In this document: positions 1 through 64,000 of the stretch, one piece after another | Layout of the letters: each line of letters starts with the position of its first letter | Position numbering within the stretch: position 1 is the stretch's first letter | IMG/VR virus record: IMGVR_UViG_2162886007_000107 | Location: 1-64,000 of that record | DNA length: 64,000 nucleotides | Reading direction: 5' to 3' (one strand) | The notes under the pieces: model-generated | Seen by the model: the letters and a program-made list of their open reading frames with translations, nothing else | Told to the model about the DNA's origin: nothing | The model's database searches: none | Translations under genes and position numbers: made by a program

Positions 1-11
1 TTTTTTTTGCT

Positions 12-851
12 TTAGTTAATGCAAAGGTTGTGGGTAACAATCCAGTCTTCTACTACAAACAACTTATCTTCACTGTCGATATTAATGCAGATCGTTTCAG
101 TCGGGTGTTCTTTAACGATGCCAACAATCTTTAAGCGACTTGCTGCAAATCTGGCAATGTCGTCTTGCTCGATGTCTCGATGTCTGGCAGTAACTACATA
201 ACCGTCTTCAACCTTTTGAAGATCAGCAATACCGCCAACACTCCATGCCAGGTGTTGGAAGTTAAGAGCACTTTGTTTGTGCTCGGTAATGTAGCGAACA
301 GTACCGTTGCTTGCTACGCAGCCTTCATTGGTGCGCATGGCTGTAGCAATAGCTCGACGGTCCTGGTAATGAAGTTCTTGTATTTCACGGTTAACAGTAT
401 GACGTTCGCCAATTAGCATCATGGCAATGTCTTTAACAAATTCATCGGCAATACGTTTCTCCGCACCACTGATCTCACCAACCAGAGGGATGGCGTATTC
501 GAACTCATTGAAGTGAGCAATGATGTCGGCGGTGGTAGTAACGTACGGAGCAACACTATTACCCTCGTATACTTCCCAAAGATGCAACGGATGACTTACA
601 GCCTCACGTCCGTCCTCAAAGATGAACTTGTAGCAGTCTGTGACGCCCTGTGGGATTACTTCGGTCACTGAGGCTATGTTACCCATAGGACCAATGACCT
701 TACTGCCCTCACGCAGTTCCTTTAAAGCTAGCCAACCGCCAGGTACTTTTACCTTTACGTTGTACGGCATGGCTTTACCCTTGCTAACCATATTAAGCTT
801 AGGTTCGTTATTAACCTTTAACCCTACCATGGATTTTAAGAGGTTGATCAT
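12..851 (-). CDS. Free-standing intein-like (Hint + degenerate LAGLIDADG) protein, class-3 type
   Basis: GK|AMP at the block A start, HLW in block B, block F Cys (TETICINID), IVTHN in block G; only 26 aa upstream and LCIN downstream; AGGA RBS before the ATG. Confidence 0.8.
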   Translation of the reverse strand: MINLLKSMVGLKVNNEPKLNMVSKGKAMPYNVKVKVPGGWLALKELREGSKVIGPMGNIASVTEVIPQGVTDCYKFIFEDGREAVSHPLHLWEVYEGNSVAPYVTTTADIIAHFNEFEYAIPLVGEISGAEKRIADEFVKDIAMMLIGERHTVNREIQELHYQDRRAIATAMRTNEGCVASNGTVRYITEHKQSALNFQHLAWSVGGIADLQKVEDGYVVTARHRDIEQDDIARFAASRLKIVGIVKEHPTETICINIDSEDKLFVVEDWIVTHNLCIN

Positions 852-1011
852 CGTTAATGTCCTACGGGGAAATTTAATGGTTTATCCATATTAATGTTGT
901 GGTGAAGCGCTACAGCGTTGTACAAAATTGATGCATTCATATTAATTCTTTTTGGTGCTGGAACATCGGCATTGAAACTATTCCCAAAAGCTCTACCACA
1001 AGGAAAGCAGC

Positions 1012-2610
1012 ATGTCTGAACAAGCCGATAAAAACATTGGTGAAGCGGTCGCAGAAACCGTTGCTCAGGATAACGAAGCAATTCGTGAAGTCTTGGGTAA
1101 GGATGATCCCTTTGTACAAGCATTGGACGTGAAAAACCGTCCGGTAATCGATGAGACCAAAAGCGGTCCTGTCTGTGGTTGCCCGGGCGTGATTCACGAG
1201 AATCCAGAATGCCAGTTGCCGGATGCAGCGGTGGTTGCATTGGCGGCTGCTAAAGACGTTAGCCTTGCTTTGGCTCAATACGAACACAATATGCCGGCAT
1301 ACTGGGTGAGCATGATGCGCTTGCCAGGCATGCAGTCGTTCTATCCGTTCCACGATCACAGTAAAACTGGCGATCTCGGCGGTCTGTCTCTGACCCGTGA
1401 TGACAGTCCTGAACAGGCTGCTTATCTGGAAGACTATCTGGACCCCAAGAATGTCGAACCGGCATTCAAGAAGTTCTGGTCGACCTTTATGCCAAACGCT
1501 CCACAAACCGGTGCGGTGTTCGTTTACTATGGCCTGGTCGGTGACACTGAGGTTGTTTACCTCCGTTATCAGCAGGATCATGTTCACCCAATGGAGTTCG
1601 TACTGCCTCGTGCTGAACTCACCTACTTCCTGCGTGGCTGGACTGAAGCGATCACCAGCGATCACATGCAGACTGAGATGGAAGACTGGTGCAAACATCC
1701 GACCGGGTACAAAGATCTCCAGAAGAAAGGCTACCGCTATAATGTGAGTGCCCTGGCTCTGGTTCTTCCTTTGAGCTACTTCTTCGCTGATGCCTTTGGC
1801 ATTAAAGAAGATCAGTTTGCAAACATGGTCAATGGTGATTTCAAGATTCTGGAAGACATCAAGAAAGAACTGTCCAATCGCTTCGACCGTTACGTTGCCG
1901 ATATCAGCCGCTTTGCCATCACCCTGAAGGACAAGGTCAAGTTCAAAGACCACAACCTGATGCTGGCGTTCAAGGGCACTGATGACTTCCGTGGTCTGGT
2001 TGTTTCCCTCGACAAGATCTATCCGAAGTTCCCTGAAGGCGGTCAGTACGAGTGTGGCGTCAATCCACTCAAACTGGAAGACTGGAAGACCGAGGGTGAT
2101 AACGTCAAGGTTGTTATCCGCAAGCTGATTCGCCTGTCGACGAAAGTCAACGACATGCTGAACAAGATGTACCGTGAACTGCCAAACAACAAATGGTGCG
2201 AAACCTGGTTGGATGGTTTGGTTCGTGAACGTCTGCTGGCTGCGAGCCACTTCCTGAAAGAGCTGTACCAGGCTAACCCTACTGACATCCGTCCATACGT
2301 GGAAGAGATGGCCAACAAGGTTCTGTCCGCTCTGAACGAACGTGGTGGCAACATCGGTCTCGATCTGACCAGCTGGGTCGTCTACCAGTACTTCGATAAC
2401 GGCAGTCCTCCTATCCCTGTGGTGGCGGAAGGTCTGAACTTCAAGCAAGAACTGTATAACCAGCACACCGAGCGTTTCATGGAAGTGCTGTATCAGTACC
2501 TGTTCCACGTGCGTAGCCCGTACATTCGTCCATACGTCCATAAGGTCGTAGCAGACAAGAATGACGGTATCCCTGTCGGCTCGATTCGTCCGGTCAACAA
2601 AGAAGAATAA
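1012..2610 (+). CDS. Hypothetical protein with tail-tube-like N-terminal peptide
   Basis: 532-aa ORF with AAGGA RBS and strong phage codon bias; residues 32-47 match tail tube residues 20-35. Confidence 0.85.
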   Translation: MSEQADKNIGEAVAETVAQDNEAIREVLGKDDPFVQALDVKNRPVIDETKSGPVCGCPGVIHENPECQLPDAAVVALAAAKDVSLALAQYEHNMPAYWVSMMRLPGMQSFYPFHDHSKTGDLGGLSLTRDDSPEQAAYLEDYLDPKNVEPAFKKFWSTFMPNAPQTGAVFVYYGLVGDTEVVYLRYQQDHVHPMEFVLPRAELTYFLRGWTEAITSDHMQTEMEDWCKHPTGYKDLQKKGYRYNVSALALVLPLSYFFADAFGIKEDQFANMVNGDFKILEDIKKELSNRFDRYVADISRFAITLKDKVKFKDHNLMLAFKGTDDFRGLVVSLDKIYPKFPEGGQYECGVNPLKLEDWKTEGDNVKVVIRKLIRLSTKVNDMLNKMYRELPNNKWCETWLDGLVRERLLAASHFLKELYQANPTDIRPYVEEMANKVLSALNERGGNIGLDLTSWVVYQYFDNGSPPIPVVAEGLNFKQELYNQHTERFMEVLYQYLFHVRSPYIRPYVHKVVADKNDGIPVGSIRPVNKEE

Positions 2611-2622
2611 ATAGTCCAGTCT

Positions 2623-2656
2623 TATACCCTACCAGCCCAGTGGCTGGTAGGGTATA
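2623..2656. terminator. 15-bp perfect hairpin between convergent genes
   Basis: TATACCCTACCAGCC-cagt-GGCTGGTAGGGTATA. Confidence 0.75.
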
Positions 2657-2662
2657 GCTGGG

Positions 2663-3307
2663 TTATGGCTGCTTACCCAACCTGATGATATCAGCTTCCA
2701 GTTCAGCGATGTACACATGAGCTGCGGTCAGATCCTTCTCCAACTTCAATGCGCGAGCTGCATCGTTGTTGTTATCAGTGATCTTGCTTTTACGAAGAGT
2801 TTCATATGCATCGGCTTGATCCTTGGAAACATACCCAATGGTAGGGATGGTACCCAAGGAAACCGTTACAGGGATACCCACGTTGGCTTCTGTGTATTCC
2901 TTGATGTGTTGCAAGGTCAGAGCCAGTGTGTCTTTCATCGACGGAGGAACAGCACCAAAGCTAACAATAGCGCACATGTTCTCATAGCTTACGCCATCAA
3001 CCATCGGCCAGCTTTTGAGATACGTGGTAAGGACGTAAGTAGCTACGTCACTGCGATCCAGGAGACTAAGAACCTTGGCTCCTTTATCCCTGGCTCGTTG
3101 CAGTACTCTGGGGAAGTCCTCTACGGAAACGCCTACCGGTTTGAAGACCAACTCGTACAAGTCGAGTTTGAGAGACTCCATCTCGTGGAGGTTACGGATT
3201 GCTTCTACTTTGTAGTAGACGTCCGTTTTAACCACCGAATCAAATGGAGCCAGTGCTTCGAACCGGCCTCTGGCGTCAATAGACGGAATGATGTTGTTGT
3301 CTGCCAT
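2663..3307 (-). CDS. Conserved jumbo-phage hypothetical protein
   Basis: 214-aa ORF abutting the upstream gene and ending at a hairpin. Confidence 0.75.
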   Translation of the reverse strand: MADNNIIPSIDARGRFEALAPFDSVVKTDVYYKVEAIRNLHEMESLKLDLYELVFKPVGVSVEDFPRVLQRARDKGAKVLSLLDRSDVATYVLTTYLKSWPMVDGVSYENMCAIVSFGAVPPSMKDTLALTLQHIKEYTEANVGIPVTVSLGTIPTIGYVSKDQADAYETLRKSKITDNNNDAARALKLEKDLTAAHVYIAELEADIIRLGKQP

Positions 3308-3308
3308 A

Positions 3309-4658
3309 TCAGAGACCTTCTACTCCATCCTTCTGCATCTGCCAGCGAGTAAGTACCAGCAGTTTGGCTTTACCTACACGACGAGCAGCGTACATCTGAC
3401 CAAAACGCATTACACGAGTAATACCAGGCTGAGGCAGGCTGATATCAGTCATGACTTCGGCAGCAGCCAGGAGATCTTCCATGTTGCGGATGAACTCTTG
3501 AGTACTACGGGACAGCAGATCGAAGTCGCTATCCAGAGAAGAGATCAAGGAATAGTCAGGGTACAGGTTCAAAACCTTCTTCATGCCTTCGCGGTTATTC
3601 AACTTACCGACGATCGCCGTGTTCACGGACTTGTACATGAATGGCACGAACTGGGTGGATTTTATGACATGGTCAGTAGACATGTTTGGGGTAAGGAACT
3701 TATTGACCAGATCCATTCGTGTTTCGTTATCAGTGATCGGGCTGTAGTTACGAGCGCCGTTCGTTTTGTTCTCCAGGCCATAACGGTTGAAGAACGGGAT
3801 AACGTAGTACTCAATCGGGTTGAACAGATCAGGAATCTTTTCTTCCCACTTCGACAACGGGTATTGGGAGTCTTTGAGGATCTCGTTGCGCATTTGCTCA
3901 AAGAGTTGATCGTCAGAGTCTACACCATTACCCCACCACACATAGCGCCACCAGCCAGTAGTGGACATGCCAACGTTGGTGAGGTCCATCATCTCGAAAG
4001 AGATAGTCTCGCCATCGGTAACAGGCCACGCCGCGTTGTCAGTAACCGCATGCATGCGCTTGCTAATTACGTCAGGGGTTTCCTTCTTCAGACGTTCTTC
4101 CATTTGTTGGAAGTTCATCGGCATCAGGGAATCCATGTCTGCAAGTGCAACTGGGTGTACGATCGCAAAGGAGACCTTAGGGTATTCCCGCTTGAAGTAC
4201 TCGTCCGCAAACCAAAGATAGAAAAGCTGCTGCTCACCATCTACGAGATGGTTACCTGTTACGAAGCTGGGGAGCCAGTAACGATTGTTGGTAACCATTT
4301 CACCGATATCTTTAATCTCGATACCGTTAGAGAACTGAGCCTTGAGCAAAGCCAGAGTGTTGGGACGGTTGCCGGTGACGTTGCCTTTCTTGGCCTGATC
4401 CACCAGCCAGTTGCTGATTTCCAATTGCTTGTTAGCAATTGCAGTTGGCATCACAATCTCAACATCGTCTTCGATGCTCAAGAAGTTATGCAGTACCGAA
4501 GAACTAGGCTGATCGTTAAAAGCGAAGATGCCTTGGTCTTTGGAATACGTTTTCGACTTGTTGCTGATTTCACCGATGGGTGATACACTTTTTACCCCGT
4601 TATTGGCGAACTCGGCAATAGCCGCAAACGATAAATAGTTTTTAACACTCATTGCCAC
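3309..4658 (-). CDS. Putative virion structural protein
   Basis: 449-aa ORF; position next to the RNase H-like and UvsX genes as in phiKZ-like phages (synteny only). Confidence 0.6.
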   Translation of the reverse strand: MAMSVKNYLSFAAIAEFANNGVKSVSPIGEISNKSKTYSKDQGIFAFNDQPSSSVLHNFLSIEDDVEIVMPTAIANKQLEISNWLVDQAKKGNVTGNRPNTLALLKAQFSNGIEIKDIGEMVTNNRYWLPSFVTGNHLVDGEQQLFYLWFADEYFKREYPKVSFAIVHPVALADMDSLMPMNFQQMEERLKKETPDVISKRMHAVTDNAAWPVTDGETISFEMMDLTNVGMSTTGWWRYVWWGNGVDSDDQLFEQMRNEILKDSQYPLSKWEEKIPDLFNPIEYYVIPFFNRYGLENKTNGARNYSPITDNETRMDLVNKFLTPNMSTDHVIKSTQFVPFMYKSVNTAIVGKLNNREGMKKVLNLYPDYSLISSLDSDFDLLSRSTQEFIRNMEDLLAAAEVMTDISLPQPGITRVMRFGQMYAARRVGKAKLLVLTRWQMQKDGVEGL

Positions 4659-4685
4659 ACCTCTAACTAGTAAGGGACATACGTT

Positions 4686-5150
4686 ATGCTTTTTGGGCTC
4701 TTAAGAGAGCTGACTGATAGATTCATAGAATTCACCCTAAAGATGGTGAAAGGGGACACTCCAGAAGCCCAACTAACCTCTGCGTTGAAGTCTTGCGTAT
4801 TGTTAATCGCCGGTCTATTGACTGTAGTAGTGACTCTCGCTGGGAACAACTGGGAGTTACATCAACAATACAAGGATTATGAGTCTACCGTCAGCAAGTT
4901 GGGTTTCATTCTTAATCCCGACAATTTGAACGGGACAAGTAAGGAAATCACTGCTTTGGTTAAGTCGATTGATGCTAACACCAATGCTATCCGTAAGGAG
5001 AACGCACGGTTGTCAGGAGTCAACATTGGTTTGGCTAGCGAGAACAATACCCTTCATCTCGTTCTCGGTAAGCAGTTGCAAGAACTCATCCGAATTCGAG
5101 CAAACAACGATACGTTGATGAAAATGTGCGTGTTCAAGGTTGGGGGATGA
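4686..5150 (+). CDS. Membrane-anchored coiled-coil protein (possibly spanin-like)
   Basis: One hydrophobic segment (CVLLIAGLLTVVVTLA) followed by a heptad-rich region. Confidence 0.55.
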   Translation: MLFGLLRELTDRFIEFTLKMVKGDTPEAQLTSALKSCVLLIAGLLTVVVTLAGNNWELHQQYKDYESTVSKLGFILNPDNLNGTSKEITALVKSIDANTNAIRKENARLSGVNIGLASENNTLHLVLGKQLQELIRIRANNDTLMKMCVFKVGG

Positions 5151-5174
5151 TTTAATACCCCCGACCCAATCTTA

Positions 5175-6716
5175 ATGGGTAGGTCATTTAAAAGAGTGAC
5201 GGTGATGGAAGAGATTGAACCGATTAAGAACCTTGTGGCCTATTTGTGCGCAGGTTCTGTAAAAGTAGGTAAGAAAGAAGAATTTTCACTCGGTGGTTTT
5301 GGTTATTCGTACACCATTGCTAACGAGGGTAAGAAACAGCTTAAGAAGGACGTAGCAACTACTTCGGGTTATTACACTGGTAACAATCAGCGTTCTAACA
5401 CAGTGGTGGTAGTTGACGAAATCCTGACATTGGTTGCGTCGAACCGTCACAGTATGTTTGAAGTTATCATGGATGGTTTTAATGAGGTTCTGGAACAGTT
5501 CGTTATTGGCGGATCTGTATTCAAGAACCTTTGCTTGATCTCTTCGTTCACTGAACTTAATCTGGTTTGGAAACTCAAGCCAGAACAAGTTAAAGAAACA
5601 GGGATGAAGATCGGCAAGCATGAGTTAAGTACAGCTGACTATGCGGCACTCAGAAAGGTCATGAAGACTATCGCTGAGTTCCAGGCTCTTCCTGATCGTA
5701 AGGTTATCTTCGATTTCGCTCAGGCTGCTGAAGGTGGGTTCGGGAACAAGAACTCGTTTAAGCAGATGGAGCTGGCAGAAGTAATGACTACCTTTGGCAA
5801 CGAACCAGAGATTAGTCTAGGTCTTATTCCTCGCAAGCAATATGAGGAACCGGAAACTGATTTCAATAAGCTGGTTACTGGCTCGCGCTGGTATATTGAC
5901 TCGGTTAGTCCGGAAGATCATTACGCAGAGATTTACGGTTACAGGAAGTACGGTTTCGGTAAGGTTGAGCCGGATAAGAACTATTACGGGAAACAAACTC
6001 CTGATGTTACTTATTCAGCTCTCTTCACCAAGAAGCCTATTGCTTTCCTGGATAAGTTGTTTGACTTCGCTCACAAGCGGATCTACAACCCGGATGGTTA
6101 CTTGCTGGCTGGTGACTTGCGTCATTTGAACAGTAAAGAAGTAGCACGAATGATCGATACCTATCCAGCTATTAAGCAGGGTAAAGATTTGGTCAGTCCT
6201 GTTACTAAGCAGAACGGTAAGCCGGTTCTCATTGAACTCATTAGCCCGGTGTTGATGAGTTATCGTATTCGTGATCAACTGGACTCGATGAATGTCGTAC
6301 TGGACACCTTCCTTAAGAAGGACGAGAACAACCAGTCCGGCTACACCAAGTTCTACGACATCACGGATATGATCTACCTCAAAGAAGCCAACAAGAAAGG
6401 TGATATCAAGGTTAAGTTGAATCCTGAGTTCAACACTTTGAAGAATACCTTCTTGGTAAAGGTGGAACATCCGAAGGCAGTCAAGCCTGTTGCGTTGTTG
6501 TTGAGTGTTGGCTATGACATGCCCGAGCGGAATTCGTTTAACTCGGTAGATGACCCTAACGTTGAAGTGTGGGTGGCTACTGATACGCGTAATGCTCAAG
6601 GTATTCGTTACTGCACCGTTGTCAAGACCGATGACTGTATCTACATTCATACATCGGCCGTGGCTAATCTCAAAGTGCTCAGTCTAGCGGAACAAGGCCG
6701 AAGCAAAGAGAAGTAA
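5175..6716 (+). CDS. RNase H-like protein (phiKZ gp155-like), catalytic residues apparently degenerate
   Basis: AYLCAGS...GGFGY and GGFGNKNS resemble RNase HI motifs YTDGS/GGWG/GHxGxxGNExAD; synteny; start may be 5205. Confidence 0.5.
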   Translation: MGRSFKRVTVMEEIEPIKNLVAYLCAGSVKVGKKEEFSLGGFGYSYTIANEGKKQLKKDVATTSGYYTGNNQRSNTVVVVDEILTLVASNRHSMFEVIMDGFNEVLEQFVIGGSVFKNLCLISSFTELNLVWKLKPEQVKETGMKIGKHELSTADYAALRKVMKTIAEFQALPDRKVIFDFAQAAEGGFGNKNSFKQMELAEVMTTFGNEPEISLGLIPRKQYEEPETDFNKLVTGSRWYIDSVSPEDHYAEIYGYRKYGFGKVEPDKNYYGKQTPDVTYSALFTKKPIAFLDKLFDFAHKRIYNPDGYLLAGDLRHLNSKEVARMIDTYPAIKQGKDLVSPVTKQNGKPVLIELISPVLMSYRIRDQLDSMNVVLDTFLKKDENNQSGYTKFYDITDMIYLKEANKKGDIKVKLNPEFNTLKNTFLVKVEHPKAVKPVALLLSVGYDMPERNSFNSVDDPNVEVWVATDTRNAQGIRYCTVVKTDDCIYIHTSAVANLKVLSLAEQGRSKEK

Positions 6717-6725
6717 GTGCAGCAT

Positions 6726-6762
6726 ATACCCCCTACCCCCTGCTTTAGGGGGTAGGGGGTAT
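6726..6762. terminator. 16-bp perfect hairpin between convergent genes
   Basis: ATACCCCCTACCCCCT-gcttt-AGGGGGTAGGGGGTAT. Confidence 0.75.
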
Positions 6763-6780
6763 TACCTTATGACTGCTTTT

Positions 6781-7650
6781 TTAGTATTTCAAAGCGTCCA
6801 GGGATTTAACCTGAGCTTGGAACACCGCGGTAAGTTCGTTCAGGAGAACCATCATAACGCCAGCCACGTTGGTGAAATCACGGAAGCGATTCACGATACC
6901 TTCTACTTCGGCAATTGCCTCAGGAGTCAGTATGAGGTCATTGGCTTTGATCTTCTTGACTAAGAGTTGACCGATTTCGAAAACGTCAGTGATAATCTTG
7001 GAGATCATCTCGGCGTCACGGGAACCCAGGTTCTTTACAGCAACGTTGTAGGTGTGGATCACGTCCCACATTTCTTCGAAGCTGGAGTAGACCACACCGA
7101 GGTTCTGAGTAGTGGTACGGCCGTTGTCTGGGAGGCCCTTAATGAAGTTTTCAGCCTTGGTTAAGGCCTGACCAAAGTCACCAATAGACCAGCGGAATTC
7201 CTGTCCCATACGACCTTTGGACACGATATCTTTTAGCCAATCATATAGTCTTGAGGCCTCTGTTTTCAAACTGCTGACGATGTACACACCGAGGGCAACG
7301 TTCTTGGTGTAGAGCATCATCGAACCCATGCCAGGCAGGTAACCTTCAGGGGTCAGCATTGGAACAGTGGTGTTCTTGACGTAGAGGATATTCTCTTTTT
7401 TCAGACGAAGGCGGGTCTGATCAAAGTTGACAGTGTGAATGCTTTTCGCCAGAAGAGATAAACGCTTATCAATGGAGGTCGACAGTTCGGCAAAGAACAG
7501 GCTGAAGCTTTCGCCAATGGACAAAGATTCGAAACCAGCAACAGTTGTGATTGCTGGGTAGTGGATCTCGTGAAGCATTTCATTCACGAGGTTCTTGAGT
7601 TCTTGGCCAGCCGGTGGGTTAGCCTTACCCGGAGTTTGAGAGTGTTTCAT
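6781..7650 (-). CDS. Putative virion head protein
   Basis: 289-aa ORF with N-terminal AGQE and AGFE candidate protease sites; synteny. Confidence 0.55.
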   Translation of the reverse strand: MKHSQTPGKANPPAGQELKNLVNEMLHEIHYPAITTVAGFESLSIGESFSLFFAELSTSIDKRLSLLAKSIHTVNFDQTRLRLKKENILYVKNTTVPMLTPEGYLPGMGSMMLYTKNVALGVYIVSSLKTEASRLYDWLKDIVSKGRMGQEFRWSIGDFGQALTKAENFIKGLPDNGRTTTQNLGVVYSSFEEMWDVIHTYNVAVKNLGSRDAEMISKIITDVFEIGQLLVKKIKANDLILTPEAIAEVEGIVNRFRDFTNVAGVMMVLLNELTAVFQAQVKSLDALKY

Positions 7651-7734
7651 TACGGACCTCTATATACGTATACGTCGGGTAGGGCAGTTTGCCCCTGTGC
7701 TTGAATTTTCATAAAATTAGGGACTACACGTAGT

Positions 7735-9243
7735 ATGACTACTGCATTTAGCTTTACCAACGGCATTAAATCGTCAAATGCCATCATTCCGGCGTTTAAT
7801 GTTAACCCTATCTCGGACATGTTGAACGGGGAGTTCGTAGTAGGGCGGGATGGTATTACTTTTCTTAACGGGGGCGTGGTTCACAACAATGTGAACACTG
7901 GGGGCAGTAACACTCAGAAGACTGGTAAGACGCTGGATGACATCGTTACCACTCTGTGGCGGCACCCTATGTCGATTGCTTTCGTGATCGATATCGAAGC
8001 AACACTTCAAGTACAACGTGCGGCAAACCTGTATGACCGTCTGTGTGGTATTCCGGGCGAGTTCATGGCTAACGTCTTCAACAAGCGCTTCTTCTATTAC
8101 AACAAGAACGACTTCAACGCCAACCCATTCAACAACCCTAAGCTGGTTGGTAACCTGACTGGTGTTGACGGTACCTGGGTTCACCATTTCTTCAAGGATC
8201 TGAACGAAAAGGTTAAGCAGGATATCAAGGACAAGAAAGATATCTGGATGGAACTTCCATATCTGGATAACGACAACAAACCAATGCGTCATATCAATCC
8301 GATCATGTCTTTCGTAGACTCGATCTCGGAGATGCATTTCCACAAGGTATCCGCGCACTTCCAAGAAGGTGACGTGGACGAAGGCGGCGAGAAGCGTACT
8401 CGCGACATGCAGATCGGCAACATGCGCCGTATCGTGTATGAAGACGCCGACAACCTTGGTGGTGAAATCCACATGCTGCAATTCTGGACTGCGCAAGTAG
8501 TAGATGTGATGAACATCTCCGGCCGTCCACAAGAGAAAGAATCTGTATTCATTCGTCCTGGCAAAAAGCTCAAAGGTCCGAAGTCGCTTCTCCGTCTACC
8601 ACAAACTGGTTACGAGATCGTCAAGGGTTCTGCATTGAAGCAGGGTCAGGAATGGATGTACCCTAACCCATTCGGTAAAGACATTGTCCTCGATGCAAAT
8701 GCAAAAGAAAACCCTGATCTGCTGTGGTACCCGTTTACTATTTACCGTAACAAGAGTGGTGGCTCTGGTGGCGACTTTTTCTTTATTGGTTCCCAAAGTC
8801 TAGGGGTCCAGTACGGTCTCACCATGTACCACGCTTTGAAGACCGGCAAGATGTTTGGCCTGGAAGGCAGCATCATTAGCCACTGGTGCGTTCTTTACCC
8901 GGAGCTTAAAGTAGGTCGCACGACTTGCTGGGATAAGAGCATGAGCGATCCGAAGTTTTATCGGGCTCTCACCATCTGCTTCCAAATGGCGCACATGCAG
9001 AACGCATGGCTGGACTTGGACAACAAGTTCCGCATGACTCCGCAGGAGCTGTACGCCAAGATCAAGGATCAAGGTTACGACTGGAACGACATTTTGGAGA
9101 ACACTGTCGATTACTGGCACACCAACCCTCTGATCAAGAAACACAGTTTGAGCACCCAGGAACTTCTATTAATTGCACTGGGTGAACGCAAGCCTTACTG
9201 GCTGGAAAACAAGCCAACGCCTGCGGCGGTTAAGTCAGCTTAA
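7735..9243 (+). CDS. uvsX: UvsX/RecA-like recombinase ATPase
   Basis: Walker A variant GGSNTQKT, IDIE motif, Walker B FVDSISE, WTAQV strand, KNK-like RNKS motif. Confidence 0.75.
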   Translation: MTTAFSFTNGIKSSNAIIPAFNVNPISDMLNGEFVVGRDGITFLNGGVVHNNVNTGGSNTQKTGKTLDDIVTTLWRHPMSIAFVIDIEATLQVQRAANLYDRLCGIPGEFMANVFNKRFFYYNKNDFNANPFNNPKLVGNLTGVDGTWVHHFFKDLNEKVKQDIKDKKDIWMELPYLDNDNKPMRHINPIMSFVDSISEMHFHKVSAHFQEGDVDEGGEKRTRDMQIGNMRRIVYEDADNLGGEIHMLQFWTAQVVDVMNISGRPQEKESVFIRPGKKLKGPKSLLRLPQTGYEIVKGSALKQGQEWMYPNPFGKDIVLDANAKENPDLLWYPFTIYRNKSGGSGGDFFFIGSQSLGVQYGLTMYHALKTGKMFGLEGSIISHWCVLYPELKVGRTTCWDKSMSDPKFYRALTICFQMAHMQNAWLDLDNKFRMTPQELYAKIKDQGYDWNDILENTVDYWHTNPLIKKHSLSTQELLLIALGERKPYWLENKPTPAAVKSA

Positions 9244-9321
9244 CCTTTTATAGAGGAGTTAGTGCTCTTACAGGCTAACTCCTCAATTAATTTCTTTTTT
9301 GCATCAGGGGATTTAAGGGAT

Positions 9322-9708
9322 ATGGTACCTGTACAAAATTCGAGCATTATTCTGGTAGTTGCAGATAGTGGGTTTGCCAATCTCTGTGACGATCCTAATG
9401 CATACGTCATTCGTTTGAAGAAGATTCTGGGCGAGCGTGCTTTGGATACGCTAACCATCATGACCGTAAGTGGTAAGTACGGTATCGGTCCCTTGGCTGA
9501 AGATATCAAAGTGGTCGAAGTGGACGACAAGAACAAAACCATGTTCAGTCAAACACTGGAAAACGTTTCTGGTATCTTCGATGAACTCCTGGCTATCACC
9601 AATACCACCCAGGACAACTTTATCAACGCTGCTAAAGAAGTAATGGGTAACGCGAGCAAGACCATTACCACCTTCGGCTATCCACGGAAAAAAGACAATG
9701 GCCGGTAA
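9322..9708 (+). CDS. Hypothetical protein
   Basis: ORF with AAGGGA RBS before ATG 9322; overlaps the start of the next gene. Confidence 0.7.
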   Translation: MVPVQNSSIILVVADSGFANLCDDPNAYVIRLKKILGERALDTLTIMTVSGKYGIGPLAEDIKVVEVDDKNKTMFSQTLENVSGIFDELLAITNTTQDNFINAAKEVMGNASKTITTFGYPRKKDNGR

Positions 9709-10381
9709 CAGAAAGGCCTTTGAAGCTTACGTGTTAGAGTTCATGGGAGCTTTAACCGAGGGTGGAGGCAACAAGATTATTTACGAACGTCTCTTTGCTA
9801 AGCTTAATGATAAGCAGATTGAAGAGATGGTCGTACGTATTGAGCAAGGTAGTCCGTTGAGTGTCTGGGTAAGTAACTGGAACAAGAAAGAGATGATCCA
9901 GTTCTCCAACATTCAGAAACTTGCCAAGAAGTACGGTATTCTGCTGGAGCAACGAATCATTGTTAAGGATCCTGAAACTGGGATTACTTCAATGTCTCCG
10001 TACAAAGCAACTGTTGGGACCATCCCGGTTCGTAAGCAACGGCAGATGCAGGTTACCAAGTTCTCTTATGCAATGCACGATTACGATATCGATGACTTGA
10101 CCGGTCAGGTAACTGGTGACAGTCGTAGTACCGGTATCAGTCAGCCTGAAATTACTGTACTACGAAACATGGGTCTGGAAACAATGGCCAATGAACTGTA
10201 CAACGTTAAGGGTGGTGATCTGGACGCATTGAAGGCTTACAAGAACAGCCTTATTACCACAGGTAGTGCAAACGTTAACGCAGCTCTGCGTAGCGGGACT
10301 ATTGCCAAGGTACTGAGCAGTGTTCACTTCCTGTTCCGTGGTCGTCATATCGACACGAACTTCAACAAGCGTTACGGGTAA
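9698..10381 (+). CDS. Virion RNA polymerase beta-like subunit, C-terminal piece (phiKZ gp149-like)
   Basis: DDLTGQVTGDSRSTGISQPEITVL resembles the RpoB C-terminal LTQQP..GQRFGEME region; synteny with UvsX. Confidence 0.7.
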   Translation: MAGNRKAFEAYVLEFMGALTEGGGNKIIYERLFAKLNDKQIEEMVVRIEQGSPLSVWVSNWNKKEMIQFSNIQKLAKKYGILLEQRIIVKDPETGITSMSPYKATVGTIPVRKQRQMQVTKFSYAMHDYDIDDLTGQVTGDSRSTGISQPEITVLRNMGLETMANELYNVKGGDLDALKAYKNSLITTGSANVNAALRSGTIAKVLSSVHFLFRGRHIDTNFNKRYG

Positions 10382-10387
10382 ACCTGA

Positions 10388-10936
10388 ATGGATACTTCTT
10401 CTCCTGTCGTTATACCGGAACTACCACCAGTTCCGGTTACTCCTGCTGAAGGTCTCTCTCTTCTGCGGGACCTGGTAATCAGCTTATGGGTCGAATGGGG
10501 AGCTGATCCAGAAGATTACGTTGTCCAATTCATGTCAATCCTTTCCGATGTGGTCAAGAAGCCTTTGTTGAAGTTTGACGAAGGGGCCGGTGAATTTGTT
10601 AAGCAACTTAACGCTCATATAAACACCAACTGGATGCACGACTACTGGCGTATTTTCCAGCTGACATTCTTCACCGAACTAGGGAATGATCGCGAGCGCA
10701 TTCTGGATGAATTTGTTCGCATGGTTAACCGTGTGATGAGCGAGGCCACTGATGATGACAAACTCATCATTAAAGCCATCCAACCTTCACCAGGTAATGT
10801 TCCTGGAGTTGCTCCTGAATGGTTGAAAGGTGTTCGTACTAATCTGGGTCAGTTGGTTCTCCTAGCTGTCAAGATTTACGTCCAGAGTGTTCGTGTTACT
10901 ACTATTCCTAATGAAGGCAAGGAAGGTAGTAAATGA
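10388..10936 (+). CDS. Hypothetical protein
   Basis: 182-aa ORF in a tightly packed operon. Confidence 0.75.
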   Translation: MDTSSPVVIPELPPVPVTPAEGLSLLRDLVISLWVEWGADPEDYVVQFMSILSDVVKKPLLKFDEGAGEFVKQLNAHINTNWMHDYWRIFQLTFFTELGNDRERILDEFVRMVNRVMSEATDDDKLIIKAIQPSPGNVPGVAPEWLKGVRTNLGQLVLLAVKIYVQSVRVTTIPNEGKEGSK

Positions 10937-11676
10937 ACAGGATAATCAACATCTATGCTGACGTGGAAGCTTTCTACGATTATCGTCGGGGATTGTTGCA
11001 GCACCTGATGACCAAGGGCAAGGAGTTCGAAACCCCTGAAGCTCGTAAGTACGAGGCAGACAGGCTCTGGGAACTGCACGTTGCGGATAACTACCGTAAG
11101 CGTCGTATGGACACGTTCAGTTATCCACAGTTCGACATTGATCGCGAGAAGTTCGACGAGATCTACAAGCAACGCAGTGTTGAGCATTGGGCTTCCGGGA
11201 TGTATTACCCAACTCCTTTGATCAAGAACCTGTTGGCTAAGGTTATTGACATGGAAGGTTTGGATGACAAGCCTATCGATATCAAAGAAGTTAAGCTCTA
11301 CGTTAATACCTACCCTTATGACTTCGGTCAAGAACTCACAGAGCTGTTGGTAGAACAGATTCGTGTGGGTATGCGGGGAATGGTTACTGTCTCGGCGATT
11401 CATGCTCCCCATGCTTTATTGGATGCAAAGTTCTACGGGCAATATCGTTATGTGTTCCGTTATGCGTTTATGCTGGATGCGGAAAGCACCCTCTTCATGG
11501 AAACGATGAAAGAGCACCCAAATCCAGAAACCACTTACATCATTCCAGATATCATTTCGCGTGATACCGACTTGTTCACTGGTCCGGTGAAAGATTGGAT
11601 GTTCGGTACCTTGGTTCCGTTGTCGCCTACTGGGCGTTTCATTCCAATCGAACGCATTCTCTACGATTACGCCTAA
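10933..11676 (+). CDS. Conserved hypothetical protein (weak HAD-like N-terminus)
   Basis: ATGA overlap with the upstream gene; IYADVEAFYD. Confidence 0.7.
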   Translation: MNRIINIYADVEAFYDYRRGLLQHLMTKGKEFETPEARKYEADRLWELHVADNYRKRRMDTFSYPQFDIDREKFDEIYKQRSVEHWASGMYYPTPLIKNLLAKVIDMEGLDDKPIDIKEVKLYVNTYPYDFGQELTELLVEQIRVGMRGMVTVSAIHAPHALLDAKFYGQYRYVFRYAFMLDAESTLFMETMKEHPNPETTYIIPDIISRDTDLFTGPVKDWMFGTLVPLSPTGRFIPIERILYDYA

Positions 11677-11689
11677 GCAAACATATTCT

Positions 11690-11723
11690 TAATACCCTAC
11701 TGGCCTAGGCCAGTAGGGTATTA
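11690..11723. terminator. 34-bp perfect palindrome between convergent genes
   Basis: TAATACCCTACTGGCCT|AGGCCAGTAGGGTATTA. Confidence 0.75.
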
Positions 11724-11736
11724 GGGGAGACCATTA

Positions 11737-12273
11737 TTATTTTGCAACTTCACCATCAATATTCACCAGTTCGTTGCCCATTGTCAGTTCTTGTGCGAGG
11801 ATAGGTTTAACACCTACTTCGTCCGCGATTACCGACTTGTTTGGATCGAGCATAAAACTGGAAAGATCGAACACAGGCAAAGCAATAGCACCTTGTTTGA
11901 TCATGGACATTGCGTCGAGCATTTGTTTGAACGAGATAGCGTTATCCTGGTTCTCTTGTTTCTTCATCCGCTCTTTACGGTCATCACGGACTGCTTTCTC
12001 CATGTGGCCGAGAAGAGAAGTAATAACTTCCAGTTGAGAAGGGCTGGGACGTTCCATGTAAGCCTTCATTGCATATTCCAGGAGGAACTTGCGGTTCTTT
12101 TGAAGGGCTACCACGAAACCTACTTGTTCTTTATCCTCGTCGGTCGACTCCAACGTAGCGGCAAGAAGACTCAAAACCTCTTGAAGATTCTGGTCGTCTA
12201 TATTACGTTTGTGATCGACATCGGGGGTAGGCGAGTCTTGTACAACTTTAATCGTAGTAACTGGCTGTTCCAT
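11737..12273 (-). CDS. Hypothetical protein
   Basis: 178-aa helical ORF ending at the palindrome. Confidence 0.75.
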   Translation of the reverse strand: MEQPVTTIKVVQDSPTPDVDHKRNIDDQNLQEVLSLLAATLESTDEDKEQVGFVVALQKNRKFLLEYAMKAYMERPSPSQLEVITSLLGHMEKAVRDDRKERMKKQENQDNAISFKQMLDAMSMIKQGAIALPVFDLSSFMLDPNKSVIADEVGVKPILAQELTMGNELVNIDGEVAK

Positions 12274-12283
12274 AATTTTTTAA

Positions 12284-12295
12284 ACCTATATTACT
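12284..12295 (+). promoter_or_regulatory. phiKZ-type early promoter
   Basis: ACCTATATTACT; same motif at 35978, 40237 and 58199. Confidence 0.6.
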
Positions 12296-12325
12296 AGTGC
12301 AGATAAGTAAAACGGAATTCTAGAA

Positions 12326-12970
12326 ATGGCATTGGCAAATCTGGTATCTAACGCTTTCGTTAATGTCCCTTACTTTGGTAAGCGGATCAAAATCGCTAGA
12401 CTCAATAGCGTACTGTTGGAAATTGAACATATCAAGAAACAGTTCAACAAACCAATGGTTCGCTTCGATGACAATATACATGCCCTATACGATTGCTTAA
12501 AAGGGCTTGATTTAACGCTACAGGAGGATATCGGATGGTTCTTAGACCTAGACATTACCTGCTACTCAAAGACGTCTACAGAGGCTGTCACGTACCTTAA
12601 ACGGCACGTTGAAAATGCCTTTCCGAAGGAAGAACATTTCTTCAAAAACACTTCGGTCGGTAGTTTAGAAACAGGCTTCATGGACTGGTACAGCAACTAC
12701 GATACCGCTCAAGAGTTCGTTGACACATTCCTTTATGTCATCGATCTTTACTGTGCGGAAAATCCAAGGTCAAGTAAACGTCCGGTGTTTGATGCCGAAG
12801 AACAAGACGATGTATTCGGTACTGATGTTTATACCGATAGTCGTAAACGTGAACTCACTCAAAGCATGATTGAGTTTTTCATTAACCAGCCATTCAGGTT
12901 ATTGCTTGACGATTTCCTGGTATTGGTTGAAGTCGTAATCTATTCGCAACTGCGGAGGCTTAATGGCTAG
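12326..12970 (+). CDS. Hypothetical protein
   Basis: 214-aa ORF after the early promoter motif. Confidence 0.75.
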   Translation: MALANLVSNAFVNVPYFGKRIKIARLNSVLLEIEHIKKQFNKPMVRFDDNIHALYDCLKGLDLTLQEDIGWFLDLDITCYSKTSTEAVTYLKRHVENAFPKEEHFFKNTSVGSLETGFMDWYSNYDTAQEFVDTFLYVIDLYCAENPRSSKRPVFDAEEQDDVFGTDVYTDSRKRELTQSMIEFFINQPFRLLLDDFLVLVEVVIYSQLRRLNG

Positions 12971-13499
12971 CCAACTCGTACCTAAAAGAAGACCTAAGCC
13001 ATCTCATGTAAAGAATGCCATCGAATTCGCAACTGAGCCCCCGTCAAGAAACGAGGTTAGAAGAAAGCCCAAGAGCACTTTGCTTAAAAGCATTTCACCC
13101 AAGTTCGTTCCTGATTCAGATCTGGAAGACTGTCCAGCTCGTCTATTCAGGCGTATTCTGAACAAGCTAGAAATGAACCCGTTTAAATGGAACAGTTTTC
13201 TGTCCCGATATCTTGATTGGGTTGTTACTAACCCGGATGAAGATAAAGCAAGACTTGAGCGTCAAACTCGTATTGGTAACATCAAAGAAACTTATTTTCA
13301 TAAGCCCACTCTTACGTTCAACAAACTCCTGGAAGGTTTATCCATTCTGGAGATTGAAGAATGCACAATTGATCTAACCGTGAAGGACATCCACGGAAAC
13401 ATCATACGTGTTTCAGACGTCATCCACATGGTGACTAAGTCTCGTAAGGAACTCATCATCAAAGCTCTTGAAGCTGAAGATGAAGACGGGGCCGAGTAA
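12963..13499 (+). CDS. Hypothetical protein with basic N-terminus
   Basis: GGAGG RBS; overlaps the upstream gene. Confidence 0.75.
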   Translation: MASQLVPKRRPKPSHVKNAIEFATEPPSRNEVRRKPKSTLLKSISPKFVPDSDLEDCPARLFRRILNKLEMNPFKWNSFLSRYLDWVVTNPDEDKARLERQTRIGNIKETYFHKPTLTFNKLLEGLSILEIEECTIDLTVKDIHGNIIRVSDVIHMVTKSRKELIIKALEAEDEDGAE

Positions 13500-13566
13500 T
13501 ACTTAGGGGTAGGTCTTCCTACCCCTCCCTTTACCCTTTTTATTTTTTGTTTTTTGGGAGATCCAC

Positions 13567-14688
13567 ATGGATATCTTTGAGGGAGTAAACCTGGCTCCCA
13601 GCTTGGACTTATTCAAAAAGAATACCAACAACTCCATGCAGCGAGTAAAGGAAGACTCTCTTACTCCGGTGGACGTTACCACCAAGAACATGCAGAAGGG
13701 TACTGCTCTTAAGACTTCGAGGGATACCGGTCTTAAAGGCACTGTTACAAACTACCGCGACACTGTAGTTAACGCACTGGATGGCATCATTGGTGCAGTG
13801 TCGGGTGGCTTCCTGAACACCAAGGACATTACTCGTGCTATCAAGGTAGGACGAGACGGTGTAACCTTTGATGAGAACAACATCTTGCGAGCAGTGTCTA
13901 CGCAGATGGGTTATCCGGTTACCAGTGAATCTGGTGCTATGCGTCAAGTGGCCGGCGATATCTCCAAAGAGTTCAACCGTATTACTGGTTTGAATATTGG
14001 TCGTGTTCTTACTTCTGATGGTAAGTCGTTCAAGGTTAACAAGAACTGGCGTGGTCAAATGGGTGGTGAGGTATTCCGCCAGCTGACCAAGTTTGCTGGT
14101 ATGGATGATTTCCTGGACGTCAGTGTTAAGTCTTCTGTTTACAACAGCTTGTACTACAACTCTGCACGTTTTGGGATGAAGGATAGTTATCGCCGCATTT
14201 ACAACAGCTATCCTCTAGGCTTTGAAAGCATTCGTCGTGATGCCACGCTGGAAGCCCTCCAGTACATGATCACCAATGGTGACATCGACAGTATCGACGA
14301 GGTGTTGAAGATCCTGGACGAGGATGACGCAGGCTTACAGGCTAACCGCAAGATCATTGCAGCCAAGTTCCCTAACTTCATCGAGATTCTGTTCAGTAAC
14401 TTCCATTTCGACGATGACGTATTTCCTGAAGACTACCCACTTCTTCTTGTGAAACTTCTGAGTGTACTGGAACGAATCAAAGGAGATGACTGGTGGTTGA
14501 CTTACACCGAGTTTGGTATGGCTCACAACTTGTCGATCATGACTCACGTAAGTAAGGACATGCGTACTCTGCTGAGTGGTTATCCACCTCTGATTCCCTT
14601 ACTGTGTACTGTCGGTAAATACTCCGAAGAGAAAGCAACCAATATTCTCAAGCGTGACTTTAAAGGCGCTGCACAATTCCCGTATTGA
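13567..14688 (+). CDS. Putative virion structural protein
   Basis: 373-aa ORF with GGAG RBS, convergent with the tail genes. Confidence 0.6.
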   Translation: MDIFEGVNLAPSLDLFKKNTNNSMQRVKEDSLTPVDVTTKNMQKGTALKTSRDTGLKGTVTNYRDTVVNALDGIIGAVSGGFLNTKDITRAIKVGRDGVTFDENNILRAVSTQMGYPVTSESGAMRQVAGDISKEFNRITGLNIGRVLTSDGKSFKVNKNWRGQMGGEVFRQLTKFAGMDDFLDVSVKSSVYNSLYYNSARFGMKDSYRRIYNSYPLGFESIRRDATLEALQYMITNGDIDSIDEVLKILDEDDAGLQANRKIIAAKFPNFIEILFSNFHFDDDVFPEDYPLLLVKLLSVLERIKGDDWWLTYTEFGMAHNLSIMTHVSKDMRTLLSGYPPLIPLLCTVGKYSEEKATNILKRDFKGAAQFPY

Positions 14689-14696
14689 AATAGATA

Positions 14697-14734
14697 ACTA
14701 CTCCCCTAGCCCCGTTAAGGGCTAGGGGAGTAGT
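14697..14734. terminator. 16-bp perfect hairpin between convergent genes
   Basis: ACTACTCCCCTAGCCC-cgttaa-GGGCTAGGGGAGTAGT. Confidence 0.75.
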
Positions 14735-14745
14735 AGGACACTTTT

Positions 14746-16920
14746 TTATCGTGCCATTGGACGAGCGAAGAGTGTGGAGAAAGAACCAATGATGGAGTCA
14801 CTAACCTTACTGGCAATGTTGTCAGCACGGATACTGGTCTTCATTTCGTTTACCATGCCGGTGAGGCCACGGTTGATCCTCTGGTACTTGAGGATGGTAT
14901 CCAAGTAAGGCAGACCAGTTATACGACTGATGTAGTTGTTGTAAGCAGTGTCGTCAGTCAGGACCCGGCTAGCCAGACCGCTCAAGTTAGTTGCATCCAG
15001 AACACTGATGGAACGGTCGATTGGCACAGAGACCAGAGGTTCCAAGTCGTAGATCGAGAAGTCGATCTTCATAGTCAGTGGCTTACGGTCACGAGTCCAG
15101 CGGTCACCAACACCGAAGCTAATGGTGGCGTTGTCGATCATGCTTGTACGGCTAATCAAACGGCCCTGACTGAAAGCTCTGCACATGAAGGGGGAAGTGT
15201 ACGTACCAGCACCTGCCGAGAATGGGGCGACCATTGGCAGGAACAGCGCGAACGGAATCCAAATCTTCATGATCTGCTCATACGGGTGAGCATAGTTACA
15301 GTTGAAAAACATACTGAAACTTTCTTTGTGCAGGTTCGCAGTAGAACCATCCCAGTGATCGGGAATCTTCACGTAGGAGTTGTTAACCAACGCCAATGGA
15401 ATGTTACCAACTACTGTACCGGACAACATACCGGTGACACCTTCTTTCACCATGTTTACGACACCGTCAATGATGTCGATGCCAGTAGCGCCGTTAGCTA
15501 CGTCAAAACGGAAGTCGGTTGCAGCTTTAACCGCTGAGTTGAACTTACTGGCCATAGGTGATGCAGCGTGGCTGTTGTTGAAGGAGTCGCTGGTAGGACC
15601 AGTAGCGCCATCCACTTTCCAGGTAATCGCATCCATACCGCCATATGCAGCAGAACGCAGCAGGTCAAACACGTCGCCAGCCCAAGTACGTTTGTCTGGG
15701 TTGTCTTCGTAGTTAATCTGCTGCCCACCAGCAATGTTTGGATTATTGGTGAGGTTAGGAGAAGTAGCTGGACTAGGACGACCAGAAGGTTCGTTTGGGT
15801 TACCAGAACCATAAGAGCCATTGGTCATGGATTCGTTGAGAATCTGATCAAAGGATCTGTTTACAGTTCCATCCGCACCAGCCGATTGAGCAGAACCAAT
15901 TTGGTTAATCCCGCTTTCAGCATTGTTCACGTTTTGGTAAGCAGCTTTGTCGGTATAAGCAGAGTCTTGCTCTACATAGTTCGCTTCACCGTCACGATAG
16001 CGACCAACAGTACCCATTTCTTGTTCAATGAAATTCTGACTAGGTTCACCTACCCAAGTCGATTCATCGAACTCTACTTCCTGAAGAATCTGACGAGAAC
16101 GACTGATCTTCTCTTCAACAGTAGTAAGTGCTTCGTTATCCAGTTTTGCCAACTCATGCAACATCACGCGGTGCTTACGAGTACCTTTCATGATGAGGCG
16201 CATCAAGTCAATCGTCCCGTCTTCGTTCACCGAATCAGGAATAAGCAGGCGAAGGTCGGCCACTGCCTTGGTGTTATCGTAGTCAGGCTTCAGACCATAC
16301 AGCGGGTCGTGTTGCTCCTGGATACGTTTAGGCAGGATAGGGTCAATGTAACCCAGCTTCAACATGATGTCGTTGAGTACACCAGTTGACGCCATGGTGT
16401 ACGCGCCCATTGCCGGCTTAACAGACCAGAACGTATTCTTGGGGTTATCCAAAAGGAAGTTCAGGAACTGTACCGAAGCAGAAAGCATTTGCATACCAAC
16501 AAACGCAATCGAGGTAATCGCTTGACCCATGTAGAACGCAAAGCCTGGAGCGCGACCTTTGTTAGCAATGATCGCAGCACTAGGGCTAAACATACTGGAG
16601 ATGTATTGAAGTAACCCCGCAAACTGAGGAACACCAGGAGTGATCGTCAGCAGTGTGGCGTTGTCATCAATAGTGCGTTTGTAGTTCGGACCCATCCCGC
16701 CTTCACGAGTCTGCATGAAACGGCCGTAACGGGGATCGGTATAAGGACTGCTCTGCGGCACTGGGTTAACGTAGCGGTTGTCACCAGTGGCCGAACTGAA
16801 TACGTTGAAGTAGGTGTCCCAGTTCATCTGGTCCATCACTTCTGCCGGGTCTACACCACGGCTAAGAAGACGGAATGACTTCGAGATGATATCCCGGTCA
16901 CGAGTCGATACACTAGCCAT
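14746..16920 (-). CDS. Virion tail/baseplate structural protein (phiKZ gp182-like)
   Basis: 724 aa, immediately downstream of the tape-measure/lysin gene. Confidence 0.65.
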   Translation of the reverse strand: MASVSTRDRDIISKSFRLLSRGVDPAEVMDQMNWDTYFNVFSSATGDNRYVNPVPQSSPYTDPRYGRFMQTREGGMGPNYKRTIDDNATLLTITPGVPQFAGLLQYISSMFSPSAAIIANKGRAPGFAFYMGQAITSIAFVGMQMLSASVQFLNFLLDNPKNTFWSVKPAMGAYTMASTGVLNDIMLKLGYIDPILPKRIQEQHDPLYGLKPDYDNTKAVADLRLLIPDSVNEDGTIDLMRLIMKGTRKHRVMLHELAKLDNEALTTVEEKISRSRQILQEVEFDESTWVGEPSQNFIEQEMGTVGRYRDGEANYVEQDSAYTDKAAYQNVNNAESGINQIGSAQSAGADGTVNRSFDQILNESMTNGSYGSGNPNEPSGRPSPATSPNLTNNPNIAGGQQINYEDNPDKRTWAGDVFDLLRSAAYGGMDAITWKVDGATGPTSDSFNNSHAASPMASKFNSAVKAATDFRFDVANGATGIDIIDGVVNMVKEGVTGMLSGTVVGNIPLALVNNSYVKIPDHWDGSTANLHKESFSMFFNCNYAHPYEQIMKIWIPFALFLPMVAPFSAGAGTYTSPFMCRAFSQGRLISRTSMIDNATISFGVGDRWTRDRKPLTMKIDFSIYDLEPLVSVPIDRSISVLDATNLSGLASRVLTDDTAYNNYISRITGLPYLDTILKYQRINRGLTGMVNEMKTSIRADNIASKVSDSIIGSFSTLFARPMAR

Positions 16921-16986
16921 ATGAAATCATCCAAAAAGAAAGAGGTGAGAGTAGAGACCCGAAGGCCCCTACCCTCTCCTAAGATG

Positions 16987-19900
16987 TTACCGAACAGGGA
17001 CAGCTTTTGGAGCGGTCGTACTCTTCTTGTTAAGTTCTTCCAACTGAGCAACCTGCTGAGCAGCGATCTGGGCTTGAGTACCACCCGTCTCTCTGATCGC
17101 ATTAACAATTTTCTCAGCCAAGCCATCCAGGTCGATAAGAGGTCCCGGTGCAGCATTTGGGTTGGACCTAGTATCTACTGGTTGTGGTTTAGGCGTGAGT
17201 TTAGGATTGTCCTGGCCGATCTTTTGGAACGTGCCTGGATCAGTATCCATTTGAGGGTTGTTAGTTGAACCACCTTTACGATCAGGCAGAGGGACCGGAG
17301 TATAAGTCTTCTCTGGAGCATTAGCTTCCTCAGTACCACGAGGAACCGCTGCTTCTACTGGAACTTGCGGAGGAGCAGGAGGCTCAGGAGTGAGCTTCTG
17401 TTCTTGTTGTTGGACTGGACCACCACCAGTAGTAGTATCCTGACCATTTTCCGCATTACCACCTGCCGCTTGGTTGAACTTATTCGCAGCTTCTTCGTTT
17501 ACGAAACCGAAGTGGATGTGACCACCCGTTGCTCCAGCAGAAGCTCTCTTGTACTCGTTGAGCACCAGGAAGTCTTTAGGAGTCAAGCCTGCTTGTTGAG
17601 CCAGACCTTTCACGATAGCTACTGCGTAATCACTACTGGCTATTCCATTAGTCAGAGTGAAGTCAAGAGCAAGTCCTTTTGCGTGTTTGGAGTTAGGCTT
17701 CTTCTGCTTATGCCAAGCGTCGTTCAATGCAGTAAACTGTTTGAACGTCTTCACATTAGTCTGAATCAGCTGACACATACGTTTAATGCCAGAATGTACA
17801 TCACCCCCAGCCGTAGTCTCTGCACTCTTCAGACGCAGTCCGGAATTGTCACCAGTCCGGTTAAGAACCAATCCACCACCAGTAGTGTCGTAACCACCAG
17901 ATGGATCTCCACCACCAGTACCACCATTAGCTCCGCTAATAGCGCCACTACCATACCAACCACCAGGAGCGCTGTTATTAGGGGTACCGTATTGGCTACC
18001 ACCACCAGGCGCTGGAGAAAGAGGAGGCATAGATGGAGCACCTCCACCGTACATCCCAGCAGAACCACCGCCACCACTAGAAGTAGCGCTTGGTGAACCT
18101 ACTGAATCCTTGGATGCATCGACACCACTTTCTTCATCAGCTTTCAGAGTTCCTTTACTGAGCTGATCGAGATAGCTTAGGTACAGCTTGTAGCGATCCT
18201 GCATTCCTGGTAGTTCGTTACCTCCGTTCAGACCACGGGCAGAGTATCCAAAATCACCCTTATCGGTGATGGATTGTAACTGCTTCGAGTTCTTAAAGAA
18301 GTTAACTGCAACAGCAGCCATTACGTTAGGGTCTTCACCCAGTTTCTCTGGATTGTTAACCAGATCCACTCCGATCTCACGACCAGTCTTCTCGTAATTA
18401 GCCTTACCAGTCAGTTGGACAAAACCACGTCCACGATACAGGTAGCCATCCCCTGGAGCCAAGTTACCCAGGGACTTCCCTTTAGCACCGCCGTATACAG
18501 CGTTCCCAATTGCTACTTCCCCTCCTGCAACCAAAGCACGAGCCTGATCCAGACTAGTAACTTCCCTGAAGAGTTTCATCAACCGGGTAGGGTCGGTGTA
18601 TTTAAGGTTTTCGACTGTCTTGGAATAACCACCAGTTTCGTAGTTAGTGAGCGCAAGCATTTCTGCAATTGCTCGTGGGTCAGTAAAGCCTTGTTTCAGC
18701 ATCTCACGAATGATCAACTGTTCGGCCAACTTCCGCGGTACCTTAACGCCGGTATCCTTACCTTCGTTACGTTGGACATTCGACATATCCAAGTGACTGG
18801 TATCAGAATCCCCAGTCAATGCCTTGTAACCAAACTGGTTACTAGGAGTACCGTAAACCCCGTTCAAGGTGTACAGGTTACCTGTACCTGCACCTCTTGC
18901 TACGTTAGTTCCGTATTGACCGCCGGCAAGCATGTCTCTACGGCTCTTGTACTGGTCAGCTGTCTGGACGTTTGCGTAGTGAGGAGTATAACCACCACCA
19001 GTTTTGTGCGGGGAGATCGAGTCTGCCCAAGCCTTGGTATTGGTCTTCCCAGCTTCCTTCTCTGGATCTCTGAGTTTGGCTACAGTAGAAGCCTCACCCA
19101 GCATCTTCACCATACGGTCCACTTTATCTGGTTTACCCGGAGAGCTAGTCCCTTCAAAAGGAGAAGCCCGTACGTTCCAGATAGGAGTGATGATTGAATC
19201 GGTAATCTTCGCCTTGGTCTCTACCAGCCCCTTAGCGATCTCAAAGCGAGCAGTAGCGCTCAGGGACTTCCAGACAACACCTGGTTGACCTTTGCGATAG
19301 TTGTTCACCAAGAGCACGTAGTTACTCATTACAGGAGCGAACCTGTCACGGAACCAGCGGCACCATTCATCACCATCCCCGTCCTTCAGACGGAACGCAT
19401 CTTTAAAGAGGCCAAACAGATCGCCAATCTGTCCTTTGAAGACCACCTCTTTACCGTTGAACACAAACAACGACTCGCAGTAGCGTTCCAGTTTCAGAAC
19501 AGCTTCCACACGCCAATGCACATCATCTTCGTTACCATAGCAGGCCAAACGAATCGCCGTAAGGAGACTCACCGCACCTTCATCTGGTAACAGATCTTTG
19601 ATGTAAATGGCAGAGACTTGAGGACCAATTTTGAAGTTGGAATTAAGGTCTTTCAACCGACCATTAATATCATCCAACTCTACCTTGGCTTTGAACCTTT
19701 GGTCACCGGTCATCCCGGAGTCGTAAGGCTGAGCCAATTGTTTCTCAAGCACTTCTTTTCTGGCAGCGAGAGCCACGGCACCTTTCGGAAGATCAATGCC
19801 TTGTTTCTCAGAGTCAGGAGTCTTTTTGTCGATGAACTTCTTCAGTTCTTCCAGATAGTTGTTAACCCGAATGACCGTGTCTTTCTGAGCAAGGATCGGA

Positions 19901-22900
19901 ACAGACTTATCGATCTTCGCCACAATCGAGTAGGGGTAAGGAGCTACACTACTCAATGTGTTGTGCGTCTGGGACGCGACACGGTAAACGTTCTGACTGG
20001 TAGCCTTGTCGTATTCCTCAAGACTACTGATCTTCACGGTGTCGAGGCAAGCCATGTAGGTCAAGAAGACCGGCTTGAAACGACCATTGAACCAGGAGAA
20101 GACGTTAGCAAGCTTAGCCTTATCCTTAGGGTCATCCACAAACAGTCGGAGCACATCGGCCAACGGAGCATCCTTAGACAACGATGCACGACCGTTACCG
20201 ATTACTACAAACTTGGTTAATGCTTTCTCAGCATTAAGAACCTTCTCGGCAAGATCACTCTCTACGTCAGAAATACCGTATTGAGTAAGACGCAGTTTTA
20301 CCTGTGTGCCTTCACCTGCTTTATACAACCTGTACAGACCGTAACCTACAGCACCTACAGCAAGTGCACCGAGAACAAACGGACTAGACAGCAAAGCAAG
20401 TGCACCAGTACCCAACCAAGCAGCACCAGTAAGCAATGCACTACCGGTAGCGGCAGCAGCGGTGCCAGCGACGGCACTCAGTTCAAGACCTGCCAAACCA
20501 GCAGCAGCCGAAGCCAACTGATAACCACCGTAAACAGTAGCGGCTGTGTCAACTGCACCCATTACCGAACTAGTGAGATCTCCATCCTCAACTAACCCCG
20601 ATTCTTGCAGGCTAGCTAGCGCGGTGCCGGTTGCCATGGAAACACCAGCAGCCAAACCGAATTTCTTCAGCTTAGTACCAGGCTTCTTCCGGTGCTCTGC
20701 GCGATCTTCCTTACGTTTCTTCCGAACCTCTGGATGTTCATCCTTATTATCCAGAATGGTATCCATGATGCTACCACCAGCTGCAGTCAGACTCTTGGTC
20801 TTCATGAGGGTAAAGATACCCTTGGCAATAGCGGTAATACCTGTGGTCATCAGGGGCAGGGCCTTGAGACCCAATTGAGCAAACCAGATAACTGGCTTAA
20901 TACCAGACCAAAGTGTCTTGGTGAAGAATGTTCCAATACCAGCAATGGCACTGAAGATCATCCCGAAGATTCCTTTCTTCTCTGGTTTCTCGTTGTTCCC
21001 CATCTTCCCTGTAATAGCTTCGCCAATCTTGATGATGGCTTCGTCACGTTTGTCGTGCTTCTTCTCCTTCTTCTTCTCTTCCTGATCAGCGAGGGAGTTG
21101 AGACGGGAATCCTTCCCATTAACGTGTTCGAGTACTTTTCTGCTGAAGTCGTCTGTACGGTTGTGGTTGTCCACACCGCTGTTAGCCCGCTCTTGTTCCT
21201 TGCGTGCTTCTACGACTTCCTCAGGGGCCTTAGCAGCCACATCTGGGTTAATGCCCTTGTTGTGTTCAGGAGTGGCGGTAACTGCTTCCAGTTCACTGGT
21301 TTCTGGCATCAGTTTGTAACCCCAATGATCCAGCAACAAGTGGTAGATGCGGTCGATCGAGTTGGTGATTGGACTGTAGTCAGCCTTCATCATTGAAGCG
21401 CCTTTATCAAAGGCCTTGCCGCCATACTCAATCGCCTTTTGACGGGCAACCCCCAACTTATCCCACAGCCAACCAGCCGCTTTCTTAGTAGCAGAATTAA
21501 GCTTGTTGATACTTACACCCATCGAAGTAGTCAGACCACGATCGTACTCTTCTTGGGTAATAAGGACATTCCCTTCTCGGTCATAAACCGGACCATCGAT
21601 TTCATTCCAACCATTCAGCGCAACAGGCTGACCATCTTTGCCTTTCTTGTAGTAAGCGCCTCCTGCGAAGCTCTTACCGTACAAGGTAGGTTCGGATGAC
21701 CCTTCCTTATAAACGTTCATCTGATAGAAACGATCAGCGACACGTTTACCCATCGCTTTAAGACGACGAGTTGGATCAAGCCAATCCCAGGCTTTACCAA
21801 TCCATTCGCGCACCTTGTTCAGCCCACCAAGAATTACTTCCTTGTTCTCAGCAGTAAACAGTTTTCCTGCCAGACGTTTTGCACCAATAATCGCACCGTT
21901 GGTTTTATCCACGACACTGTTCTTGATGTCAGCCCAGCTTTCGATAACCTTATCTGTAACCGCATCGTAGTAGTCGCCACGCTTACGTTTCCAGACTTCC
22001 AGAATAGGACTATTAGAATCGGCCTCATAGAGGTCTTCCTCATCCTCAGCCAGCTTAGCCTTAGCCATACCGCGAAGCTTAAGGTAAGAAGCAGCAGCCA
22101 AACCACCACCAGCTACCAACATGGCCGTCTTCGGATCATGCAATGCAACACCGGCCAGACCGCCCAACAAGCCGCCCAAGATGAGAGGTTCGTTACGCAG
22201 GACAGTATCGACGGACTTATTGAAGAACTCCTTGAAGGAGAACTGTTTAATCCGATCAATGATCTTGTCTTTACCCGAGCGCATATCCTGTTCTTCTTCC
22301 TTGGACATCTTCTTGCGAGCAGGAAGACGTTCGTGGATAGCGGTCAGTGTTTGGTTACGGGCATTAGCCAGACGCAATAGATCCGAAGTATCCTTAACCA
22401 GCAGGTCAAGACTACTGTTAACCGGGGTAAGGTCCAAGTTCTTAAGCGATTCCAATCCTTGGAAAGTACTACCAGCAGACTTAAGGCTGTCGGCAATGTC
22501 TTTAATACCGTCGAGGCGTTTGAAGGCTTCGTCAATACCAACGATCTTGACCGGAACAGGGTTACTGTCACTTGGAGCATTGGCGTTAGCACCAGATGCA
22601 GCGACAATAGGACCAACGTACGGAGGAATCTTCAACCCACCAGCACCTGGACCCATACCACGGGTTGGGTAGTCTGGAGTATCTGGAGCAGCATCCATTG
22701 TCTGCTTGCGATCAGGGTTCTTCAGATAGTCCTTGAGGATCTTGTCAATGAGTCCTTCATTGATCTCGTCCGTGTTACCGTACTTGCTCTTGGTGATGAT
22801 ACCGGCTTCACGCATTGCATCGTAATAACCGTTGGCTTTGTACAGGTCGATCTTGTCAGACAAGTCGGTCCCGAACATTGACAGGGAGTTAGATGCTTCA

Positions 22901-24903
22901 GCGTATTGAGTCAGTTTAGACCGAGCTTTCTCACCCTTCATGTAGGTAAGCATCTTGGCCTTAGTAACTTCGTCTGCTTCGGAGAACTTTTCAAGATCCT
23001 CTTCAGAGATGTTGAAGTTAATCATCATCATCTTGCGAATAGCTTCAGCAGTTTTAGCGTCGTGACCCTCAGCCTTCAGATCCATGAAGTTGTAAGGGTT
23101 GAAGCCCAGGTCTTTGTCAGCATCCTTAATAAGCTGGAATGCCAAAGCCTGTTTGTGTGCTTTGGAAAGAGCGTTGCCCTCATCAATGTGTCCAGCCAGG
23201 CTTAGCGCTTGGTTGGCTTGAGTAGAGAACTCGCCGCGACCCAGGATGTTGTTTGTTACTTTCACCAACCGTTGTTTCGAGTTGATGAACTGAGCCTTGG
23301 TATAGTCGTAGGACAATGGCTTGATGTCGTCATTGCCTGTACGGAACTTTTCAAAGCTTTGATGAAGCAAGCTGAACCAACGAGGGATCTCCTCATTCAG
23401 CGTACGTTCAGAACGGCGAGTCCATAGGGACTGTTCGTGGCCGTCTTCCAGAGTACGTTGTTGCATCTGGTAAGTCGAGCCATTAGAAGCCCACATGTTT
23501 TCAAGCACCGCACCTGCAACCTTGTTACCGGTTTTACGGGCAGCCTTGAGAACAACCCATTGAGCCTTAGGCATTGGCTTAGCGTCAGGTGCCAGGGTCG
23601 TAAGGTAATCGTCGTAAGTACTGAAGTCATCGAAGCCAGTACCACCGGTGTAATGCTTAGCCAGTGTGTTGACGATCTGTTCACCATTGTTGGTGACGTA
23701 GCTTGCCACGTTGCCCAAGTCTTCAAGACGCTTGTAGGCATTTTCAGCCCATTTGCTCAGATCAGGGAAACGTTTCTTGAACGCAGCAACGAGTGCTTTA
23801 CCTTTACCGCTCTCCATGGCTTTGGGAAGCTGATTAAGGAAGATACCGGCAGCAGCGTTACCCATGAGACTACCTACGTTGATAGGCATCCCTTCAGTCA
23901 TCTCAGCAACCATACGCAGGCTGCTGGTAACGTCTTGGATAGTGCTCATGGTTTCATTACGAGCGTCAGCCCCAAGTTTATCGTTCAGGAATTCACTGAA
24001 GCCACCGAACTTGCTCTTAACCGTACTGAATACCGACTCACGAATACTTTTACGCATTGCCTGGCTATGCGTGGTTTTCTCGTAGTCCGACATCTGCGAG
24101 TACTTATTAATAGCCCGCAGTTCTGTGATGGTCCGATGTTGAGCCGCTTCCTGGAACTTAAAGAAGGCAGCAGAGGTCAGGTGATGACGAGCAGTAATGT
24201 TGATCAGCAGCGAATCGTTCCGCTGTTGCACACGACGCTGGTAATCGAGCAAGTGTTCCAAGAGCTGGTTGGTACGAACGGTAGCCTGAACAACAGAGTG
24301 CATACTGGCGATCTGACGACCACCAATCTCTGTCATCATGGATACTTGTTCTTTACCTACCGCCTTAAAGGTTTCCCGAGTAAGTGCTCCGTTGGCGTTT
24401 TCCGAGTTGATCAGACTGCTGACTTCTTCGTCAGAAGTTTGTTTCATCTGCTCGTCATTGTCACCAGAATGACTAGAAGCTTCCCAGTCAGAAAAGTCCC
24501 GAGTAGAGAACTCAGTGAGGGCTTCCGGGATTTTATTAGGAACCTTCCCGGTAATAGCTCCGGCTGCCCGCTTAGCCAAATATTGAAGGTCCTGAACAGT
24601 TTCGTAGCTACCTTCTTGGAGTTCCCGCATGATCTCGTGACGACGTTGGTCAAAGTCACGGAGACTACGGAAAGTAGGTGCCCAGGTGCCCGGGAGAACG
24701 CGCTGGAGCGTTCTTATCTTTGCATCGGTGCTACCGGCAGTCCTTTCAACCAGGCCGTCCAGAAAGCCGCTGGTGAAGCTGCTGAAGAAACCCTTCTTTC
24801 CACCGGGATTGTCGAAATCCATATCGAAGCCCATGTCGCCTTCAAACGGATCTGGTCCCCAGTCGCTGAAGTCTGACATGTCTTCAAAATCATTATCACT
24901 CAT
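16987..24903 (-). CDS. Tape-measure / tail-associated peptidoglycan hydrolase (phiKZ gp181 position) with GH19 and M15-like peptidase domains
   Basis: ~2640 aa, helical with hydrophobic Gly/Ala segments; GH19 motifs YETGG and GDGYLYRGRGFVQLTGKANY; SKHAKGLALDF...GHIHF zinc-peptidase motif; divergent from the RNAP genes. Confidence 0.85.
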   Translation of the reverse strand: MSDNDFEDMSDFSDWGPDPFEGDMGFDMDFDNPGGKKGFFSSFTSGFLDGLVERTAGSTDAKIRTLQRVLPGTWAPTFRSLRDFDQRRHEIMRELQEGSYETVQDLQYLAKRAAGAITGKVPNKIPEALTEFSTRDFSDWEASSHSGDNDEQMKQTSDEEVSSLINSENANGALTRETFKAVGKEQVSMMTEIGGRQIASMHSVVQATVRTNQLLEHLLDYQRRVQQRNDSLLINITARHHLTSAAFFKFQEAAQHRTITELRAINKYSQMSDYEKTTHSQAMRKSIRESVFSTVKSKFGGFSEFLNDKLGADARNETMSTIQDVTSSLRMVAEMTEGMPINVGSLMGNAAAGIFLNQLPKAMESGKGKALVAAFKKRFPDLSKWAENAYKRLEDLGNVASYVTNNGEQIVNTLAKHYTGGTGFDDFSTYDDYLTTLAPDAKPMPKAQWVVLKAARKTGNKVAGAVLENMWASNGSTYQMQQRTLEDGHEQSLWTRRSERTLNEEIPRWFSLLHQSFEKFRTGNDDIKPLSYDYTKAQFINSKQRLVKVTNNILGRGEFSTQANQALSLAGHIDEGNALSKAHKQALAFQLIKDADKDLGFNPYNFMDLKAEGHDAKTAEAIRKMMMINFNISEEDLEKFSEADEVTKAKMLTYMKGEKARSKLTQYAEASNSLSMFGTDLSDKIDLYKANGYYDAMREAGIITKSKYGNTDEINEGLIDKILKDYLKNPDRKQTMDAAPDTPDYPTRGMGPGAGGLKIPPYVGPIVAASGANANAPSDSNPVPVKIVGIDEAFKRLDGIKDIADSLKSAGSTFQGLESLKNLDLTPVNSSLDLLVKDTSDLLRLANARNQTLTAIHERLPARKKMSKEEEQDMRSGKDKIIDRIKQFSFKEFFNKSVDTVLRNEPLILGGLLGGLAGVALHDPKTAMLVAGGGLAAASYLKLRGMAKAKLAEDEEDLYEADSNSPILEVWKRKRGDYYDAVTDKVIESWADIKNSVVDKTNGAIIGAKRLAGKLFTAENKEVILGGLNKVREWIGKAWDWLDPTRRLKAMGKRVADRFYQMNVYKEGSSEPTLYGKSFAGGAYYKKGKDGQPVALNGWNEIDGPVYDREGNVLITQEEYDRGLTTSMGVSINKLNSATKKAAGWLWDKLGVARQKAIEYGGKAFDKGASMMKADYSPITNSIDRIYHLLLDHWGYKLMPETSELEAVTATPEHNKGINPDVAAKAPEEVVEARKEQERANSGVDNHNRTDDFSRKVLEHVNGKDSRLNSLADQEEKKKEKKHDKRDEAIIKIGEAITGKMGNNEKPEKKGIFGMIFSAIAGIGTFFTKTLWSGIKPVIWFAQLGLKALPLMTTGITAIAKGIFTLMKTKSLTAAGGSIMDTILDNKDEHPEVRKKRKEDRAEHRKKPGTKLKKFGLAAGVSMATGTALASLQESGLVEDGDLTSSVMGAVDTAATVYGGYQLASAAAGLAGLELSAVAGTAAAATGSALLTGAAWLGTGALALLSSPFVLGALAVGAVGYGLYRLYKAGEGTQVKLRLTQYGISDVESDLAEKVLNAEKALTKFVVIGNGRASLSKDAPLADVLRLFVDDPKDKAKLANVFSWFNGRFKPVFLTYMACLDTVKISSLEEYDKATSQNVYRVASQTHNTLSSVAPYPYSIVAKIDKSVPILAQKDTVIRVNNYLEELKKFIDKKTPDSEKQGIDLPKGAVALAARKEVLEKQLAQPYDSGMTGDQRFKAKVELDDINGRLKDLNSNFKIGPQVSAIYIKDLLPDEGAVSLLTAIRLACYGNEDDVHWRVEAVLKLERYCESLFVFNGKEVVFKGQIGDLFGLFKDAFRLKDGDGDEWCRWFRDRFAPVMSNYVLLVNNYRKGQPGVVWKSLSATARFEIAKGLVETKAKITDSIITPIWNVRASPFEGTSSPGKPDKVDRMVKMLGEASTVAKLRDPEKEAGKTNTKAWADSISPHKTGGGYTPHYANVQTADQYKSRRDMLAGGQYGTNVARGAGTGNLYTLNGVYGTPSNQFGYKALTGDSDTSHLDMSNVQRNEGKDTGVKVPRKLAEQLIIREMLKQGFTDPRAIAEMLALTNYETGGYSKTVENLKYTDPTRLMKLFREVTSLDQARALVAGGEVAIGNAVYGGAKGKSLGNLAPGDGYLYRGRGFVQLTGKANYEKTGREIGVDLVNNPEKLGEDPNVMAAVAVNFFKNSKQLQSITDKGDFGYSARGLNGGNELPGMQDRYKLYLSYLDQLSKGTLKADEESGVDASKDSVGSPSATSSGGGGSAGMYGGGAPSMPPLSPAPGGGSQYGTPNNSAPGGWYGSGAISGANGGTGGGDPSGGYDTTGGGLVLNRTGDNSGLRLKSAETTAGGDVHSGIKRMCQLIQTNVKTFKQFTALNDAWHKQKKPNSKHAKGLALDFTLTNGIASSDYAVAIVKGLAQQAGLTPKDFLVLNEYKRASAGATGGHIHFGFVNEEAANKFNQAAGGNAENGQDTTTGGGPVQQQEQKLTPEPPAPPQVPVEAAVPRGTEEANAPEKTYTPVPLPDRKGGSTNNPQMDTDPGTFQKIGQDNPKLTPKPQPVDTRSNPNAAPGPLIDLDGLAEKIVNAIRETGGTQAQIAAQQVAQLEELNKKSTTAPKAVPVR

Positions 24904-24929
24904 TACCACACTCCTAGTGAGCTTAAGCC

Positions 24930-26555
24930 ATGAAGCCTAGTAACTTAACCCTGTTAGATCCCAGGACGATTGTCCCTGGGATCTACAAACCTGTTACGTC
25001 TACTGACGCTTTCGAGGGCATGACACAGAACCTTAACGAACTGGGTCTCTACTCCCCTGAAATCTTCGGCAAGATGGGTACCAAAGAAAGGGATAGCACC
25101 GAAGCCTACATCGATGTAAAATTGCCTATCTTTAACCCGACCTACTTAAAAGCGTTAGGGCAAATAAAATCTTTGTACCTTGGGATTCTCAAAGGTTCGG
25201 AATACGCCGTATGGGACGATAAGTCCAAGGATTTCATAAAATCCAACATCATCGACGGCGAGACCGGCTTTAGTTTCTTTAATCGTCACTTCCTGGAATT
25301 GGTAGTAACGACTACCGACTCGCAAATGCGGAAGATCCGGGTTAAAGCTGTTAATATGTTCCGTCACATTGCCCTGACTGATAAGGTCTTGGTTATCCCA
25401 GCTGGGATGCGTGACATTCAGTTTATGCCAAACGGTTCTGTCAGTGAACCCGAGATGACCGAGTACTACCGCAAACTCATGTTCCGTACTGGGGTTGTTG
25501 CAATCGGTAGTAAGGAAGACAAAGAAAACCCAATGTACGACAACGTGCGCTGGGGTCTGCAATCTTCCTTTAATGACATCGACGAATACATCTTTGGTCT
25601 GCAAGGTGGTAAAGGCGGTATTCTCCAACGCCGGATGTCTACTCGTGGTGTTGTCGGCGGTACTCGTAACGTTATTACTGCACGACGTGTTAGCCGTAGC
25701 AACCTCTTTGAGGATGATGGTGTAAACCCTAACAGTGTGGACATGGGTCTGATGCAGGCCATGATGAACTACAGCTTTGTCTGTATTCACGCCATGACCA
25801 CTAAGTACCTGGAAGGGATCTTTACCATTGGTTCGCAAACAGCCAAACTGGTTAACTCCAAGACACTCGAATTTGAGTACGTGGAGATCCTGCCAGCGAC
25901 TGTGGACAAGTGGACTACTGCTACTGGCCTTACCAAACTGTTTAACGGTTTCTCTAACGTTAACCTGCGCAGCAAGCCTATCGTTATCAGCGGCCATTAT
26001 CTGGCTTTGATTTATGACGACGGTAAAGAAGTTATAGTTCTCAACGATATCAACGACCTACCAGAAGGGCGCGACAAGAAGCTGGTAACTCCTATCACGT
26101 ATATGGAGTTGTTCTACTTGTCCTGTCAGGAAGCGATCCGTCGGCAAATGAGCCAGCAGACTCGTTACCCTATTACTGGTTTGGGTTCCATCTTCCCGGC
26201 TAACGTTAACCTGCTGACTACAGTAGGTGCTAAGCCACGGATCTTGATGGAGATCGATGGGAGTGTAATTGGTACGTTGCCAAGGTTCCCTCTTAAAGTT
26301 GGTAAGGTCGATTACTTTGATGCAATGAGTATTGACCCGACTCGTGAAGCACTGGCAGGTTCTGACCACGATGGTGACGCCCTCAACAGTAACTCGTTGT
26401 GTGGCGAAGACTCCAAAGCAGAAGTCAAGGACTTGTTCGGCAAACGCGAGTATTACATCAGCGGTAGTGGTCAGTTCCTTTATGACCCTGTCAACGAGCC
26501 CGCAATGTTTGCACTGAAAGCCATGACCAGTGGCTTAAGGAAGCGTAATAAATGA
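24930..26555 (+). CDS. Virion RNA polymerase beta'-like subunit (phiKZ gp180-like)
   Basis: GLYSPEIFG, VIPAGMRD, GGKGG, RNVIT, TRYP and catalytic DxDGD (SDHDGD). Confidence 0.9.
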   Translation: MKPSNLTLLDPRTIVPGIYKPVTSTDAFEGMTQNLNELGLYSPEIFGKMGTKERDSTEAYIDVKLPIFNPTYLKALGQIKSLYLGILKGSEYAVWDDKSKDFIKSNIIDGETGFSFFNRHFLELVVTTTDSQMRKIRVKAVNMFRHIALTDKVLVIPAGMRDIQFMPNGSVSEPEMTEYYRKLMFRTGVVAIGSKEDKENPMYDNVRWGLQSSFNDIDEYIFGLQGGKGGILQRRMSTRGVVGGTRNVITARRVSRSNLFEDDGVNPNSVDMGLMQAMMNYSFVCIHAMTTKYLEGIFTIGSQTAKLVNSKTLEFEYVEILPATVDKWTTATGLTKLFNGFSNVNLRSKPIVISGHYLALIYDDGKEVIVLNDINDLPEGRDKKLVTPITYMELFYLSCQEAIRRQMSQQTRYPITGLGSIFPANVNLLTTVGAKPRILMEIDGSVIGTLPRFPLKVGKVDYFDAMSIDPTREALAGSDHDGDALNSNSLCGEDSKAEVKDLFGKREYYISGSGQFLYDPVNEPAMFALKAMTSGLRKRNK

Positions 26556-29500
26556 ATGATATCGACTTGGATGCGGTAGATGGCTCTGAAGCCCTCGCTG
26601 CGTTCTACGAGCAGTTCTTCCGTTACTTTGTAATGCGGAAGAAGCAGGACCTGGTTAATCCCCGGTTTCTGCCGGTAGGTGAGATCAGCCTGCCTCGTCG
26701 TTCTCTGCTGCATTACTTCCCCAAGGACACTGTTGAAATCGGTCCTAGTCGTAGTGAAGGGTTTGTTAGTAACTTCCAGGGTGAAGTATTCCTGGAGTTT
26801 GTTACTGAATACAACCCAGTGTTGGGTAATGGCCGTCGATTGGTGGTTGAGATTCGTAAAGCCATTCAGGCTTATCGTGCCAGCCACTATGACTACTTCT
26901 GGACCAAAGACATCAAGACTGTGTACAACAAGGATAAGGTCCTGATTGTTCGCAGTTACGGTTTCATTGACAAGATGTATCTCCAGCGTGCCGGCATCTT
27001 CATCAACTACGAACGGTTCTACAACCACTTCCATGCTCTGATCGAGGGTATTAAGGAAGAGCACAATCGTGTTGGTGTTGAGGCTCGTCGTCAGTTCATT
27101 CGGATTGACTTGCCTATCAACTTCCCTGGTTTTGTCGACATGTCTACCGACTACGACAACTGGGTACACAACTTTGATCTGGAGAAAGGACTGCCTGTTC
27201 CTACCAACCAAGCCGTGCGGATGACTAAAGCCGAAGGCAGTTACTGGTTGCTGGAATTCATGGCATTCCTGTTTGGCGACTACGAGTACACTCAGTTCGG
27301 GAAACTGAACGAAGAAGAACTCAACGCTACACACCTGATCTTTGTGTTTGATAGTCGTTCGCTCATCATTAACCTTGGCGTAGTTAAAGGCTGGTTGGAT
27401 GGTGAACACGACAAAGGTTATACCGCCCGTATTGAAAAGGAAGACGCCGCCCGTGCTGCTAAAGGCGAGAAGCGTAAACCAGTAAGTCATCGGGCTGGTC
27501 ATGGTAAACGTTTAAACGCATCGAAGCGTTTTTACTTGGCATTGATGAACCTGTCTCGTGGCGGGATCAGCGAAGAAGAGAAGGATAACCCAAATGGCGT
27601 TACGACGGCCGAAGATGCCCCAGTGGCTGAAGGAACGCAGGGAGTTCAGAAAGAATCAGCACAAAAACCCGAAAGCCGTAAGGAACAAGAACTTCTTGCG
27701 AACGCTAACGCTGCCGGGACTGATTCTGACGATGGTTCTCTACTCGATGTCTTCCGGGACCCTGTCAAACCTGTGGCATCGGTTGATAACACCGCAGGAG
27801 AAATTGGAGGCAGAACTCATACTCAAGATGATCAAGAATGGAACTCTGAAGTAGACGAAACTCTACTCGTCCAGGAAAAGGTTGAGACTGCGGTAGTTGC
27901 TCGTAAGGATCAGTTTGCTAATCCTGAAGATGGTATCCGGTTGGCTCTGGAGCAAAGGGCTCGGGAAACCAACCTGAGTGTTGCTGAATATGCTTTCTTC
28001 ATGAAGAAGGGTACTCAGTACAAGACCATCAAGATGAATAATGGTCAGACTATGGAGGAGTTCATCAAGATCACTCCAGAGGAAATCGCTGCGCTTAAGG
28101 AAGACGCGACGGTTACTGGTCAATTCACCACCATCTTGGATGAGAGTCAGCTCCAGTCCAAAGCAATGGTGTTGAAGAAAGGTTATGTTGAACGAATCAT
28201 GTACAAGGACGTGGCTTCCATGTTCTTGGGTATACAGAACGCAGGTTTTGCGCTCAACAACTACAAGCATGAAGAGATCAACAGCGTTGAAGGTGAGTAT
28301 GACGTATTCTCGGTTCAGTTCCATGAAGTAAATGGTGAACAGAGTACTCACGTCATTCGTGTGTCCAAGGTGCAGAAGGACGGTACGTTTACTGTTGATG
28401 GTGTAAAGAACCACATGCAGCTGCAACGCCGTGAACTTCCTATCCGCAAGATCAATGGCAACCAGGTAGTCTTGAGTAGTTACTACCCGAACCGCCTGAT
28501 GGTCCAACGCACGAAGAAGATGGCTGAGAACCAGTCGGTATGGATGGGGAAACAAATCCTGCTCAGAGGTAAGGCAGGTACGTTGACCTTTAACCGAGGG
28601 ACCAAGTTCAACCGGGACTATCCGGCTCCTCGTGTGTACAGTGCTTTGGCCACCAAGTTCCAGTGGATCAAAACCAAGGACTATACCTTCGACTTCCGTA
28701 TCGATGACTTGCTGGAGCAATATCCTGACTTCAAGAAATACACCAAGAAGGAAAGCTTCCTGGTAGGGGTCAAGAACGGCAAGCCACTCACCATTGACGG
28801 TTATGGTTACGTTTATTTGGATGGGGCTGAAGTAGGTACCATCGAAGGACTGATGGATATCAGCCTGAAGAAAGCTCCTGTTGAAACTGTGAACATCAAC
28901 ATCAGCGGTTTCAACTTCCCTATTGGTGTGGTTCTGTGCTGGTACTTTGGTATCGACGAACTCATCAAGTTGACTAAAGCTACTACCCGCACAGTTCCAG
29001 CTGGGACTCGTCCTAAGTTGGATGACGATGAGTACGCTATCACCTTTAACGACGAGTTCTTGATCTTCAACCGTCGTGAAAAGTTGCAAGCCATGATCTT
29101 TGGTGGTTTGGTTGATCTGGGGAATATCAGTAACTTCAGTCGCAGTGATCTGAACGGCAACGGTATTTGGGGTCCCCTCATGGCGGAGCCTAAAGTTCGG
29201 GCTCGTCACTTCCAGGAGATGAAGAACCTTAACGACCTGTTCCTCGATCCGATTCACAAGAAACTGCTGCAAGAGATGAAGTACTCGGAGAACTTCCCTG
29301 AGCTTCTGATCGACGCCGTACGGCTTCTGGAAACAGACCAGACCCGTAATGAGGTAGAACTGGAAGAACAGCGCATCGTGGGTTATGAGCGCTTCCCAGG
29401 GCACATCTACACTACATTCTGCGAAGGCGTTCGCGCTTACCGTGGTAAAGGTACTGATAGAAAGCACAAGCTGGAAATCAATCCTGATGCAGTGACGATG

Positions 29501-30952
29501 AAGATTCTTACTGATACTTCGGTTAACTTGGTTGAAGAGGTAGGACCAGTTCACCAGTGCAAGGATCAGGAGGAACTTACCTTTGGTGGTACTGGTGGTC
29601 GCAGTGAGATTACTGTAACCAAGTCTGGACGTGGTATGAAGGCCAGTTATCGTGGTCGTCTTGGCGAGGCTCACAAGGATAGTGGTAAGGTAGGTTTTGT
29701 TACCTACACCACAAGTGACCCGTTGGTTGCCAACTACCGTGGTCTGATGGATATGAAAGGTAAGGTAACTGATACCGGACTTCTGTCCGTTACTGGTAAT
29801 CTGTCCGTGTCCATTACCAAGGATGATGCCAAGCGTCAGGTGTTCGTGTCTACACAGTGGTCTCAAGCTGTTAGTGCACAAAACTACACCTGGGGTATCG
29901 TGCGTACTGGTTATGATTCGATTCTTCCGCATCGCACAAGCGAGCTGTACAGCAAGGTGGCTGCCCGTAAAGGTAAGGTTACTAATGTTGAGTCGGATCA
30001 ATTGACTGTTACTTACGACGACGGTAGCGTTGATAAATATCCGCTGGGTCTGGTTGTCGGTGAGGCAAGTGGTGAATACCACCGCCACACTCGTGTAACC
30101 GATTTGAAGGTAGGGGATAAGTTCGATAAGGGCGACATTATCGGATGGGATGATCAATGGCTGGCACGTGACCCGTTCAACCCTGGTCAGGCTGTTCTGA
30201 AGAAAGGCCAGATGGTTCGAATGATTCTGGTAGAGGACCAGGATACTTACGAAGACTCCATTGCTGTTTCGAAGGAGTTTGCGGAAGGTTCTATTACTCC
30301 TTATCTGAACCCTGCTAAGTTCAAGATGAGGGCTGATCAATCGATCAACCTGATGGTAAAAATAGGTGATGAAGTCGATTATGACGCGATTTTATGCGAA
30401 ATCGATGACAGCCATGTCGATAGCGACGTGAGTGATAATTCTGGTATTTCTAACGAGATCAATCGACTCGGCATCAAGCAGCATCGTTCCAGAAACCACG
30501 GCAAAATTGTGGCGATCGATGTCAAATACAACGCACCTGCTGAAGACATGACTCCTTCGGTGAAGAAGCTCATTGCTACTGCGGATAAGGCGCGCAAACG
30601 GACCATGGAGACTGAAGGTAAAACTCCTGTTACTGGTGCTGTAAACAGTAACCTGAACGTAGCCAAGCCAGTTATTCCTCCAGGGCTCGTAGAGGTTTCG
30701 ATCATGATCGAGACTCTCGATGGTAGTACCACTGCGGATAAATTTGTTGTAGGCAACCAGATGAAGGCCACTACTGGTTTCATCATGCCTGAACCGATCT
30801 ACACCGAAGATGGTAAAGCTGTGCACCTGAAACAAAGTTACAAGGGTGTATTGAACCGGATCGTTAACAGTCTGAGGGACGAGGCTTGCACAAACGAAAC
30901 CGTAATTGGTTTCAGTGATGCCGCGGCTAAAGTGTACAGAGGAGTTAAATAG
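26552..30952 (+). CDS. Virion RNA polymerase beta-like subunit (phiKZ gp178-like)
   Basis: 1466 aa; FGGTGGR, DSGKVG, DDAKR, TYEDS, ADKFVVGNQMK RpoB-like motifs. Confidence 0.9.
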   Translation: MNDIDLDAVDGSEALAAFYEQFFRYFVMRKKQDLVNPRFLPVGEISLPRRSLLHYFPKDTVEIGPSRSEGFVSNFQGEVFLEFVTEYNPVLGNGRRLVVEIRKAIQAYRASHYDYFWTKDIKTVYNKDKVLIVRSYGFIDKMYLQRAGIFINYERFYNHFHALIEGIKEEHNRVGVEARRQFIRIDLPINFPGFVDMSTDYDNWVHNFDLEKGLPVPTNQAVRMTKAEGSYWLLEFMAFLFGDYEYTQFGKLNEEELNATHLIFVFDSRSLIINLGVVKGWLDGEHDKGYTARIEKEDAARAAKGEKRKPVSHRAGHGKRLNASKRFYLALMNLSRGGISEEEKDNPNGVTTAEDAPVAEGTQGVQKESAQKPESRKEQELLANANAAGTDSDDGSLLDVFRDPVKPVASVDNTAGEIGGRTHTQDDQEWNSEVDETLLVQEKVETAVVARKDQFANPEDGIRLALEQRARETNLSVAEYAFFMKKGTQYKTIKMNNGQTMEEFIKITPEEIAALKEDATVTGQFTTILDESQLQSKAMVLKKGYVERIMYKDVASMFLGIQNAGFALNNYKHEEINSVEGEYDVFSVQFHEVNGEQSTHVIRVSKVQKDGTFTVDGVKNHMQLQRRELPIRKINGNQVVLSSYYPNRLMVQRTKKMAENQSVWMGKQILLRGKAGTLTFNRGTKFNRDYPAPRVYSALATKFQWIKTKDYTFDFRIDDLLEQYPDFKKYTKKESFLVGVKNGKPLTIDGYGYVYLDGAEVGTIEGLMDISLKKAPVETVNINISGFNFPIGVVLCWYFGIDELIKLTKATTRTVPAGTRPKLDDDEYAITFNDEFLIFNRREKLQAMIFGGLVDLGNISNFSRSDLNGNGIWGPLMAEPKVRARHFQEMKNLNDLFLDPIHKKLLQEMKYSENFPELLIDAVRLLETDQTRNEVELEEQRIVGYERFPGHIYTTFCEGVRAYRGKGTDRKHKLEINPDAVTMKILTDTSVNLVEEVGPVHQCKDQEELTFGGTGGRSEITVTKSGRGMKASYRGRLGEAHKDSGKVGFVTYTTSDPLVANYRGLMDMKGKVTDTGLLSVTGNLSVSITKDDAKRQVFVSTQWSQAVSAQNYTWGIVRTGYDSILPHRTSELYSKVAARKGKVTNVESDQLTVTYDDGSVDKYPLGLVVGEASGEYHRHTRVTDLKVGDKFDKGDIIGWDDQWLARDPFNPGQAVLKKGQMVRMILVEDQDTYEDSIAVSKEFAEGSITPYLNPAKFKMRADQSINLMVKIGDEVDYDAILCEIDDSHVDSDVSDNSGISNEINRLGIKQHRSRNHGKIVAIDVKYNAPAEDMTPSVKKLIATADKARKRTMETEGKTPVTGAVNSNLNVAKPVIPPGLVEVSIMIETLDGSTTADKFVVGNQMKATTGFIMPEPIYTEDGKAVHLKQSYKGVLNRIVNSLRDEACTNETVIGFSDAAAKVYRGVK

Positions 30953-31863
30953 TGAACTATCGGATGCTTAATGCCATCCGGGATATCCAGGTCGCCTCGA
31001 AAGAGTGCGGCCTTTATCTCGCAGGGGCAATTGACGGTAAGTGGGGCATGGGTTCATCTTCAGCAGTGAAGGTGATTCTGGATGATTACAACTATCGGGT
31101 CAATGGTAGTCGTGCGCAGACTTCGCCTCTTCCTGTTGTCGCGGCAACGCTGACCGAAGTAGACGCACTGAAGGCTATTCAAACTAACCTGAAGTTGCTT
31201 AAGCTTTATTCCGGTGAAGCTGACGGCGTGATGGGTCCTGGTACCTGGGGTGCTTTCGTTAAGGCGGTTAATAGCTTCAAAGCTTATAACCGTATTCCTT
31301 ATCTGAGCCTGTGCTGGAGTAAACGTGTTGGCCAAGCGTTCATCGACAAAGTCGTTGCTGGTTGCCGTGCTCGTGGTTGGTATGACCGTGCTCCGCATGA
31401 TCTCATGGGTTGCATGTACTTTGAATCCGGCGGCACCTTCGATCCTGCTAAGCAGAACAACGGTGGCTCCAAGTACTTCGGTCTGATTCAGTTTGGTGCT
31501 CTGGCTGCTAAAGACCTGGGTATCCCTCTGGAGAAAATCATCGCCATGTCTCAACTGGAGCAGTTGGATCTGGTATTCACTTACTTCGACATGTGGGCGA
31601 AACGCGGCAAGAAATACACTCGTCTGGAAGACTTCTACCTGACCATCTTCTACCCAGCTGCGGTTGGCAAGAAGCCGGATGAAGTGCTGTTCCGTAAAGA
31701 CGGTGCTACCGACATTGAAGTCAAGTCGTATCTCCAGAACAACGGGTTCGATTTCAACAAGGATGGTGCAATCACTGTTGGCGAGATCAACGACCGTCTG
31801 TACAAAGTTTATTACGAAGGGATGCTGCCCAGCAACCGTTCGCCATCCACTGTGCTCTACTAG
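30952..31863 (+). CDS. Modular endolysin: two peptidoglycan-binding repeats plus a lysozyme/SLT-like domain
   Basis: GAIDGKWG and GEADGVMGPGT PG-binding motifs; catalytic FES motif and GLIQF. Confidence 0.85.
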   Translation: MNYRMLNAIRDIQVASKECGLYLAGAIDGKWGMGSSSAVKVILDDYNYRVNGSRAQTSPLPVVAATLTEVDALKAIQTNLKLLKLYSGEADGVMGPGTWGAFVKAVNSFKAYNRIPYLSLCWSKRVGQAFIDKVVAGCRARGWYDRAPHDLMGCMYFESGGTFDPAKQNNGGSKYFGLIQFGALAAKDLGIPLEKIIAMSQLEQLDLVFTYFDMWAKRGKKYTRLEDFYLTIFYPAAVGKKPDEVLFRKDGATDIEVKSYLQNNGFDFNKDGAITVGEINDRLYKVYYEGMLPSNRSPSTVLY

Positions 31864-31874
31864 TTGAGGCAAGC

Positions 31875-32048
31875 ATGTCCAAAGAAAAAATCATTGGTGA
31901 CGTTGTCACCGTTTCCAACGCCGTCGAATTCATCAAGAATACTCTTGAAGGTGTCGGCCTGGTTTACCTCGCCCCTTTGGAAGAATCCGTGAAGGACGAA
32001 AAGATCAGCAAGGCTATCATCAAGGCCATCAAGAAGGAAGGTAAGTAA
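31875..32048 (+). CDS. Small 57-aa protein (not in ORF track)
   Basis: GAGG RBS; MSKEKIIGDVVTVSNAVEF...; its TAA overlaps the ATG of the next gene. Confidence 0.75.
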   Translation: MSKEKIIGDVVTVSNAVEFIKNTLEGVGLVYLAPLEESVKDEKISKAIIKAIKKEGK

Positions 32049-33562
32049 TGATCCGCGAATCCAGCATCGCCCTGGCAGAGCCGATTGCGGTAGCCGGTTT
32101 CGACATCAAGCCTTCCATCATCATTGAAGGTCTGAATGGCGAAGTCGCTGCCCTGGGCTCGTTCACCGACAATTTCCGTCAGGAGATCGTCGAAGTTACT
32201 TCCAGTGAAGACTCCGGTCACACGGCCTTCACCAAGGAAGGTTCCGATCGCATGGCTGCGATCATCCGTACCACTCTGAGCAACATCAGTGAATACGGTA
32301 AACCTCTGGCTATGGCCATCGCACGTAGCGCCAGTAACTGCTACAGCCGTGATGAGCTGAAGTCTCTGGCTATGTCTTCGTTCACTCACAGTTTCGTTCA
32401 CCTGGACGATCCGTTCTTTGACTCTCCTCTCTTCCCGAAAGAAGTAAAGGAAAAAGGCCTGAACTTCACCAACGTCAACCTCGACGTATTGAAGTCGCTG
32501 GTCTTTGAAGATCCGACCCGTGAGCAGATCGTTGACTTCATCGGCACCAACCATGCTGACGTTGCAGAAGTAATGCGCGAGCGTGACTTCTCGATGAACG
32601 ACGCTGCTTTCACCCTGGGTAACTTCGAAAGCCTGGCAGGCATGTTTGTCAAGGGTCCGAATGGTAACTTCGACTTCTCCAAAGTCAAGTCCATGGCTTC
32701 CGAGAAGTTGATCAAGGTCTACGTGCTGCTGACTCGCATGTATGCCAGCGAAGATATCCCTGCCTGGTTCAAAGGCGGCGAGCTGAGCAAGTATCGCGAA
32801 TACGTTAACCTGCTGTGGAACGGTATGACCCTGTACCTTCTGAAGCTTCAGCAAAACGTCAACGCTCTGCGCGCTCGTGACCTGGTTCTGGTTGATGCTC
32901 ACCCGGTTGCTTTCACTGATATCCGTGGCGATTCGAAAGCCCGTATCGTTAAAGCAGAAGTTACCTGCTACTACACTGACAAAGCGCTGAACGCCATCAC
33001 TGGTGCTGACTGCTCGATGTCGGAAGTACTGCTGGGTTACTACTGGGAGAAACTCCAGGGTCGCACCCACCCACTGGCTGAACTGACTGGTGAACCTACC
33101 AAGTTCCAGGAAGCCAGCGAGAAGTATTTCAATTACGTTCACGAGAAACTCCTGGTGCATGCACGGGATCGTTTCATCGAGTCGGCGTTGAAGGCAATGG
33201 AAGAATTCATTGTCGGTAATCCACTGGTTCTGGAACGCGTACAGGCATCAGGTCAACTTCCAGGCAACTGGTTGCGTGCTCGTTTCCTCGGCGAACTGGA
33301 GCGTGGTTACTACACCATCAACAGCAAGAACGCCAACCTGGGTGGCTTGACTATTGACGGTGAAGCTGGTTGCTCTATGGAAGACGCAATCATGGGCACT
33401 CACATCGTTCCCGTATTCCTCCGGGAGATCGGTTGTGAGATGGCTGCGGAGATCATTGAAGATACCTTCGTAAGCCAAGCAGAAGAAGACAATGTGGCGG
33501 ATAAGAAGGAGCGCATTAGCGTTGCTGTTATCAACCTCATTGCCCGGAAGTGCTTCGTCTAA
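32048..33562 (+). CDS. Conserved virion-associated protein
   Basis: 504 aa with strong codon bias; operon between RNAP and protease. Confidence 0.7.
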   Translation: MIRESSIALAEPIAVAGFDIKPSIIIEGLNGEVAALGSFTDNFRQEIVEVTSSEDSGHTAFTKEGSDRMAAIIRTTLSNISEYGKPLAMAIARSASNCYSRDELKSLAMSSFTHSFVHLDDPFFDSPLFPKEVKEKGLNFTNVNLDVLKSLVFEDPTREQIVDFIGTNHADVAEVMRERDFSMNDAAFTLGNFESLAGMFVKGPNGNFDFSKVKSMASEKLIKVYVLLTRMYASEDIPAWFKGGELSKYREYVNLLWNGMTLYLLKLQQNVNALRARDLVLVDAHPVAFTDIRGDSKARIVKAEVTCYYTDKALNAITGADCSMSEVLLGYYWEKLQGRTHPLAELTGEPTKFQEASEKYFNYVHEKLLVHARDRFIESALKAMEEFIVGNPLVLERVQASGQLPGNWLRARFLGELERGYYTINSKNANLGGLTIDGEAGCSMEDAIMGTHIVPVFLREIGCEMAAEIIEDTFVSQAEEDNVADKKERISVAVINLIARKCFV

Positions 33563-34293
33563 TGAGTGTCCATCTCCTCCCTCGGGAAGAGAGCGGTAAG
33601 TTCCTCAAGAAAGCATTCACCATCATGGAAGATAATTCCGTTATGGCAAACCGAAAGCTGGAGATTTATCTCCCGAAGAAGTTTGTAGATAACGGAATGG
33701 CGGTGGTTACGGACAAAGTGCTTTCTGCTGCTGTATTGGGCTTGGTGATTCCAGGGGAGTGCTTCGCTCCCTTGGTAGCCATGATGGACATCACTCTGCT
33801 TCCTTTGAACATCAGAGAAAGTAACGTGTTGGGCGTTCAGTATTTCGTGTTGGAGTTTGAGGAAGGCGACACGGTTATTGAAAACCTTGAGGTCATCCAA
33901 GACCCCAACAAGCCTTATACGTACACTCTGGAGTTTTACGATTACGCTCGGATCCCTTGGTATTTGAGCGAGAAAGAAATCATGGGGTTGTTTGACAATG
34001 CTCCGGCTGAGTGCGGTGGTCGTGTTGGCAGTACTCGCCAAGTTCCACGTGTATTGACTTCAACTATGTTCAGGGACCCAGATAACCCTAACCAGGCTTA
34101 CCGTTACAGTGAAGCAATGAAAGAAGGACGTCCACCACTCATCATGGGGCTTAACAATGGCGCTATGTTGATTGACGGCACGTTCTCCAAGATTACTGGT
34201 GGTTACCTGCGGGATAACACGTTGGCTGCTATGGTAAACCCTGATACCAAAGTAACCGACAACGAAAGGATCATGCGGGGCATTCCATCATGA
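33562..34293 (+). CDS. Conserved protein (phiKZ gp176 position)
   Basis: TAATG coupling; synteny just upstream of the prohead protease. Confidence 0.7.
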   Translation: MSVHLLPREESGKFLKKAFTIMEDNSVMANRKLEIYLPKKFVDNGMAVVTDKVLSAAVLGLVIPGECFAPLVAMMDITLLPLNIRESNVLGVQYFVLEFEEGDTVIENLEVIQDPNKPYTYTLEFYDYARIPWYLSEKEIMGLFDNAPAECGGRVGSTRQVPRVLTSTMFRDPDNPNQAYRYSEAMKEGRPPLIMGLNNGAMLIDGTFSKITGGYLRDNTLAAMVNPDTKVTDNERIMRGIPS

Positions 34294-35138
34294 GCAGAAT
34301 CATTACCTTCGGTAGTACCGTTCTCGAAAAGAGCGGTAAGCAAGGTATCTTGAAACCGATGGAAGAAGGGGGTTTGTACTACCTCATCAACTCCGGTGGT
34401 TTCAACATCGAAAACCGGAGCGGTATTAGCTATCGCTTCAACGATTACCTGCGGGAATGCATGCATCCTGATTCTGATCTGAACCGTCGTGTCAGTGAAG
34501 GTCAGTTGCAGTGTGAAGCAGGTCATCCGCCTCAGTACTTCTGGGAACGGGTTGATGGTCGTATTGTCCAGACCAAGATCACCGACATCTTCCAATGGAT
34601 TCAACGTCTGCGCACCATCCTGGAGCCAAACGTTTGCGGTTCGGTCCGCAAGATCCACTGGATCATGACTGGTGGCGAAAACGATCCTGTGTACAACAAG
34701 ATCGAAGTTCGTCCTTATGGTCAGCTCGGCTACCTGCTGGAAGAAAGCATCAAAGACCAGTACATGAACACCGCTTTCAGTATCCGTACTGTTACGGCGC
34801 CTCAGAAGCTTGGTCAACGTGTCCGTGAAGTTGAATTCTTCACTGGTTACGACCTGGTTATCGAACAGGGTATGCTGGATGCTTGCAAGTACCGTACTGC
34901 TGGTCTGGAAGATCTCATGAACAACATTCTGGTTGCTGCTCCGGCAGAGATGAATGTTTCCGTAGACGAAGCTATTTACGTCTGCGAACGTGAGATGCAA
35001 AAAGAAGACTTCCTGGTTCGTTTTGCTGGTACCGAGTCGTACACCCAGCTTTCGACCATGATCAACCAACTGAAGAAGACTCACCGTCATACTCAGAAGG
35101 TTCAACTGAAGACTTCCAACAGCCTCAGTGTGTTCTGA
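34290..35138 (+). CDS. Prohead (head maturation) protease (phiKZ gp175-like)
   Basis: NRSGISY, CEAGHP (His), FSIRT (Ser) and GYDLV motifs of T4 gp21-like proteases. Confidence 0.85.
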   Translation: MSRIITFGSTVLEKSGKQGILKPMEEGGLYYLINSGGFNIENRSGISYRFNDYLRECMHPDSDLNRRVSEGQLQCEAGHPPQYFWERVDGRIVQTKITDIFQWIQRLRTILEPNVCGSVRKIHWIMTGGENDPVYNKIEVRPYGQLGYLLEESIKDQYMNTAFSIRTVTAPQKLGQRVREVEFFTGYDLVIEQGMLDACKYRTAGLEDLMNNILVAAPAEMNVSVDEAIYVCEREMQKEDFLVRFAGTESYTQLSTMINQLKKTHRHTQKVQLKTSNSLSVF

Positions 35139-35147
35139 TACACCACT

Positions 35148-35181
35148 TAACCAGGACTAGGGGCAACCCTAGTCCTGGTTA
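35148..35181 (+). terminator. Intrinsic terminator
   Basis: 15-bp stem, GCAA loop, followed by a T-rich tract. Confidence 0.8.
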
Positions 35182-35251
35182 TTTATTTTAGCCGCATTCT
35201 TATCATATACCCTCAGTGGGCAAATTCACCCTTAGCCATCAAAGGAACATA

Positions 35252-35977
35252 ATGATGCAAATTTCCGAACAAAACCAGATTGCTCTGAACGAACAACTGG
35301 CTTTCGTTTCCTGCCTGCGCGAAGCTGTCGGTTCGATTGTCTTTCTGAATTCCATTCTGTCTACCTCCAAGAAAGAATGGGACGCCTGTTCCAACATCGA
35401 CAACGACGAACACCTGATCCGTGGCATTGCTACAAGCCCGATCAAAACCGACGCTTGCAACACTTATGTGTCCAAGCTGATCAAGCACTACCTGACCAGC
35501 GAAGGTACTCGGGCCACCGCCTGGACCAAGAACACCATCTCCAGCGAAAACTTCACCAACAAGTCGATCGCTTCGATCATCGCCGCCCACACCTTCTACG
35601 AACACACCGAGTTGTTCAAGATCGTGGCTACTCGCCTGATGGGCTTCGACGATACTCTGATCGATCTGGCTCTGGCCCTGGGTTCCGAAGCTCAAGCTGA
35701 ACAGCTGGTCATCTACCTGGGCGGTCGTTTCGATCTGGTAGAAGCTCTGCAAGTCGTGGAAGTGGAAGACGTCAAGTTCTCCGACTCCGTGAACAAGGCT
35801 CTGCTGGATCGTTACAGCCATGCGGTGGCTTACTTCAAAGCTGCTCTGGACGAAGGTCGTTTCAACGAGACTTTCTACATCAACAAATCTCAGGCTGCTA
35901 TCCAGCACTTCACCACCGAGCCTGAGCCGGGTGATCTGTATATCTACGATCGGCTTGACCTGCTGACCCAAGAATAA
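35252..35977 (+). CDS. Hypothetical protein
   Basis: AAGGA RBS before ATG 35252; strong codon bias. Confidence 0.75.
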   Translation: MMQISEQNQIALNEQLAFVSCLREAVGSIVFLNSILSTSKKEWDACSNIDNDEHLIRGIATSPIKTDACNTYVSKLIKHYLTSEGTRATAWTKNTISSENFTNKSIASIIAAHTFYEHTELFKIVATRLMGFDDTLIDLALALGSEAQAEQLVIYLGGRFDLVEALQVVEVEDVKFSDSVNKALLDRYSHAVAYFKAALDEGRFNETFYINKSQAAIQHFTTEPEPGDLYIYDRLDLLTQE

Positions 35978-35994
35978 TTCAGACCTATATCACT
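35978..35994 (+). promoter_or_regulatory. phiKZ-type early promoter
   Basis: TTCAGACCTATATCACT. Confidence 0.7.
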
Positions 35995-36093
35995 TAGATG
36001 ACCAAGCAGTCTTATGACTGAGGGGAAGTGACACACTTCCCTTTCTGGTCTCGAACAATTTTACCAAAACCTAGATAGAAGTGAGAACTAGCA

Positions 36094-36534
36094 ATGTCCT
36101 TGAATGAAGAATACGCAAAGCTGATGGGTAACGGTGTAACTGCTCTGGTGGAAAACCACACCTACGAGAAGACCACCAACCACGCAACTTTCGACGCTTC
36201 GAAGCTGGTACTCCCAGAAGGTATCACTGAAGACTCGGTGAAGAACGTTGTGAATTTCATCAACAACACCGGCGGTCAGGTGCGCAATGCAACTGCCGAA
36301 ATCGCTCGTCAGCAATTCGCTGACAACAAGAAACTCACCACCGTCGACGGTACTCTGTCCTGGGCTGGTGTGACCTGGAACTCGCAACACAACCTCAGCC
36401 AGAAGGCTGGCGAAGACACTCTGTACGGCCACTCGGTGACCACTACTGATTACGCGCATTCCTCTGACTTCTCTCAGTGGACTGCCGACCAGGACAAGGC
36501 CAACATCGAACTGGCAACCAAGCTGTTCAGTTAA
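36094..36534 (+). CDS. Hypothetical early protein
   Basis: 146-aa ORF after the promoter; strong codon bias. Confidence 0.8.
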   Translation: MSLNEEYAKLMGNGVTALVENHTYEKTTNHATFDASKLVLPEGITEDSVKNVVNFINNTGGQVRNATAEIARQQFADNKKLTTVDGTLSWAGVTWNSQHNLSQKAGEDTLYGHSVTTTDYAHSSDFSQWTADQDKANIELATKLFS

Positions 36535-36546
36535 TTCGGGGGTTAC

Positions 36547-36948
36547 ATGCCTTTACCTGCGATTATTAAAATCTTCGATAAAGGTGCTGTGACCTACGAA
36601 GATCCTTACACCAGGAAGCCAGGAGTTTCAATCGAACTCAATCGCTTCTTCAAGGACGAGACTCAAACTGTTGCGGATTGTCTCCGTGAAGTAAAGGTCG
36701 CTCTGGAAGAAGTCGATACCTGGCCAGAAGGACAAAAGTCTCCTTCTGAACTGGTCGATGAAGTTGCCGCTCATCTGGAACGTGAAGCACTGTATCTCAA
36801 CATCTTCCGGGATGCTGAAGAATATCATCTGCTCATTGCTCCGGTATCGGAAGGTAATCTGCAATGGTTCCCTGATCGTGCAATCGGTGAAACCTACGTA
36901 ATGCCTCGGCAGAAGTGGTTCCTCCGGTTGGTCTTTACGAAAAAGTAA
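36547..36948 (+). CDS. Hypothetical protein
   Basis: 133-aa ORF followed by a hairpin at ~36966-36995. Confidence 0.75.
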   Translation: MPLPAIIKIFDKGAVTYEDPYTRKPGVSIELNRFFKDETQTVADCLREVKVALEEVDTWPEGQKSPSELVDEVAAHLEREALYLNIFRDAEEYHLLIAPVSEGNLQWFPDRAIGETYVMPRQKWFLRLVFTKK

Positions 36949-37025
36949 CATTGTTCGCAGTGAGTCCTATCCCCGGGTTAACTCCTGGGGATAGGGTTTA
37001 TACTGCATTTTTATTTGGGGGTTAT

Positions 37026-37253
37026 ATGTGGTGGATTGTTGCCGCAATTCTGTTGGTTATTTTCTGGGGTGTATTGTTTCGTGCATTCGCTCCTGCGATC
37101 AACATGATCTTGCATGCCCACGCTATCAGCTATAACAAAAAGCATCAGCTCGCCGCTAAGCTGGTGTCAAAAGGAATTGATGTTTGTTTCTATCTTTCCT
37201 GTATTTACGTCGTACTTGTAATTGTCGTGTGCCTTGTTAACTACTTTAAGTAA
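37026..37253 (+). CDS. Small membrane protein
   Basis: MWWIVAAILL...; two hydrophobic segments. Confidence 0.7.
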   Translation: MWWIVAAILLVIFWGVLFRAFAPAINMILHAHAISYNKKHQLAAKLVSKGIDVCFYLSCIYVVLVIVVCLVNYFK

Positions 37254-37266
37254 TTGGAGCTAAACC

Positions 37267-38175
37267 ATGTCTTTTGATGAAAAGCAATATGAAATGATCT
37301 TCGGTCTGCACGAAGATGGTATCGTCGATACTTTCGGTGGTAAGACTTTTGACCTGACAGGCACTTATACCAGTGAAGCCAGAACACTGGATGCTTGCTT
37401 GATGGGTGTTTCTCGTCGTAATGCTTCTGCTGTTGAAGGCTTTGTTCCTCTGGTGACCTATGGTATCACCGTAAAGAAAGTGCCAGAGCAGCATAACCAC
37501 TATGCAAGTCTCATGGATATACGCGGCCAAAGTAATCTGCATGAACCCAGGATCGCTGTTTACAAACAGCGTAAAGTAGACAATAACCTGAAGGAATATT
37601 TCGTACTGTCCATTGGAGTAAGTGGCGAAGTATTTAAAGGTGACCTTATTTCTAACCTGGTTACGCGATTGGGTCTTATTAATCAAAACGTTATTGATCT
37701 AACCACTGTGTTGCAGAATGCTTCGTACCGCAATTACACCGACAAGATTAACAACATGGTCGTAGATCCGGAGCACTTCAATAACTCTATTTTGGTTGGT
37801 CTCTCTACCCCATTCACTTTCATACGCGACGGTGTGAAGAAACCTGGTTATTTTGGTCCTGCCCACATTGGTGCGGTATACGTTCTTCCAATCAGCCTTG
37901 AAAATGAAGTAAGTTACAACGATACCAATTGCGTACATATGGGTTGGTTTACTCTTGAGGAATTGCGTACCGTTGTTGCTGCACAAGAAGGAATGGCGGC
38001 GGTCGGTCAGCCAATTACTCCAGAAACATTTGGCTTTGCTAATCCGGGGTATCAACAACGGCTTGGGCAACTGGTCCTGGTTAATTTTGAACCATGGTCG
38101 GAGCGACTGATTATGGATTCAACGGATGAGTTTGAAAACTTGCTCCGGCACGCTCCTTCTTCAACCGACTTTTAA
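37267..38175 (+). CDS. Nudix-fold protein, degenerate (COG4112-like)
   Basis: LSIGVSGE, HIGAVYV, GWFTLEEL and FEPWS motifs; no canonical Nudix box. Confidence 0.5.
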   Translation: MSFDEKQYEMIFGLHEDGIVDTFGGKTFDLTGTYTSEARTLDACLMGVSRRNASAVEGFVPLVTYGITVKKVPEQHNHYASLMDIRGQSNLHEPRIAVYKQRKVDNNLKEYFVLSIGVSGEVFKGDLISNLVTRLGLINQNVIDLTTVLQNASYRNYTDKINNMVVDPEHFNNSILVGLSTPFTFIRDGVKKPGYFGPAHIGAVYVLPISLENEVSYNDTNCVHMGWFTLEELRTVVAAQEGMAAVGQPITPETFGFANPGYQQRLGQLVLVNFEPWSERLIMDSTDEFENLLRHAPSSTDF

Positions 38176-38213
38176 ATAACGAGGACAAGGACGTCCACTT
38201 TACTAGAGTCTTC

Positions 38214-38420
38214 GTGATGATTTATGAATTGCGATTAGCCTTGTGTGTTATATTCTTTACCTTAGTGTGTCTTTACGACAAGAAGATCGTGCTCGTACTA
38301 AGGAAAGCTATTCCTAGTCTTCTGTGGCGTAACGTTGCAAACATTGCACTCATGGTTGTGGCTATGCAGGTTGGTCTTTACGCTATTAATTTGATCGGGC
38401 TTATTTTGGGGGTTAAGTAA
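38214..38420 (+). CDS. Small membrane protein
   Basis: 68 aa with two hydrophobic segments; TAATG coupling to the next gene. Confidence 0.65.
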   Translation: MMIYELRLALCVIFFTLVCLYDKKIVLVLRKAIPSLLWRNVANIALMVVAMQVGLYAINLIGLILGVK

Positions 38421-39445
38421 TGTCGACTGTTAACTTGGCTTTTTCAGCCGGGATTGAATCCACCTATCTGCTGCAAAAATTGTTATCTGATAACAATCGT
38501 GTACACATTGTGTTTGCTAACCTTTGTGGTGGTGCACAGGGTTATGCCGGTGAGATGTTGCGGGCCAAACAGATCCTCGACTATTTTCGGAAGAAGATCG
38601 ATGAGCCAGACAGCCCTTACACCAGAAGTCGCCTAGGGGAGGTCTTCTGGCATATTGGTGAACCTTATCTCAATGGGGTTTCTCGTTTCAAGTGTAGCAA
38701 TAATACTTGCAACGAAAACGCTACCACCAGTGTTACTCAGCAGTTTGCAATAACTGAAGTCATGATGAACTTCCGTAAGGAGCGCATCGCCAAACATTAT
38801 CCGACTACTGTTCTGGGGTGGATTAAAGAAGACGCTACCGAGTACAGTCTCAATGAATACGACTTCACCGAAGCTGAATATCAAGAGCTGTTGAATCTTC
38901 CAGTGCGGTTAGGTCGACTTACTAATTCTGATCTCATCGCCAAACCTTTCCGGGCACCTTTGTGGGAAATGCGTAAGGCCGACATCTGGAGAGATTTGGA
39001 TACGGACCTTAAGCAGTTGGTGCTGCCGAATGGTAAAGGCGAGTTGTATGACGACCATTTTCTCCACAACATCTCCACTGCCAAACGTTTGGAACTTGAG
39101 CATCATCGACTTCCGTTTAACGAAACTTACAAGATCCCAGTTCCCGACGATGGTTTTGGTTTCTTTGTTCGTCTGTTGTTAGACGCAATTCATCCTAGTG
39201 AGTTTGGATTGCCTAATGAAGCAAGTGGGCTTGTAAATACTTGCCGGACCACCTTTATCCAGAAACTTGGAAACATGGTTGAAGACGAAAGGGTCAAAGG
39301 TCTGAAGAAAAGCTTTGAGAATCACATGAAGACGGTCTACGAATATGCCACTAAATTTGTCTGGCCTGTTCCTGTTCCAACGATCGAAGTATTTGCTGAT
39401 GTGGGCGAAGGTGCTGAACGAGTTGAATTAATAGGGAATCAGTAA
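38420..39445 (+). CDS. PP-loop (QueC-like) adenine nucleotide alpha-hydrolase fold protein
   Basis: N-terminal LAFSAGIESTYLL (SGGxDS variant); APLWEMRKADI (PLxxxxKxxI). Confidence 0.6.
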   Translation: MSTVNLAFSAGIESTYLLQKLLSDNNRVHIVFANLCGGAQGYAGEMLRAKQILDYFRKKIDEPDSPYTRSRLGEVFWHIGEPYLNGVSRFKCSNNTCNENATTSVTQQFAITEVMMNFRKERIAKHYPTTVLGWIKEDATEYSLNEYDFTEAEYQELLNLPVRLGRLTNSDLIAKPFRAPLWEMRKADIWRDLDTDLKQLVLPNGKGELYDDHFLHNISTAKRLELEHHRLPFNETYKIPVPDDGFGFFVRLLLDAIHPSEFGLPNEASGLVNTCRTTFIQKLGNMVEDERVKGLKKSFENHMKTVYEYATKFVWPVPVPTIEVFADVGEGAERVELIGNQ

Positions 39446-39482
39446 TCGTATTGTTCAGTTCTCACATTCAAGCAGGTGCAAG

Positions 39483-40169
39483 ATGAGCAAGGGCTTCTTT
39501 CTCGTAGTAGGTGGCATTGGTGGTAGTGGCAAGACCGGTCTCTGTAAAAAGATCGCTGGGTTTTTTGAAGAGGCTGGTTTCTCTTATATTCAGACGTTTG
39601 AGCCTGGTGGTACTCCTGCTGCTAACTACTTGCGGACACTATGTCGTCAAGGGTTGCCAGATTGCGAGCCACTTACTCCAATGGCTGAAGCTATGCTGTT
39701 CAATGCTGCTCGTGCCCAACACGTTGAGACGGTGATTCGTCCTGCACTTGCTGAAGGCAAGGTGGTTATCTGTGATCGTTATGCAGAGACCACCTATGCT
39801 TACCAGGGTGCCGCTCGTGGCGCAAATATCTTCAATCTGCAACAAGTGCATCATTACGGTATTGGCTTGGATCCTGATCTGACCATTATCCTGGATGGTG
39901 ATGCTGAAGTGTTCATGAGTCGCGTCAGTGATCAAGAGAAACTCACTGACAAGTTCGATGCGATGGCTTTGGCTACTCAAGAGCGCATGCAAGAATATCT
40001 GGCTCATTTGGTTGAACGAGATAACACCGGCAAGTTTGTTGATGTAGAGGCAGACGGTACTCGCGAACAACTGTGGGAGCAAGTCCTCCCTCATTTGGAA
40101 AAGATCAAGAAGCATCTGTTCCTCAACACCATTCCAAATAATAAATTGGAAGTGGGCATTAAAGATTAA
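39483..40169 (+). CDS. tmk: Thymidylate kinase
   Basis: GSGKT P-loop, EPGGT, LFNAARAQH, DRY, AYQG and PDLT motifs. Confidence 0.9.
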   Translation: MSKGFFLVVGGIGGSGKTGLCKKIAGFFEEAGFSYIQTFEPGGTPAANYLRTLCRQGLPDCEPLTPMAEAMLFNAARAQHVETVIRPALAEGKVVICDRYAETTYAYQGAARGANIFNLQQVHHYGIGLDPDLTIILDGDAEVFMSRVSDQEKLTDKFDAMALATQERMQEYLAHLVERDNTGKFVDVEADGTREQLWEQVLPHLEKIKKHLFLNTIPNNKLEVGIKD

Positions 40170-40236
40170 GTCATCCTGCCTCCTGCTCCTCACGGGGCAG
40201 GAGGTGGGTACTTTTCTTATTTAACTTTTGTGTTGT

Positions 40237-40253
40237 TTCAGACCTATATTACT
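40237..40253 (+). promoter_or_regulatory. phiKZ-type early promoter
   Basis: TTCAGACCTATATTACT directly after a terminator hairpin (~40173-40207). Confidence 0.75.
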
Positions 40254-40307
40254 CGGGTAACATGAATTAAACAAATCATTTTAACCGCCTTGTGCAAGGA
40301 GCAATTC

Positions 40308-40751
40308 ATGGTTCTCGCTGATCCTTCTGCTGAGTTACGCCAACGTTTTGAAACCGCCTTTGACAACATCAAAGTAACGGTGTCTTTTAATAAAGACTGG
40401 CGTGATGAACATGGTCGGCTCAGTGGAGCCGTCCAAACCGATCTCAAGATTGGGGAAGTTGTAAAGACCACCTGCCCTGATTCCGCTCGTCGGATCATCA
40501 TGGTCGGTACTCCAATGGATACCGTAGTGGTGTACGAACGTCACAGCCTGAATGAAGGGCGTACCTTCAAACTGGTTTACGACGCTAACCCAATCCTCGA
40601 TCGTTTGCTTGGGAGCAGTTTCCTGAGCATTGCCCAATTCAGTCTGGTCGTTACTGACTACGACGTAAAAGAAAACATGGGTACGTTCCTGGACAAGATG
40701 TATGTCAGCATGCGTAATCATGCTCAACCTTCTGTAAAGAAAGTAGGCTAA
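40308..40751 (+). CDS. Hypothetical early protein
   Basis: AAGGAG RBS; RRIIMVGT..TVVVYER motif. Confidence 0.75.
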   Translation: MVLADPSAELRQRFETAFDNIKVTVSFNKDWRDEHGRLSGAVQTDLKIGEVVKTTCPDSARRIIMVGTPMDTVVVYERHSLNEGRTFKLVYDANPILDRLLGSSFLSIAQFSLVVTDYDVKENMGTFLDKMYVSMRNHAQPSVKKVG

Positions 40752-40760
40752 GAGGTAGTC

Positions 40761-41189
40761 ATGAAAAAGTTTGCAATCGTTGCACTGGTAATGGGGTTGT
40801 TCACTGGTTCTGCAATGGCTACTGAAGTCCAGAGCGTGATCTCGTGCAAAACAGGTGACGGAGTTAATCTCTCTGTTACCTGGGAACCAAAGTCCGGCAA
40901 TGTAGTTCTCAATCATGGGGACTACACCGCCACCCGCAATACCAATGACATGGGATGGAGCAAGATCATCCGTGTCGAAGTGGAAGACACCGAAGTCTAT
41001 CTGGACAAAGGTGATATCCACAACATCATCTCTGTTACCGATACTGGTAATATGAAGGTGGTGAGTCTTAAACAAAGCAAGGTCAGTAATCCAGACGACA
41101 TTCTGTCCATGGATGCATGCATTGCTGATATCCGACTGAACATCACCGACGCGTTCCTAGCAAACATGATTAACGTCGACGACGAGTAA
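40761..41189 (+). CDS. Secreted/periplasmic protein
   Basis: Sec signal peptide MKKFAIVALVMGLFTGSAMA; two Cys in the mature chain. Confidence 0.8.
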   Translation: MKKFAIVALVMGLFTGSAMATEVQSVISCKTGDGVNLSVTWEPKSGNVVLNHGDYTATRNTNDMGWSKIIRVEVEDTEVYLDKGDIHNIISVTDTGNMKVVSLKQSKVSNPDDILSMDACIADIRLNITDAFLANMINVDDE

Positions 41190-41230
41190 GTCTTCCTTCT
41201 TTCAACACCACTGTTATTAAGGATCGTTCC

Positions 41231-42022
41231 ATGCCAATTCTTCCAAGCAAAGATATTCCGATGGGTGCTCAAGACCAACCTTTTGCTTACTGCAATCGTT
41301 GGAAAGTCAACCCTGACTGGCTGCATGAACTTGTACAACTCAACCCAAGCATCGGTCTTATGACCGCTCCTCTGGAACATCGGGTAGTGGTACAGGCCAT
41401 TACCATGGCTGCGCTGCAAATGGTCGGCCGGGACAAGCTGACCTCGGACATCTGCATCGTTGTGGACTGGGATGCTTTCCATTGCGCGGAATATCGCGGT
41501 GACGGCGTAAGCGGTCCAGGCGATCTGTACTTTGTCAGCAGCAACCCGCAGTTCAAACTGACTGAATGGGAAACTGAGCCTACCTTCGGTCATCACCATC
41601 AGGCAGGGTGGGGATATGGCGCCTGGGCAATCAGCAATGAGTGGTTGCGGTGGGCGCTCAAGAAACTGGCGATCGACAATCTTCGGGAGTCCCGTAACTC
41701 TCGTCTTCGCGTATCGAGTTTTGTTATCGACAAGGTTGCAAAACTTGCCGGACAAGATCCCAATACGGTCAGCGTAATCATCGACTGGGATCTATACGTC
41801 AACGAAGGTAGTCGATTCGACAGCGACATTCCTACAGTGATCTTCATGACCAGTGTGGAAATCGATCTTCGTCAAGTTGCCGAACCCCATGGTTCTGGTG
41901 AGCTGATGGAAAAAGCCGCGCAATCTTCCGTGATCTCTACTCAAGAAGGCGGAATCAACCACACCCAACTCCAGGGCGTGGAACTCAAGGGCTTGAAGAA
42001 CGATCCTTCTGGACTTCGGTAA
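41231..42022 (+). CDS. Hypothetical protein with internal duplication
   Basis: Two copies of a segment ending ICIVVDWD / VSVIIDWD. Confidence 0.75.
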   Translation: MPILPSKDIPMGAQDQPFAYCNRWKVNPDWLHELVQLNPSIGLMTAPLEHRVVVQAITMAALQMVGRDKLTSDICIVVDWDAFHCAEYRGDGVSGPGDLYFVSSNPQFKLTEWETEPTFGHHHQAGWGYGAWAISNEWLRWALKKLAIDNLRESRNSRLRVSSFVIDKVAKLAGQDPNTVSVIIDWDLYVNEGSRFDSDIPTVIFMTSVEIDLRQVAEPHGSGELMEKAAQSSVISTQEGGINHTQLQGVELKGLKNDPSGLR

Positions 42023-42109
42023 GCAATCCTTAGAGAAACCTACCGGCCCTTATGGGTCGGTAGTGTTCTTTTATTTTTTTGTTTCCATTCTGTGTAGGAG
42101 GACGGAAAT

Positions 42110-42850
42110 ATGACTATGCGATTCACACTAGCAGACAGTAAGGAATACAAAAACTTTAACTCGATTCTTTCTTCTTTGGAAGGTCTTCTTCCATTGGACT
42201 TTGTAGTCGCCATTTACAACCATATGAAAACAAACCCTCAGGGATTTGATAATACTTGGTTGCAACGCGCTCTTGTAACAGCCTGTGAGGTTGCTGAGGC
42301 TCATGATCTTAACGACCATGGTCGTGGTATCCTTTTGGCTACCGTCTGTCTCATGGAGGCTGGCAGAGGCTTTAAGGGAGCATCCAGTAAAGAAGCAAGC
42401 GCGGCTTTTGCTCTCACCTTCATCAATCAAGTAGCACCCCGCTATTTTGAGGAAGAAGAGATCAAAGTTATATATAACTGTTGCCGTTACAACAGTGAAC
42501 GTTTTAAAAGAGGAGTCGACGGTGCTTTTGTCATCATGGCTGACTCTGTTCGAGTTCTTACCAACGTACGGTTCAACGATATGGACAATACGGTGGTTAA
42601 GTTCGTAAGGGATATTAAGAACACCGAGGTTTGTCAGATAGAATCTGCCTCTATTGACGAATGGCATAACACATTGGCTGTTGCCTTTGATAATGCGTAC
42701 GGTCACACCGGCACTGAATGGCGTCGGGTATCTCTTGCAGCACTAAAAGCGTTTGAGCCTTATGTCACGGCATTCAAACGTCAGGCGGCAAACAAGGTAG
42801 TAGTGAAAACTCTTGTTGGTCAAAATTATCCACAAATCTTTTGCAGGTAA
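42110..42850 (+). CDS. HD-domain-like protein lacking metal ligands
   Basis: ILLATVCLMEAGR (cf. AALLHDIGK), EASAAFA, EEIKVIYNCCRYN; GGAGG RBS. Confidence 0.55.
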   Translation: MTMRFTLADSKEYKNFNSILSSLEGLLPLDFVVAIYNHMKTNPQGFDNTWLQRALVTACEVAEAHDLNDHGRGILLATVCLMEAGRGFKGASSKEASAAFALTFINQVAPRYFEEEEIKVIYNCCRYNSERFKRGVDGAFVIMADSVRVLTNVRFNDMDNTVVKFVRDIKNTEVCQIESASIDEWHNTLAVAFDNAYGHTGTEWRRVSLAALKAFEPYVTAFKRQAANKVVVKTLVGQNYPQIFCR

Positions 42851-42855
42851 GGACT

Positions 42856-43281
42856 ATGCCAGAAGCTGTATTGAACGGCGCTGTTACTATTATCTGGGCG
42901 CTTGTCATGCTCTACTTGGTAATACGGTTCATGGAATCCAGAGCCTTCGAGTACAGCCTAAGACACACAGAGACCGGGTTGGTCTTTGAGTATCGACTGG
43001 GAGTCTACAGCGGACGCATCACCATGGTGCGAGACAGTAATGCTGTAATCCCCACCATCCAGCAAGTCATGGGTGGTTGGAAGCTGAAGTTCCCCACGGA
43101 CTACAGTTTCAAGGAAATGTGTCTATTCGCCCAGGGACATATCAAACGAGGCATGGAGTCAGCTTCACATTCCAAGGATCTGTTGATCTTCGACGAGGTT
43201 GTCAATAAGCACAATGACGCTTTAGTCTCGATCAATGGCAGAGTTTATTGTTACGATAACTCTGATCACAAACCTTACTGA
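42856..43281 (+). CDS. Membrane-anchored hypothetical protein
   Basis: AAGGA RBS; N-terminal hydrophobic helix. Confidence 0.7.
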   Translation: MPEAVLNGAVTIIWALVMLYLVIRFMESRAFEYSLRHTETGLVFEYRLGVYSGRITMVRDSNAVIPTIQQVMGGWKLKFPTDYSFKEMCLFAQGHIKRGMESASHSKDLLIFDEVVNKHNDALVSINGRVYCYDNSDHKPY

Positions 43282-43306
43282 GAATCTGCATATGTGCAGA
43301 CATAAC

Positions 43307-43341
43307 CCTACCCCTACTCCCACTAAGGGAGTAGGGGTAGG
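43307..43341. terminator. 15-bp perfect hairpin between convergent genes
   Basis: CCTACCCCTACTCCC-actaa-GGGAGTAGGGGTAGG. Confidence 0.75.
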
Positions 43342-43366
43342 AATGTCTAACTTAACTACTTGGCTA

Positions 43367-44266
43367 TTAACCGAGGTAGCTTGGGTTATCCACGCGGACC
43401 GCTTGCTCAACCATGCGCTCGATGTTACCCGCTTGCGAGTTTTCAACGATAGCAGTACGCTGAGTGAAGCCGATCGGAGCAGTGGTTGCATCCGGGTTGT
43501 GAAGAGGCATCAGCTTCAACATCTGACGTGCAATCTCGATCACCGCATAGGTGTCGAATTCGATAACGCCAGTGAACTCCATGGCGATGTCACGGATGAC
43601 GTTATCTTCGTCTTTGTTGCGCTTCAGATCGATCTTCACGTTCTGAGTTGGCTGGCCACCAACCAGGATTGCGGCGTGCGCAATGTCCCGGAAGTTGCGA
43701 GTCGGCTCGAAGTAGATAGCCGAGTAACCAGTTTCGTCCAACATCATGTCACCCGGATCGTCCAGAATCACCATCTTGGCGTTCAGGATTTCGGCGTCCA
43801 TCACCAGCCACTGTTGCCATACCTTGAACATCTTGGTGAATGGTTCACCTTCAACGTCATAACCGGTGTGGGTCACAGCACCGAGGGTACGCTGAGCGCC
43901 CACGGCGATGGCCATCCGGTGACCAGTCCAACGCATGTCTGCGAAGTTGATCACGGTTTGATCGGAGAGACCCTCGAAGATCCGCGTACGGTTTTCGAGG
44001 AACGATTTGCACAGGGAGTGCAGCTGGTCACCAGCAGGCAGGCGCGAGAACCCAGCAGGGGTGCTGAGCACGATACACCATGCTTGTTGGGAGACGTGTG
44101 GCTGAGTGGAGACGTAATCGAATACGTTACCAGCCCAGCCGTACTGACCGCCCCGTACGGGGTTGATAACCGGACGGTTACCAATGTCCATTGCCTGGAC
44201 AAATGGGTCGCTCTGTGGGAGCAACGTTTCACTGTCGCGATGCGGCAGGTTAGTATCAGAAGCCAT
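43367..44266 (-). CDS. Tail tube protein (phiKZ gp30-like)
   Basis: 299 aa directly downstream of the sheath gene; very strong codon bias. Confidence 0.8.
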   Translation of the reverse strand: MASDTNLPHRDSETLLPQSDPFVQAMDIGNRPVINPVRGGQYGWAGNVFDYVSTQPHVSQQAWCIVLSTPAGFSRLPAGDQLHSLCKSFLENRTRIFEGLSDQTVINFADMRWTGHRMAIAVGAQRTLGAVTHTGYDVEGEPFTKMFKVWQQWLVMDAEILNAKMVILDDPGDMMLDETGYSAIYFEPTRNFRDIAHAAILVGGQPTQNVKIDLKRNKDEDNVIRDIAMEFTGVIEFDTYAVIEIARQMLKLMPLHNPDATTAPIGFTQRTAIVENSQAGNIERMVEQAVRVDNPSYLG

Positions 44267-44281
44267 GACTTCCTATCTCCC

Positions 44282-46441
44282 TTAGTTGGTGCCCAGTTCT
44301 TCTTCGTTGTGAGCGAAGAGGTCCATGGTCATCATGTATTTAGCCTTGTTGAAGTAGGCGTGTACTTGGGTCTGCATGATAGCTTTGCTACCAACAGTGC
44401 CTTCGAAGTAGCCAGGTTCAACGCGAATGTTGCGAGCCAGAGCACCCACACGGTCACGGCACTCACGTTCTGCGCGGTCCTTGAACAGCGAGACGTAGTT
44501 GTTGGCCGAGTAGTTGGTGTCACCGCACACGTAGTTCCAGCAGTCCTGGCAGATCTTCTCGATGCATACGCAAATGAAGTTCGTGATCAGATCCTTGAGG
44601 ACGGAGTCCACGTTGGAGTAGATCGTTACCAGAGCAGGACGGAACAGACGATCGCCGGAGTCGTACGGACGCAGTGTGATGCAACCACGTTCGAAGTTGT
44701 CGGCGCTTTGCACGTCGCTCTCGAACTCGATGTTCGGAGAGTGCATGGTGCGCAGGATGCGGTTGTCCGCATGACCAGGAGACTTCGATGGGACGATAAC
44801 GCCCTGATCGTTACCAGCGAACTGGGCAAAGGCATAAGCCAAGTCCAGGTTACCGGAGAAGTAATCACCAGTCAACTCGTCGATTGCCAGAGCTTCAATC
44901 AGGTTGATCGACGCACGGCAGGACGGGGTACCCCAGTATTCCGATTCAGGGTACATGCGGGTCATGTTGTTCAGCTGAACCGAACGCGAGTAGACCTGCG
45001 CCAGGGCGTTAGCCTTGGACGGCTCGTAGATGGTGGCGCAAGGCATCACGATGATGTCCTTACGGGCAGCCAGCAGACGGATAGCAGTGTCCTTCACGTC
45101 CTGCGAGTAGCCGACGTCCCAGAAAACCGACTGGCGGTTACGGGTAACGTTGGACTGCTCGATGCCGGAGACGTAACCTTCCATGTCTTCAGCGATCAGG
45201 GCGTTGTTGATCTGCCACGCCTCACCACGAGTCAACGGCTGCTCGGCATCACCCAACAGGTTGAACGGGTCATCCACAGGCTCACGTACCAGATAGTCTG
45301 GCAGTTTGCCTTCGTTGTCGTAGAACGGATTGATACCGCCCGATGCCTTGACCGCGTAGGTCATGTCCCAGGTGGTGGTATCTTTCACGGTCACCGCGTA
45401 GTACGGGATACCGGAATGGTTCTGAGCAGTGAACGGGTTCATCTGCTTGTACGGACGTACGTTCAGAACTTCAACCAGGCTGGTGTTGTTCGGCTTCTCT
45501 ACAGCGTAGAGGGCCTGGCACAGCGCGTCGATCGACTGCTGGTACACATGAACACCAGAGTACGGAGCAGGGATCGGAACAACCTTACGGTTGGCGTTGG
45601 TACCGGTGTACTCACCGAAGGCCAGCTTCAGGTTGTAGCGAGTGCTCAGATACAGGGTATCGAACAGAGTCGCTTCAACGCTTTCACGACCACGCTGGGT
45701 TTTGGCATAAATGCGCTTACCAGCTTTGTTGTCGCGGAAGGTCTTCAGGTTAAAAGGGAAGACGCCGGTCGCTTTCACGAACTTGGCAACTTCGCCGAAC
45801 TGGAACGCGGTTGGAGAAACACCGAAGTTCATGCCGGAGTCGTTGTAAAGGTCGCCCACGCCCGCCATGCCGTCGTAGATCGGGAACACTTCAGTGACAG
45901 GGTCATCTTCAGTGGCACCAGCAATCGAACGGCGAGTCAGATTACCGACCGCTTTGGTTTTCGCGTCTGGGTCGAGTTTGATCTCGATGCTCAGGCCGTC
46001 GAATTCCTTACCAGGAACCGGGATCTTGTTGCCATCCTGGTCACGGACGAAGTTACCGGCCATGTCACGTTCGAAATCCGGAACCTTGATTTTCTGTACG
46101 AAGGCCGAAACGGCAGTACGTGCCATTGCGTTGTTCGCAGACAGACGACGGATACCAACCGAAGCCTGACCGCCAGCGATGAGCCGTTGGATCAGAACAG
46201 AGGTTGGGCCGTAGTAGGACGAGTCCGGATCATTGATGTCGCCGAATACAGCAGCGATGTCTTTGGTCTGGAGCCAAACAGTACCCACTTCACTGGCCAG
46301 TTTGCCTTTAGGGAAGACCCCATGGATTACTGGGCAGTGCAGTGGACGTGTAACCTGGACGGGGGTGTATTCCGGGATCGAATCGTCTTTGATCCCCCGG
46401 TTATCCACCTTACCAGGGATGATACTGGTGAGAGAAGTCAT
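44282..46441 (-). CDS. Tail sheath protein (phiKZ gp29-like)
   Basis: 719 aa; PLHCP, FWDVGY and YPESEYWGTP; divergent from the structural/terminase operon. Confidence 0.85.
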   Translation of the reverse strand: MTSLTSIIPGKVDNRGIKDDSIPEYTPVQVTRPLHCPVIHGVFPKGKLASEVGTVWLQTKDIAAVFGDINDPDSSYYGPTSVLIQRLIAGGQASVGIRRLSANNAMARTAVSAFVQKIKVPDFERDMAGNFVRDQDGNKIPVPGKEFDGLSIEIKLDPDAKTKAVGNLTRRSIAGATEDDPVTEVFPIYDGMAGVGDLYNDSGMNFGVSPTAFQFGEVAKFVKATGVFPFNLKTFRDNKAGKRIYAKTQRGRESVEATLFDTLYLSTRYNLKLAFGEYTGTNANRKVVPIPAPYSGVHVYQQSIDALCQALYAVEKPNNTSLVEVLNVRPYKQMNPFTAQNHSGIPYYAVTVKDTTTWDMTYAVKASGGINPFYDNEGKLPDYLVREPVDDPFNLLGDAEQPLTRGEAWQINNALIAEDMEGYVSGIEQSNVTRNRQSVFWDVGYSQDVKDTAIRLLAARKDIIVMPCATIYEPSKANALAQVYSRSVQLNNMTRMYPESEYWGTPSCRASINLIEALAIDELTGDYFSGNLDLAYAFAQFAGNDQGVIVPSKSPGHADNRILRTMHSPNIEFESDVQSADNFERGCITLRPYDSGDRLFRPALVTIYSNVDSVLKDLITNFICVCIEKICQDCWNYVCGDTNYSANNYVSLFKDRAERECRDRVGALARNIRVEPGYFEGTVGSKAIMQTQVHAYFNKAKYMMTMDLFAHNEEELGTN

Positions 46442-46556
46442 GCTTAACCTCTTTAGCGTTTAGGATTGGGGTCCTTAAACAATCGTATGCAAGCTTTTTA
46501 GGCTACTCAGCTATTATTTAACTGGCCTATAACATATCCTCCGAGGGGTTCGAAGA

Positions 46557-47447
46557 ATGCTTATTAACGCCTACGACACGACCGTAGGGAAACCTTTTAA
46601 GGTAACCGACCAGGTTGAGGCCACAATTAAGGCCTTGCACATTGCTCGAACCTTGGTCCCCACCAAGAAAGAGGGTGTGTTTTGTATCGACTACAGCGCT
46701 GAAGTGTCAGTGAAGATTTTCGCCTTTCCGATTACTCTGCGTGCGTACAACAACAAGAACATTACTGTTCATGATGAACGTCCTTATCGCAACAAGAGTA
46801 ATAATCAGGTAGTCAACAGTAACGAGCTGACTGCTTTGCGTTTGGCTTCCTTTTTACAGCATGATGTGGCAGAAGGAGATCCTGGTCCTCTGAAAAAAAT
46901 GCGAGCTGTTGCTTGCAAGGGTTTCTCTGAGTCGATCAGTAACCGTATTTCCAAGCCTGCTGGTCTGAACGCTAACGAATCGATGACCTTGAAGATCTTG
47001 CTGGGTCATTACTTTGTTTCGTTGATTGAGCCACAAGGTAATGACGTTGAGCTGGTAACCACCAACGTTATGCGTGAAGTCTACGGTGCAGATAAAGGCT
47101 TTGTACTTGGTATCATTGACGATATTCAAGACATCGGCCATTTGCACAACCTTGAACAGTTGCTTCAGGCTATCAACAGAAACCCAACGCTGTACAAGTT
47201 GAAGGGTTACGAGCTGAAAGATTTGATTGCGGCTTATTCAGGTATTACCTTTGCTGCTTTGGGTAGTAAGGTAATTGGTGCTGCTTGTGAGGCTCCTTGT
47301 CTCTTCTCAGCTCTTACCTACGTGGCTGCTAAATTCACCAGTTCCTATTCCAGGACAAAACTGGGTGAAGCCCTGGATATCAAATACAACAAAGAACTGT
47401 TGAAGAACTTTACCCTCAACGTCGAATGTACCTATGATCTTTGGTGA
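46557..47447 (+). CDS. Conserved protein (phiKZ gp28 position)
   Basis: 296 aa; synteny. Confidence 0.7.
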   Translation: MLINAYDTTVGKPFKVTDQVEATIKALHIARTLVPTKKEGVFCIDYSAEVSVKIFAFPITLRAYNNKNITVHDERPYRNKSNNQVVNSNELTALRLASFLQHDVAEGDPGPLKKMRAVACKGFSESISNRISKPAGLNANESMTLKILLGHYFVSLIEPQGNDVELVTTNVMREVYGADKGFVLGIIDDIQDIGHLHNLEQLLQAINRNPTLYKLKGYELKDLIAAYSGITFAALGSKVIGAACEAPCLFSALTYVAAKFTSSYSRTKLGEALDIKYNKELLKNFTLNVECTYDLW

Positions 47448-47452
47448 TACCT

Positions 47453-50119
47453 ATGAACGAAAGGAGCCCGGTAGACGACACACCATTGGTGCGTCACGCC
47501 GAAAGTCGCCTCTGGGCTAACCCGGAGGAGAATGGTCAGTACCAAGTAAAAATGGTGCGCATTACTCCAGATGAAGGGGTAGTGGTGAACTTCGGTTACA
47601 TGGGGAAGTGGCGGTCATTACCTCGTGAAAAACGTACCTTCCACATCTTTACCGTAGCAGGCTTGGTTCCGGGGTATTGGAACTTCCGTAACAACGTCCT
47701 GTTGCGTAACCCGTTGGACCGTTGGGTCAATGCGGGTCGCTTGTGTAAGACTCGTGGTGTAATGCTGGATCTCTACGACGAGAAGGGTTTCCAGTATCCT
47801 CGCAGCTATGCTTGGATCATGCACACTTACGACGGCCTTACACTGATTGCTTTTGAGAAGTTCCCACAATACCCTATCCCTTCCAAGAAGGCGATGTGGT
47901 TCCGCTGCTACACCCCAAGTAGCCCAGTGGATAAGTGGGAGAACTCCACTCCAGATCGTAACCCCTACGAATACGAGTGTATGCGTTACTCCCGTCCTGA
48001 TGAAATGCAGACCTTCATGGCCATGTACAACAGGATGAAGAGCAAGCCAGGCTACACAGGGGTGTTCCATAACGGTGCTTTCTTTAAGGGTGCTCCGAAC
48101 GCTATCCCTGACCTGAAGTCGAATGACCTGGTAGAGATCTGGCACGATCCAACCGTACTGCGTGTTGAAACCTACGCTTACAGCAGCATGTTCGACTTCT
48201 ACTCGGAGTTGGATAAGAAGCGCAAGGTTATCGTGCATCCGCCGAAACGTAAGGGTGATTTCACTCTGCGTTACTTCGATGACAACGATTACTTCATGAC
48301 CGCCCGTAACAACCGAGGCTTGATGCTTCCTCGTTACGACGTTACTGCTGTACGGCAGTTAACTCATGCTGACGTTGCGATTGCGGATGAGTTTGTCCAG
48401 AACGCTGCTACTTACCACCCTGACCTGGCCAAGGTGGAGAATATCCAGATTACTGTGTTGGTTCGGAAGAGTAGTTGGCAGTTTGATTGGCCTCAAGAGC
48501 ATCAGCGTTTCCGTTACCTTTATCGGTTGCCGGATGCGGATATCTTGCGAGCCATGACAGGTCCTCGGGCTCTTGTCCCTGAGTGGGAAGCCAAGACCTT
48601 GGAGGCGGGAGCAGTCAGTTCCTTCACTCGTCTTCAGTGGAACAAGATCAATCGTGAGAACTCTGCTTTGGCGGAAGGTTACAACGCGGCTACGCGTGTG
48701 CTGGCTGAAACTCCATTGCCTGCAACTTATGCTCCTGGTACCTTGGGGATTGATGTTCCTTACAGTTACCGTGAAAGCTACACAGCTTGGGAGTATGACG
48801 ACAAGGGTCATTTGATTGGTTACTACAACGCCTACAACCGCTCTAAGTACAGCCCGGTCAATCCGGAATGCGTGATGGTTGAATTCGTAGTAGGTGAAGC
48901 GGGTCGTGAGTTCGATATCACAATCACCAACGTTACCACCAAGGTAGATCCTAATTGGGACCTGCGAGTTTACACGGTGGGTTGGAGCATTGTTACCAAC
49001 ACCACGGTAGGTGATTGGATAGACGTTACGGATGACAAGACTGTCTACGATATCGAAGACGGGAACGTGGTGTGGAAAGGTTTGGACACGGTTAACAAAC
49101 GCGGCATCCTTGTTACCAACAAGAAGAGCATCGCGTATACCTTCCAGCTTGAACACATTGACCACAGTCTCTCGTTTGCTCTGACAGACATTTACGTTGG
49201 CGGTGGACATCTCTTCCCATACAGCCCAGCCGAGTTCGATCTGTGGATGAACAAACATCCCCTGATTGAGAACGTTGACTGGTTGTGGAGAGACGGTCGT
49301 ATCTACGTCCACAACAAGGAGTTCATCGTAGATGGCCCGCAAGAGTTCACTGTACGAGCGCATTCTTTCTACGATAATCTGGTTAGACCTAACTCTGACA
49401 CCGAGCTTGGGTTCGTGGACGGTGGGTGTATTGGTCGCACTGATCGTTATAACCTCCGCGGCGATCGAGTTACTCGTACGGTTATTAATGGGGCGTTGTA
49501 TTTCAGTGATTCTGTTCCTCGCACTGAGCGGCTCGTACCCGCAGACCAATGGGCCGAGCTTAATGGTCGTCCCTATTGCGTCAAGCACATCTACGCTCCC
49601 ATCAAAAGCGTGGTGGACTACAAGCACTTCCCATTGAGGGCTCGTAGTCGGGAAACGGATCAGAACGTTAGCGATTACCTTACTGAATATCTGCCTAAGC
49701 CTCGTACTCTTGCTGAAGAGATTCATTACGAGAAAGGGGATAGTCCTGGTCCAATCGGGACGAAGGCAGCCATTACCAACATCCAGGATAAATACCGTCT
49801 GTTCAGTCCGTTCATGAATGCCGTGACAAACGCCATTCTGAATAAGCTGCTGACAGTACCTGAGTTCGGGGATGGGGAAACCACGTTCAGTGAGCAGCAA
49901 GTCCGTGATCTGGTTAAGCAGTACATCTGGTGGTTGGAGTTTGATCCACTCATCCTGAACTATGATCTGCGGTTCTTTGCGGTAATGCCTTACGCAAACT
50001 TCGAGATGGTTGAAGTAACAGCTCCGGAATTTGTTTTCCTGAAGATTGTGAACCGACTGTTCCTTAAATCCGCCTGTCACATTGAAGGGCATTATGGAGT
50101 AACCAAGTATGGCAGGTAA
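47453..50119 (+). CDS. Virion structural (baseplate-region) protein (phiKZ gp27 position)
   Basis: ~890 aa; synteny. Confidence 0.7.
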   Translation: MNERSPVDDTPLVRHAESRLWANPEENGQYQVKMVRITPDEGVVVNFGYMGKWRSLPREKRTFHIFTVAGLVPGYWNFRNNVLLRNPLDRWVNAGRLCKTRGVMLDLYDEKGFQYPRSYAWIMHTYDGLTLIAFEKFPQYPIPSKKAMWFRCYTPSSPVDKWENSTPDRNPYEYECMRYSRPDEMQTFMAMYNRMKSKPGYTGVFHNGAFFKGAPNAIPDLKSNDLVEIWHDPTVLRVETYAYSSMFDFYSELDKKRKVIVHPPKRKGDFTLRYFDDNDYFMTARNNRGLMLPRYDVTAVRQLTHADVAIADEFVQNAATYHPDLAKVENIQITVLVRKSSWQFDWPQEHQRFRYLYRLPDADILRAMTGPRALVPEWEAKTLEAGAVSSFTRLQWNKINRENSALAEGYNAATRVLAETPLPATYAPGTLGIDVPYSYRESYTAWEYDDKGHLIGYYNAYNRSKYSPVNPECVMVEFVVGEAGREFDITITNVTTKVDPNWDLRVYTVGWSIVTNTTVGDWIDVTDDKTVYDIEDGNVVWKGLDTVNKRGILVTNKKSIAYTFQLEHIDHSLSFALTDIYVGGGHLFPYSPAEFDLWMNKHPLIENVDWLWRDGRIYVHNKEFIVDGPQEFTVRAHSFYDNLVRPNSDTELGFVDGGCIGRTDRYNLRGDRVTRTVINGALYFSDSVPRTERLVPADQWAELNGRPYCVKHIYAPIKSVVDYKHFPLRARSRETDQNVSDYLTEYLPKPRTLAEEIHYEKGDSPGPIGTKAAITNIQDKYRLFSPFMNAVTNAILNKLLTVPEFGDGETTFSEQQVRDLVKQYIWWLEFDPLILNYDLRFFAVMPYANFEMVEVTAPEFVFLKIVNRLFLKSACHIEGHYGVTKYGR

Positions 50120-51845
50120 CATGTTTGATAGCTCGCCGGTGACGAACCTCCTCACCGGTGCAGCTCCTGCTACTCAACCCACTGGGTTGAACAAGGGGGA
50201 ACGACGTTCTATCCTCTACATTGAGGACATGTACGACCCAGACATTCACCCGGTTAGCGAAAAAGAGAACTACGTGGTTCCTTTTGAGAACCAGGCGATC
50301 ATCGATGTGGTCAACGGCATGTGGTATCGCTGTATCCATGTGGACACCGAGGGGACCTTGAAGGCTACCTTGGTTCCTCTGGTCTGGCAGAACCCGACTG
50401 ACGTTAACGTGGTTGAGCAGGATTGGTTGTTTGGCATGAAGGGCGGCCCATTCATTGGTGAAGCTCTGCTGGCTATCGATTTCAGTGTTCGTCCGAACGT
50501 AGCACGTGTGGATAGTACCATCATGCGTCCTGGTGCTGACTATGCGCTGCTTTATCGTGGTCAGACCCCTGATGGTAAGGGTCGGATCATTTCGGCCGTA
50601 TACAACCAGAACGGGGACCTCATCACCAATGAGATTCCTACCCCTTTGGCAGAGATTATCGATCGCACCAACTCGATGATCAAAACCACTGGTCAGTTCA
50701 GCGTTACTGAAAACGAGGAAGCCCTACCTAACGGTACTCAGGCTGTCTTGTGCTTCTACGCTACTGGTGGTGTCTTCATTCCTCCGGCCCAACTTGTACG
50801 TGTGCAACATTCTGCATACATGAAGGATCATCGGATCGGGATTAAGTACATCGATCGGATTCAACTCATCTCGCCATGGTTCACCAACAGTAACCAACCG
50901 GATACCTTGGTGCTTCCTATCAACACGCCGATCAGTCAGATCGAATTCCGTGCTGAGAAGATCTACAACGATGGGTCGAGTTCTGGTCCTCTACCAGTAA
51001 ACGGTACTGTGTTCACGCTGCATGGTTTGAACGAGTATCGTCCGTCCTATCCTGGTCAGAGCGCAGAAGTGGTGTTGATTGCCGAGTTGGCTGATGACGA
51101 ACGCATGCTCTTGCCTCAACCTGGTAGTCCGAACTTTGCTCGGGCAACTTACACCATGGTTGCCGGTGCGGTGGAAGGAGCCTACTCTCCACGCGTCTTC
51201 ACTTACCCACAGTGGGATTCGGCGATCAACGGTTACAGTCTTCAGCACTTCCTGTATGACCTGGACCGTAAGGCTTGGGTTGATGTCACTCAACAGGTTA
51301 CGCTCAATGACAAGAGCCCGGCATGGCGTCCAGCCGCTTACGGTACGGCGCAGAGCATGATCTTCAACATCAACCTGCGGGATGTTGCTCCTACCTACAA
51401 GTCGGAGACCTTCATCCAGTACACCGAGATCGTGTTGTATCGCGACCTCAACACCGCAGGCAAGAAGTGGGACGTCAGCTTCGTGTTCGACAAACCTACT
51501 TACGGTGCTCTCAACTTGAAAGCCACCAACAATGGTGCTGCAAGTAAAGCGAACATCCGTAACGAGATCTGGTATCAGAAGGACTGGATCGACGCAATGT
51601 ACTGGGGTGTGTACCCAAGCTACAACGTGTGGGATGAAGACAAGGCTCCTGAACCAACGCACTTCTACCTGCGTCATCCAACCGATGGTCGCAAGTGGTT
51701 GTTCCCGTTGGAACAATGGTCTGAAGATCTGCCAATGCCTATCTCGATGCAGCCTGGTACTACCTGGTACGTTGACTGGGTACGTCGTGATTCGACCGGT
51801 AGTGAATTGCAGCTCGCAACAACTGGCGTTACCGTTACGTTGTAG
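50109..51845 (+). CDS. Virion structural protein (phiKZ gp26 position)
   Basis: 578 aa, beta-rich; directly upstream of terminase. Confidence 0.7.
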   Translation: MAGNMFDSSPVTNLLTGAAPATQPTGLNKGERRSILYIEDMYDPDIHPVSEKENYVVPFENQAIIDVVNGMWYRCIHVDTEGTLKATLVPLVWQNPTDVNVVEQDWLFGMKGGPFIGEALLAIDFSVRPNVARVDSTIMRPGADYALLYRGQTPDGKGRIISAVYNQNGDLITNEIPTPLAEIIDRTNSMIKTTGQFSVTENEEALPNGTQAVLCFYATGGVFIPPAQLVRVQHSAYMKDHRIGIKYIDRIQLISPWFTNSNQPDTLVLPINTPISQIEFRAEKIYNDGSSSGPLPVNGTVFTLHGLNEYRPSYPGQSAEVVLIAELADDERMLLPQPGSPNFARATYTMVAGAVEGAYSPRVFTYPQWDSAINGYSLQHFLYDLDRKAWVDVTQQVTLNDKSPAWRPAAYGTAQSMIFNINLRDVAPTYKSETFIQYTEIVLYRDLNTAGKKWDVSFVFDKPTYGALNLKATNNGAASKANIRNEIWYQKDWIDAMYWGVYPSYNVWDEDKAPEPTHFYLRHPTDGRKWLFPLEQWSEDLPMPISMQPGTTWYVDWVRRDSTGSELQLATTGVTVTL

Positions 51846-51927
51846 TTGTAATTTTATACACTTACGCACTCAGGAGGGGAAACCCTCCTGGGGACGTATG
51901 CCGTTTATATATTCGGGGTATTTCATT

Positions 51928-54900
51928 ATGTCTTTGGACCGCTCTGAAATTCTGAAGATCGCTAAGGATATGCAGAATTACTTGGGGGCGCATTTACTTC
52001 CCAAGAAACTGATCGACGATGAATTGAACCTTGTCGACTCAGATGCCAGGACAGATGACGATACAGTTTTGGCGCATTTTGAAGAAGACAGTCTGCACGG
52101 TATCAAGACTGTTCGTTTTCTGAAAGACTTTGCTCGCTATCGAGCAACAGCTGACACAGAGACAAAGAACACCAGCTTTAAACGTACCGCAGAGATCTTC
52201 CGGCAACAGGGGATTAAGAACTATTTCTTCCTGTTGCAGTTGAACAACCCGATGCTCAAAGGTGTTGACCCTTACTCGGAGAATTTGACTAACGAGCAAG
52301 TTCTCTGGATTGCTGAGGAATGCCGGACCAACTTCTGGTACTTCCTTCGTGAGGTTTGTAAGGTTCGTGCTGACCGGTTCTTCCAAGCTAACCGCGGCAA
52401 CATCAGCTTTATCTGGAACTATCTGAACCACATCACCAGTTACATGATCATGCCTCGGCAGCAGGGTAAGTTCCAAGAGAACGAAACTCCTGTACGGATC
52501 ATTCCTCGTGAGATCGTTGGTAACACTAATCCTGCTGACCATTGGACAACTATTGGTCAGTTGCGCATCGGTGATCAGGTAGTAGACCATCACGGTGAGG
52601 CTAGTACTGTTATCGGTGTTCACCCACAAGGTAAAAAGCGTCTTTACAAGATTACCTTCAGTGACGGTCGTTCTACCAATGCTGGTGCTGAGCACTTGTG
52701 GTTAATTGGTGATCATTCGGATACTCTCAATGGAGAATGTATCTGGGACGAGAAGACCACCGCTGAATTGCTTTACAAGTGGCAGAACGGTGTCAAGATT
52801 GAACTGCCGTTGATCAAGCCTGAGGACAACTGCAAGAACAACTTCATCATCAAGCCTTACATCATGGGCCTGATGTTTGCAAACGAAGTTGTGGATGGAA
52901 AGATCTACGTAGATCCGATCAAGGAGATCACGGCTAATGTTCTGCGTCATGGCACACCTACTCATCTGACCTATCGGGTTGATAATGGTAGTCAGTACCT
53001 GGAACGGGCTGATAAATCGCCTCTGACCCTTAATCAGGAAGCTGGTCTCCCAGCAGACTACCTGGAAGGTTCTTTGCAGGACCGTAAGGACCTCTTAGAG
53101 GCGTTTCTACACAAATCTCGCACTACCTCTGAGGGTCGGTTCCTACCATCCTCTAACAACGTTCTAATGACTCAGATTCAATATCTGATTCGTGGCTTGG
53201 GCGGTACTGCCAAGAAAGTTGAAGGTGGGTTGCAGTTCACTCTGCAAGGCGATGCTGGTAACGAACTCTTCATTTCCGATATCAGTTATTTGGTCGATGC
53301 GGATTGTACTTGCATTGAGGTGGATAACGAGGAACATCTGTATTTGGCGGAAGACTTCATTGTCACGCACAACACAGTATCAGTTCAGGTAATTAACTTC
53401 TGGCTGACGTATATCAACGGCCGTGGTTACAAGACTCATGTCATTACCTTGAAGAGTGATAACCGTGCTCAGTTCATTGACGCGGTTAAACGGATGAGGG
53501 CCTGTGTTCCTAAGTATTTGGTTAACTCCACGTACAAGGACAAGGACGCAGGTACTTATCTAACGTATAAAGCTTTTGGTGATGAGCTGGTAAACACCTT
53601 AACCATTAGCGTTCCTCAGATCGGTAAGGATGCCGCGGGGGACATGGGTCGTGGTTTGACGGTAGGGACAACCTTCCTCGACGAACCGGCCTACATTTCG
53701 TGGATCGAGGAAATCGTCAACGGCGCGATGCCTTCTGCTTTGACAGAGATGGAGTTGATGAGGGCCAACGGGTTGCCGTACGGGATTGGTTACATTACAA
53801 CACCAAACACAACTCTGCACCCATCTGGCGACTACATGTTCAAGAAACTCATGTCTGCTACCGAGTGGCGTGAGAAGTTCTTTGATTCGTACAGTGAGAG
53901 TCATCTCAAAGACAGGCTCATTCGGGCTTCTCCAGAGAAGACGACCAGTCCGGCGATCAGCATGGTTTACAACTACATGCAGCTTGGCAAGAACAAGGAC
54001 TGGGTGAAGCGAACCATTGACGATCTGAAACTTAGTTTGTCTAAGGCTAAGATCGACTTGCTGTTGATGTGGGTTGAAGATGGCGAGAACCGATTGTTTG
54101 ACGACCTTACTCGTGAAGCGATCAGTAACGTTAAACGACAACCAGTGTGGAGTAAAGAGTATCGGAACAGTGGGTTGTTCATGGACTTCTTCTGTACCCA
54201 GGAAGAGTTAATCCGAATGGGCAAGAAAGAGTACAACGATCACTTCCTTATTGGGGTCGATACCTCCTCCGCTATCAACAAGGACGCCTGTACGCTCATC
54301 ATTCGCTCTATGAAGACTGGTAAGGTCATTGGCGTAGGTCGCTATGCCCTGGCTATGCTGGACGACGTTACAGCGATTATTGTGGACATGCTGGAAACCT
54401 TGCAAAACAGTCTGTTGGTCATTGAACGTAACTACGCTCACCACATGATCGATAGTCTGCTGATCCTTCTGCCTGCAAAAGGCATGGATCCATTCATGCG
54501 TATCTACAATCAGGTTTACCAAAGCCCGATTGACCATCAGAAAGAACTGGAGCTAGTGCAGTCAACCAAGTTCGCCTACAGAGATAAGAACTTCTACCTG
54601 AAGCTCAAGCATCTGTTTGGTTTCGTTACCACTGCTAACTCTCGGAAGATTCTGTATGGCTTGATTCAAGAAGCCGTGGCTGTGACTGGTTATGGTATCA
54701 ATTACGACAAGTTGGCTGATGAACTGATTAACCTCAGGACTAAGGGCGACCGTATTGACCACGACGCGAAACAGCACGATGACTTGGTAATCGCATGGCT
54801 GCTCACTTACTGGTTCATTAAGCTGGGTGCTAACAAACCGTTCTACGGAATCATGGGTGCGTTGGCTCTTAGCGATACACAGAACCTGTTGGATGCTGGC

Positions 54901-55158
54901 AAAGAAAGTAAACAGGCTCCGATGGATCCGAGTATCAAACTGTTCTTTGAACAAGTAAGGTTGAAAATCAATAACCTTACCGAGGAGCTGCTGCGTACTA
55001 CGGACAACATCCTGGCACTGCGGTTGGAAGCAGAGATTATGAAGTACTCTAAACTCCTGCCCCCAGAAACTGCCAAGCTGCTTACTATCGATACATTGCT
55101 GGAAAAGGCGCGTCTCGAAAGAACGCGTCGAGTTATGGAAAACAGAAGAGCAGCATAA
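51928..55158 (+). CDS. terL: Terminase large subunit, intein-containing
   Basis: Walker A PRQQGK|T split by an intein, Walker B FLDE, YITT coupling motif, nuclease motifs GVDTS, IERN and HDD. Confidence 0.95.
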   Translation: MSLDRSEILKIAKDMQNYLGAHLLPKKLIDDELNLVDSDARTDDDTVLAHFEEDSLHGIKTVRFLKDFARYRATADTETKNTSFKRTAEIFRQQGIKNYFFLLQLNNPMLKGVDPYSENLTNEQVLWIAEECRTNFWYFLREVCKVRADRFFQANRGNISFIWNYLNHITSYMIMPRQQGKFQENETPVRIIPREIVGNTNPADHWTTIGQLRIGDQVVDHHGEASTVIGVHPQGKKRLYKITFSDGRSTNAGAEHLWLIGDHSDTLNGECIWDEKTTAELLYKWQNGVKIELPLIKPEDNCKNNFIIKPYIMGLMFANEVVDGKIYVDPIKEITANVLRHGTPTHLTYRVDNGSQYLERADKSPLTLNQEAGLPADYLEGSLQDRKDLLEAFLHKSRTTSEGRFLPSSNNVLMTQIQYLIRGLGGTAKKVEGGLQFTLQGDAGNELFISDISYLVDADCTCIEVDNEEHLYLAEDFIVTHNTVSVQVINFWLTYINGRGYKTHVITLKSDNRAQFIDAVKRMRACVPKYLVNSTYKDKDAGTYLTYKAFGDELVNTLTISVPQIGKDAAGDMGRGLTVGTTFLDEPAYISWIEEIVNGAMPSALTEMELMRANGLPYGIGYITTPNTTLHPSGDYMFKKLMSATEWREKFFDSYSESHLKDRLIRASPEKTTSPAISMVYNYMQLGKNKDWVKRTIDDLKLSLSKAKIDLLLMWVEDGENRLFDDLTREAISNVKRQPVWSKEYRNSGLFMDFFCTQEELIRMGKKEYNDHFLIGVDTSSAINKDACTLIIRSMKTGKVIGVGRYALAMLDDVTAIIVDMLETLQNSLLVIERNYAHHMIDSLLILLPAKGMDPFMRIYNQVYQSPIDHQKELELVQSTKFAYRDKNFYLKLKHLFGFVTTANSRKILYGLIQEAVAVTGYGINYDKLADELINLRTKGDRIDHDAKQHDDLVIAWLLTYWFIKLGANKPFYGIMGALALSDTQNLLDAGKESKQAPMDPSIKLFFEQVRLKINNLTEELLRTTDNILALRLEAEIMKYSKLLPPETAKLLTIDTLLEKARLERTRRVMENRRAA
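52471..53373 (+). mobile_element. Class-3 intein (301 aa) in terminase Walker A, with degenerate LAGLIDADG domain
   Basis: Removing it restores RQQGK-TVSV; HLW, block F Cys (CTCIEV), VTHN|T. Confidence 0.92.
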
Positions 55159-55162
55159 AGAC

Positions 55163-55201
55163 TATAACCCCTCCCACCCTTCTGGGGTGGGAGGGGTTAT
55201 A
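55163..55201. terminator. 17-bp perfect hairpin between convergent genes
   Basis: TATAACCCCTCCCACCC-ttctg-GGGTGGGAGGGGTTATA. Confidence 0.75.
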
Positions 55202-55213
55202 TCTGACTAAAGC

Positions 55214-55507
55214 TTATCGGCGGTTACGGATGCAATGCTCAGTGAAGCTACCCAGGTCGCGGCCTTGCAGAGCCCCTTCCAGTTTAAGACCTTGGGACAG
55301 GTCTTTGAAAGCTACTTCAGACACCAGGGCGGTGCTGTAGAACTGTGTACCAGGAACTTCCACATCGGTCTCTTCGAAGACCTTGCCCGGGACAGCGACA
55401 GGGGCTACGAAGAAGGCAGCGTCTTCACCACTTTTGTGAGTGAGGGTGACGGTACCCAACATGTGAGTGTCACTGGAAGTTTTGATCTGAGCGTTGGAGA
55501 GTTTCAT
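55214..55507 (-). CDS. Hypothetical protein
   Basis: 97 aa with AGGA RBS; last gene of the minus-strand operon. Confidence 0.65.
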   Translation of the reverse strand: MKLSNAQIKTSSDTHMLGTVTLTHKSGEDAAFFVAPVAVPGKVFEETDVEVPGTQFYSTALVSEVAFKDLSQGLKLEGALQGRDLGSFTEHCIRNRR

Positions 55508-55520
55508 GGATGGATAGTCC

Positions 55521-56873
55521 TTAGTCGTAAAGGTCTTTTGATAGGATTCGGATAACGATGTAGAGACTCAGACCTGCCCGAAGCGATTGGACCGTAATGG
55601 GGGTCTTAACGCCAGATAGTTCCTTAACGATCTCTTCACCGAGTGTACGTACTTCTTTAACGGTATCGTTCTTGCTCTTTGGAGCACCGTAAGCTCCACG
55701 AAGTCTGACCAGCACATCATAGACGTTTGTCTTCTTGATGTTGTTTGCGTGTAGATACTCGATCATGTGAGTGATCACGGCGTCGATGAATTGCTTGCCT
55801 TTAGGCTTCTTGGGATTCTTGTAGTACCCAGGGAGCTGTTGGACAATATACTCCAGCTTGGTCGTGTTCGGATGTTCAAGTACCGATGACGCATACTTAA
55901 CAAGCTCTGGTTTAAAGAAAGATGTTTCCTCTGTGAGGATGCGCTCAATGTACGTGTTGTACGCCACTGCGTCTTTCTGGACAGACTTGATTGTCACCTC
56001 ATCCTTAAGGTTGACCTTTGCCCCTTCAATGCTCACGATGTCAGTTTTGTTCTTAACGTCGTGGAAGACTTTGTTGATATCGTTGATGAGCCGGCGGAAC
56101 CGGTTCTGGATATCACCGACCATGTAGATGATCTTCTTGTCATCTTCCATTCGGCTGTAAGCTTCGAAGTGAATACCGGTCTTGGGATCGAGGATAAACT
56201 CAGCGCGAGCCTCGATAAGCTTCTTCCAAGAACCGTAACGCTTGATGTCATACTTCAGACTCAAGCGGTTGTAGGTCTCAATCACCACCTCACGACGAGC
56301 CTGGTAGGGATAGTCGTTATGGATGATGCTGGTAAAGCACTTGTAGTGGTACATGCAGATGATATCCACCAAAGCCTGGTGTTTAGTCTTCTGGTCCAAC
56401 TTCGAGTGATATACCCGGAACAACAGATAAGGAATAGTCAGGTTAAAGACATCCCCTACTACGTTCCATTCCTTCTCTACAGCCTTAACCTCGTGGAGGT
56501 TCTCCTTGAGTTCCTCTTCATCAACGTCGAAGATCTCAGAGAACCAAAGGTTACGGTCCCCAGTAGTGAAGGTAATCTTCTGCAACCCCAAATAGGGACT
56601 ACCGAAGAATTCCTGGTAATCGACAACCCCTACACGACGAGTGATGAAGTTGTAGACATACCGACGCAGTTGCAAAGCCCATTTGTTATCGATGTCCAGG
56701 TACTTACCGAACTTATCACAAACAGCTTTGATCGCGTTAGAGCTTTCATAGTTGATGTCGGAGAACAAAGCCTCCATACCGTCAACACAACCAGGGCCGT
56801 GATCGGACTTGGGTTCAAACCAGCTGAGGATATCCAGCTTGTCACTAGGTGGTAGCTCTTGGTAGATCGACAT
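55521..56873 (-). CDS. Conserved protein, probably head-packaged
   Basis: 450 aa with AAGGAG RBS; N-terminal VDGMEAL candidate cleavage site. Confidence 0.7.
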   Translation of the reverse strand: MSIYQELPPSDKLDILSWFEPKSDHGPGCVDGMEALFSDINYESSNAIKAVCDKFGKYLDIDNKWALQLRRYVYNFITRRVGVVDYQEFFGSPYLGLQKITFTTGDRNLWFSEIFDVDEEELKENLHEVKAVEKEWNVVGDVFNLTIPYLLFRVYHSKLDQKTKHQALVDIICMYHYKCFTSIIHNDYPYQARREVVIETYNRLSLKYDIKRYGSWKKLIEARAEFILDPKTGIHFEAYSRMEDDKKIIYMVGDIQNRFRRLINDINKVFHDVKNKTDIVSIEGAKVNLKDEVTIKSVQKDAVAYNTYIERILTEETSFFKPELVKYASSVLEHPNTTKLEYIVQQLPGYYKNPKKPKGKQFIDAVITHMIEYLHANNIKKTNVYDVLVRLRGAYGAPKSKNDTVKEVRTLGEEIVKELSGVKTPITVQSLRAGLSLYIVIRILSKDLYD

Positions 56874-56882
56874 GGAAGCTCC

Positions 56883-57731
56883 TTAGATTCGACGAGGCAC
56901 TGCCATGCGTACGTTGTTGTTAACGTTAATCCGATCGTTCCAAGCCATGCAACGAGTCCAGTCTTCTTTCAGGAAGCGCTTGTACTCATCCCATGCATCC
57001 TTGAAGTCGTTAATGTCATCACGGATATCGTCGAGAGGAACGCCACTACGCTGAATAGCCTCGCTTGTAGGGCGTCTGCAGGTGCGATAGATGTAAGCCT
57101 TGACCGCCAGCTCAACCAGGTCAGCAAATTGCTCCCAGTGACGCTCATTGATGTTGGAGAGACCTTCGTCGTACTCCATGGTCATCTTGGCACTCATGCT
57201 CATTACTCCGGAGTTCAAACCGAAGATAACGAAGGAGTTGTGACCGGTCATGTGGATGTTGGTGTAGGTAATCGGGAAGTTACGGTTAGGCGACAGACCA
57301 TCCATCAAGGATTGAGTCATATCACTTACTACACCTTGACCACAGGTAGCGCCATCGTTGATACCAATGCCCAGCATACCGGTAGCGGATGTCATGCTAC
57401 CCAGGTAGACCTCTGCTACGGAAATGATCTTGCGACCACCAGTAACGATGTCAGGGACGTTGATTTCAATGCAACCGTTACCCAGGTCACGAATCTTCGA
57501 CCCGCTCAGGTCAATGTACTCTGTCTTACCACCACGAGTGTTACAGGCGGGGAGGACGATACGGTGGATAACCTTGTCAAGGATACCCTGGTCAACCGTG
57601 GTTTGGTTTACTGTGTTGTACCAGTTACCAGACCAGTTACGGTTGGGGTTCTGTTCGAAAGCCAGCTTAAGCAGGTACTCATCGATGTTAGAACCATGAA
57701 GTCTGTTAATAGCGTAGTTAACGCAACTCAT
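56883..57731 (-). CDS. Putative virion structural protein
   Basis: 282 aa with GAGGA RBS; position near terminase. Confidence 0.6.
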   Translation of the reverse strand: MSCVNYAINRLHGSNIDEYLLKLAFEQNPNRNWSGNWYNTVNQTTVDQGILDKVIHRIVLPACNTRGGKTEYIDLSGSKIRDLGNGCIEINVPDIVTGGRKIISVAEVYLGSMTSATGMLGIGINDGATCGQGVVSDMTQSLMDGLSPNRNFPITYTNIHMTGHNSFVIFGLNSGVMSMSAKMTMEYDEGLSNINERHWEQFADLVELAVKAYIYRTCRRPTSEAIQRSGVPLDDIRDDINDFKDAWDEYKRFLKEDWTRCMAWNDRINVNNNVRMAVPRRI

Positions 57732-58198
57732 GTGTGTGTCCTCTAGCCCGGCTGCGCTTCAGCGGACCGGTCTGGGTTAATACATTTTTCCAGGTAACTC
57801 CTTAAGGAGAAAATGGTTTTCTTACCTAATTAAGGAAATTGGTTTAAAGGTTCTTATAGCATCTTTACAAGAGGACTTTTTGTTAACGGAGTTGTATCCT
57901 ATACATAATCGGGAAGAGAGAGCAGAGGAAGATAGTGAAGTAGGATACCGGGAAGAAGCCCTAGTAGACTACGAAGCAAAGCGGAGTGGGATACTAGAGA
58001 GCCTTCCTGGTATACTACTGAACGACTAGAAGCGGAGTAATCTTTAGATTACGACCTCCTGCTATCTCTGTAAGGCCGCAGGCCTTACTATAGTGTATTT
58101 TTTAACCTCACTTATTATCTTATTATTCAAAGTATAAAATCTTGTCTCAGTCCTACGGGATTGGGGTAAGGGGTTTATTTTGCATTTCGTTAGAAATA

Positions 58199-58215
58199 TT
58201 CAGACCTACATTACT
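58199..58215 (+). promoter_or_regulatory. phiKZ-type early promoter
   Basis: TTCAGACCTACATTACT upstream of the Ntn protease gene. Confidence 0.7.
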
Positions 58216-58317
58216 AAGGTGAAGTGAAAACAAGATTTATTAACTAACAATGTAATCATATTACTAACCTATTCAACATTCCGTTTAAGTTAGGTTAGAG
58301 AAGAGGAACTTGGGATA

Positions 58318-58944
58318 ATGACTACCGTAGCCGTTACCGACAAACAACTGGCAACTGATAGCCAGGCTACTCGTGCCATGACAGCTATGCCGTCGAATTT
58401 CCAGAAGATCTTTACTCCGGAAGAGGACAAGGAGTACTGGGAAGTAAATGGCGTCAAAATCATCGCATTCGGTCTGTGTGGCAATTACCACGCAGCAGAC
58501 TTCATCAAGCACTACCTGGCCAAGGGCATCGACTACCGCAGTCGTGTGGAACACGAAGATGAGCTGGACTTCGAAGCACTGATCATTGACGAGAACCACA
58601 ACATCTTCACCTGGAGCGTTTACGCCAACAAAGAAAAGCGTGGCGAAGATCAGTTCCTGGTGCGTGTACAACCACCGATCGCTGCTGGTAGCGGTTTCAA
58701 GTTTGCACTGGCAGTAATGTGCAACGGTCGGACCGCTGAGAAAGCAGTCCAGGTTGCAATTAAACTGGATCCGTTCAGCGGTGGTGAAGTGCAGGTCTTC
58801 GACTTCCCTGCCAAACCTGAGGTACCAAGTGTTCGTCCAGAGCACCTGAAACCGAAGGAAGAAGAGAAGAAAGACGACCCCAAGGCTGCTGAAGAAAAGC
58901 CGAAGGGTAAGGGTAAGAAAGAAGAACCAGTTAAGGCCGCGTAA
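58318..58944 (+). CDS. HslV / proteasome-beta-like Ntn-hydrolase protease
   Basis: M-TTVA N-terminal Thr, ATDSQAT, AAGSG and DPFSGG motifs; charged C-terminal tail. Confidence 0.85.
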   Translation: MTTVAVTDKQLATDSQATRAMTAMPSNFQKIFTPEEDKEYWEVNGVKIIAFGLCGNYHAADFIKHYLAKGIDYRSRVEHEDELDFEALIIDENHNIFTWSVYANKEKRGEDQFLVRVQPPIAAGSGFKFALAVMCNGRTAEKAVQVAIKLDPFSGGEVQVFDFPAKPEVPSVRPEHLKPKEEEKKDDPKAAEEKPKGKGKKEEPVKAA

Positions 58945-58960
58945 GGCACCTACCTGGCGT

Positions 58961-58995
58961 ATAACCCTACCTACCCCTGGGGTAGGTAGGGTTAT
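58961..58995. terminator. 17-bp inverted repeat
   Basis: ATAACCCTACCTACCCC-t-GGGGTAGGTAGGGTTAT. Confidence 0.7.
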
Positions 58996-59034
58996 TACCT
59001 TTATGTTTGTTAAATCGTTTTGGAGGGCTTTATC

Positions 59035-59679
59035 ATGTACATCATTCTTGAGCAACCTGATGGTTCTTTGAACGTTACCGATACTGGTGACAGCTATACC
59101 AAGACGGAGATCATTCCGGCTACTGCTAACCAGGATCCGTACATTCGGGTTACTAACTTTGGGGGCAATGCTGTTCTCAATGAGAAGATTACTGGATCGG
59201 TAGAAATCGTTGGGGTACACGGCAACATCCTGGTGAGCAAGACCTTCAGAGAACTGGCCAAGGCAATCATCGAAAAGCCTCCGGCACATTGTTTCCATCC
59301 AAAGAAAGCATTGCTGGAATGGATGTCTATCAACGGCAACATTAACGAAGAAAAGATCCAAGCACTACTGCACAACTTTGTGCAGGGAGTGGATGTAAGG
59401 CTGGATGAAGTTCGATTGATTGTGCTGGATCCAAAGTTTGAAGAAAACCATTTGGTCTGCTTCATCGCCAAACAGGAAGGTGACTCTAACTTACTTCCTT
59501 TGGTTGCATTAAACGATCAGGGCGAAATCCACATGATTGGATATGCCGCTGATGAAGTCTTAAAGGCAATGGGGATGACCAGACACAGTAAAGTATCTGT
59601 TGGCTGGCAGCACAGTGGTGATCTGAAAAGTTACGAGCTTGTAACCGATCGCTATCAACAAATCTGGATTAAGGGATAA
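59035..59679 (+). CDS. Hypothetical protein, shared N-terminal module family member 1
   Basis: GGAGG RBS before ATG 59035. Confidence 0.75.
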   Translation: MYIILEQPDGSLNVTDTGDSYTKTEIIPATANQDPYIRVTNFGGNAVLNEKITGSVEIVGVHGNILVSKTFRELAKAIIEKPPAHCFHPKKALLEWMSINGNINEEKIQALLHNFVQGVDVRLDEVRLIVLDPKFEENHLVCFIAKQEGDSNLLPLVALNDQGEIHMIGYAADEVLKAMGMTRHSKVSVGWQHSGDLKSYELVTDRYQQIWIKG

Positions 59680-59682
59680 GCA

Positions 59683-59931
59683 ATGGCACTCAAAGTAATT
59701 CTGGAAGCACATAGCGGCAACGTAAAGATCTTGGGCTTTACTGAACACGGCCTTGAACTGGACATTCATAGAGCACAAAATACAACACCCGACCCCAAGC
59801 TTTACGTCTCCTACCATGGGTCGGCTGCCAACAGTTATGGTATCTACGGGTCTATCACCATCATTGATGACCACGGTAATGTCATTTACACGAAAACTCG
59901 TGAAGAACTGGGATGGAAGCCTAAACAATGA
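59683..59931 (+). CDS. Hypothetical protein, stand-alone module (member 2)
   Basis: 82 aa; aligns with the N-terminus of 59035. Confidence 0.75.
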   Translation: MALKVILEAHSGNVKILGFTEHGLELDIHRAQNTTPDPKLYVSYHGSAANSYGIYGSITIIDDHGNVIYTKTREELGWKPKQ

Positions 59932-60629
59932 TTGTACTCAATCGAGATGATCGTGGGGTAGCTGTAGAGTCCATGCAGGTACCAAACGGAACAGCCATCA
60001 ACATTACTTCTGATGGCAACGGTGTTCCCAAAGTCCTTATCGGTAAATCCTCGTCAATGCTGGTAAAACACACGTTAGTCATTATGACCGACACCGGGGT
60101 GATTATCGAGGAGCACAAAAGAGAATCGTTGATTGAAAAACAATTTGTGCGTTTTAGCAAGGACTTTTATTTCGCAACGTCTATTTGCTTAACTCCAGAA
60201 GGGCGAATCCTGGGAGGTCATCGAACTAAACAGGTTGCGATTTATACAGGCTCAACTTTGGCAGAGGGGTATGAAAAACCTCTTAAAGATTTGCTCGACA
60301 ACATTGTCCTGACAACCAAACAGGACGGACCTTGGAGAGCAGTAAATAAATTTAACAATGCTTCTATCCTTGATTTGAGTGATGAGATCAAATCAACACA
60401 CACATTCTGGGGATGGTCGGAAGAACCAGGTCATTTTAGTACTGGCGACTACACCAGCAACTACGTGGGCCTGAACATGATTAAACATAGTGAGGAAACT
60501 TGGGCTTTTTGGCAAGCAAACCTCAACACCAATCCAGAAGCAATTATTGATGCTATCAAACAAGACATCGTTGAGTCTACCCGACAAGCGCATGTAAAAG
60601 CTATCCTTTTGGAAACCGGTCGTAGTTAA
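59928..60629 (+). CDS. Hypothetical protein, family member 3
   Basis: ATGA coupling; 233 aa. Confidence 0.75.
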   Translation: MIVLNRDDRGVAVESMQVPNGTAINITSDGNGVPKVLIGKSSSMLVKHTLVIMTDTGVIIEEHKRESLIEKQFVRFSKDFYFATSICLTPEGRILGGHRTKQVAIYTGSTLAEGYEKPLKDLLDNIVLTTKQDGPWRAVNKFNNASILDLSDEIKSTHTFWGWSEEPGHFSTGDYTSNYVGLNMIKHSEETWAFWQANLNTNPEAIIDAIKQDIVESTRQAHVKAILLETGRS

Positions 60630-60742
60630 CTGGCTTTCCATATTAAAGATCAGGGGCGGCTCTGATCTTGTTTCACCAGCACGCACACAATACTCCGAAA
60701 TACCCAAGCAATACCTACTAATCAATAAACAGGAAATAGATC

Positions 60743-62155
60743 ATGTCCGTACATGTAAAGATGCTCGACAAAGATGGTGTAGGCTTCCGCTTCGTAACTG
60801 TGGAAGACCCAGTTTGTATTCAACTGATTCCAACCGATCCAGATATCGGCGGTTATCCAGTTCTGCGTATTGGCCGCACTCCAGCACCAATCATCAACTA
60901 CCCACTCACCAATGACGCCTATGTCATGAACGATGCGGGCGAAACCATTTCCAAGGTGTCCCTGAAGGAATGCCTGCGGGAAGTTGGTAAAGAACAATTC
61001 CGTCCTGACCGTAAAGGTTTGGCCGAACTCCCACCGTTTGAAGAACAACATCGGAAAGTCATCTCCGATAGTCTTCGTATGGGCTCCCTTTCCGTAAACA
61101 TTAAGACCGACGACCCTGTTGGCCTGGTTAAAGAAATGCGTGAAGCATTCAACGGGACGGACAAGAATCCAAATGGTAACCGCCCGCGTCAAATCCAACT
61201 TGATCCTAGCTTCAGACGCATCGAAGCTAGTGAAGAAAAGTGGTGGGTGTACAACGGTGATAAGCTCATAGACGTCCTCATGCTCGGTGCAAGAGACCTT
61301 GCAACGCTCAATGCATGCGTCTCTCCAAATGACCGTGTTGCATTTGACGAGTACCTAATCCTTAACTGGTCGGGTAAGGCTGAAACCCTTCAAGGATTTC
61401 AGAAAGAGATTGCCCGTAATAACAAACTCTACGATGCCTACATGTTGGTAGCGGGTACTACCGTTTGTACAGCCACATCTTTTACTCCATTGATGCCTGA
61501 TCCAGAATTGGGTGCTCATTTGTACGCCTTAATCAATGGGCAGAAAGTCCACGTTTCTGCCCTGACTATGGGCGACGTCATAATCAACAATGTGTTCTAT
61601 CTGAACCCGTTGTCGGTTGATCCAACAGTTGTTGATTGTGATCCAGAAATCATGACGTACATGTTGGCTGCATCTACCGTGTATTTCCATGCTCGTCCAG
61701 AAGAACGTACCGATGAAACAGGGATCAAAGGCTGGATTGATTACGCTTTCCATGATTCCAAGTACAACGTAACCTTGCCAAAGAGTGCGGTCGGTGAAGA
61801 AATCGACTCTACTATTGAAGCTGCTTCTACAGGGCTTTGGAAGAACGCCATCTTATCTTTGACCCAATACACCAAAAATCTTCTTGGCAACCCGGCTCTT
61901 TCTGACAAGATCCAGTTGTTACAGATTCGGGTTACAAAAGGTAGCGTGCAAAGTTTCAGAACCTTCATTACCAGAAATGGTGTGGCGGTCCGTATGTTCT
62001 GGGAAGATAGGGAAGACGCGGTAACTGACGAAGCAATCGAATTAATCAAGAAAGCTTTCGATAACCCTCGCAATTACTTCTGGTTTAACGTTTACCTGGA
62101 TGTAAAGGAAGGTTACGATAGTGATCTGATTGTCAAAGAAGTAAAAAGCAACTGA
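60743..62155 (+). CDS. Hypothetical protein, family member 4
   Basis: 470 aa with AGGA RBS; AYVMNDAGETI motif. Confidence 0.75.
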   Translation: MSVHVKMLDKDGVGFRFVTVEDPVCIQLIPTDPDIGGYPVLRIGRTPAPIINYPLTNDAYVMNDAGETISKVSLKECLREVGKEQFRPDRKGLAELPPFEEQHRKVISDSLRMGSLSVNIKTDDPVGLVKEMREAFNGTDKNPNGNRPRQIQLDPSFRRIEASEEKWWVYNGDKLIDVLMLGARDLATLNACVSPNDRVAFDEYLILNWSGKAETLQGFQKEIARNNKLYDAYMLVAGTTVCTATSFTPLMPDPELGAHLYALINGQKVHVSALTMGDVIINNVFYLNPLSVDPTVVDCDPEIMTYMLAASTVYFHARPEERTDETGIKGWIDYAFHDSKYNVTLPKSAVGEEIDSTIEAASTGLWKNAILSLTQYTKNLLGNPALSDKIQLLQIRVTKGSVQSFRTFITRNGVAVRMFWEDREDAVTDEAIELIKKAFDNPRNYFWFNVYLDVKEGYDSDLIVKEVKSN

Positions 62156-62174
62156 CAGTTGTTATGTTATACAA

Positions 62175-62755
62175 GAGGTGTGCTTTCTGAACCTCTAACC
62201 CAATTCCCCGAGAGGGAATCTTTGGTCCCTTAAGGGTGGAGCCGAAGTACGTAAGGGGATATGCTATTTCGTGACTGCTTGTGTATATCCGAACCCTATG
62301 GTGGTATGTCAAAGCCACAAGTCACAACTGTTTCTATTACATGCCCGCTGGACTGGGAGCCGTTGGCCGATAGGCGAATGCGGCAAAGCACGGTCTGGTA
62401 GGATTCTGAGATAGTTGAGGCGAACCTTTACGCCTGGGGGTGATTCTAGAAAATCCCCGGGGGTCTAGGTCTTGCCCGGATGGTTCCGGGTTTTCCGGGG
62501 GAGGGGACGGCAAAGGACGTTCTTTTCCCCGGCGCTATTTAAAGGTAACGTTTATGACGGGACCTAACGAATCCGTGTAAGAGACGGTATCTGGATAAAC
62601 CTAATGTTGCGGTCTTCTCTTTAGTCTGAATAAGACGGTCAGAGTTGTGCTAGATGTTAGGATGAAAAGCCTCATGACAGAGGGCGATTCAGACTAAGCG
62701 TATTCAGTACGTCTTAGAGAGCAGGGCGTCAATCCTGTGATCTGTCCCGATTTCC
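62175..62755 (+). ncRNA. Candidate large structured ncRNA (or several adjacent ncRNAs)
   Basis: No plus-strand ORF of 60 aa or more; many helices and a potential pseudoknot; flanked by two TATGTTATAC motifs. Confidence 0.45.
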
Positions 62756-62778
62756 TATGTTATACGAAAAAGTGTTTT

Positions 62779-62866
62779 GGAGAGATTCCCGAGTGGCCAA
62801 AGGGATCAGACTGTAAATCTGACGTGCGATCGCACTTCGTAGGTTCGAATCCTTCTCTCTCCACCA
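62779..62866 (+). tRNA. trnY: tRNA-Tyr(GTA)
   Basis: Cloverleaf with TCAGA-ctGTAaa-TCTGA, long variable arm, TTCGAAT, encoded CCA. Confidence 0.95.
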
Positions 62867-63018
62867 TGTTTATTCATAAGCCAAGTATCCAACAAGCGTA
62901 AGCCTGGATGCAGGGAACCACAAAGCCAACGCGCTGCCAGTGATTGGTTAGGCAAGCAGAAAGTAACATTACAGCCGATGGTACGGTGAAATCTACTTGA
63001 CTTATGAATAGCTTTATT

Positions 63019-63095
63019 GCGGCCATAGTTCAGCTGGTTAGAATACCCGCCTGTCACGCGGGTGGTCAGGGGTTCGAGTCCCCTTGGTCGCGCCA
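63019..63095 (+). tRNA. trnD: tRNA-Asp(GTC)
   Basis: CCCGC-ctGTCac-GCGGG, TTCGAGT, encoded CCA. Confidence 0.95.
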
Positions 63096-63511
63096 AACGT
63101 GTAGCTCTTGGCCCTGTGGGTCTCCTTGGTTGGTGTGGTGTTGTTACGCCAAGAGCTACACCCTATATTCGACGCCCCGCTACCCCGCGCCCTCGCCCGA
63201 AGAAAACACTTCCTGATTGTGGTGAGTCAGGTTCTGAGCATTTAATGCAGTGTAGTAAGAGTCTATATCGCCACGCATATTCCTTCTTCAGGTTTCATCT
63301 AGGTTTCCTGGAGAGAATCTTTGCCATTGTCCCCTGGTCCGGGCTGACGTTAACCGTGTCTATGGCAGAGTAAAGTTGTCCTGGCAAATAAGCCGGATAG
63401 AGCAAACGGTAGTTTCGTATTAAAAGTTGAAAGCAGCCTGGGATGCAGTTTGAGGTGGGTCCCCTATCGACAAGGCTAGGTTTAAAGCACTTACACTGAT
63501 CCGATTTATTA

Positions 63512-63587
63512 GGCCTAGTAGCTCAACTGGCAGAGCATCGGTCTCCAAAACCGAAGGTTCCAGGTTCGACTCCTGGCTACGCCGCCA
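63512..63587 (+). tRNA. trnW: tRNA-Trp(CCA)
   Basis: TCGGT-ctCCAaa-ACCGA, TTCGACT, encoded CCA; one C:C mismatch in the acceptor stem. Confidence 0.92.
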
Positions 63588-63731
63588 AATTCCCTTACCA
63601 GATCCATTGATCAAGGACAACCTGGTAAGGTAAGAAAACACGTAGGAGCGTGCGACGGTCTACCTCCCTTGACTTAGGTCATGAGCAACGTGCGGTATAA
63701 GTCCGAAGACACGTCAAGATTTTTGTTACAT

Positions 63732-63807
63732 TCCGTGTTAGCTCAGTTGGTAGAGCAAACGACTGTTAATCGTTTGGTCCCTGGTTCGAGTCCAGGACAC
63801 GGAGCCA
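63732..63807 (+). tRNA. trnN: tRNA-Asn(GTT)
   Basis: AACGA-ctGTTaa-TCGTT, TTCGAGT, encoded CCA. Confidence 0.95.
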
Positions 63808-64000
63808 ATTCTTTAAACCTGTGCGTAATCACCCGAGATGCACCGCCCTCACAGGTTTTCATAGCTACATTCAAAATTGTCAGTCCGATCGTTGAGGTGG
63901 TCTAAACTGATAAGGCAACGCATCGTATCCGAAGGCATGTTAACTCTAGGGACCTTACCCCTACGTTAACCGCAGCCAAACCCGCCTGAGCGTTAGAAGG

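Follow-up and report, generated by a model that had tools for sequence, protein, structure and literature searches.

The locus and its genes

The window analysed here comprises the first 64,000 nucleotides of IMGVR_UViG_2162886007_000107, a 236,430-bp jumbo-phage record. Near its start the minus strand carries an open reading frame of 279 codons that begins at ATG, with an AGGA ribosome-binding site 8 nt upstream (Table 1). It encodes a 26-residue leader, a complete 249-residue class-3 intein sequence and a four-residue tail, Leu-Cys-Ile-Asn, that starts with Leu at the +1 position. The gene is preceded by a 449-aa gene, a DUF7194 gene and a 532-aa divergent gene.

Table 1. Features of the orphan intein gene and of other loci mentioned in the text. 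Residues are numbered from the start codon of the ORF; L numbers denote loci in related phage contigs and G000:C1 the full phage record.
Feature	Position (strand)	Description
Whole ORF	12..851 (-)	279 aa plus stop; extein-less (orphan) class-3 intein gene
Leader	774..851 (-)	26 aa; stub of the helicase N-extein; first residues resemble the helicase N-terminus, last residues (KGK) are the remnant of the Walker-A P-loop
N-terminal Hint part	552..773 (-)	Residues 27-100; Ala27 (nt 773-771) is intein residue 1; block B with His90 (nt 584-582) and Trp92 (nt 578-576)
Middle domain	141..551 (-)	Residues 101-237; half-deleted LAGLIDADG remnant; second motif ends Asn175-Glu176-Gly177; Glu159, Arg165, Ser204, Gly206 and Gly207 invariant in a 16-sequence alignment
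C-terminal Hint part	27..140 (-)	Residues 238-275; block-F Cys255 (nt 89-87); block-G Thr273-His274-Asn275 (nt 35-27; Asn275 nt 29-27)
Tail	12..26 (-); coding nt 15-26	Leu-Cys-Ile-Asn plus TAA; probably the last four codons and stop of the former helicase gene
Upstream block	852..887 (-)	36 nt, almost fully conserved in four phages; contains the RBS (AGGA, nt 863-860) and, on the other strand, the start of a divergent small gene
Divergent gene stub	877-894 (+)	Five codons (MVYPY, then a stop); 115-131 aa in close relatives (L026, L028, L020)
Record ends	1-11 and G000:C1 236330-236430	T8 at both ends; joined, an A-run and a hairpin terminator between two convergent genes
Giant ORF	16987-24909 (-)	2640 aa; not examined
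Large terminase gene	51532-55158 (+)	Listed ORF probably starts too early; likelier start at 51928
Terminase intein	52471-53373	301 aa, in the Walker-A motif after PRQQGK; first residue Phe, +1 Thr
DEAD-like helicase	G000:C1 about 90876-92417 (L010:1066-2607), outside the window	513 aa; intact, empty P-loop site (GGGK followed by T)
Gene following the slot in relatives	L020:10865-11944, L026:1388-2482, L028:4825-5913, L025:10865-11863	332-364 aa, function unknown
Weak paralogue of the preceding gene	G000 100198-101220	In the window's phage

The ORF is complete and is not cut by the end of the contig. The stop codon lies inside the contig, a DNA contig from another run extends past position 1, and relatives carry the same ORF in mid-contig. 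When the two ends of the record are joined, the ORF is followed by the A-run, the hairpin and a convergent small gene, so no C-extein is encoded there; the record is probably a circularly permuted complete genome opened at an arbitrary point.

Relationship to class-3 inteins

The observation underlying the original prediction, a free-standing class-3 intein at residues 27-275 with its Trp-Cys-Thr triad intact and no +1 nucleophile, is confirmed, and its coordinates are correct. A search against intein profiles had been proposed as a check. The PHROG families that match are intein-bearing terminases, helicases or helicase loaders and primases, whereas Pfam (LAGLIDADG models included) and NCBIfam searches of the ORF gave nothing useful. 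An AlphaFold2 model built on 16 homologues has a mean pLDDT of 85, with residues 1-24 disordered (pLDDT about 30). The predicted structure superimposes on PI-SceI over 249 residues (Z 20.5) and on the solved class-3 DnaB intein of M. smegmatis, MsmDnaB-i1 (6bs8; Z 19.1, rmsd 1.7 Å), and matches bacterial intein-like (BIL) and Hedgehog Hint domains at Z 15-16. A profile of the family finds 6bs8, the M. chimaera DnaB-1 intein (6rix) and gp41-1 as the best solved sequences, with Ala1, the block-B His-x-Trp (His-B10, Trp-B12), the block-F Cys (Cys-F4) and Thr-His-Asn (including Thr-G5) all aligned; Ala27 aligns with Ala1 of 6bs8 and 6rix, so that no Ser, Thr or Cys occupies intein position 1. Lacking both a host protein and a +1 Ser, Thr or Cys, the product is by definition an intein-derived protein and not a working intein. 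Autocatalytic cleavage or splicing was not assayed.

The original prediction also stated that the sequence aligns well with the phage's own terminase intein, which is overstated. The two are only 23% identical (E 7e-10), and helicase inteins are much closer; the idea that the ORF is a copy of the terminase intein was rejected. An exhaustive profile-free search found about 6,500 relatives, nearly all of them inteins inserted after the Gly-Lys of a P-loop and followed by Thr or Ser. The closest are of two kinds: short proteins of 265-298 aa with the same architecture (P0002, P0004, P0005, P0041 and P0151-P0158, P numbers denoting homologous proteins), and the intein of P0003, a 947-aa SNF2-like helicase (43-48% identity by different methods).

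Genomic context and origin

The gene order of the window recurs in every related contig. At the same slot a 925-950-aa SNF2/RapA-like helicase with this intein in its P-loop is found in L025, L032, L034-L039 and L043, while an orphan is found in the window and in L016-L021, L026, L028, L030/31, L040/41 and L042. A scan of IMG/VR with the neighbouring gene contributed 14 of these loci, nine with the intein-bearing helicase and five with the intein alone. None of the 24 loci examined has an intein-less helicase or an empty slot, and the flanks are homologous across all loci. At least 20 phages carry the extein-less form. The presence of orthologues inside a full-length host gene had been named in advance as a finding that would refute the original prediction, and this condition is fulfilled: the intein is not one without a host protein in origin.

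The stubs point to the helicase gene. Orphan leaders begin like the helicase N-terminus (M-F/L/I-N-L-F/L...), and in the window's clade the leader ends with the P-loop remnant. The tail, stop codon, A-run and hairpin of the window resemble the last four codons (Leu-Ser-Ile-Phe), stop, A-run and hairpin of the L032 helicase gene. No SNF2 extein was found anywhere in the phage genome. The leader shares the five residues LKVNN with the phage's own 513-aa DEAD-like helicase, which was first read as a relic of that gene; close relatives have LKVTS or LKVTG instead and synteny points to the SNF2 helicase, so the match is probably partly chance.

Orphan and embedded forms are interspersed on maximum-likelihood trees of the inteins rooted with more distant helicase inteins. 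Starred branches force at least three changes of state, and up to six separate losses are implied if exteins cannot be regained. An AU test rejects a single orphan clade (log-likelihood difference 46.9, p = 4e-7). The count of independent losses rests on the intein tree alone, and the direction of change, extein loss rather than gain, is inferred from the stubs and the outgroup and has not been proved. Different clades carry different stubs: 26-aa leaders and x-Cys-Ile-Asn/Asp tails in the window's clade, leaders of 17 to about 41 aa and Gly/Ser-Asp/Glu-Cys tails in the P0004 clade, 9-17-aa leaders and Ser-Phe-Thr/Ser in the P0002/L040 group, and no tail in L018, L019 and L042. Among helicases with at least 54% identical C-exteins, all have the length that goes with the intein, and intein-less alleles (680-713 aa) appear only in more distant phages such as Klebsiella phages Miami and YC1.

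Selection on the orphan gene

Evolution of the catalytic residues had likewise been put forward as a test of the original prediction, with neutrality counting against it. Against the three closest orphans, P0151-P0153 (84, 72 and 73% identity), dN/dS is 0.066, 0.054 and 0.115 with dS of 1.5-3.3. These values are rough, since synonymous sites are near saturation, but they are as low as those of the neighbouring genes (0.06-0.20 for the same genome pairs). The four sequences share the same leader and tail type, so all of this divergence accumulated in the orphan state. The frame is open in every orphan seen. The catalytic set is intact in 20 of 23 orphan rows tabulated; L019 lacks His-B10, Cys-F4 and His-Asn, and L042 and L018 lack the terminal Asn, yet the body is kept in all three.

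The C-terminal Hint part is the most conserved segment. The leader is the least constrained at the protein level (pN close to pS) but has unusually low pS, indicating constraint at the nucleotide level that continues into the conserved block upstream. The leader DNA may therefore be kept partly for regulatory reasons, although this is an inference. Within the helicase-bearing clade, omega is 0.055 and 0.07 for the exteins, 0.043 and 0.049 for the two Hint parts and 0.12 for the middle domain. Scaled to the neighbouring genes, the N-terminal Hint part evolves about 3.6 times faster after orphaning, while the middle domain and the C-terminal Hint part keep about the same rate, a comparison that rests on few genomes and near-saturated sites.

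The middle domain

The original prediction described the LAGLIDADG blocks as decayed, and this part is indeed reduced. An hhalign comparison with P0257, a full-size LAGLIDADG intein (Pfam LAGLIDADG_3) inserted at the same site of a related helicase, aligns the family end to end (probability 100%) and shows that about 90 residues of the first half-domain are missing while the second motif and its sheet are kept. The model has only one alpha-beta-beta-alpha-beta-beta unit, so the two helices and two four-stranded sheets of a full DNA saddle are not present. An acidic residue precedes the Gly of the second motif in the window's clade and, as Asp, in the P0004 clade, but the position is Ser in all helicase-embedded relatives and in the P0002/L040 orphans. 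An active two-site endonuclease is therefore unlikely, whereas DNA binding or nicking cannot be excluded. The equivalent of the first motif is ambiguous, and the alignment does not decide whether both motifs would end in an acidic residue. A homodimer prediction, run to see whether two half-domains could pair, gave no answer.

Interpretation

The most likely explanation, held with fair confidence, is that the ORF is what remains of an SNF2/RapA-like helicase gene that carried a class-3 intein in its Walker-A P-loop. The analysis itself shows that both exteins have been deleted in place down to the two stubs, that the gene's start and apparently also its last four codons, stop and terminator are kept, that the phage no longer has that helicase, that the leftover intein is maintained as a stand-alone protein under strong purifying selection, and that extein-less and embedded forms are interspersed, most simply through several independent losses. 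There is no experimental evidence for expression, cleavage or DNA binding, and reads of RNA libraries yielded only fragmentary contigs of a strain variant that cover part of the gene, could be carried-over DNA and do not prove transcription.

What the protein does is a matter of inference. Splicing is taken to be impossible because +1 is Leu and there is nothing to join. The established class-3 mechanism (PMC3196547) starts with attack of Cys-F4 on the N-terminal junction and ends with cyclization of the terminal Asn, and neither step needs a +1 nucleophile. In this view Cys255 would attack the Lys26-Ala27 bond and hydrolysis of the thioester would remove the leader, while cyclization of Asn275 would remove the tail, yielding the same free 249-aa intein that the embedded version releases. 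The selected activity would then lie in the body (Hint fold plus half a LAGLIDADG domain), as suggested by the lack of leader conservation as a peptide, the three orphans that lost junction residues but keep the body, and the equal constraint on the middle domain in both states. Most probably this is sequence-specific DNA binding, and perhaps nicking, used in competition between co-infecting phages or in regulation, but its nature is not established and it may be something else. If only the body matters, the near-perfect retention of splice residues still needs explaining; they may simply be needed for folding.

A further, tentative reading is that the intein body had acquired a job of its own, independent of the helicase, while still embedded. 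This would explain why the exteins are often missing among the 24 loci (apparently lost several times) but the intein never is, and why the middle domain is equally constrained in both states. The helicase gene would have been merely the intein's vehicle, and the orphan ORF a self-maturing precursor of a new kind of phage factor, for example a DNA-binding or anti-competitor protein, and the first exapted intein known outside yeast HO.

Among the alternatives, an active free-standing homing endonuclease is unlikely, though the least unlikely of them. It would cut intein-less SNF2 helicase alleles in co-infecting relatives and be copied into the break with its flanks, replacing the helicase and explaining both its spread and its scattered distribution. 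The LAGLIDADG ancestry, the acidic residue in two clades, the intein-less alleles of distant phages and the homologous flanks are in favor, and free-standing endonucleases that home without an intron are known in T-even phages. However, one half-domain is missing, no intein-less allele occurs among the 24 close loci, the acidic residue is absent in the P0002/L040 orphans and all embedded relatives, and the different stubs fit separate deletions better than the spread of a single allele.

The interpretation in the original prediction is only partly supported. A free-standing gene that cannot splice, keeps the whole class-3 catalytic set and is under strong purifying selection may fairly be called domesticated. 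That it serves to release the 26-aa leader as a bioactive peptide, or to pass it as a thioester to another molecule in the manner of BIL or Hedgehog domains, is unlikely. The catalytic residues are highly conserved, a thioester on Cys255 is the expected first intermediate, and the short tails of two orphan clades (the window's clade, and P0004, P0154-P0158 and L030) each keep an unexplained Cys, which could be a chance leftover of the helicase C-terminus or a thioester acceptor. Leaders, however, range from 9 to 43 aa, are hardly alignable between clades, are disordered and show pN close to pS, their conservation is at the nucleotide level and overlaps the start region of the divergent gene, and three orphans lack a working junction. 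Nothing tested bears on the suggestion that the protein acts as a decoy.

A decaying pseudogene that has simply not yet been deleted, for which embedded orthologues, the inability to splice, the Arth_1007 precedent and the splice residues lost in L019, L042 and L018 could be cited, is very unlikely and largely refuted by the low dN/dS accumulated in the orphan state. The open frames, the conserved RBS block and the repeated retention of the intein with no locus having lost it also count against it, and phage genomes purge useless DNA quickly.

Comparison with known systems

Class-3 inteins in P-loops of phage and bacterial helicases (MsmDnaB-i1, MchDnaB-1, Dra Snf2 and mycobacteriophage Bethlehem DnaB) share the Hint fold, Ala at position 1, the catalytic residues and insertion after the Gly-Lys of a Walker-A motif, but the protein described here has no exteins to join and is kept as a gene of its own. 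The Arth_1007 intein of Arthrobacter sp. FB24 (Tori and Perler 2011, PMC3196547) is likewise of phage origin, with only short exteins (52 and 14 aa) and no host gene. It lacks His-B10 and Cys-F4, is inactive and is regarded as a pseudogene, and it is a single case, whereas here the catalytic set is intact and selection maintains a family of 20 or more members in which orphan and embedded forms are interspersed. Yeast HO endonuclease, a domesticated VMA1-type intein and relative of PI-SceI, the best structural match of the present model, is also free-standing and retains the Hint fold and a LAGLIDADG-derived domain recruited for its own function. HO has a complete two-motif endonuclease domain and an added zinc finger and does not self-process; here half of the endonuclease domain is missing, the splice residues are kept and no activity is known. 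BIL and Hedgehog Hint domains also cleave or transfer rather than splice, but they sit at the end of a functional cargo protein that they release or modify, whereas the flanks here are vestigial stubs and the sequence groups with true class-3 inteins and not with BIL or Hedgehog domains.

Literature searches for free-standing, orphan or extein-less inteins in phages found no description of this family; a recent survey of actinophage inteins reports non-canonical architectures but, as far as its abstract and section list show, not this one. Inteins are usually seen as selfish passengers that survive only because they splice cleanly out of an essential host protein. Here the passenger outlives the host gene under selection as strong as that on neighboring phage genes, and the extein-less state appears to have arisen more than once. 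If confirmed, this would be a second, independent case of intein domestication after yeast HO and the first in a virus. It would also provide a natural class-3 module that should perform N- and C-terminal cleavage without ligation, which could be useful for protein engineering. Such ORFs are easily mislabelled helicase or terminase from intein-only similarity.

Other features of the genome

The gene of unknown function that follows the slot in the closest relatives and in some helicase-bearing phages is absent at this place in the window's phage, which has only the weak paralogue listed in Table 1. The phage's DEAD-like helicase has no intein, although its orthologues in Aeromonas phage PS1, Vibrio phage VP4B and Pseudomonas phage EL carry related class-3 inteins at the same P-loop site.

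What the first reader, a model, noticed from the sequence alone, without database searches (positions are those of the whole stretch)
1105..1152. Orphan protein carries a conserved copy of the tail-tube N-terminal peptide
Seen: DPFVQALDVKNRPVID (aa 32-47 of ORF 1012-2610) matches DPFVQAMDIGNRPVIN (aa 20-35 of the tail tube, nt 44209-44162) at 12 of 16 residues. Five of the 12 identical residues use different synonymous codons, which points to selection on the peptide rather than a recent DNA copy. No other similarity between the two proteins is visible, and the genes are 43 kb apart. Inference: structural mimicry. It could dock this protein into the tail or a tube chaperone, poison tail assembly of competing phages, or decoy a tube-sensing defence system (DSR2 is known to be triggered by tail tube protein).
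Basis: partly seen in the sequence, partly recalled or inferred. Interest (0 to 1): 0.82.

Follow-up and report, generated by a model that had tools for sequence, protein, structure and literature searches.

The report
Tail-tube arm copied into another protein
An uncharacterised but conserved jumbo-phage protein carries, in its floppy N-terminal extension, a diverged copy of the arm that tail-tube subunits use to grip their neighbour in the ring, so it probably docks on tube subunits, although no function has been shown.

Summary
ORF 1012-2610 (+) and the tail tube (43367-44266, -) share 12 of 16 residues, with 5 synonymous codon differences. It is the only such pair among 990 protein pairs in the window; all others share at most 9 of 16.

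- The protein is not an orphan. It is the positional orthologue of phage EL gp167 and RisingSun gp212, a family with at least 51 clusters at 50% identity. No Pfam family matches, and the fold has no PDB match.
- The similarity is not just a 16-mer. In orthologues it extends to about 45 residues in two blocks, split by a 40-60 residue insertion. This points to homology with the tube's N-terminal arm.

The first block is the best conserved part of the N-terminal extension: 53% pairwise identity against 16-20% in the flanks and 37% in the core. Synonymous sites are scrambled, so selection acts on the peptide.

Three published jumbo-phage tail structures show the tube's N-terminal domain reaching to the neighbouring subunit in the same ring. 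My best explanation, which is inferred and not shown, is that the copied arm docks the protein onto the arm-acceptor site of unassembled tube subunits, as an assembly chaperone or regulator. Cultured relatives (EL, RisingSun, Miami, FishSpeaker) lack the module.

The parts
1012..2610 (+). ORF 1012, 532 aa. Member of an uncharacterised chimallivirus family (phrog_23926) and positional orthologue of EL gp167 and RisingSun gp212.
   Evidence: PHROG E 1.4e-38. tblastn hits to EL-like and RisingSun/Joad phages. The gene order helicase | ORF | DUF7194 | gp157-like virion protein is conserved. An AAGGA ribosome-binding site lies at 1000-1004, 7 nt before the ATG.
1012..1401 (+). Lineage-specific N-terminal extension (aa 1-130). 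Flexible and low-complexity, absent from EL gp167 and RisingSun gp212.
   Evidence: Alignments. AF2 pLDDT is 40-83 here against more than 90 in the core.
1090..1167 (+). Block 1 of the tube-arm copy (aa 27-52).
   Evidence: BLASTP. Profile hits. Pairwise identity among lineages is 53%, against 16-20% in the flanks. Predicted as a short helix (aa 33-38) plus a strand (aa 46), matching the tube.
1273..1317 (+). Decayed remnant of block 2 (aa 88-102). It aligns with the W-AGNV-EY...VS block of orthologues and with tube aa 41-58.
   Evidence: Clade alignment. Two-piece profile hits in orthologues. Not significant in the window's copy on its own.
1429..2589 (+). Conserved core domain (aa 140-526). 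Alpha/beta fold with no known relative outside this family.
   Evidence: AF2 pLDDT mostly above 90. Foldseek finds no PDB match with E <= 0.001. BFVD hits only EL, RisingSun, Miami and Special G uncharacterised proteins. No Pfam family.
43367..44266 (-). Tail tube protein, 299 aa.
   Evidence: Pfam PF23806 E 2.3e-94. Matches the PDB tube chains of Goslar and phiKZ gp30. Lies directly downstream of the sheath gene.
44099..44227 (-). The tube's N-terminal arm (aa 14-56), the source or homologue of the copied module. The motif core, aa 20-35, is nt 44162-44209.
   Evidence: Highly conserved in 58 tube homologues. AF2 predicts helix 21-26 and strand 33, with aa 36-56 below pLDDT 50 in the monomer. 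In the solved phiKp24, phiKZ and Goslar tubes the N-terminal domain reaches the neighbouring subunit of the same ring.
44282..46441 (-). Tail sheath, 719 aa. Listed as context only.
   Evidence: phrog_3242 E 1.7e-193 and Pfam phiKZ_gp29PR.

Best explanation
ORF 1012 belongs to a conserved, uncharacterised family of EL/RisingSun-type nucleus-forming jumbo phages. In this lineage a flexible N-terminal extension precedes the conserved core. That extension contains a diverged copy of the tail tube protein's N-terminal arm: a short amphipathic helix (PFVQAL) followed by an extended RPVI(D/N) segment. Orthologues also carry a second block, GG...WAGNV-EY.

In assembled tubes this arm reaches over to the neighbouring subunit of the same hexameric ring. 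My proposed mechanism is that the copied arm occupies the arm-acceptor site of a tube subunit that has not yet joined a ring, tethering the core domain to unassembled tube protein. The protein would then act as an assembly chaperone or timing factor, working by arm complementation.

Shown here:
- the shared peptide is real
- it extends to two blocks
- it is conserved at the protein level
- the family is conserved in sequence and gene order
- the predicted local structure matches in both proteins

Taken from the literature: the arm's natural partner is a neighbouring tube subunit.

Inferred only: the binding itself and what follows from it.
For: - The match is statistically unique in the window, in about 400 kb of related loci, and in an IMG/VR-wide scan for DPFVQA[LMIF]D. 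That scan returned only tubes, ORF orthologues and two unrelated chance hits.
- The tube N-terminal profile hits the orthologues in two pieces: L007 E 8.7e-10, L006 2.4e-9, P0076 5e-8, P0006 3e-7, P0065 1e-5, P0077 4e-5, P0002 3e-4.
- The motif is kept in orthologues that share only 32-60% overall identity, and in P0077, which lies in another clade of the family tree.
- Block 1 shows 53% pairwise identity, against 16-20% in the flanks and 37% in the core.
- Synonymous sites are randomised, so selection acts on the peptide.
- AF2 predicts the same helix-plus-strand in both proteins. The tube arm is disordered in the monomer, as expected for an element that orders only on a partner.
- Three structural papers state that the tube's N-terminal domain extends to or packs on the neighbouring protomer in the same layer: PMC9700779, PMC13250141 and PMC13742148.
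Against: - No binding data and no complex model were obtainable here.
- The module is missing from all cultured relatives examined (EL, RisingSun, Miami, FishSpeaker, Vibrio phage 2 TSL-2019). It is decayed in several lineages (P0004, P0066, P0073). It is therefore dispensable for the family's core role.
- Block 2 has decayed in the window's own copy.
- The gene sits among replication genes, 43 kb from the tail genes. No homologue is annotated as a virion protein. RisingSun gp212 was seen only marginally in a crude lysate.
- Co-variation with the cognate tube could not be tested, because the tube motif hardly varies in the motif-bearing phages.
Confidence: 0.4

Rival explanations
1. Relic of domain shuffling. 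An ancestral recombination fused about 50 codons of the tube gene's 5' end to this gene. The fragment now serves an internal structural role, for example packing on the protein's own core, and has nothing to do with the tube.
For: - The module is lost or decayed in many lineages, and block 2 has decayed in the window.
- ORF copies carry their own signature (DD-, -DV-, a D/N-E ending) and resemble each other (14/16) more than they resemble the tube (12-13/16).
- AF2 gives moderate confidence (pLDDT about 62-83) to aa 11-50 within the monomer model.
Against: A fragment with a new role would be expected to drift away from the tube sequence. Instead it stays 65-75% identical to the tube arm while the rest of the extension falls below 20% identity between lineages. 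P0077 keeps a near-consensus tube-type motif in an otherwise unrelated 265-residue extension.
Confidence: 0.25
2. Shared third partner. The arm is a recognition element for another factor that handles both proteins, such as a phage or host chaperone, or another assembly or sorting factor.
For: The segment is short, flexible and helix-plus-strand, which is typical of docking motifs. EL-type phages are known to encode a GroEL-like chaperonin, and one is annotated near the syntenic region of Aeromonas phage PS1.
Against: No such factor is known for jumbo-phage tubes. The solved structures already give the arm a defined partner, the neighbouring tube subunit. Nothing else in the window or in the fetched loci carries the motif.
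Confidence: 0.15
3. Weapon or decoy. The arm copy either poisons tube-ring closure in co-infecting related phages or soaks up a host immune sensor that recognises the tube protein.
For: Blocking of tail assembly is a known anti-phage strategy (Tab; PMC10884400). Bacterial sensors of tail-tube proteins have been described (PMC13581612 in the listing; DSR2 from my own knowledge). The distribution is patchy and the gene lies outside the tail module, as is common for accessory or conflict genes.
Against: - The copy is closest to the phage's own tube type, so a poison would hit self.
- The gene has a fixed syntenic position and a conserved core in many phages, unlike typical conflict islands.
- Known sensors recognise folded tube protein. 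I know of no case, from my own knowledge, where a 16-45 residue arm is the recognised element.
- No defence-related family was detected.
Confidence: 0.1
4. Chance or convergent similarity with no shared origin or function.
For: The match in the window alone is short (16-26 residues).
Against: It is unique among 990 protein pairs. Reciprocal profile hits exist, with no other hit better than E about 0.7. A second co-linear block appears in orthologues. The motif recurs across lineages.
Confidence: 0.02

Closest known systems
EL gp167 / RisingSun gp212 family (phrog_23926); structural relatives in Klebsiella phage Miami and Erwinia phage Special G
   Same: Same core domain (E 1.4e-38 to the PHROG; Foldseek E 1e-21 to the EL and RisingSun models). 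Same gene position between the DarB/RapA-like helicase gene and the DUF7194 gene.
   Different: The cultured members have no N-terminal extension and no tube-arm module. No member has a known function.
phiKZ-type tail tube protein (Pfam PF23806; phiKZ gp30, Goslar gp217, phiKp24 gp119)
   Same: Shares the N-terminal arm sequence, about 45 residues in two blocks, with the same predicted helix-plus-strand.
   Different: No similarity beyond the arm. No Pfam match and no fold match to the solved tubes. It is not a tube paralogue.
Donor-strand complementation in chaperone-usher pili (PapD/FimC type). A comparison of mechanism only, from my own knowledge.
   Same: In concept, a non-structural protein supplies to an unassembled subunit the element that the next subunit's N-terminal extension would supply in the polymer.
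   Different: Unrelated proteins and folds. Here the element is an actual homologue of the subunit's arm. Binding has not been shown.
Tail assembly chaperones (lambda gpG/gpGT type), from my own knowledge and the Tab paper's description
   Same: Non-virion factors that bind major tail subunits and organise tube polymerisation (PMC10884400).
   Different: Those are small proteins encoded between the tube and tape-measure genes and made with a programmed frameshift. ORF 1012 is 532 aa, lies 43 kb from the tube gene and has no sequence resemblance to them.
Tab, the prophage tail assembly blocker (PMC10884400)
   Same: A protein that could interfere with tail assembly by binding a tail component.
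   Different: Tab is prophage-encoded, is linked to the tape-measure C-terminus and is paired with an anti-Tab. ORF 1012 is a syntenic gene of a jumbo phage of the lytic EL/phiKZ type.

Membership tests
phrog_23926 / EL gp167 - RisingSun gp212 family | Significant match of the core domain to the family profile | tested here: met
   PHROG E 1.4e-38 over aa 276-527. A profile search found 51 cluster representatives. Foldseek E 1.5e-21 and 3.1e-21 to the EL and RisingSun models.
phrog_23926 / EL gp167 - RisingSun gp212 family | Conserved genomic position: divergent from the helicase gene, convergent with DUF7194 and the gp157-like virion protein gene | tested here: met
phrog_23926 / EL gp167 - RisingSun gp212 family | Family-wide conserved residues: DH-L-L-F, G-LD-xxW-V/Y, RPY, C-terminal GSIR | tested here: met
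   Invariant columns D313, H314, G449, L450, D451, W455, R506, P507, Y508 and G523-R526.
phiKZ-type tail tube protein (PF23806) | Full-length match to the tube domain, or a tube beta-sandwich core | tested here: not met
   No Pfam hit. BLASTP similarity is confined to 26 residues. Foldseek against the PDB gives no hit with E <= 0.001 and no tube chain among the 50 listed matches. Goslar and phiKZ tube chains exist in the PDB sequence copy, but whether both are in the Foldseek library was not checked.
phiKZ-type tail tube protein (PF23806) | N-terminal arm (helix plus strand, then GG-YGWAGN) | tested here: met
   Profile hits in both directions. Same predicted secondary structure. Block 2 is clear only in orthologues.
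Tail assembly chaperone (gpG/GT type) | Encoded between the tube and tape-measure genes; small protein | tested here: not met
   ORF 1012 is 532 aa and lies 43 kb from the tube gene. The gp181-like giant tail protein is at 16987-24909.
Tail assembly chaperone (gpG/GT type) | Programmed -1 frameshift product | not tested
   No slippery-site analysis was done. The ORF is a single long frame.
Subunit-arm complementation chaperone (mechanistic class) | Carries the same element that the neighbouring subunit donates in the polymer | tested here: met
   The arm copy is shown. The arm's role in the ring comes from PMC9700779, PMC13250141 and PMC13742148.
Subunit-arm complementation chaperone (mechanistic class) | Binds the unassembled subunit at the acceptor site and is displaced on assembly | not testable with these tools
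   No multimer prediction and no experiment was available.
Tab-like tail assembly blocker or immune decoy | Sequence relation to Tab, or to known anti-defence or decoy proteins, and an accessory-island context | not tested
   No sequence comparison with Tab or DSAD1 was made. The context is a conserved syntenic position, not an island.

The most novel reading that the evidence does not exclude
ORF 1012-type proteins would be the first dedicated tube-subunit chaperones or assembly-timing factors of contractile-tail jumbo phages. They would work by arm complementation: a copied ring-closing arm caps the acceptor site of free tube monomers until the baseplate initiator displaces it. This would also give the first function to the EL gp167 / RisingSun gp212 family.
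Probability: 0.25. Interest if true: 0.7.

Novelty: new variant of a known kind. Interest (0 to 1): 0.55.

Why it matters
How phiKZ-type phages keep their abundant tube protein from polymerising away from the baseplate is not known to me, and I know of no tube chaperone identified for them. A conserved non-virion protein carrying the tube's own ring-closing arm is a concrete, testable candidate.

It also gives a first functional handle on a family that has no annotation. It is a clean example of a short interaction arm moving between genes and then being held by selection while everything around it diverges.

If instead the arm is used against competitors or host sensors, it would be a new type of conflict module. 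Because cultured relatives lack the module, it could only have been found in metagenomic genomes.

Tried and rejected
- **Homology to phiKZ internal head proteins.** I tested gp162 and gp163, the neighbours of DUF7194 in phiKZ. hhalign probability was below 1%, so this is rejected.
- **Known domains or folds for the protein.** Pfam gave nothing for the window protein or for 46 family members. PDB sequence hits were all E > 0.3. Foldseek against the PDB gave nothing at E <= 0.001. The ESM Atlas best score was 0.41, which is uninformative.
- **Other carriers of the motif among 5.8 billion proteins.** A region-restricted search with aa 20-60 found one candidate and no score, so it was uninformative. 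A first attempt failed on a parameter limit.
- **Co-variation of the ORF motif with the cognate tube.** I assembled five pairs: the window; P0002/P0008, paired only by matching contig length; L007/L013; L006/L014; L008/L015. A sixth pair is P0073/L025. The tube motif is almost invariant in these phages, so the test has no power.
- **Cultured-phage orthologues.** Miami, FishSpeaker, Vibrio phage 2 TSL-2019, RisingSun and EL all lack any tube-like module.
- **Recent DNA copy or gene conversion.** Rejected on codon comparisons.
- **A second conserved N-terminal island in other clades** (G-Y/F-x-G-T-x-E-E-W...PKEGY-V/I-E). It has no counterpart in any window protein.
- **Expression class.** The promoter and terminator scan around the gene gave nothing useful.
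- **Literature.** I found no paper on EL gp167. RisingSun gp212 appears only as a marginal identification in a crude lysate.

Full report
**1. Observation**

ORF 1012-2610 (+, 532 aa) and the ORF at 43367-44266 (-, 299 aa) are both present as described. The second is a phiKZ-type tail tube protein (Pfam PF23806, E 2.3e-94). It lies directly downstream of the sheath gene (phrog_3242), so the window comes from a phiKZ/EL-like jumbo phage. The window corresponds to the start of IMG/VR contig IMGVR_UViG_2162886007_000107, 236 kb.

The two 16-mers are at the stated coordinates: 12/16 identical residues, 35/48 identical nucleotides, and 5 of the 12 identical residues use different codons. BLASTP extends the match to 14/26 residues, with pairwise E 9e-7.

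**2. Is it more than chance?**

- For all 990 pairs of the window's 45 likely proteins, the best ungapped 16-mer identity is 5-9, except for this pair at 12.
- A profile of the N-termini of 58 tube homologues, run against all 412 six-frame ORFs of the window, finds only the tube and ORF 1012 (E 1.8e-5; next best 0.74).
- A profile of the orthologues' N-terminal regions, built without the window's sequence, finds only ORF 1012 and the tube (E 7e-6). The tube hit comes in two pieces, tube aa 16-43 and 41-56. The next best hit has E 2.5.
- In 3552 six-frame ORFs from all related loci fetched, the tube-arm profile hits only tubes and ORF 1012 orthologues.
- An IMG/VR-wide DNA scan for DPFVQA[L/M/I/F]D gave 14 loci: tubes, ORF orthologues and two unrelated chance hits.

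**3. The protein is not an orphan**

It matches phrog_23926 (E 1.4e-38). tblastn finds EL-like Pseudomonas phages and Erwinia phages RisingSun and Joad. With RisingSun gp212 as query, it also finds Miami-like Klebsiella phages, several Vibrio and Photobacterium phages, Stenotrophomonas phage BUCTxx100 and Shewanella phage FishSpeaker. All of these hits are annotated as hypothetical.

A profile search of 1.84 billion cluster representatives gave 51 members.

Gene order is conserved wherever I looked: a DarB/RapA-like helicase gene on the opposite strand, then this gene, then DUF7194 and a phiKZ gp157-like virion protein converging on it.

AF2 gives a confident model of the core, with aa 140-520 mostly above pLDDT 90. 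The fold has no significant match in the PDB. In BFVD it matches only uncharacterised proteins from other jumbo phages, including EL, RisingSun, Miami and Special G. No Pfam family matches any of 46 members. It is not related to phiKZ gp162 or gp163.

**4.

Closer orthologues also carry the motif. These are P0002 (60% identity), P0006, L006 and L007 (36-37%), L008 (32%), P0065 and P0076.

In L006, L007, P0006, P0065, P0076 and P0005, a second block follows after an insertion of 40-60 residues. It reads W-(A/T)-G-N-(V/I)-x-(E/D/N)-Y and continues into ...P-x-F-V-S-N. This is co-linear with the tube's GG-x-YGWAGNVFEY-VS-x-QPHVSQ.

The tube N-terminal profile accordingly hits these proteins in two pieces. 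L007 scores E 8.7e-10, L006 2.4e-9, P0076 5e-8 and P0006 3e-7.

About 45 residues of the tube's N-terminal arm are therefore homologous to two islands in this family's N-terminal extension. In the window's own copy only the first island is well preserved. The second, at about aa 88-102, has decayed.

**5. Selection**

Among seven lineages with an extension, block 1 shows 53% mean pairwise identity. The figures are 19.5% before it, 16.1% after it and 37.3% in the core.

Codons are scrambled:
- The window and L007 ORF motifs share 14/16 residues but only 7 identical codons.
- L007 and its own tube share 17/27 residues, 7 identical codons and 58% nucleotide identity.

This rules out a recent DNA copy or ongoing gene conversion. 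It shows purifying selection on the peptide.

**6. Distribution**

In a maximum-likelihood tree of the core domain, motif carriers make up most of the window's 12-member clade. There is decay in P0004, P0066 and P0067. P0003 shows no module, though its N-terminus may be miscalled.

P0077, a positional orthologue in a different, well-supported clade, carries a near-consensus motif (SDQFVQALALGERPVID). It sits at residue 205, just upstream of the core. P0070 and P0073 carry degenerate versions.

EL gp167 and RisingSun gp212 lack any N-terminal extension. The Miami, FishSpeaker and Vibrio phage 2 TSL-2019 homologues do have pre-core regions of varying length. None of the five carries the module, although their tubes keep their own arms.

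The module is therefore either ancestral to the larger clade and repeatedly lost, or it was acquired more than once. Either way it is accessory to the core. The ORF motif matches the EL/RisingSun type of tube arm. It does not match the divergent arms of Miami, Vibrio, Goslar or PhiPA3 tubes.

**7. What the arm does in the tube**

Three independent cryo-EM studies give the same description.
- phiKZ: the N-terminal domain extends toward a neighbouring gp30 within the same layer (PMC13250141).

AF2 on the window's tube predicts helix 21-26 and a strand residue at 33, and gives pLDDT below 50 for aa 36-56. That fits an arm that orders only on a partner. In ORF 1012 the equivalent residues are predicted as helix 33-38 and a strand residue at 46. 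They sit within a flexible extension.

**8. Mechanism**

The simplest reading is that the copied arm binds what the original arm binds, namely the acceptor surface on the central domain of a tube subunit. In a closed hexamer no such site is free, so the target would be unassembled tube protein or open ring intermediates.

That would make the protein a tube-subunit chaperone or assembly-timing factor, or an adaptor that brings its unknown core activity to tube protein. This step is inference. I could not run a complex prediction or any binding test.

Several facts argue against a strong claim:
- The module is dispensable in many relatives.
- The gene lies among replication-type genes (RNase H-like, UvsX-like, RNA polymerase subunits).
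- No homologue is annotated as a virion protein.
- RisingSun gp212 was only marginally detected in a crude lysate.

Rivals are:
- a shuffling relic with an internal role
- a shared third partner
- a competitor-poisoning or immune-decoy role
- chance, which is effectively excluded

**9. Comparison with known systems**

The protein is a member of the EL gp167 / RisingSun gp212 family. It is not a tube paralogue: only the arm is shared, and there is no Pfam or fold match.

Mechanistically, the nearest analogy is donor-strand complementation in chaperone-usher pili. There a chaperone supplies the element that the next subunit's N-terminal extension would supply.

It does not fit gpG/GT-type tail assembly chaperones in size or location. 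It does not fit Tab-like blockers either, which are prophage-encoded and linked to the tape-measure protein.

**10. Verdict**

This is a real, conserved and previously unremarked shared module with a plausible but unproven tube-docking role. I rate it of moderate interest. It would be a new variant of a known kind of mechanism, interaction-arm complementation or mimicry, set in an uncharacterised phage family.

Noticed in passing
window 12-851 (-): A free-standing 279-aa intein-like ORF ending ...VTHN-LCIN-stop. It is homologous (23% identity, E 7e-10) to the intein inside the terminase large subunit of the same window. It occupies the place where relatives have the 5' part of the DarB/RapA-like helicase gene. 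Same-sized ORFs sit at the same position in L003 and L004, each followed by a separate ORF of about 360 aa.
   Followed up: partly
window 51532-55158 (+): The terminase large subunit is 1208 aa. It carries an inserted intein at about aa 338-614, ending VTHN.
   Followed up: partly
window 1174-1212 (+), ORF 1012 aa 55-67: A Cys-x-Cys...His...Cys cluster (CGCPGVIHENPEC) lies just after the motif and is shared only with orthologue P0002. It could be a small metal-binding knuckle within the variable insertion.
   Followed up: no
window 937-2541 (-) and 43235-46447 (+): Two very long antisense ORFs (534 aa and 1070 aa) lie opposite ORF 1012 and opposite the tube and sheath genes. I treat them as artefacts because the sense strands carry the homologues and family matches. 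I did not search the antisense translations.
   Followed up: partly
P0070 aa 45-90, P0077 aa 83-130, P0078 aa 27-72, P0082 aa 31-73 (family members outside the window): Other clades of the family share a different conserved island in their N-terminal extensions (G-Y/F-x-G-T-x-E-E-W...PKEGY-V/I-E). It has no counterpart in any window protein. Its origin is unknown.
   Followed up: partly
L003 9613-10008, L004 9637-10008, L043 2721-2984: In several relatives a small ORF (87-131 aa) lies just upstream of the ORF 1012 orthologue, overlapping its start in L003 and L004. The window has only a 160-nt intergenic region here (852-1011).
   Followed up: no
window 16987-24909 (-): A 2640-aa protein matches phrog_3201 (labelled 'tail fiber protein') over nearly its whole length, with a lysozyme/endolysin-like domain at aa 2068-2257. 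From my own knowledge I read it as the counterpart of the phiKZ gp181-type giant tail protein; I did not test this.
   Followed up: no
window 9698-10381, 24930-26555, 26552-30952 (+): Several split RNA polymerase beta/beta'-like subunit genes are present, consistent with the multisubunit RNA polymerases of nucleus-forming jumbo phages.
   Followed up: no

What the first reader, a model, noticed from the sequence alone, without database searches (positions are those of the whole stretch)
52471..53373. Terminase intein begins with phenylalanine
Seen: the intein interrupts Walker A (RQQGK|F...THN|T), so it must splice for DNA packaging, yet residue 1 is Phe. It has the class-3 W-C-T triad, and its LAGLIDADG motifs are decayed (GLMFANE, LLEAFLHKS). 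Known: class 1 inteins start with Cys/Ser, and class 2/3 inteins usually start with Ala. Inference: a rare natural variant that is no longer mobile and could act as a conditional switch on packaging or mask the terminase from host sensors until it splices.
Basis: partly seen in the sequence, partly recalled or inferred. Interest (0 to 1): 0.62.

Follow-up and report, generated by a model that had tools for sequence, protein, structure and literature searches.

The report
Class 3 terminase intein starting with Phe
A jumbo phage's DNA-packaging enzyme is interrupted by a self-splicing class 3 intein whose first residue is phenylalanine, and this is ordinary because that residue does no chemistry in this intein class and varies freely among relatives.

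Summary
Window 52471..53373 encodes a 301-aa intein inserted between Lys and Thr of the Walker A motif (PRQQGK|TV) of the only large terminase gene (51928..55158) of an EL-like jumbo phage. Three intein-less homologues have a gap at exactly these residues. The intein starts with Phe and carries every class 3 mark: H75/W77, C281, T299-H300-N301 and Thr+1.

Phe1 is not a rare oddity. In 79 related terminase inteins, residue 1 is M 22, L 20, F 10, A 10, Y 8, P 5, Q 2, D 1, E 1, while the W-C-T triad, His-Asn and Thr+1 are invariant. A quick tree needs at least 19 changes of residue 1, and the window lies in a clade where Phe is the commonest state. Six independent contigs use the same TTC codon. 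Class 3 is defined by a non-nucleophilic residue 1, and its prototype starts with Pro.

The endonuclease domain keeps its fold but has lost the catalytic acid of motif 1 across the whole clade. Intein and extein have co-diverged, which fits an old, immobile, vertically inherited intein that must still splice. Nothing here supports the proposed switch or masking role. This is a new member of a known kind, of low interest.

The parts
51928..55158 (+). Terminase large subunit precursor gene (1076 aa plus stop), the only TerL in the 236-kb phage record
   Evidence: ORF and start. PHROG phrog_2 terminase large subunit, E 2.9e-43. C-extein 70% identical to Pseudomonas phage EL TerL. Single copy in the record.
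51928..52470 (+). N-extein (181 aa), ending in the Walker A residues PRQQGK
   Evidence: The phrog_2 match ends exactly at residue 181. Alignment with intein-less TerLs.
52471..53373 (+). Class 3 intein, 301 aa, from Phe1 to Asn301
   Evidence: The gap in intein-less homologues equals residues 182-482. PDB sequence hits to class 3 DnaB inteins 6bs8, 6rix and 6riy. AlphaFold2 model with pLDDT 90 matches PI-SceI-type full inteins and class 3 DnaB inteins.
52471..52473 (+). Phe1 codon (TTC), a non-nucleophilic first residue
   Evidence: The same TTC stands in L021, L022, L009, L019 and L020. Residue 1 takes nine different residues among 79 relatives.
52471..52503 (+). Block A (FQENETPVRII). E5-T6-P7-V8 fits the usual block A pattern with Phe at position 1
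   Evidence: Read directly from the sequence. Q2, V8 and R9 are invariant in the 12-sequence alignment. An 11-residue loop insertion follows it, relative to 6bs8.
52693..52701 (+). Block B H75-L76-W77, with the class 3 Trp at B:12
   Evidence: H75 and W77 are invariant in 79/79 and align to HQW of 6bs8.
52795..53256 (+). Degenerate LAGLIDADG-type endonuclease-like domain (about intein 109-262). Motif 1 lies at 52867-52887 and motif 2 at 53092-53118
   Evidence: No Pfam LAGLIDADG hit. Motif 1 has no conserved acid in the TerL clade, while the outgroup P0077 keeps GDG. Only the window has His in place of the family's conserved Asp at position 214. About 16 residues are missing before block F. 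The fold is retained in the model. dN is 3-5 times that of the exteins.
53311..53313 (+). C281, the block F position 4 cysteine and predicted splicing nucleophile
   Evidence: Invariant in 79/79. Aligns with Cys118 of Msm DnaBi1. D285, H289 and Y291 sit at the same offsets as D324, H328 and F330 of MP-Be DnaB (PMC2807308).
53365..53376 (+). Block G T299-H300-N301 followed by Thr+1
   Evidence: All four are invariant in 79/79.
53374..55155 (+). C-extein (594 aa), beginning TVSVQV and completing Walker A as GK-T

Best explanation
This is a splicing-competent class 3 intein sitting in the P-loop (Walker A, between Lys and Thr) of the large terminase of an EL-like jumbo phage.

Inferred mechanism, taken from the characterised class 3 pathway: the thiol of C281 (block F position 4) attacks the Lys(-1)-Phe1 peptide bond and forms a branched thioester. 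The N-extein is then passed to the hydroxyl of Thr+1. Asn301 cyclises, assisted by His300, and releases the intein. An O-to-N shift restores PRQQGK-TVSV, which gives an intact ATP-binding loop.

Residue 1 plays no nucleophilic part, so it is free to vary. Phe is simply the commonest state in this intein's sub-clade. The position does prefer hydrophobic residues: M, L, F, Y, A or P in 75 of 79.

The homing endonuclease domain has lost its catalytic acid across the clade and is shrinking by deletions in several lineages. The intein therefore appears to be an old, immobile passenger, inherited vertically with the terminase gene and kept only because it must still fold and splice.
For: Shown here:
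- Exact boundaries from three intein-less homologues.
- Sequence homology to solved class 3 inteins, with the catalytic Cys aligned.
- K-1, H75, W77, C281, T299, H300, N301 and T+1 invariant in 79/79 relatives, while residue 1 takes nine values: M22 L20 F10 A10 Y8 P5 Q2 D1 E1.
- At least 19 changes of residue 1 on a quick ML tree. The window sits in an 18-member clade with F10, Y5, P2 and L1.
- The same TTC codon in six independent contigs.
- A single TerL in the record.
- A confident model (pLDDT 90) with a HINT plus LAGLIDADG-like fold.
- Motif 1 acid absent across the clade, and lineage-specific deletions giving intein lengths of 255-349 aa.
- Intein and extein identities correlate (Spearman 0.86), and no pair has a more similar intein than extein.
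- dN/dS stays well below 1 in all intein parts.

From the literature: class 3 is defined by a non-nucleophilic residue 1 plus WCT plus Thr/Ser+1. It is found in helicase and terminase P-loops. The Pro1 prototype still splices, less efficiently, after P1A, P1S or P1C (PMC2807308). The K|T P-loop site is the 'classic' terminase insertion site (PMC5050341).
Against: Splicing was not observed; it is inferred from conservation and from the need for a working terminase. Block B has Gly where many class 3 inteins have Asp (DxxH), so activation of the N-terminal junction may differ in detail. dS is saturated in most pairs, so the dN/dS values are rough. The tree is a quick search, not the finished careful one. 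I found no Phe1 among the 13 cultured-phage inteins I sampled, so Phe1 is so far seen only in metagenome-derived sequences.
Confidence: 0.85

Rival explanations
1. The intein is kept as a post-translational switch on packaging. Splicing, and hence terminase activity, would be held back under particular conditions, for example oxidation or metal binding at the catalytic C281 (with the neighbouring C279), or until a certain stage or location of the infection.
For: The intein has persisted through deep divergence of the host gene without a working endonuclease, and its non-catalytic domain is still under purifying selection. A class 3 DnaB intein is reversibly blocked by oxidation through a disulfide on its catalytic Cys (PMC6195587). 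The window has a C279-x-C281 pair.
Against: C279 is present in only 38 of 79 relatives, so it is not a conserved feature. Persistence is equally explained by the difficulty of deleting an intein precisely from an essential P-loop. Closely related phages (VP4B, Kc263, AH04) do without the intein. No experiment or sequence feature here points to regulation.
Confidence: 0.1
2. Phe1 has a specific role. A bulky aromatic first residue would strain or position the scissile Lys-Phe bond, or tune splicing speed, so the change is adaptive rather than neutral.
For: Residue 1 is not random. 75 of 79 are hydrophobic or Pro, and F and Y together dominate one clade. In the MP-Be DnaB prototype, changing Pro1 lowered splicing and raised side cleavage (PMC2807308).
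Against: Within the Phe clade the residue has switched to Y, P and L while everything else catalytic stayed fixed. Sister clades use M, L or A with the same invariant active site.
Confidence: 0.15
3. The intein no longer splices and the terminase gene is dead or needs a helper.
For: The endonuclease motifs are decayed. The window alone has lost the family-conserved Asp214 and about 16 residues before block F.
Against: All splicing residues are intact and invariant. The frame is open over 1076 codons. This is the only TerL in a record that CheckV rates complete. The HINT parts and the exteins show strong purifying selection. The changes peculiar to the window lie in the endonuclease-like domain and in the stretch between it and block F, not in the splicing blocks.
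Confidence: 0.03
4. The endonuclease domain is still active with non-canonical residues, and the intein is still mobile.
For: The domain's fold and several motifs (YLEG, DR, QYLxRxLGGTA) are strongly conserved. The intein's presence among chimallivirus-type terminases is patchy.
Against: No conserved acidic residue at the end of motif 1 anywhere in the clade. No Pfam LAGLIDADG match in 76 relatives. Intein divergence tracks extein divergence with no outliers. No antisense or out-of-frame endonuclease ORF with a family match.
Confidence: 0.05

Closest known systems
Class 3 inteins. Prototype: mycobacteriophage Bethlehem DnaB intein. Solved structures: M. smegmatis and M. chimaera DnaBi1 (6bs8, 6rix, 6riy).
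   Same: Non-nucleophilic residue 1; Trp at B:12; Cys at F:4; Thr at G:5; His-Asn end; Thr+1; insertion in an ATPase P-loop. There is direct sequence similarity in blocks A-B and F-G, and the fold matches with TM 0.70-0.73 by target.
   Different: Residue 1 is Phe rather than Pro or Ala. Block B reads G-A-E-H-L-W rather than DxxH-x-W. There is an 11-residue loop after block A. It carries a degenerate endonuclease domain, whereas the solved DnaBi1 inteins are mini-inteins.
Terminase inteins of cultured EL-like and related jumbo phages: Pseudomonas phage EL gp011, Erwinia phage RisingSun gp240, Shewanella phage FishSpeaker.
   Same: Same gene, same K|T Walker A site, same size class (about 300-320 aa), and same invariant splicing residues. 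The inteins are 34-40% identical and the exteins 65-70%.
   Different: They start with Gln, Leu and Met. The window's intein has a further deletion of about 16 residues and a His in place of the conserved Asp of motif 2.
Mycobacteriophage TerL1-a P-loop inteins (Kelley et al. 2016, PMC5050341).
   Same: The insertion lies between the invariant Lys and the nucleophilic Thr of the terminase P-loop, which that paper calls the 'classic' site. Class 3 inteins are common in phage terminases.
   Different: The terminase family and host range differ. Most actinophage inteins keep a canonical LAGLIDADG endonuclease (10.1101/2025.01.02.630785), whereas this clade has lost the motif 1 acid.
PI-SceI / VMA-type inteins with a LAGLIDADG homing endonuclease (1vde, 7qsu, 1dq3).
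   Same: Two-domain architecture of HINT plus LAGLIDADG-like fold; these are the best whole-model fold matches (TM about 0.6 by query).
   Different: Those are class 1 inteins (Cys1) with active endonucleases. Sequence identity is only 10-14%.

Membership tests
Class 3 intein | First residue is not Cys/Ser/Thr | tested here: met
   Phe1. The boundary is fixed by intein-less homologues.
Class 3 intein | Trp at block B position 12 (two residues after the block B His) | tested here: met
   H75-L76-W77, invariant in 79/79; aligned to HQW of 6bs8.
Class 3 intein | Cys at block F position 4 | tested here: met
   C281, invariant in 79/79; aligned to the catalytic Cys118 of 6bs8.
Class 3 intein | Thr at block G position 5, followed by His-Asn | tested here: met
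   T299-H300-N301, invariant in 79/79.
Class 3 intein | [quoted passage not shown] | tested here: met
   Thr+1, invariant; it is the Walker A Thr of intein-less homologues.
Class 3 intein | Splicing proceeds through a block F branched thioester and needs the block F Cys | not testable with these tools
   Needs expression, a C281A mutant and detection of the intermediate.
HINT (Hedgehog/intein) fold | Splicing domain with the HINT fold | tested here: met
   AlphaFold2 model with pLDDT 90. Foldseek probability 1.00 to many intein structures.
LAGLIDADG homing endonuclease (active) | Two LAGLIDADG helices, each ending in a catalytic Asp/Glu | tested here: not met
   Motif 1 ends A-N-E in the window and has no conserved acid in the clade. 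Motif 2 ends L-H-K-S. No Pfam LAGLIDADG hit. The fold is still present.
Terminase large subunit (T4 gp17-like, phrog_2) | Walker A P-loop restored after removal of the insert; homology on both sides | tested here: met
   phrog_2 E 1e-36 on the N-extein, ending at the junction. C-extein 70% identical to EL TerL. PRQQGK|TV is continuous in intein-less homologues.

The most novel reading that the evidence does not exclude
An endonuclease-dead class 3 intein has been carried vertically in the Walker A loop of EL-like jumbo-phage terminases for a very long time, with its non-catalytic domain still under selection. It could have been co-opted as a timer or redox/metal-sensitive gate on DNA packaging, with residue 1 (F/Y/M/L) tuning the splicing rate.
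Probability: 0.08. Interest if true: 0.6.

Novelty: new member of a known kind. Interest (0 to 1): 0.2.

Why it matters
It matters little for biology as it stands. It is one more class 3 P-loop intein in a phage terminase, and its Phe start is exactly the kind of variation the class 3 mechanism allows.

Two modest points are useful. First, the residue-1 census (nine residue types over an invariant active site) is a natural mutational scan showing which first residues class 3 inteins tolerate, which may help protein engineers. Second, this clade of jumbo-phage terminase inteins is a clear case of an intein that has outlived its homing endonuclease and is inherited vertically. It could serve to test whether such stranded inteins acquire regulatory roles.

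Tried and rejected
- Shifted junction: rejected. Three intein-less terminases place the gap exactly at residues 182-482.
- Sequencing error at the Phe codon: rejected. TTC stands in six independent contigs, and contigs of two runs from different studies bridge the junction.
- Intein-less allele in the same populations: no contig joining 52470 to 53374 was seen in four runs. Contigs cannot prove absence.
- Antisense or out-of-frame endonuclease inside the intein, as described for some actinophage inteins: four overlapping ORFs gave no Pfam match.
- Second terminase copy that could make splicing dispensable: none found.
- Pfam on the intein gave only a sub-threshold Hom_end_hint hit, so identification rests on PHROGs, PDB homology, alignments and the fold.
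- Literature check for an explicit list of class 3 first residues: Tori & Perler 2011 and the supplementary tables of Tori et al. 2010 are not held. I therefore could not see whether a Phe1 intein was already listed in InBase.
- dN/dS: synonymous sites are saturated in most pairs, so only the ranking extein < HINT < endonuclease-like domain is trusted.
- The careful ML tree did not finish; the quick tree was used.
The N- and C-exteins were searched separately by reference.

Full report
**What is there**

The window is the first 64 kb of a 236,430-bp virus record that CheckV rates complete. A 1076-codon open frame at 51928..55158 (+) encodes the large terminase subunit.
- Its first 181 residues match the PHROG terminase family phrog_2, and the match stops exactly at Lys181.
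- Its last 594 residues are 70% identical to the terminase of Pseudomonas phage EL, 68% to Erwinia phage RisingSun and 65% to Shewanella phage FishSpeaker.

The phage is therefore an EL-like jumbo phage known only from metagenomes. Public runs that hold the stretch are rhizosphere, soil and indoor samples.

**Boundaries**

Between the two terminase parts lie 301 residues encoded by 52471..53373. Aligning the precursor with the intein-less terminases of Vibrio phage VP4B, Kosakonia phage Kc263 and Erwinia phage AH04 gives a single gap covering precursor residues 182-482. Those proteins read PRQ(Q/S)GK followed directly by TV. The insert therefore splits the Walker A loop between Lys and Thr.

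The Phe codon is real:
- The same TTC is found in five other contigs from other samples.
- Contigs from two runs of different studies bridge both junctions.
- No intein-less joint was seen in four runs, though contigs cannot prove absence.

**It is a class 3 intein**

A sequence search of solved structures finds the class 3 DnaB inteins of M. smegmatis and M. chimaera (6bs8, 6rix, 6riy) and the related gp41-1 intein. Block B aligns (EHLW against QHQW). In block F the window's C281 lies on Cys118, the catalytic residue of 6bs8 (PMC6195587).

An AlphaFold2 model built on a 12-sequence alignment is confident (mean pLDDT 90). As a whole it matches two-domain inteins such as PI-SceI, TliVMA and PI-PfuI. 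In its splicing domain it matches the class 3 DnaB inteins, with TM 0.70-0.73 by target.

All sequence marks that define class 3 are present: a non-nucleophilic residue 1, W77 two residues after H75, C281, T299-H300-N301 and Thr+1. D285, H289 and Y291 sit at the same offsets from the Cys as D324, H328 and F330 in the prototype (PMC2807308). One small difference is that block B has Gly where many class 3 inteins have the Asp of DxxH.

**Is Phe1 unusual?**

No. A word-based search of 5.8 billion proteins returned 79 related intein-bearing proteins at the same kind of site, nearly all of them jumbo-phage terminases.
- Lys-1, H75, W77, C281, T299, H300, N301 and Thr+1 are invariant in all 79.
- Residue 1 is M 22, L 20, F 10, A 10, Y 8, P 5, Q 2, D 1, E 1.
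- A quick maximum-likelihood tree of the inteins needs at least 19 changes of residue 1.
- That tree places the window in an 18-member clade made of F 10, Y 5, P 2 and L 1. Phe is thus the commonest state among this intein's closest relatives.
- Cultured phages with class-3-type inteins in ATPase P-loops start with Q (EL), L (RisingSun, Proteus phage 10), M (FishSpeaker), A (N1M2, SL2, SPLA3, PhiPA3), E (Vibrio 2 TSL-2019), D (Aeromonas D6), V (Kwan, HM1) and R (RcTiptonus).

The literature defines class 3 by a non-nucleophilic first residue that co-varies with the WCT triplet. Its prototype starts with Pro and still splices, less well, after P1A, P1S or P1C. Such inteins were noted from the start in helicase and terminase P-loops (PMC2807308). 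The K|T P-loop position is called the classic terminase insertion site (PMC5050341).

One nuance remains. Residue 1 is hydrophobic or Pro in 75 of 79, so the position is not entirely free. I also saw no Phe1 among the 13 cultured examples I sampled.

**Endonuclease domain and mobility**

The middle of the intein (about residues 109-262) is predicted to keep a LAGLIDADG-like fold, but the sequence signs of an active enzyme are gone.
- Pfam finds no LAGLIDADG domain in the window's intein, and none is recorded for 76 relatives.
- The first motif has no conserved acidic residue anywhere in the terminase clade, whereas an outgroup intein (P0077) still reads GDG.
- In the second motif the window alone has His where all others have Asp.
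- The window lacks about 16 residues before block F.
- Other lineages carry their own deletions, giving lengths of 255-349 aa.

Intein and extein pairwise identities rise and fall together (Spearman 0.86 over 3003 pairs). In no pair is the intein more alike than the extein. That is what vertical descent predicts and what recent homing does not.

The endonuclease-like domain changes 3-5 times faster than the exteins at non-synonymous sites but is still far from neutral. dN/dS is about 0.15-0.25, with saturated dS, so this is rough. No antisense or out-of-frame endonuclease ORF has a family match. 'No longer mobile' is thus well supported by inference.

**How it most likely works**

The record has one terminase gene and an interrupted P-loop, so the precursor has to splice. 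By analogy with characterised class 3 inteins:
1. C281 attacks the Lys-Phe bond to form a branched thioester.
2. The N-extein moves to Thr+1.
3. Asn301 cyclises.
4. An acyl shift restores the intact Walker A loop.

These steps are inferred, not shown.

**Switch or mask?**

Nothing found here supports either idea. A redox toggle is known for a different class 3 intein (PMC6195587), and the window has a Cys two residues before the catalytic Cys. That Cys is present in only 38 of 79 relatives, and related phages manage without any intein. I keep a regulatory role as a low-probability possibility.

**Verdict**

This is a new member of a known kind, of low interest.

Noticed in passing
window 12..851 (-): A second class-3-type intein ORF (279 aa). 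A 26-residue leader ends in SKGK. The intein then starts with Ala, has HLW in block B and a block F Cys, and ends THN. It is 35% identical to the intein in the helicase gp166 of phage EL. Only four residues (LCIN) and a stop follow it, 11 bases from the start of the record, and residue +1 is Leu. Neither helicase extein of EL has a match in the record. Either the record is cut or mis-joined at this intein, or this is an orphaned intein without a host gene.
   Followed up: partly
window 1..25: The record begins with a run of eight T followed by GCTTTAG (read from the minus strand). This may be an assembly end artefact, and the record has no terminal repeat according to IMG/VR.
   Followed up: no
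window 53226..53262 region; relatives L009-L020: Different lineages of the terminase intein carry different deletions in the endonuclease-like domain: about 16 aa in the window, 43 aa in L019, and more in P0016, P0017 and P0025. Meanwhile YLEG, DR and QYLxRxLGGTA stay almost invariant. The reason for this strong conservation in a domain without catalytic residues is unexplained.
   Followed up: partly
window 50109..51845 (+) and 55521..56873 (-): The terminase gene is flanked by a virion structural protein (phrog_3430, E 3e-154) and a conserved protein of unknown function (phrog_2921, E 1.4e-145). The gene order is the same as in phage EL gp009-gp013.
   Followed up: no
phage records N1M2, SL2, Miami, PhiPA3, EL gp166 and others: RefSeq annotates several intein-bearing jumbo-phage terminases and helicases as 'DarB-like antirestriction', 'DNA helicase' or 'putative ATP-dependent DNA helicase'. 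These names probably come from the intein or P-loop similarity rather than from the host protein.
   Followed up: no

What the first reader, a model, noticed from the sequence alone, without database searches (positions are those of the whole stretch)
59035..62155. Four tandem genes share an N-terminal module fused to different C-terminal domains
Seen: each N-terminal ~70-80 aa ends alike: DPYIRV..ITGSVEIVGVHGNILVSKTFREL (59035), DPKLYV..IYGSITIIDDHGNVIYTKTREEL (59683, module only), VPKVLI..VKHTLVIMTDTGVIIEEHKRESL (59928) and YPVLRI..LTNDAYVMNDAGETISKVSLKEC (60743). The C-terminal parts (none to ~390 aa) look unrelated. The array follows the HslV-like protease gene. Inference: a modular adaptor/effector system in which a common docking domain brings variable domains to one partner, such as the protease ring (F-box-like substrate adaptors) or a phage compartment. 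A hairpin at 58961 separates the array from the protease gene, so that link is unproven.
Basis: partly seen in the sequence, partly recalled or inferred. Interest (0 to 1): 0.75.

Follow-up and report, generated by a model that had tools for sequence, protein, structure and literature searches.

The report
Shared N-terminal domain in four phage genes
Four neighbouring genes of a soil jumbo phage really do begin with the same small beta-rich domain, which belongs to a widespread but unstudied phage domain family that occurs alone or in front of unrelated protein tails, and nothing ties it to the protease gene next door.

Summary
Genes A (59035-59679), B (59683-59931), C (59928-60629) and D (60743-62155) are real, purifying-selected genes. 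All four start with a homologous module of about 75-85 aa.

- A-B: hhalign E 1e-8.
- C-D/external family: E about 1e-6.
- A/B to the rest: E 5e-5, 0 of 200 column shuffles.
- AlphaFold gives seven strands plus a helix for both A and D, and both models hit the same viral models.

The C-terminal parts are unrelated. The module matches 201phi2-1 gp34 and PHROG 10337. That family has no Pfam entry, no solved structure and no known function. It occurs alone (80-90 aa) or N-terminal to different tails in chimalliviruses and in small Acinetobacter and Vibrio phages.

Between two close phages the modules and flanks are 91-99% identical in DNA, while the C-terminal parts are 51-79% identical with saturated synonymous sites. 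This indicates cassette-like replacement.

The array sits with tRNAs in a variable slot between the HslV-like and PhuZ genes. The protease link is positional only: four of five other module-bearing phages lack an HslV-like gene.

The modular architecture is supported. A docking function is an inference, and the protease-adaptor idea is disfavoured.

The parts
58318..58944 (+). HslV-like N-terminal-nucleophile peptidase gene (208 aa). It is a neighbour of the array, not shown to be part of it. It has an MTT N-terminus, a GSG motif and a conserved Lys/Glu-rich C-terminal tail.
   Evidence: phrog_1040 E 1e-32. 36-40% identical to phage EL gp15 and relatives. Alignment A3.
58961..58995 (+). Terminator-like hairpin between HslV and gene A: 16-bp perfect stem, 3-nt loop, then a U-rich tract.
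   Evidence: strand folding -31 kcal/mol, z -3.4, 0 of 200 shuffles as stable. Sequence. The interval is 95% identical in L005.
59035..59679 (+). Gene A (214 aa). Module is residues 1-80 (59035-59274), followed by a confidently modelled alpha/beta C-terminal domain at residues 85-214 with no recognisable relatives.
   Evidence: AF2 pLDDT 88.4: strands 2-6, 12-16, 22-27, 36-41, 46-51, 55-59, 65-70, helix 71-79. No Pfam or PHROG hit. No PDB or AFDB fold match. Orthologues 47-51% identical.
59683..59931 (+). Gene B (82 aa), a module-only paralogue of A.
   Evidence: blastp A-B E 1e-7. hhalign 94.9%. Orthologues in L005, L003 and L014, and an 85-aa relative in L007.
59928..60629 (+). Gene C (233 aa). 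Module is residues 1-72 (59928-60143), followed by an unrelated C-terminal region of about 160 aa. Its start overlaps B's stop (ATGA).
   Evidence: Orthologues in L005, L007 and L014. The C module matches an external-only family profile at 80.8%, E 1.3e-5, and D plus external at 90.9%, E 1.2e-6. Shuffles 0/80.
60646..60669 (+). Weak hairpin in the C-D spacer: 10-bp stem followed by GUUU. Its significance is doubtful.
   Evidence: strand folding -15.5 kcal/mol, z -1.2.
60743..62155 (+). Gene D (470 aa). Module is residues 1-85 (60743-60997) and is nearly invariant among orthologues. A conserved middle region runs to about residue 340, followed by a variable end.
   Evidence: Alignment A1. Module 96/74/73% identical against 62/40/29% for the rest. 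D-module HMM versus 201phi2-1 gp34 E 7e-12, hhalign 97.5%. AF2 module strands 3-8, 15-20, 25-32, 38-44, 51-54, 59-62, 68-72, helix 74-81.
62156..62778 (+). Spacer without ORFs between D and the tRNAs. It is 94-99% identical to L005, so better conserved than the adjacent coding DNA.
   Evidence: No Rfam match.
62779..63807 (+). tRNA cluster (Tyr-GTA, Asp-GTC, Trp-CCA, Asn-GTT) sharing the variable slot with the array. PhuZ follows at genome 64697-65668, outside the window.
   Evidence: ARAGORN. Rfam. PhuZ match E 3e-60.

Best explanation
A-D are four paralogous accessory genes of a phiKZ/EL-like jumbo phage found in soil and rhizosphere samples. Each starts with one copy of a small all-beta domain of seven strands capped by a helix, about 75-85 aa long. 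The domain belongs to a widespread, uncharacterised phage family: 201phi2-1 gp34, PHROG 10337, and the N-terminus of PHROG 10807.

Shown:
- The domain is an autonomous unit. It is always N-terminal. It is either the whole protein or is followed by unrelated C-terminal regions.
- It is the more slowly evolving part of the protein.
- The C-terminal regions, and all of gene A, are replaced by recombination between related phages. The modules and the flanking DNA stay nearly identical.

Inferred mechanism:
- The module is a conserved protein-binding anchor that holds different, fast-changing C-terminal working parts on one common partner. That partner could be a host protein or a conserved phage structure.
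- Module-only proteins such as B would be minimal binders or competitors.
- The conserved module-coding DNA would also act as a recombination handle for swapping C-terminal cassettes.
- The position among tRNAs and homing-endonuclease genes, in a slot that differs between relatives, points to a host-interaction role such as takeover or counter-defence, not a core function.

The adjacent HslV-like protease is a neighbour by position only.
For: Homology and fold.

Autonomy of the module:
- L014's 595-aa protein shares only residues 1-80/110 with D. L014's 80-aa protein is a D-like module alone.
- The first 77-82 residues of gp34 recur in proteins of 87-378 aa in Phabio, RAY/MadMel, AH06, Proteus phage 10, Acinetobacter Obolenskvirus and Vibrio R16F.

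Conservation: the module is better conserved than the rest.

Mosaic replacement, window versus L005: 91-99% nt identity in flanks and modules against 51-79% in C-terminal parts. dS is 0.28-0.57 against more than 1.1 or saturated. dN/dS is below 0.3 everywhere, so all are functional genes.

Variable slot. Related loci carry extra inserts, a T4_Y16D-like gene and an HNH endonuclease.
Against: - No partner, localisation or activity is known for any family member.
- No C-terminal region matches any Pfam, PHROG, PDB or AFDB family, so 'working part' is an assumption.
- Stand-alone modules show the domain must do something on its own. That fits a self-sufficient inhibitor as well as it fits an anchor.
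- The A/B link to the rest rests on a moderate profile score (67.8% probability) plus predicted structures. The D model is of low overall confidence (pLDDT 48.6). B and C were not modelled.
- Transcription was not shown. The RNA-library contigs cannot be told apart from DNA carry-over.
Confidence: 0.45

Rival explanations
1. Protease-adaptor reading: the module docks on the phage HslV-like ring and delivers or regulates substrates, as SspB or F-box adaptors do.
For: The array lies next to the HslV-like gene in all five phages of this clade. There is a very weak structural resemblance of the module to SspB (VIA Z 3.1). HslV-family and SspB-like genes are known accessory genes of nucleus-forming phages (bioRxiv 10.1101/2023.02.24.529968).
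Against: - The five phages are close relatives, so their synteny carries little weight.
- phrog_1040 is absent from 201phi2-1, Phabio, Proteus phage 10 and Acinetobacter WCHABP1, all of which carry the module. In R16F the two genes are 10-36 kb apart. In RAY the module gene is gp198 and the HslV-family gene is gp116.
- EL and L008 have HslV directly followed by PhuZ. Seoulvirus has HslV followed by tRNAs. No module was detected in any of them.
- A strong terminator-like hairpin lies between HslV and A.
- Z 3.1 is noise level.
- The complex prediction of three HslV copies plus B gave no answer.
Confidence: 0.08
2. Virion-anchor or cargo reading: the module attaches its protein to the particle, either to the tail or head as tailspike N-terminal domains do, or as a packaging signal for injected proteins. 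The variable C-termini would then act outside or inside the next host.
For: - A conserved N-terminus with a swappable C-terminus and mosaic exchange is typical of tail fibres and of MuF- or Rhs-type polymorphic cargo.
- The top Foldseek PDB hits are the P22 tailspike head-binding domain (E 0.15-0.8). VIA gives Z 3.1 to P22 and Sf6 tailspike N-domains.
- The stand-alone module of Acinetobacter phage WCHABP1 follows the terminase, portal and head-morphogenesis genes.
- 201phi2-1 gp34 lies next to the tail sheath and tube genes.
Against: - The fold matches are not significant.
- The 201phi2-1 record marks neighbouring genes as virion proteins by mass spectrometry but does not mark gp34.
- The array lies among tRNAs and next to PhuZ, not in a structural block.
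- The proteins are small, and none shows fibre, depolymerase or toxin domains.
Confidence: 0.12
3. Self-sufficient binder reading: the module itself is the active part, for example a small inhibitor of a host enzyme or defence protein such as T4 Dmd or T7 gp1.2. The C-terminal regions would be secondary additions, and the four copies would be specificity variants.
For: - Stand-alone modules are common and conserved.
- The module is the most conserved part.
- Weak resemblances: VIA Z 3.9 to T4 Dmd over 52 of 57 residues, and one B orthologue against phrog_2949, a dGTPase inhibitor, at E 0.005.
Against: - Both resemblances are below significance and appear in single sequences.
- This reading does not explain why long C-terminal regions are kept under purifying selection (dN/dS 0.15-0.27).
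- It does not explain why those regions are exchanged as units.
Confidence: 0.25
4. No shared module: the similarity is a chance recurrence of a generic beta-hairpin motif in four unrelated small beta-rich N-termini.
For: The A/B profile matches NHL, WG and beta-propeller repeats through the same motif. Shallow profile comparisons were not significant.
Against: - With deeper profiles, the full-length colinear alignments are significant, and no column shuffle reaches them.
- The best non-self hits of the C, D and C+D profiles in the whole genome are the other array members.
- A and D have the same predicted strand order and hit the same BFVD entries.
- The 18-sequence alignment is nearly gapless with invariant Gly10 and Gly63.
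Confidence: 0.05

Closest known systems
201phi2-1 gp34 / PHROG 10337 (stand-alone form) and the N-terminus of PHROG 10807 (RAY gp198, MadMel gp200): uncharacterised phage proteins
   Same: The same domain by sequence. D-module HMM versus gp34 gives E 7e-12. The C profile versus an external-only profile gives E 1.3e-5. The predicted fold also agrees, since the A and D models hit these proteins in BFVD. The domain is always N-terminal or alone, and it lies in accessory regions near tRNAs and HNH genes.
   Different: Other phages examined carry one detected copy (for 201phi2-1). This clade has three to five copies in tandem. These include a divergent A/B subtype that no PHROG or Pfam model detects. 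The window's own proteins do not reach significance against the PHROG models directly.
N-terminal particle-binding domains of phage tailspikes and tail fibres (P22 gp9 head-binding domain, Sf6 gp14N)
   Same: The architectural logic is the same: a conserved N-terminal anchor, a variable C-terminal part and mosaic exchange at the junction. These are the weak top fold hits.
   Different: The fold match is not significant (E at least 0.15, Z 3.1). The genes are not in a structural block. No fibre or enzyme domains are present. gp34 is not marked as a virion protein.
Polymorphic effector systems with a conserved N-terminal trafficking domain (MuF-, Rhs-, PAAR- or LXG-type)
   Same: A conserved N-terminal domain, unrelated C-termini, tandem paralogues and recombinational C-terminal replacement.
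   Different: No known trafficking domain, no recognisable toxin domain and no immunity-like small genes after each copy. The module also exists alone.
Protease substrate adaptors (SspB for ClpXP; F-box proteins)
   Same: Only the idea of a small docking domain, plus the gene's position next to a protease gene.
   Different: No sequence similarity and no significant fold similarity (Z 3.1). The module family is mostly found in phages without an HslV-like gene.

Membership tests
gp34 / PHROG 10337-like N-terminal domain family | Significant sequence-profile match to family members from outside this clade | tested here: met
   D: hmmsearch versus gp34 E 7e-12, hhalign 96.6-97.5%. C: hhalign versus external-only profile 80.8%, E 1.3e-5. 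All-module profile finds gp34 in the 201phi2-1 genome at E 8e-7. A/B: P 0.011 against the external-only profile, but E 4.9e-5 against C plus D plus external, with 0/200 shuffles.
gp34 / PHROG 10337-like N-terminal domain family | Direct hit of the window's proteins to the PHROG 10337 model | tested here: not met
   Best E 0.066 for one of 18 modules. gp34, WCHABP1 gp42, Phabio_456 and MadMel gp200 do hit it, at E 9e-13 to 6e-43. Membership here is therefore by profile-profile transitivity.
gp34 / PHROG 10337-like N-terminal domain family | Same fold (seven strands plus a C-terminal helix, about 80 aa) | tested here: inconclusive
   The A and D models show the same element order and hit the same BFVD entries. 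Phabio aligns at rmsd 2.3-2.7 over about 80 columns. The D model is of low confidence, B and C were not modelled, and no model-to-model superposition tool was available.
gp34 / PHROG 10337-like N-terminal domain family | N-terminal or stand-alone position | tested here: met
   All 30-odd modules start at residue 1-3 of their protein.
HslV / ClpQ peptidase (neighbour gene 58318-58944) | Profile match and N-terminal Thr nucleophile after Met | tested here: met
   phrog_1040 E 1e-32 over residues 1-185. The sequence starts MTT and has a conserved GSG. No Pfam hit above threshold. Activity was not tested.
SspB-like or F-box-like protease adaptor | Fold or sequence similarity to a known adaptor, and co-occurrence with the protease | tested here: not met
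   VIA Z 3.1 to SspB is noise level. phrog_1040 is absent in 4 of 5 module-bearing phages. The complex prediction gave no answer.
Tailspike/tail-fibre N-terminal anchor domain (P22 gp9 type) | Significant fold match and virion association | tested here: not met
   Foldseek E 0.15-0.8, probability at most 0.2. VIA Z 3.1. gp34 is not flagged as a virion protein in its record. Virion association of A-D cannot be tested here.
Polymorphic toxin/effector locus | Recognisable C-terminal toxin domain with a cognate immunity gene | tested here: not met
   No Pfam, PHROG or PDB family for any C-terminal region. No small ORF follows each gene.

The most novel reading that the evidence does not exclude
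The module is a dedicated docking domain of a polymorphic effector system of jumbo phages. One conserved hub would receive a changing set of C-terminal effectors that phages swap by recombination at the module boundary. Candidate hubs are a host protein, the phage-nucleus shell or import machinery, or a protease ring. Module-only proteins would act as regulators. This would be a new, portable targeting signal for nucleus-forming and other phages.
Probability: 0.2. Interest if true: 0.75.

Novelty: new variant of a known kind. Interest (0 to 1): 0.5.

Why it matters
The work defines a widespread phage domain of about 80 aa that has no Pfam entry, no structure and no literature. It shows that the domain behaves as a portable N-terminal unit, and it identifies a clade in which it has expanded to a tandem array with cassette-like exchange of C-terminal parts. 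If the module is a targeting or docking signal, it would give a handle on how accessory proteins of jumbo phages are directed to a common site. It would also flag a set of fast-evolving candidate host-interaction proteins. The array offers a natural experiment: one module-only protein and three fusions in a single operon-like block. The work also removes a tempting but unsupported link to the HslV-like protease.

Tried and rejected
- Pfam and PHROG scans of A-D gave nothing.
- tblastn and megablast of A, D and the whole region against GenBank phages gave no match.
- IMG/VR scans with A and with the D alignment gave no relatives.
- ESM Atlas look-ups of A, C and D returned poor stored models (pLDDT 0.31-0.39) and no credible neighbours. 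The beta-propeller-like features for C reflect the generic hairpin motif.
- The exhaustive HMMER search with the A/B profile returned only the own clade plus repeat proteins.
- Fold searches of the A model against PDB (Foldseek and VIA wide), AFDB clusters and the ESM Atlas found nothing significant.
- PDB sequence searches with the D, C and module profiles found nothing credible. The ferritin hits at E 0.01 fall in a badly aligned variable stretch.
- D-type profile searches of phiKZ, SPN3US, Goslar, EL and pEa_SNUABM_29 found nothing, although the tool warns that an empty answer proves little. Goslar nevertheless has a BFVD structural hit.
- Module HMMs against ORFs around distant HslV genes (L008-L013) found nothing.
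- Complex prediction of three HslV copies with B gave no answer, because the partner folded poorly.
- Laying public runs on the region shows the phage in rhizosphere, soil, indoor and plant samples. The RNA-library contigs cannot show transcription.
- The weak hits to T4 Dmd, T7 gp1.2 (phrog_2949) and SspB were considered and rejected as not significant.
Full report
**Setting**

The window is the first 64 kb of a 236,430-bp viral record. It encodes split multisubunit RNA polymerase beta subunits, a large terminase and virion proteins of the phiKZ/EL type. Gene order around the finding matches phage EL:
- terminase;
- a small gene;
- two minus-strand genes, PHROG 2921 (EL gp13-like) and DUF7484 (EL gp14-like);
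- then an HslV-like gene at 58318-58944.

In EL and in metagenomic locus L008, HslV is followed directly by the tubulin PhuZ. In this genome PhuZ lies at 64697-65668 (E 3e-60). Between HslV and PhuZ lie the four genes of the finding and four tRNA genes. Near-identical DNA occurs in rhizosphere, soil, indoor and plant-associated runs.

**The observation**

- A: 59035-59679, 214 aa.
- B: 59683-59931, 82 aa.
- C: 59928-60629, 233 aa.
- D: 60743-62155, 470 aa.

A has a good ribosome-binding site, B follows A by 4 nt, and C overlaps B by ATGA. The hairpin after HslV has a 16-bp perfect stem at 58961-58995. Its energy is -31 kcal/mol with z -3.4, and a U-rich tract follows, so it is terminator-like.

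None of A-D matches Pfam or PHROGs. The C-terminal parts do not resemble each other.

**Is the shared N-terminus more than chance?**

At first only A and B were clearly related (blastp E 1e-7; hhalign 94.9%, E 1e-8). C and D gave P values of 0.04-0.8.

An exhaustive HMMER search with an A/B profile gave a warning. That motif is therefore a generic beta-hairpin and proves nothing alone.

The case was settled by collecting relatives.
- Four related phages from Logan/ENA assemblies carry the array.
- AlphaFold2 models of A (pLDDT 88.4) and D (48.6 overall, 55-80 in the module) show the same succession of seven strands and a helix at nearly the same positions.
- Although A and D share nothing else, the two models retrieve the same BFVD entries. 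These are a 228-aa 201phi2-1 protein, a 173-aa Phabio protein (rmsd 2.3-2.7 over about 80 columns), Goslar and MadMel proteins, and several phage proteins of 67-90 aa.
- A profile of all 18 modules finds 201phi2-1 gp34 (228 aa, N-terminal match) at E 8e-7 in that genome. I infer that gp34 is the 228-aa BFVD entry from its length and organism; this was not checked by accession.
- The D-module HMM scores gp34 at E 7e-12, with hhalign at 97.5%.
- The first 77-82 residues of gp34 recur in Phabio_456, RAY gp198/MadMel gp200, AH06_213, a Proteus phage 10 protein, the 90-aa gp42 of Acinetobacter Obolenskvirus phages and an 87-aa Vibrio R16F protein. These are PHROG 10337 and the N-terminus of PHROG 10807. 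Neither has a known function, and none of these proteins has a Pfam family.

With these eight external sequences the profile comparisons become significant.

| Comparison | hhalign probability | E-value | Column shuffles reaching the score |
|---|---|---|---|
| C vs external-only profile | 80.8% | 1.3e-5 | 0/80 |
| C vs D + external | 90.9% | 1.2e-6 | 0/80 |
| A/B vs C + D + external | 67.8% | 4.9e-5 | 0/200 |
| A/B vs D + external | 21.8% | 1e-3 | 0/80 |

The z-scores against the shuffle nulls are 5.5-11.

A C+D+external HMM built without any A/B sequence ranks B as the best non-member among 2,385 ORFs of the genome. The combined HMM finds exactly four copies, all in the array. I regard the shared module as established for C and D, established for A and B with each other, and well supported but not beyond doubt for the link between the two pairs.

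**The module as an evolutionary unit**

Array composition varies within the clade:

| Locus | Gene order after HslV |
|---|---|
| L005 | A, B, C, D |
| L003 | A, B, D-like of 667 aa (no C) |
| L007 | 85-aa module-only, C-like, D-like of 624 aa (no A) |
| L014 | 80-aa D-like module-only, C-like, T4_Y16D-like gene, B-like, 595-aa protein |

The 595-aa protein of L014 shares only its first 80-110 residues with D.

The module is better conserved than the rest: 96/74/73% against 62/40/29% in D, and 92% against 66% in C.

Between the window and L005, DNA identity is 91-99% in the flanks, in B and in the C and D modules. It is 51-79% in the C-terminal parts and about 60% through most of A. Synonymous divergence is 0.28-0.57 in HslV, B and the C and D modules. 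It exceeds 1.1 or is saturated in the C-terminal parts and in A. dN/dS stays below 0.3 throughout. This is the signature of replacement by alleles from more distant phages, not of local positive selection, and it shows that all four are functional genes.

**The protease link**

The array sits in a slot that varies between relatives, and it is separated from HslV by the terminator-like hairpin.

phrog_1040 is absent from 201phi2-1, Phabio, Proteus phage 10 and Acinetobacter WCHABP1, all of which carry the module. In R16F the genes are 10-36 kb apart. In RAY the module gene is gp198, while the HslV-family gene is gp116, described as an accessory, nucleus-localised protein (bioRxiv 10.1101/2023.02.24.529968).

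HslV-bearing EL, SPN3US-type phages and L008-L010 show no module. The complex prediction of three HslV copies with B returned no answer and counts neither way.

**What it most likely does**

No member of the family has been studied. No C-terminal region has a recognisable family or fold. The A C-terminal domain is confidently modelled but unmatched.

The anatomy fits a conserved binding or anchor domain carrying variable working parts:
- an autonomous and conserved N-terminal domain;
- unrelated and rapidly exchanged C-termini;
- stand-alone copies;
- tandem paralogues;
- a position among tRNAs and homing endonucleases.

The likely field is host interaction. This is an inference, and I give it 0.45.

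The rivals are:
- a self-sufficient small inhibitor, 0.25;
- a virion anchor or cargo signal, 0.12;
- the protease adaptor, 0.08;
- chance similarity, 0.05.

**Comparison and novelty**

The closest known thing is the uncharacterised gp34/PHROG 10337 family itself. The window's C and D are divergent members, and A/B form a further subtype that no existing model detects.

The architecture works like tail-fibre anchors or polymorphic effector loci. However, the defining features of those systems were tested and not met: a significant fold match, virion association, or toxin and immunity domains.

The finding is a real, moderately interesting new variant of a catalogued but unstudied domain family. 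It is not a protease-adaptor system.

Noticed in passing
window 57732-58317: About 590 bp upstream of HslV holds no ORF over 50 aa, yet it is 95-99% identical to L005, which is better conserved than the HslV coding sequence (85-93%). It contains a terminator-like hairpin at 58140-58171. In L007 and L003 a 164-aa-type ORF occupies this position, but tblastn finds no remnant of it here.
   Followed up: partly
window 62156-62778: A 620-bp ORF-free spacer between D and tRNA-Tyr is 94-99% identical to L005, next to a D C-terminus that is only 51-77% identical. It has no Rfam match. It may be a regulatory or RNA element, or a recombination boundary.
   Followed up: partly
window 59035-59679 versus L005:1239-1892: Gene A is only 51% identical in protein between two phages whose HslV is 94% identical and whose B is 89% identical. 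Its synonymous sites are saturated. The whole gene, module included, appears to have been replaced.
   Followed up: yes
window 58843-58944 (HslV residues 176-208): The HslV-like protein ends in a Lys/Glu-rich low-complexity tail that is conserved in all four clade members and lies beyond the PHROG match. Its function is unknown.
   Followed up: no
L014:7485-7985 and L006:5134-5919: Related arrays carry extra inserts. One is a T4_Y16D-like gene (PF26092 / phrog_839) between the C-like and B-like genes. The other is an HNH/NUMOD4 endonuclease between the D-like gene and PhuZ. Module genes in 201phi2-1, MadMel and R16F also sit next to HNH endonucleases.
   Followed up: partly
window 62779-63807: The tRNA cluster Tyr, Asp, Trp, Asn follows the array. 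Seoulvirus phages have a similar tRNA set directly after their HslV gene, so the tRNA block is the older occupant of this slot.
   Followed up: partly
window 16987-24909 (- strand): A very long ORF of 2,640 aa starts with GTG. It was not examined.
   Followed up: no
window 62828-62840 in public runs X1-X3, X6: The tRNA stretches collect hundreds-fold depth and many variants in metagenome contigs. These presumably come from other organisms' tRNAs and are not informative for this phage.
   Followed up: no
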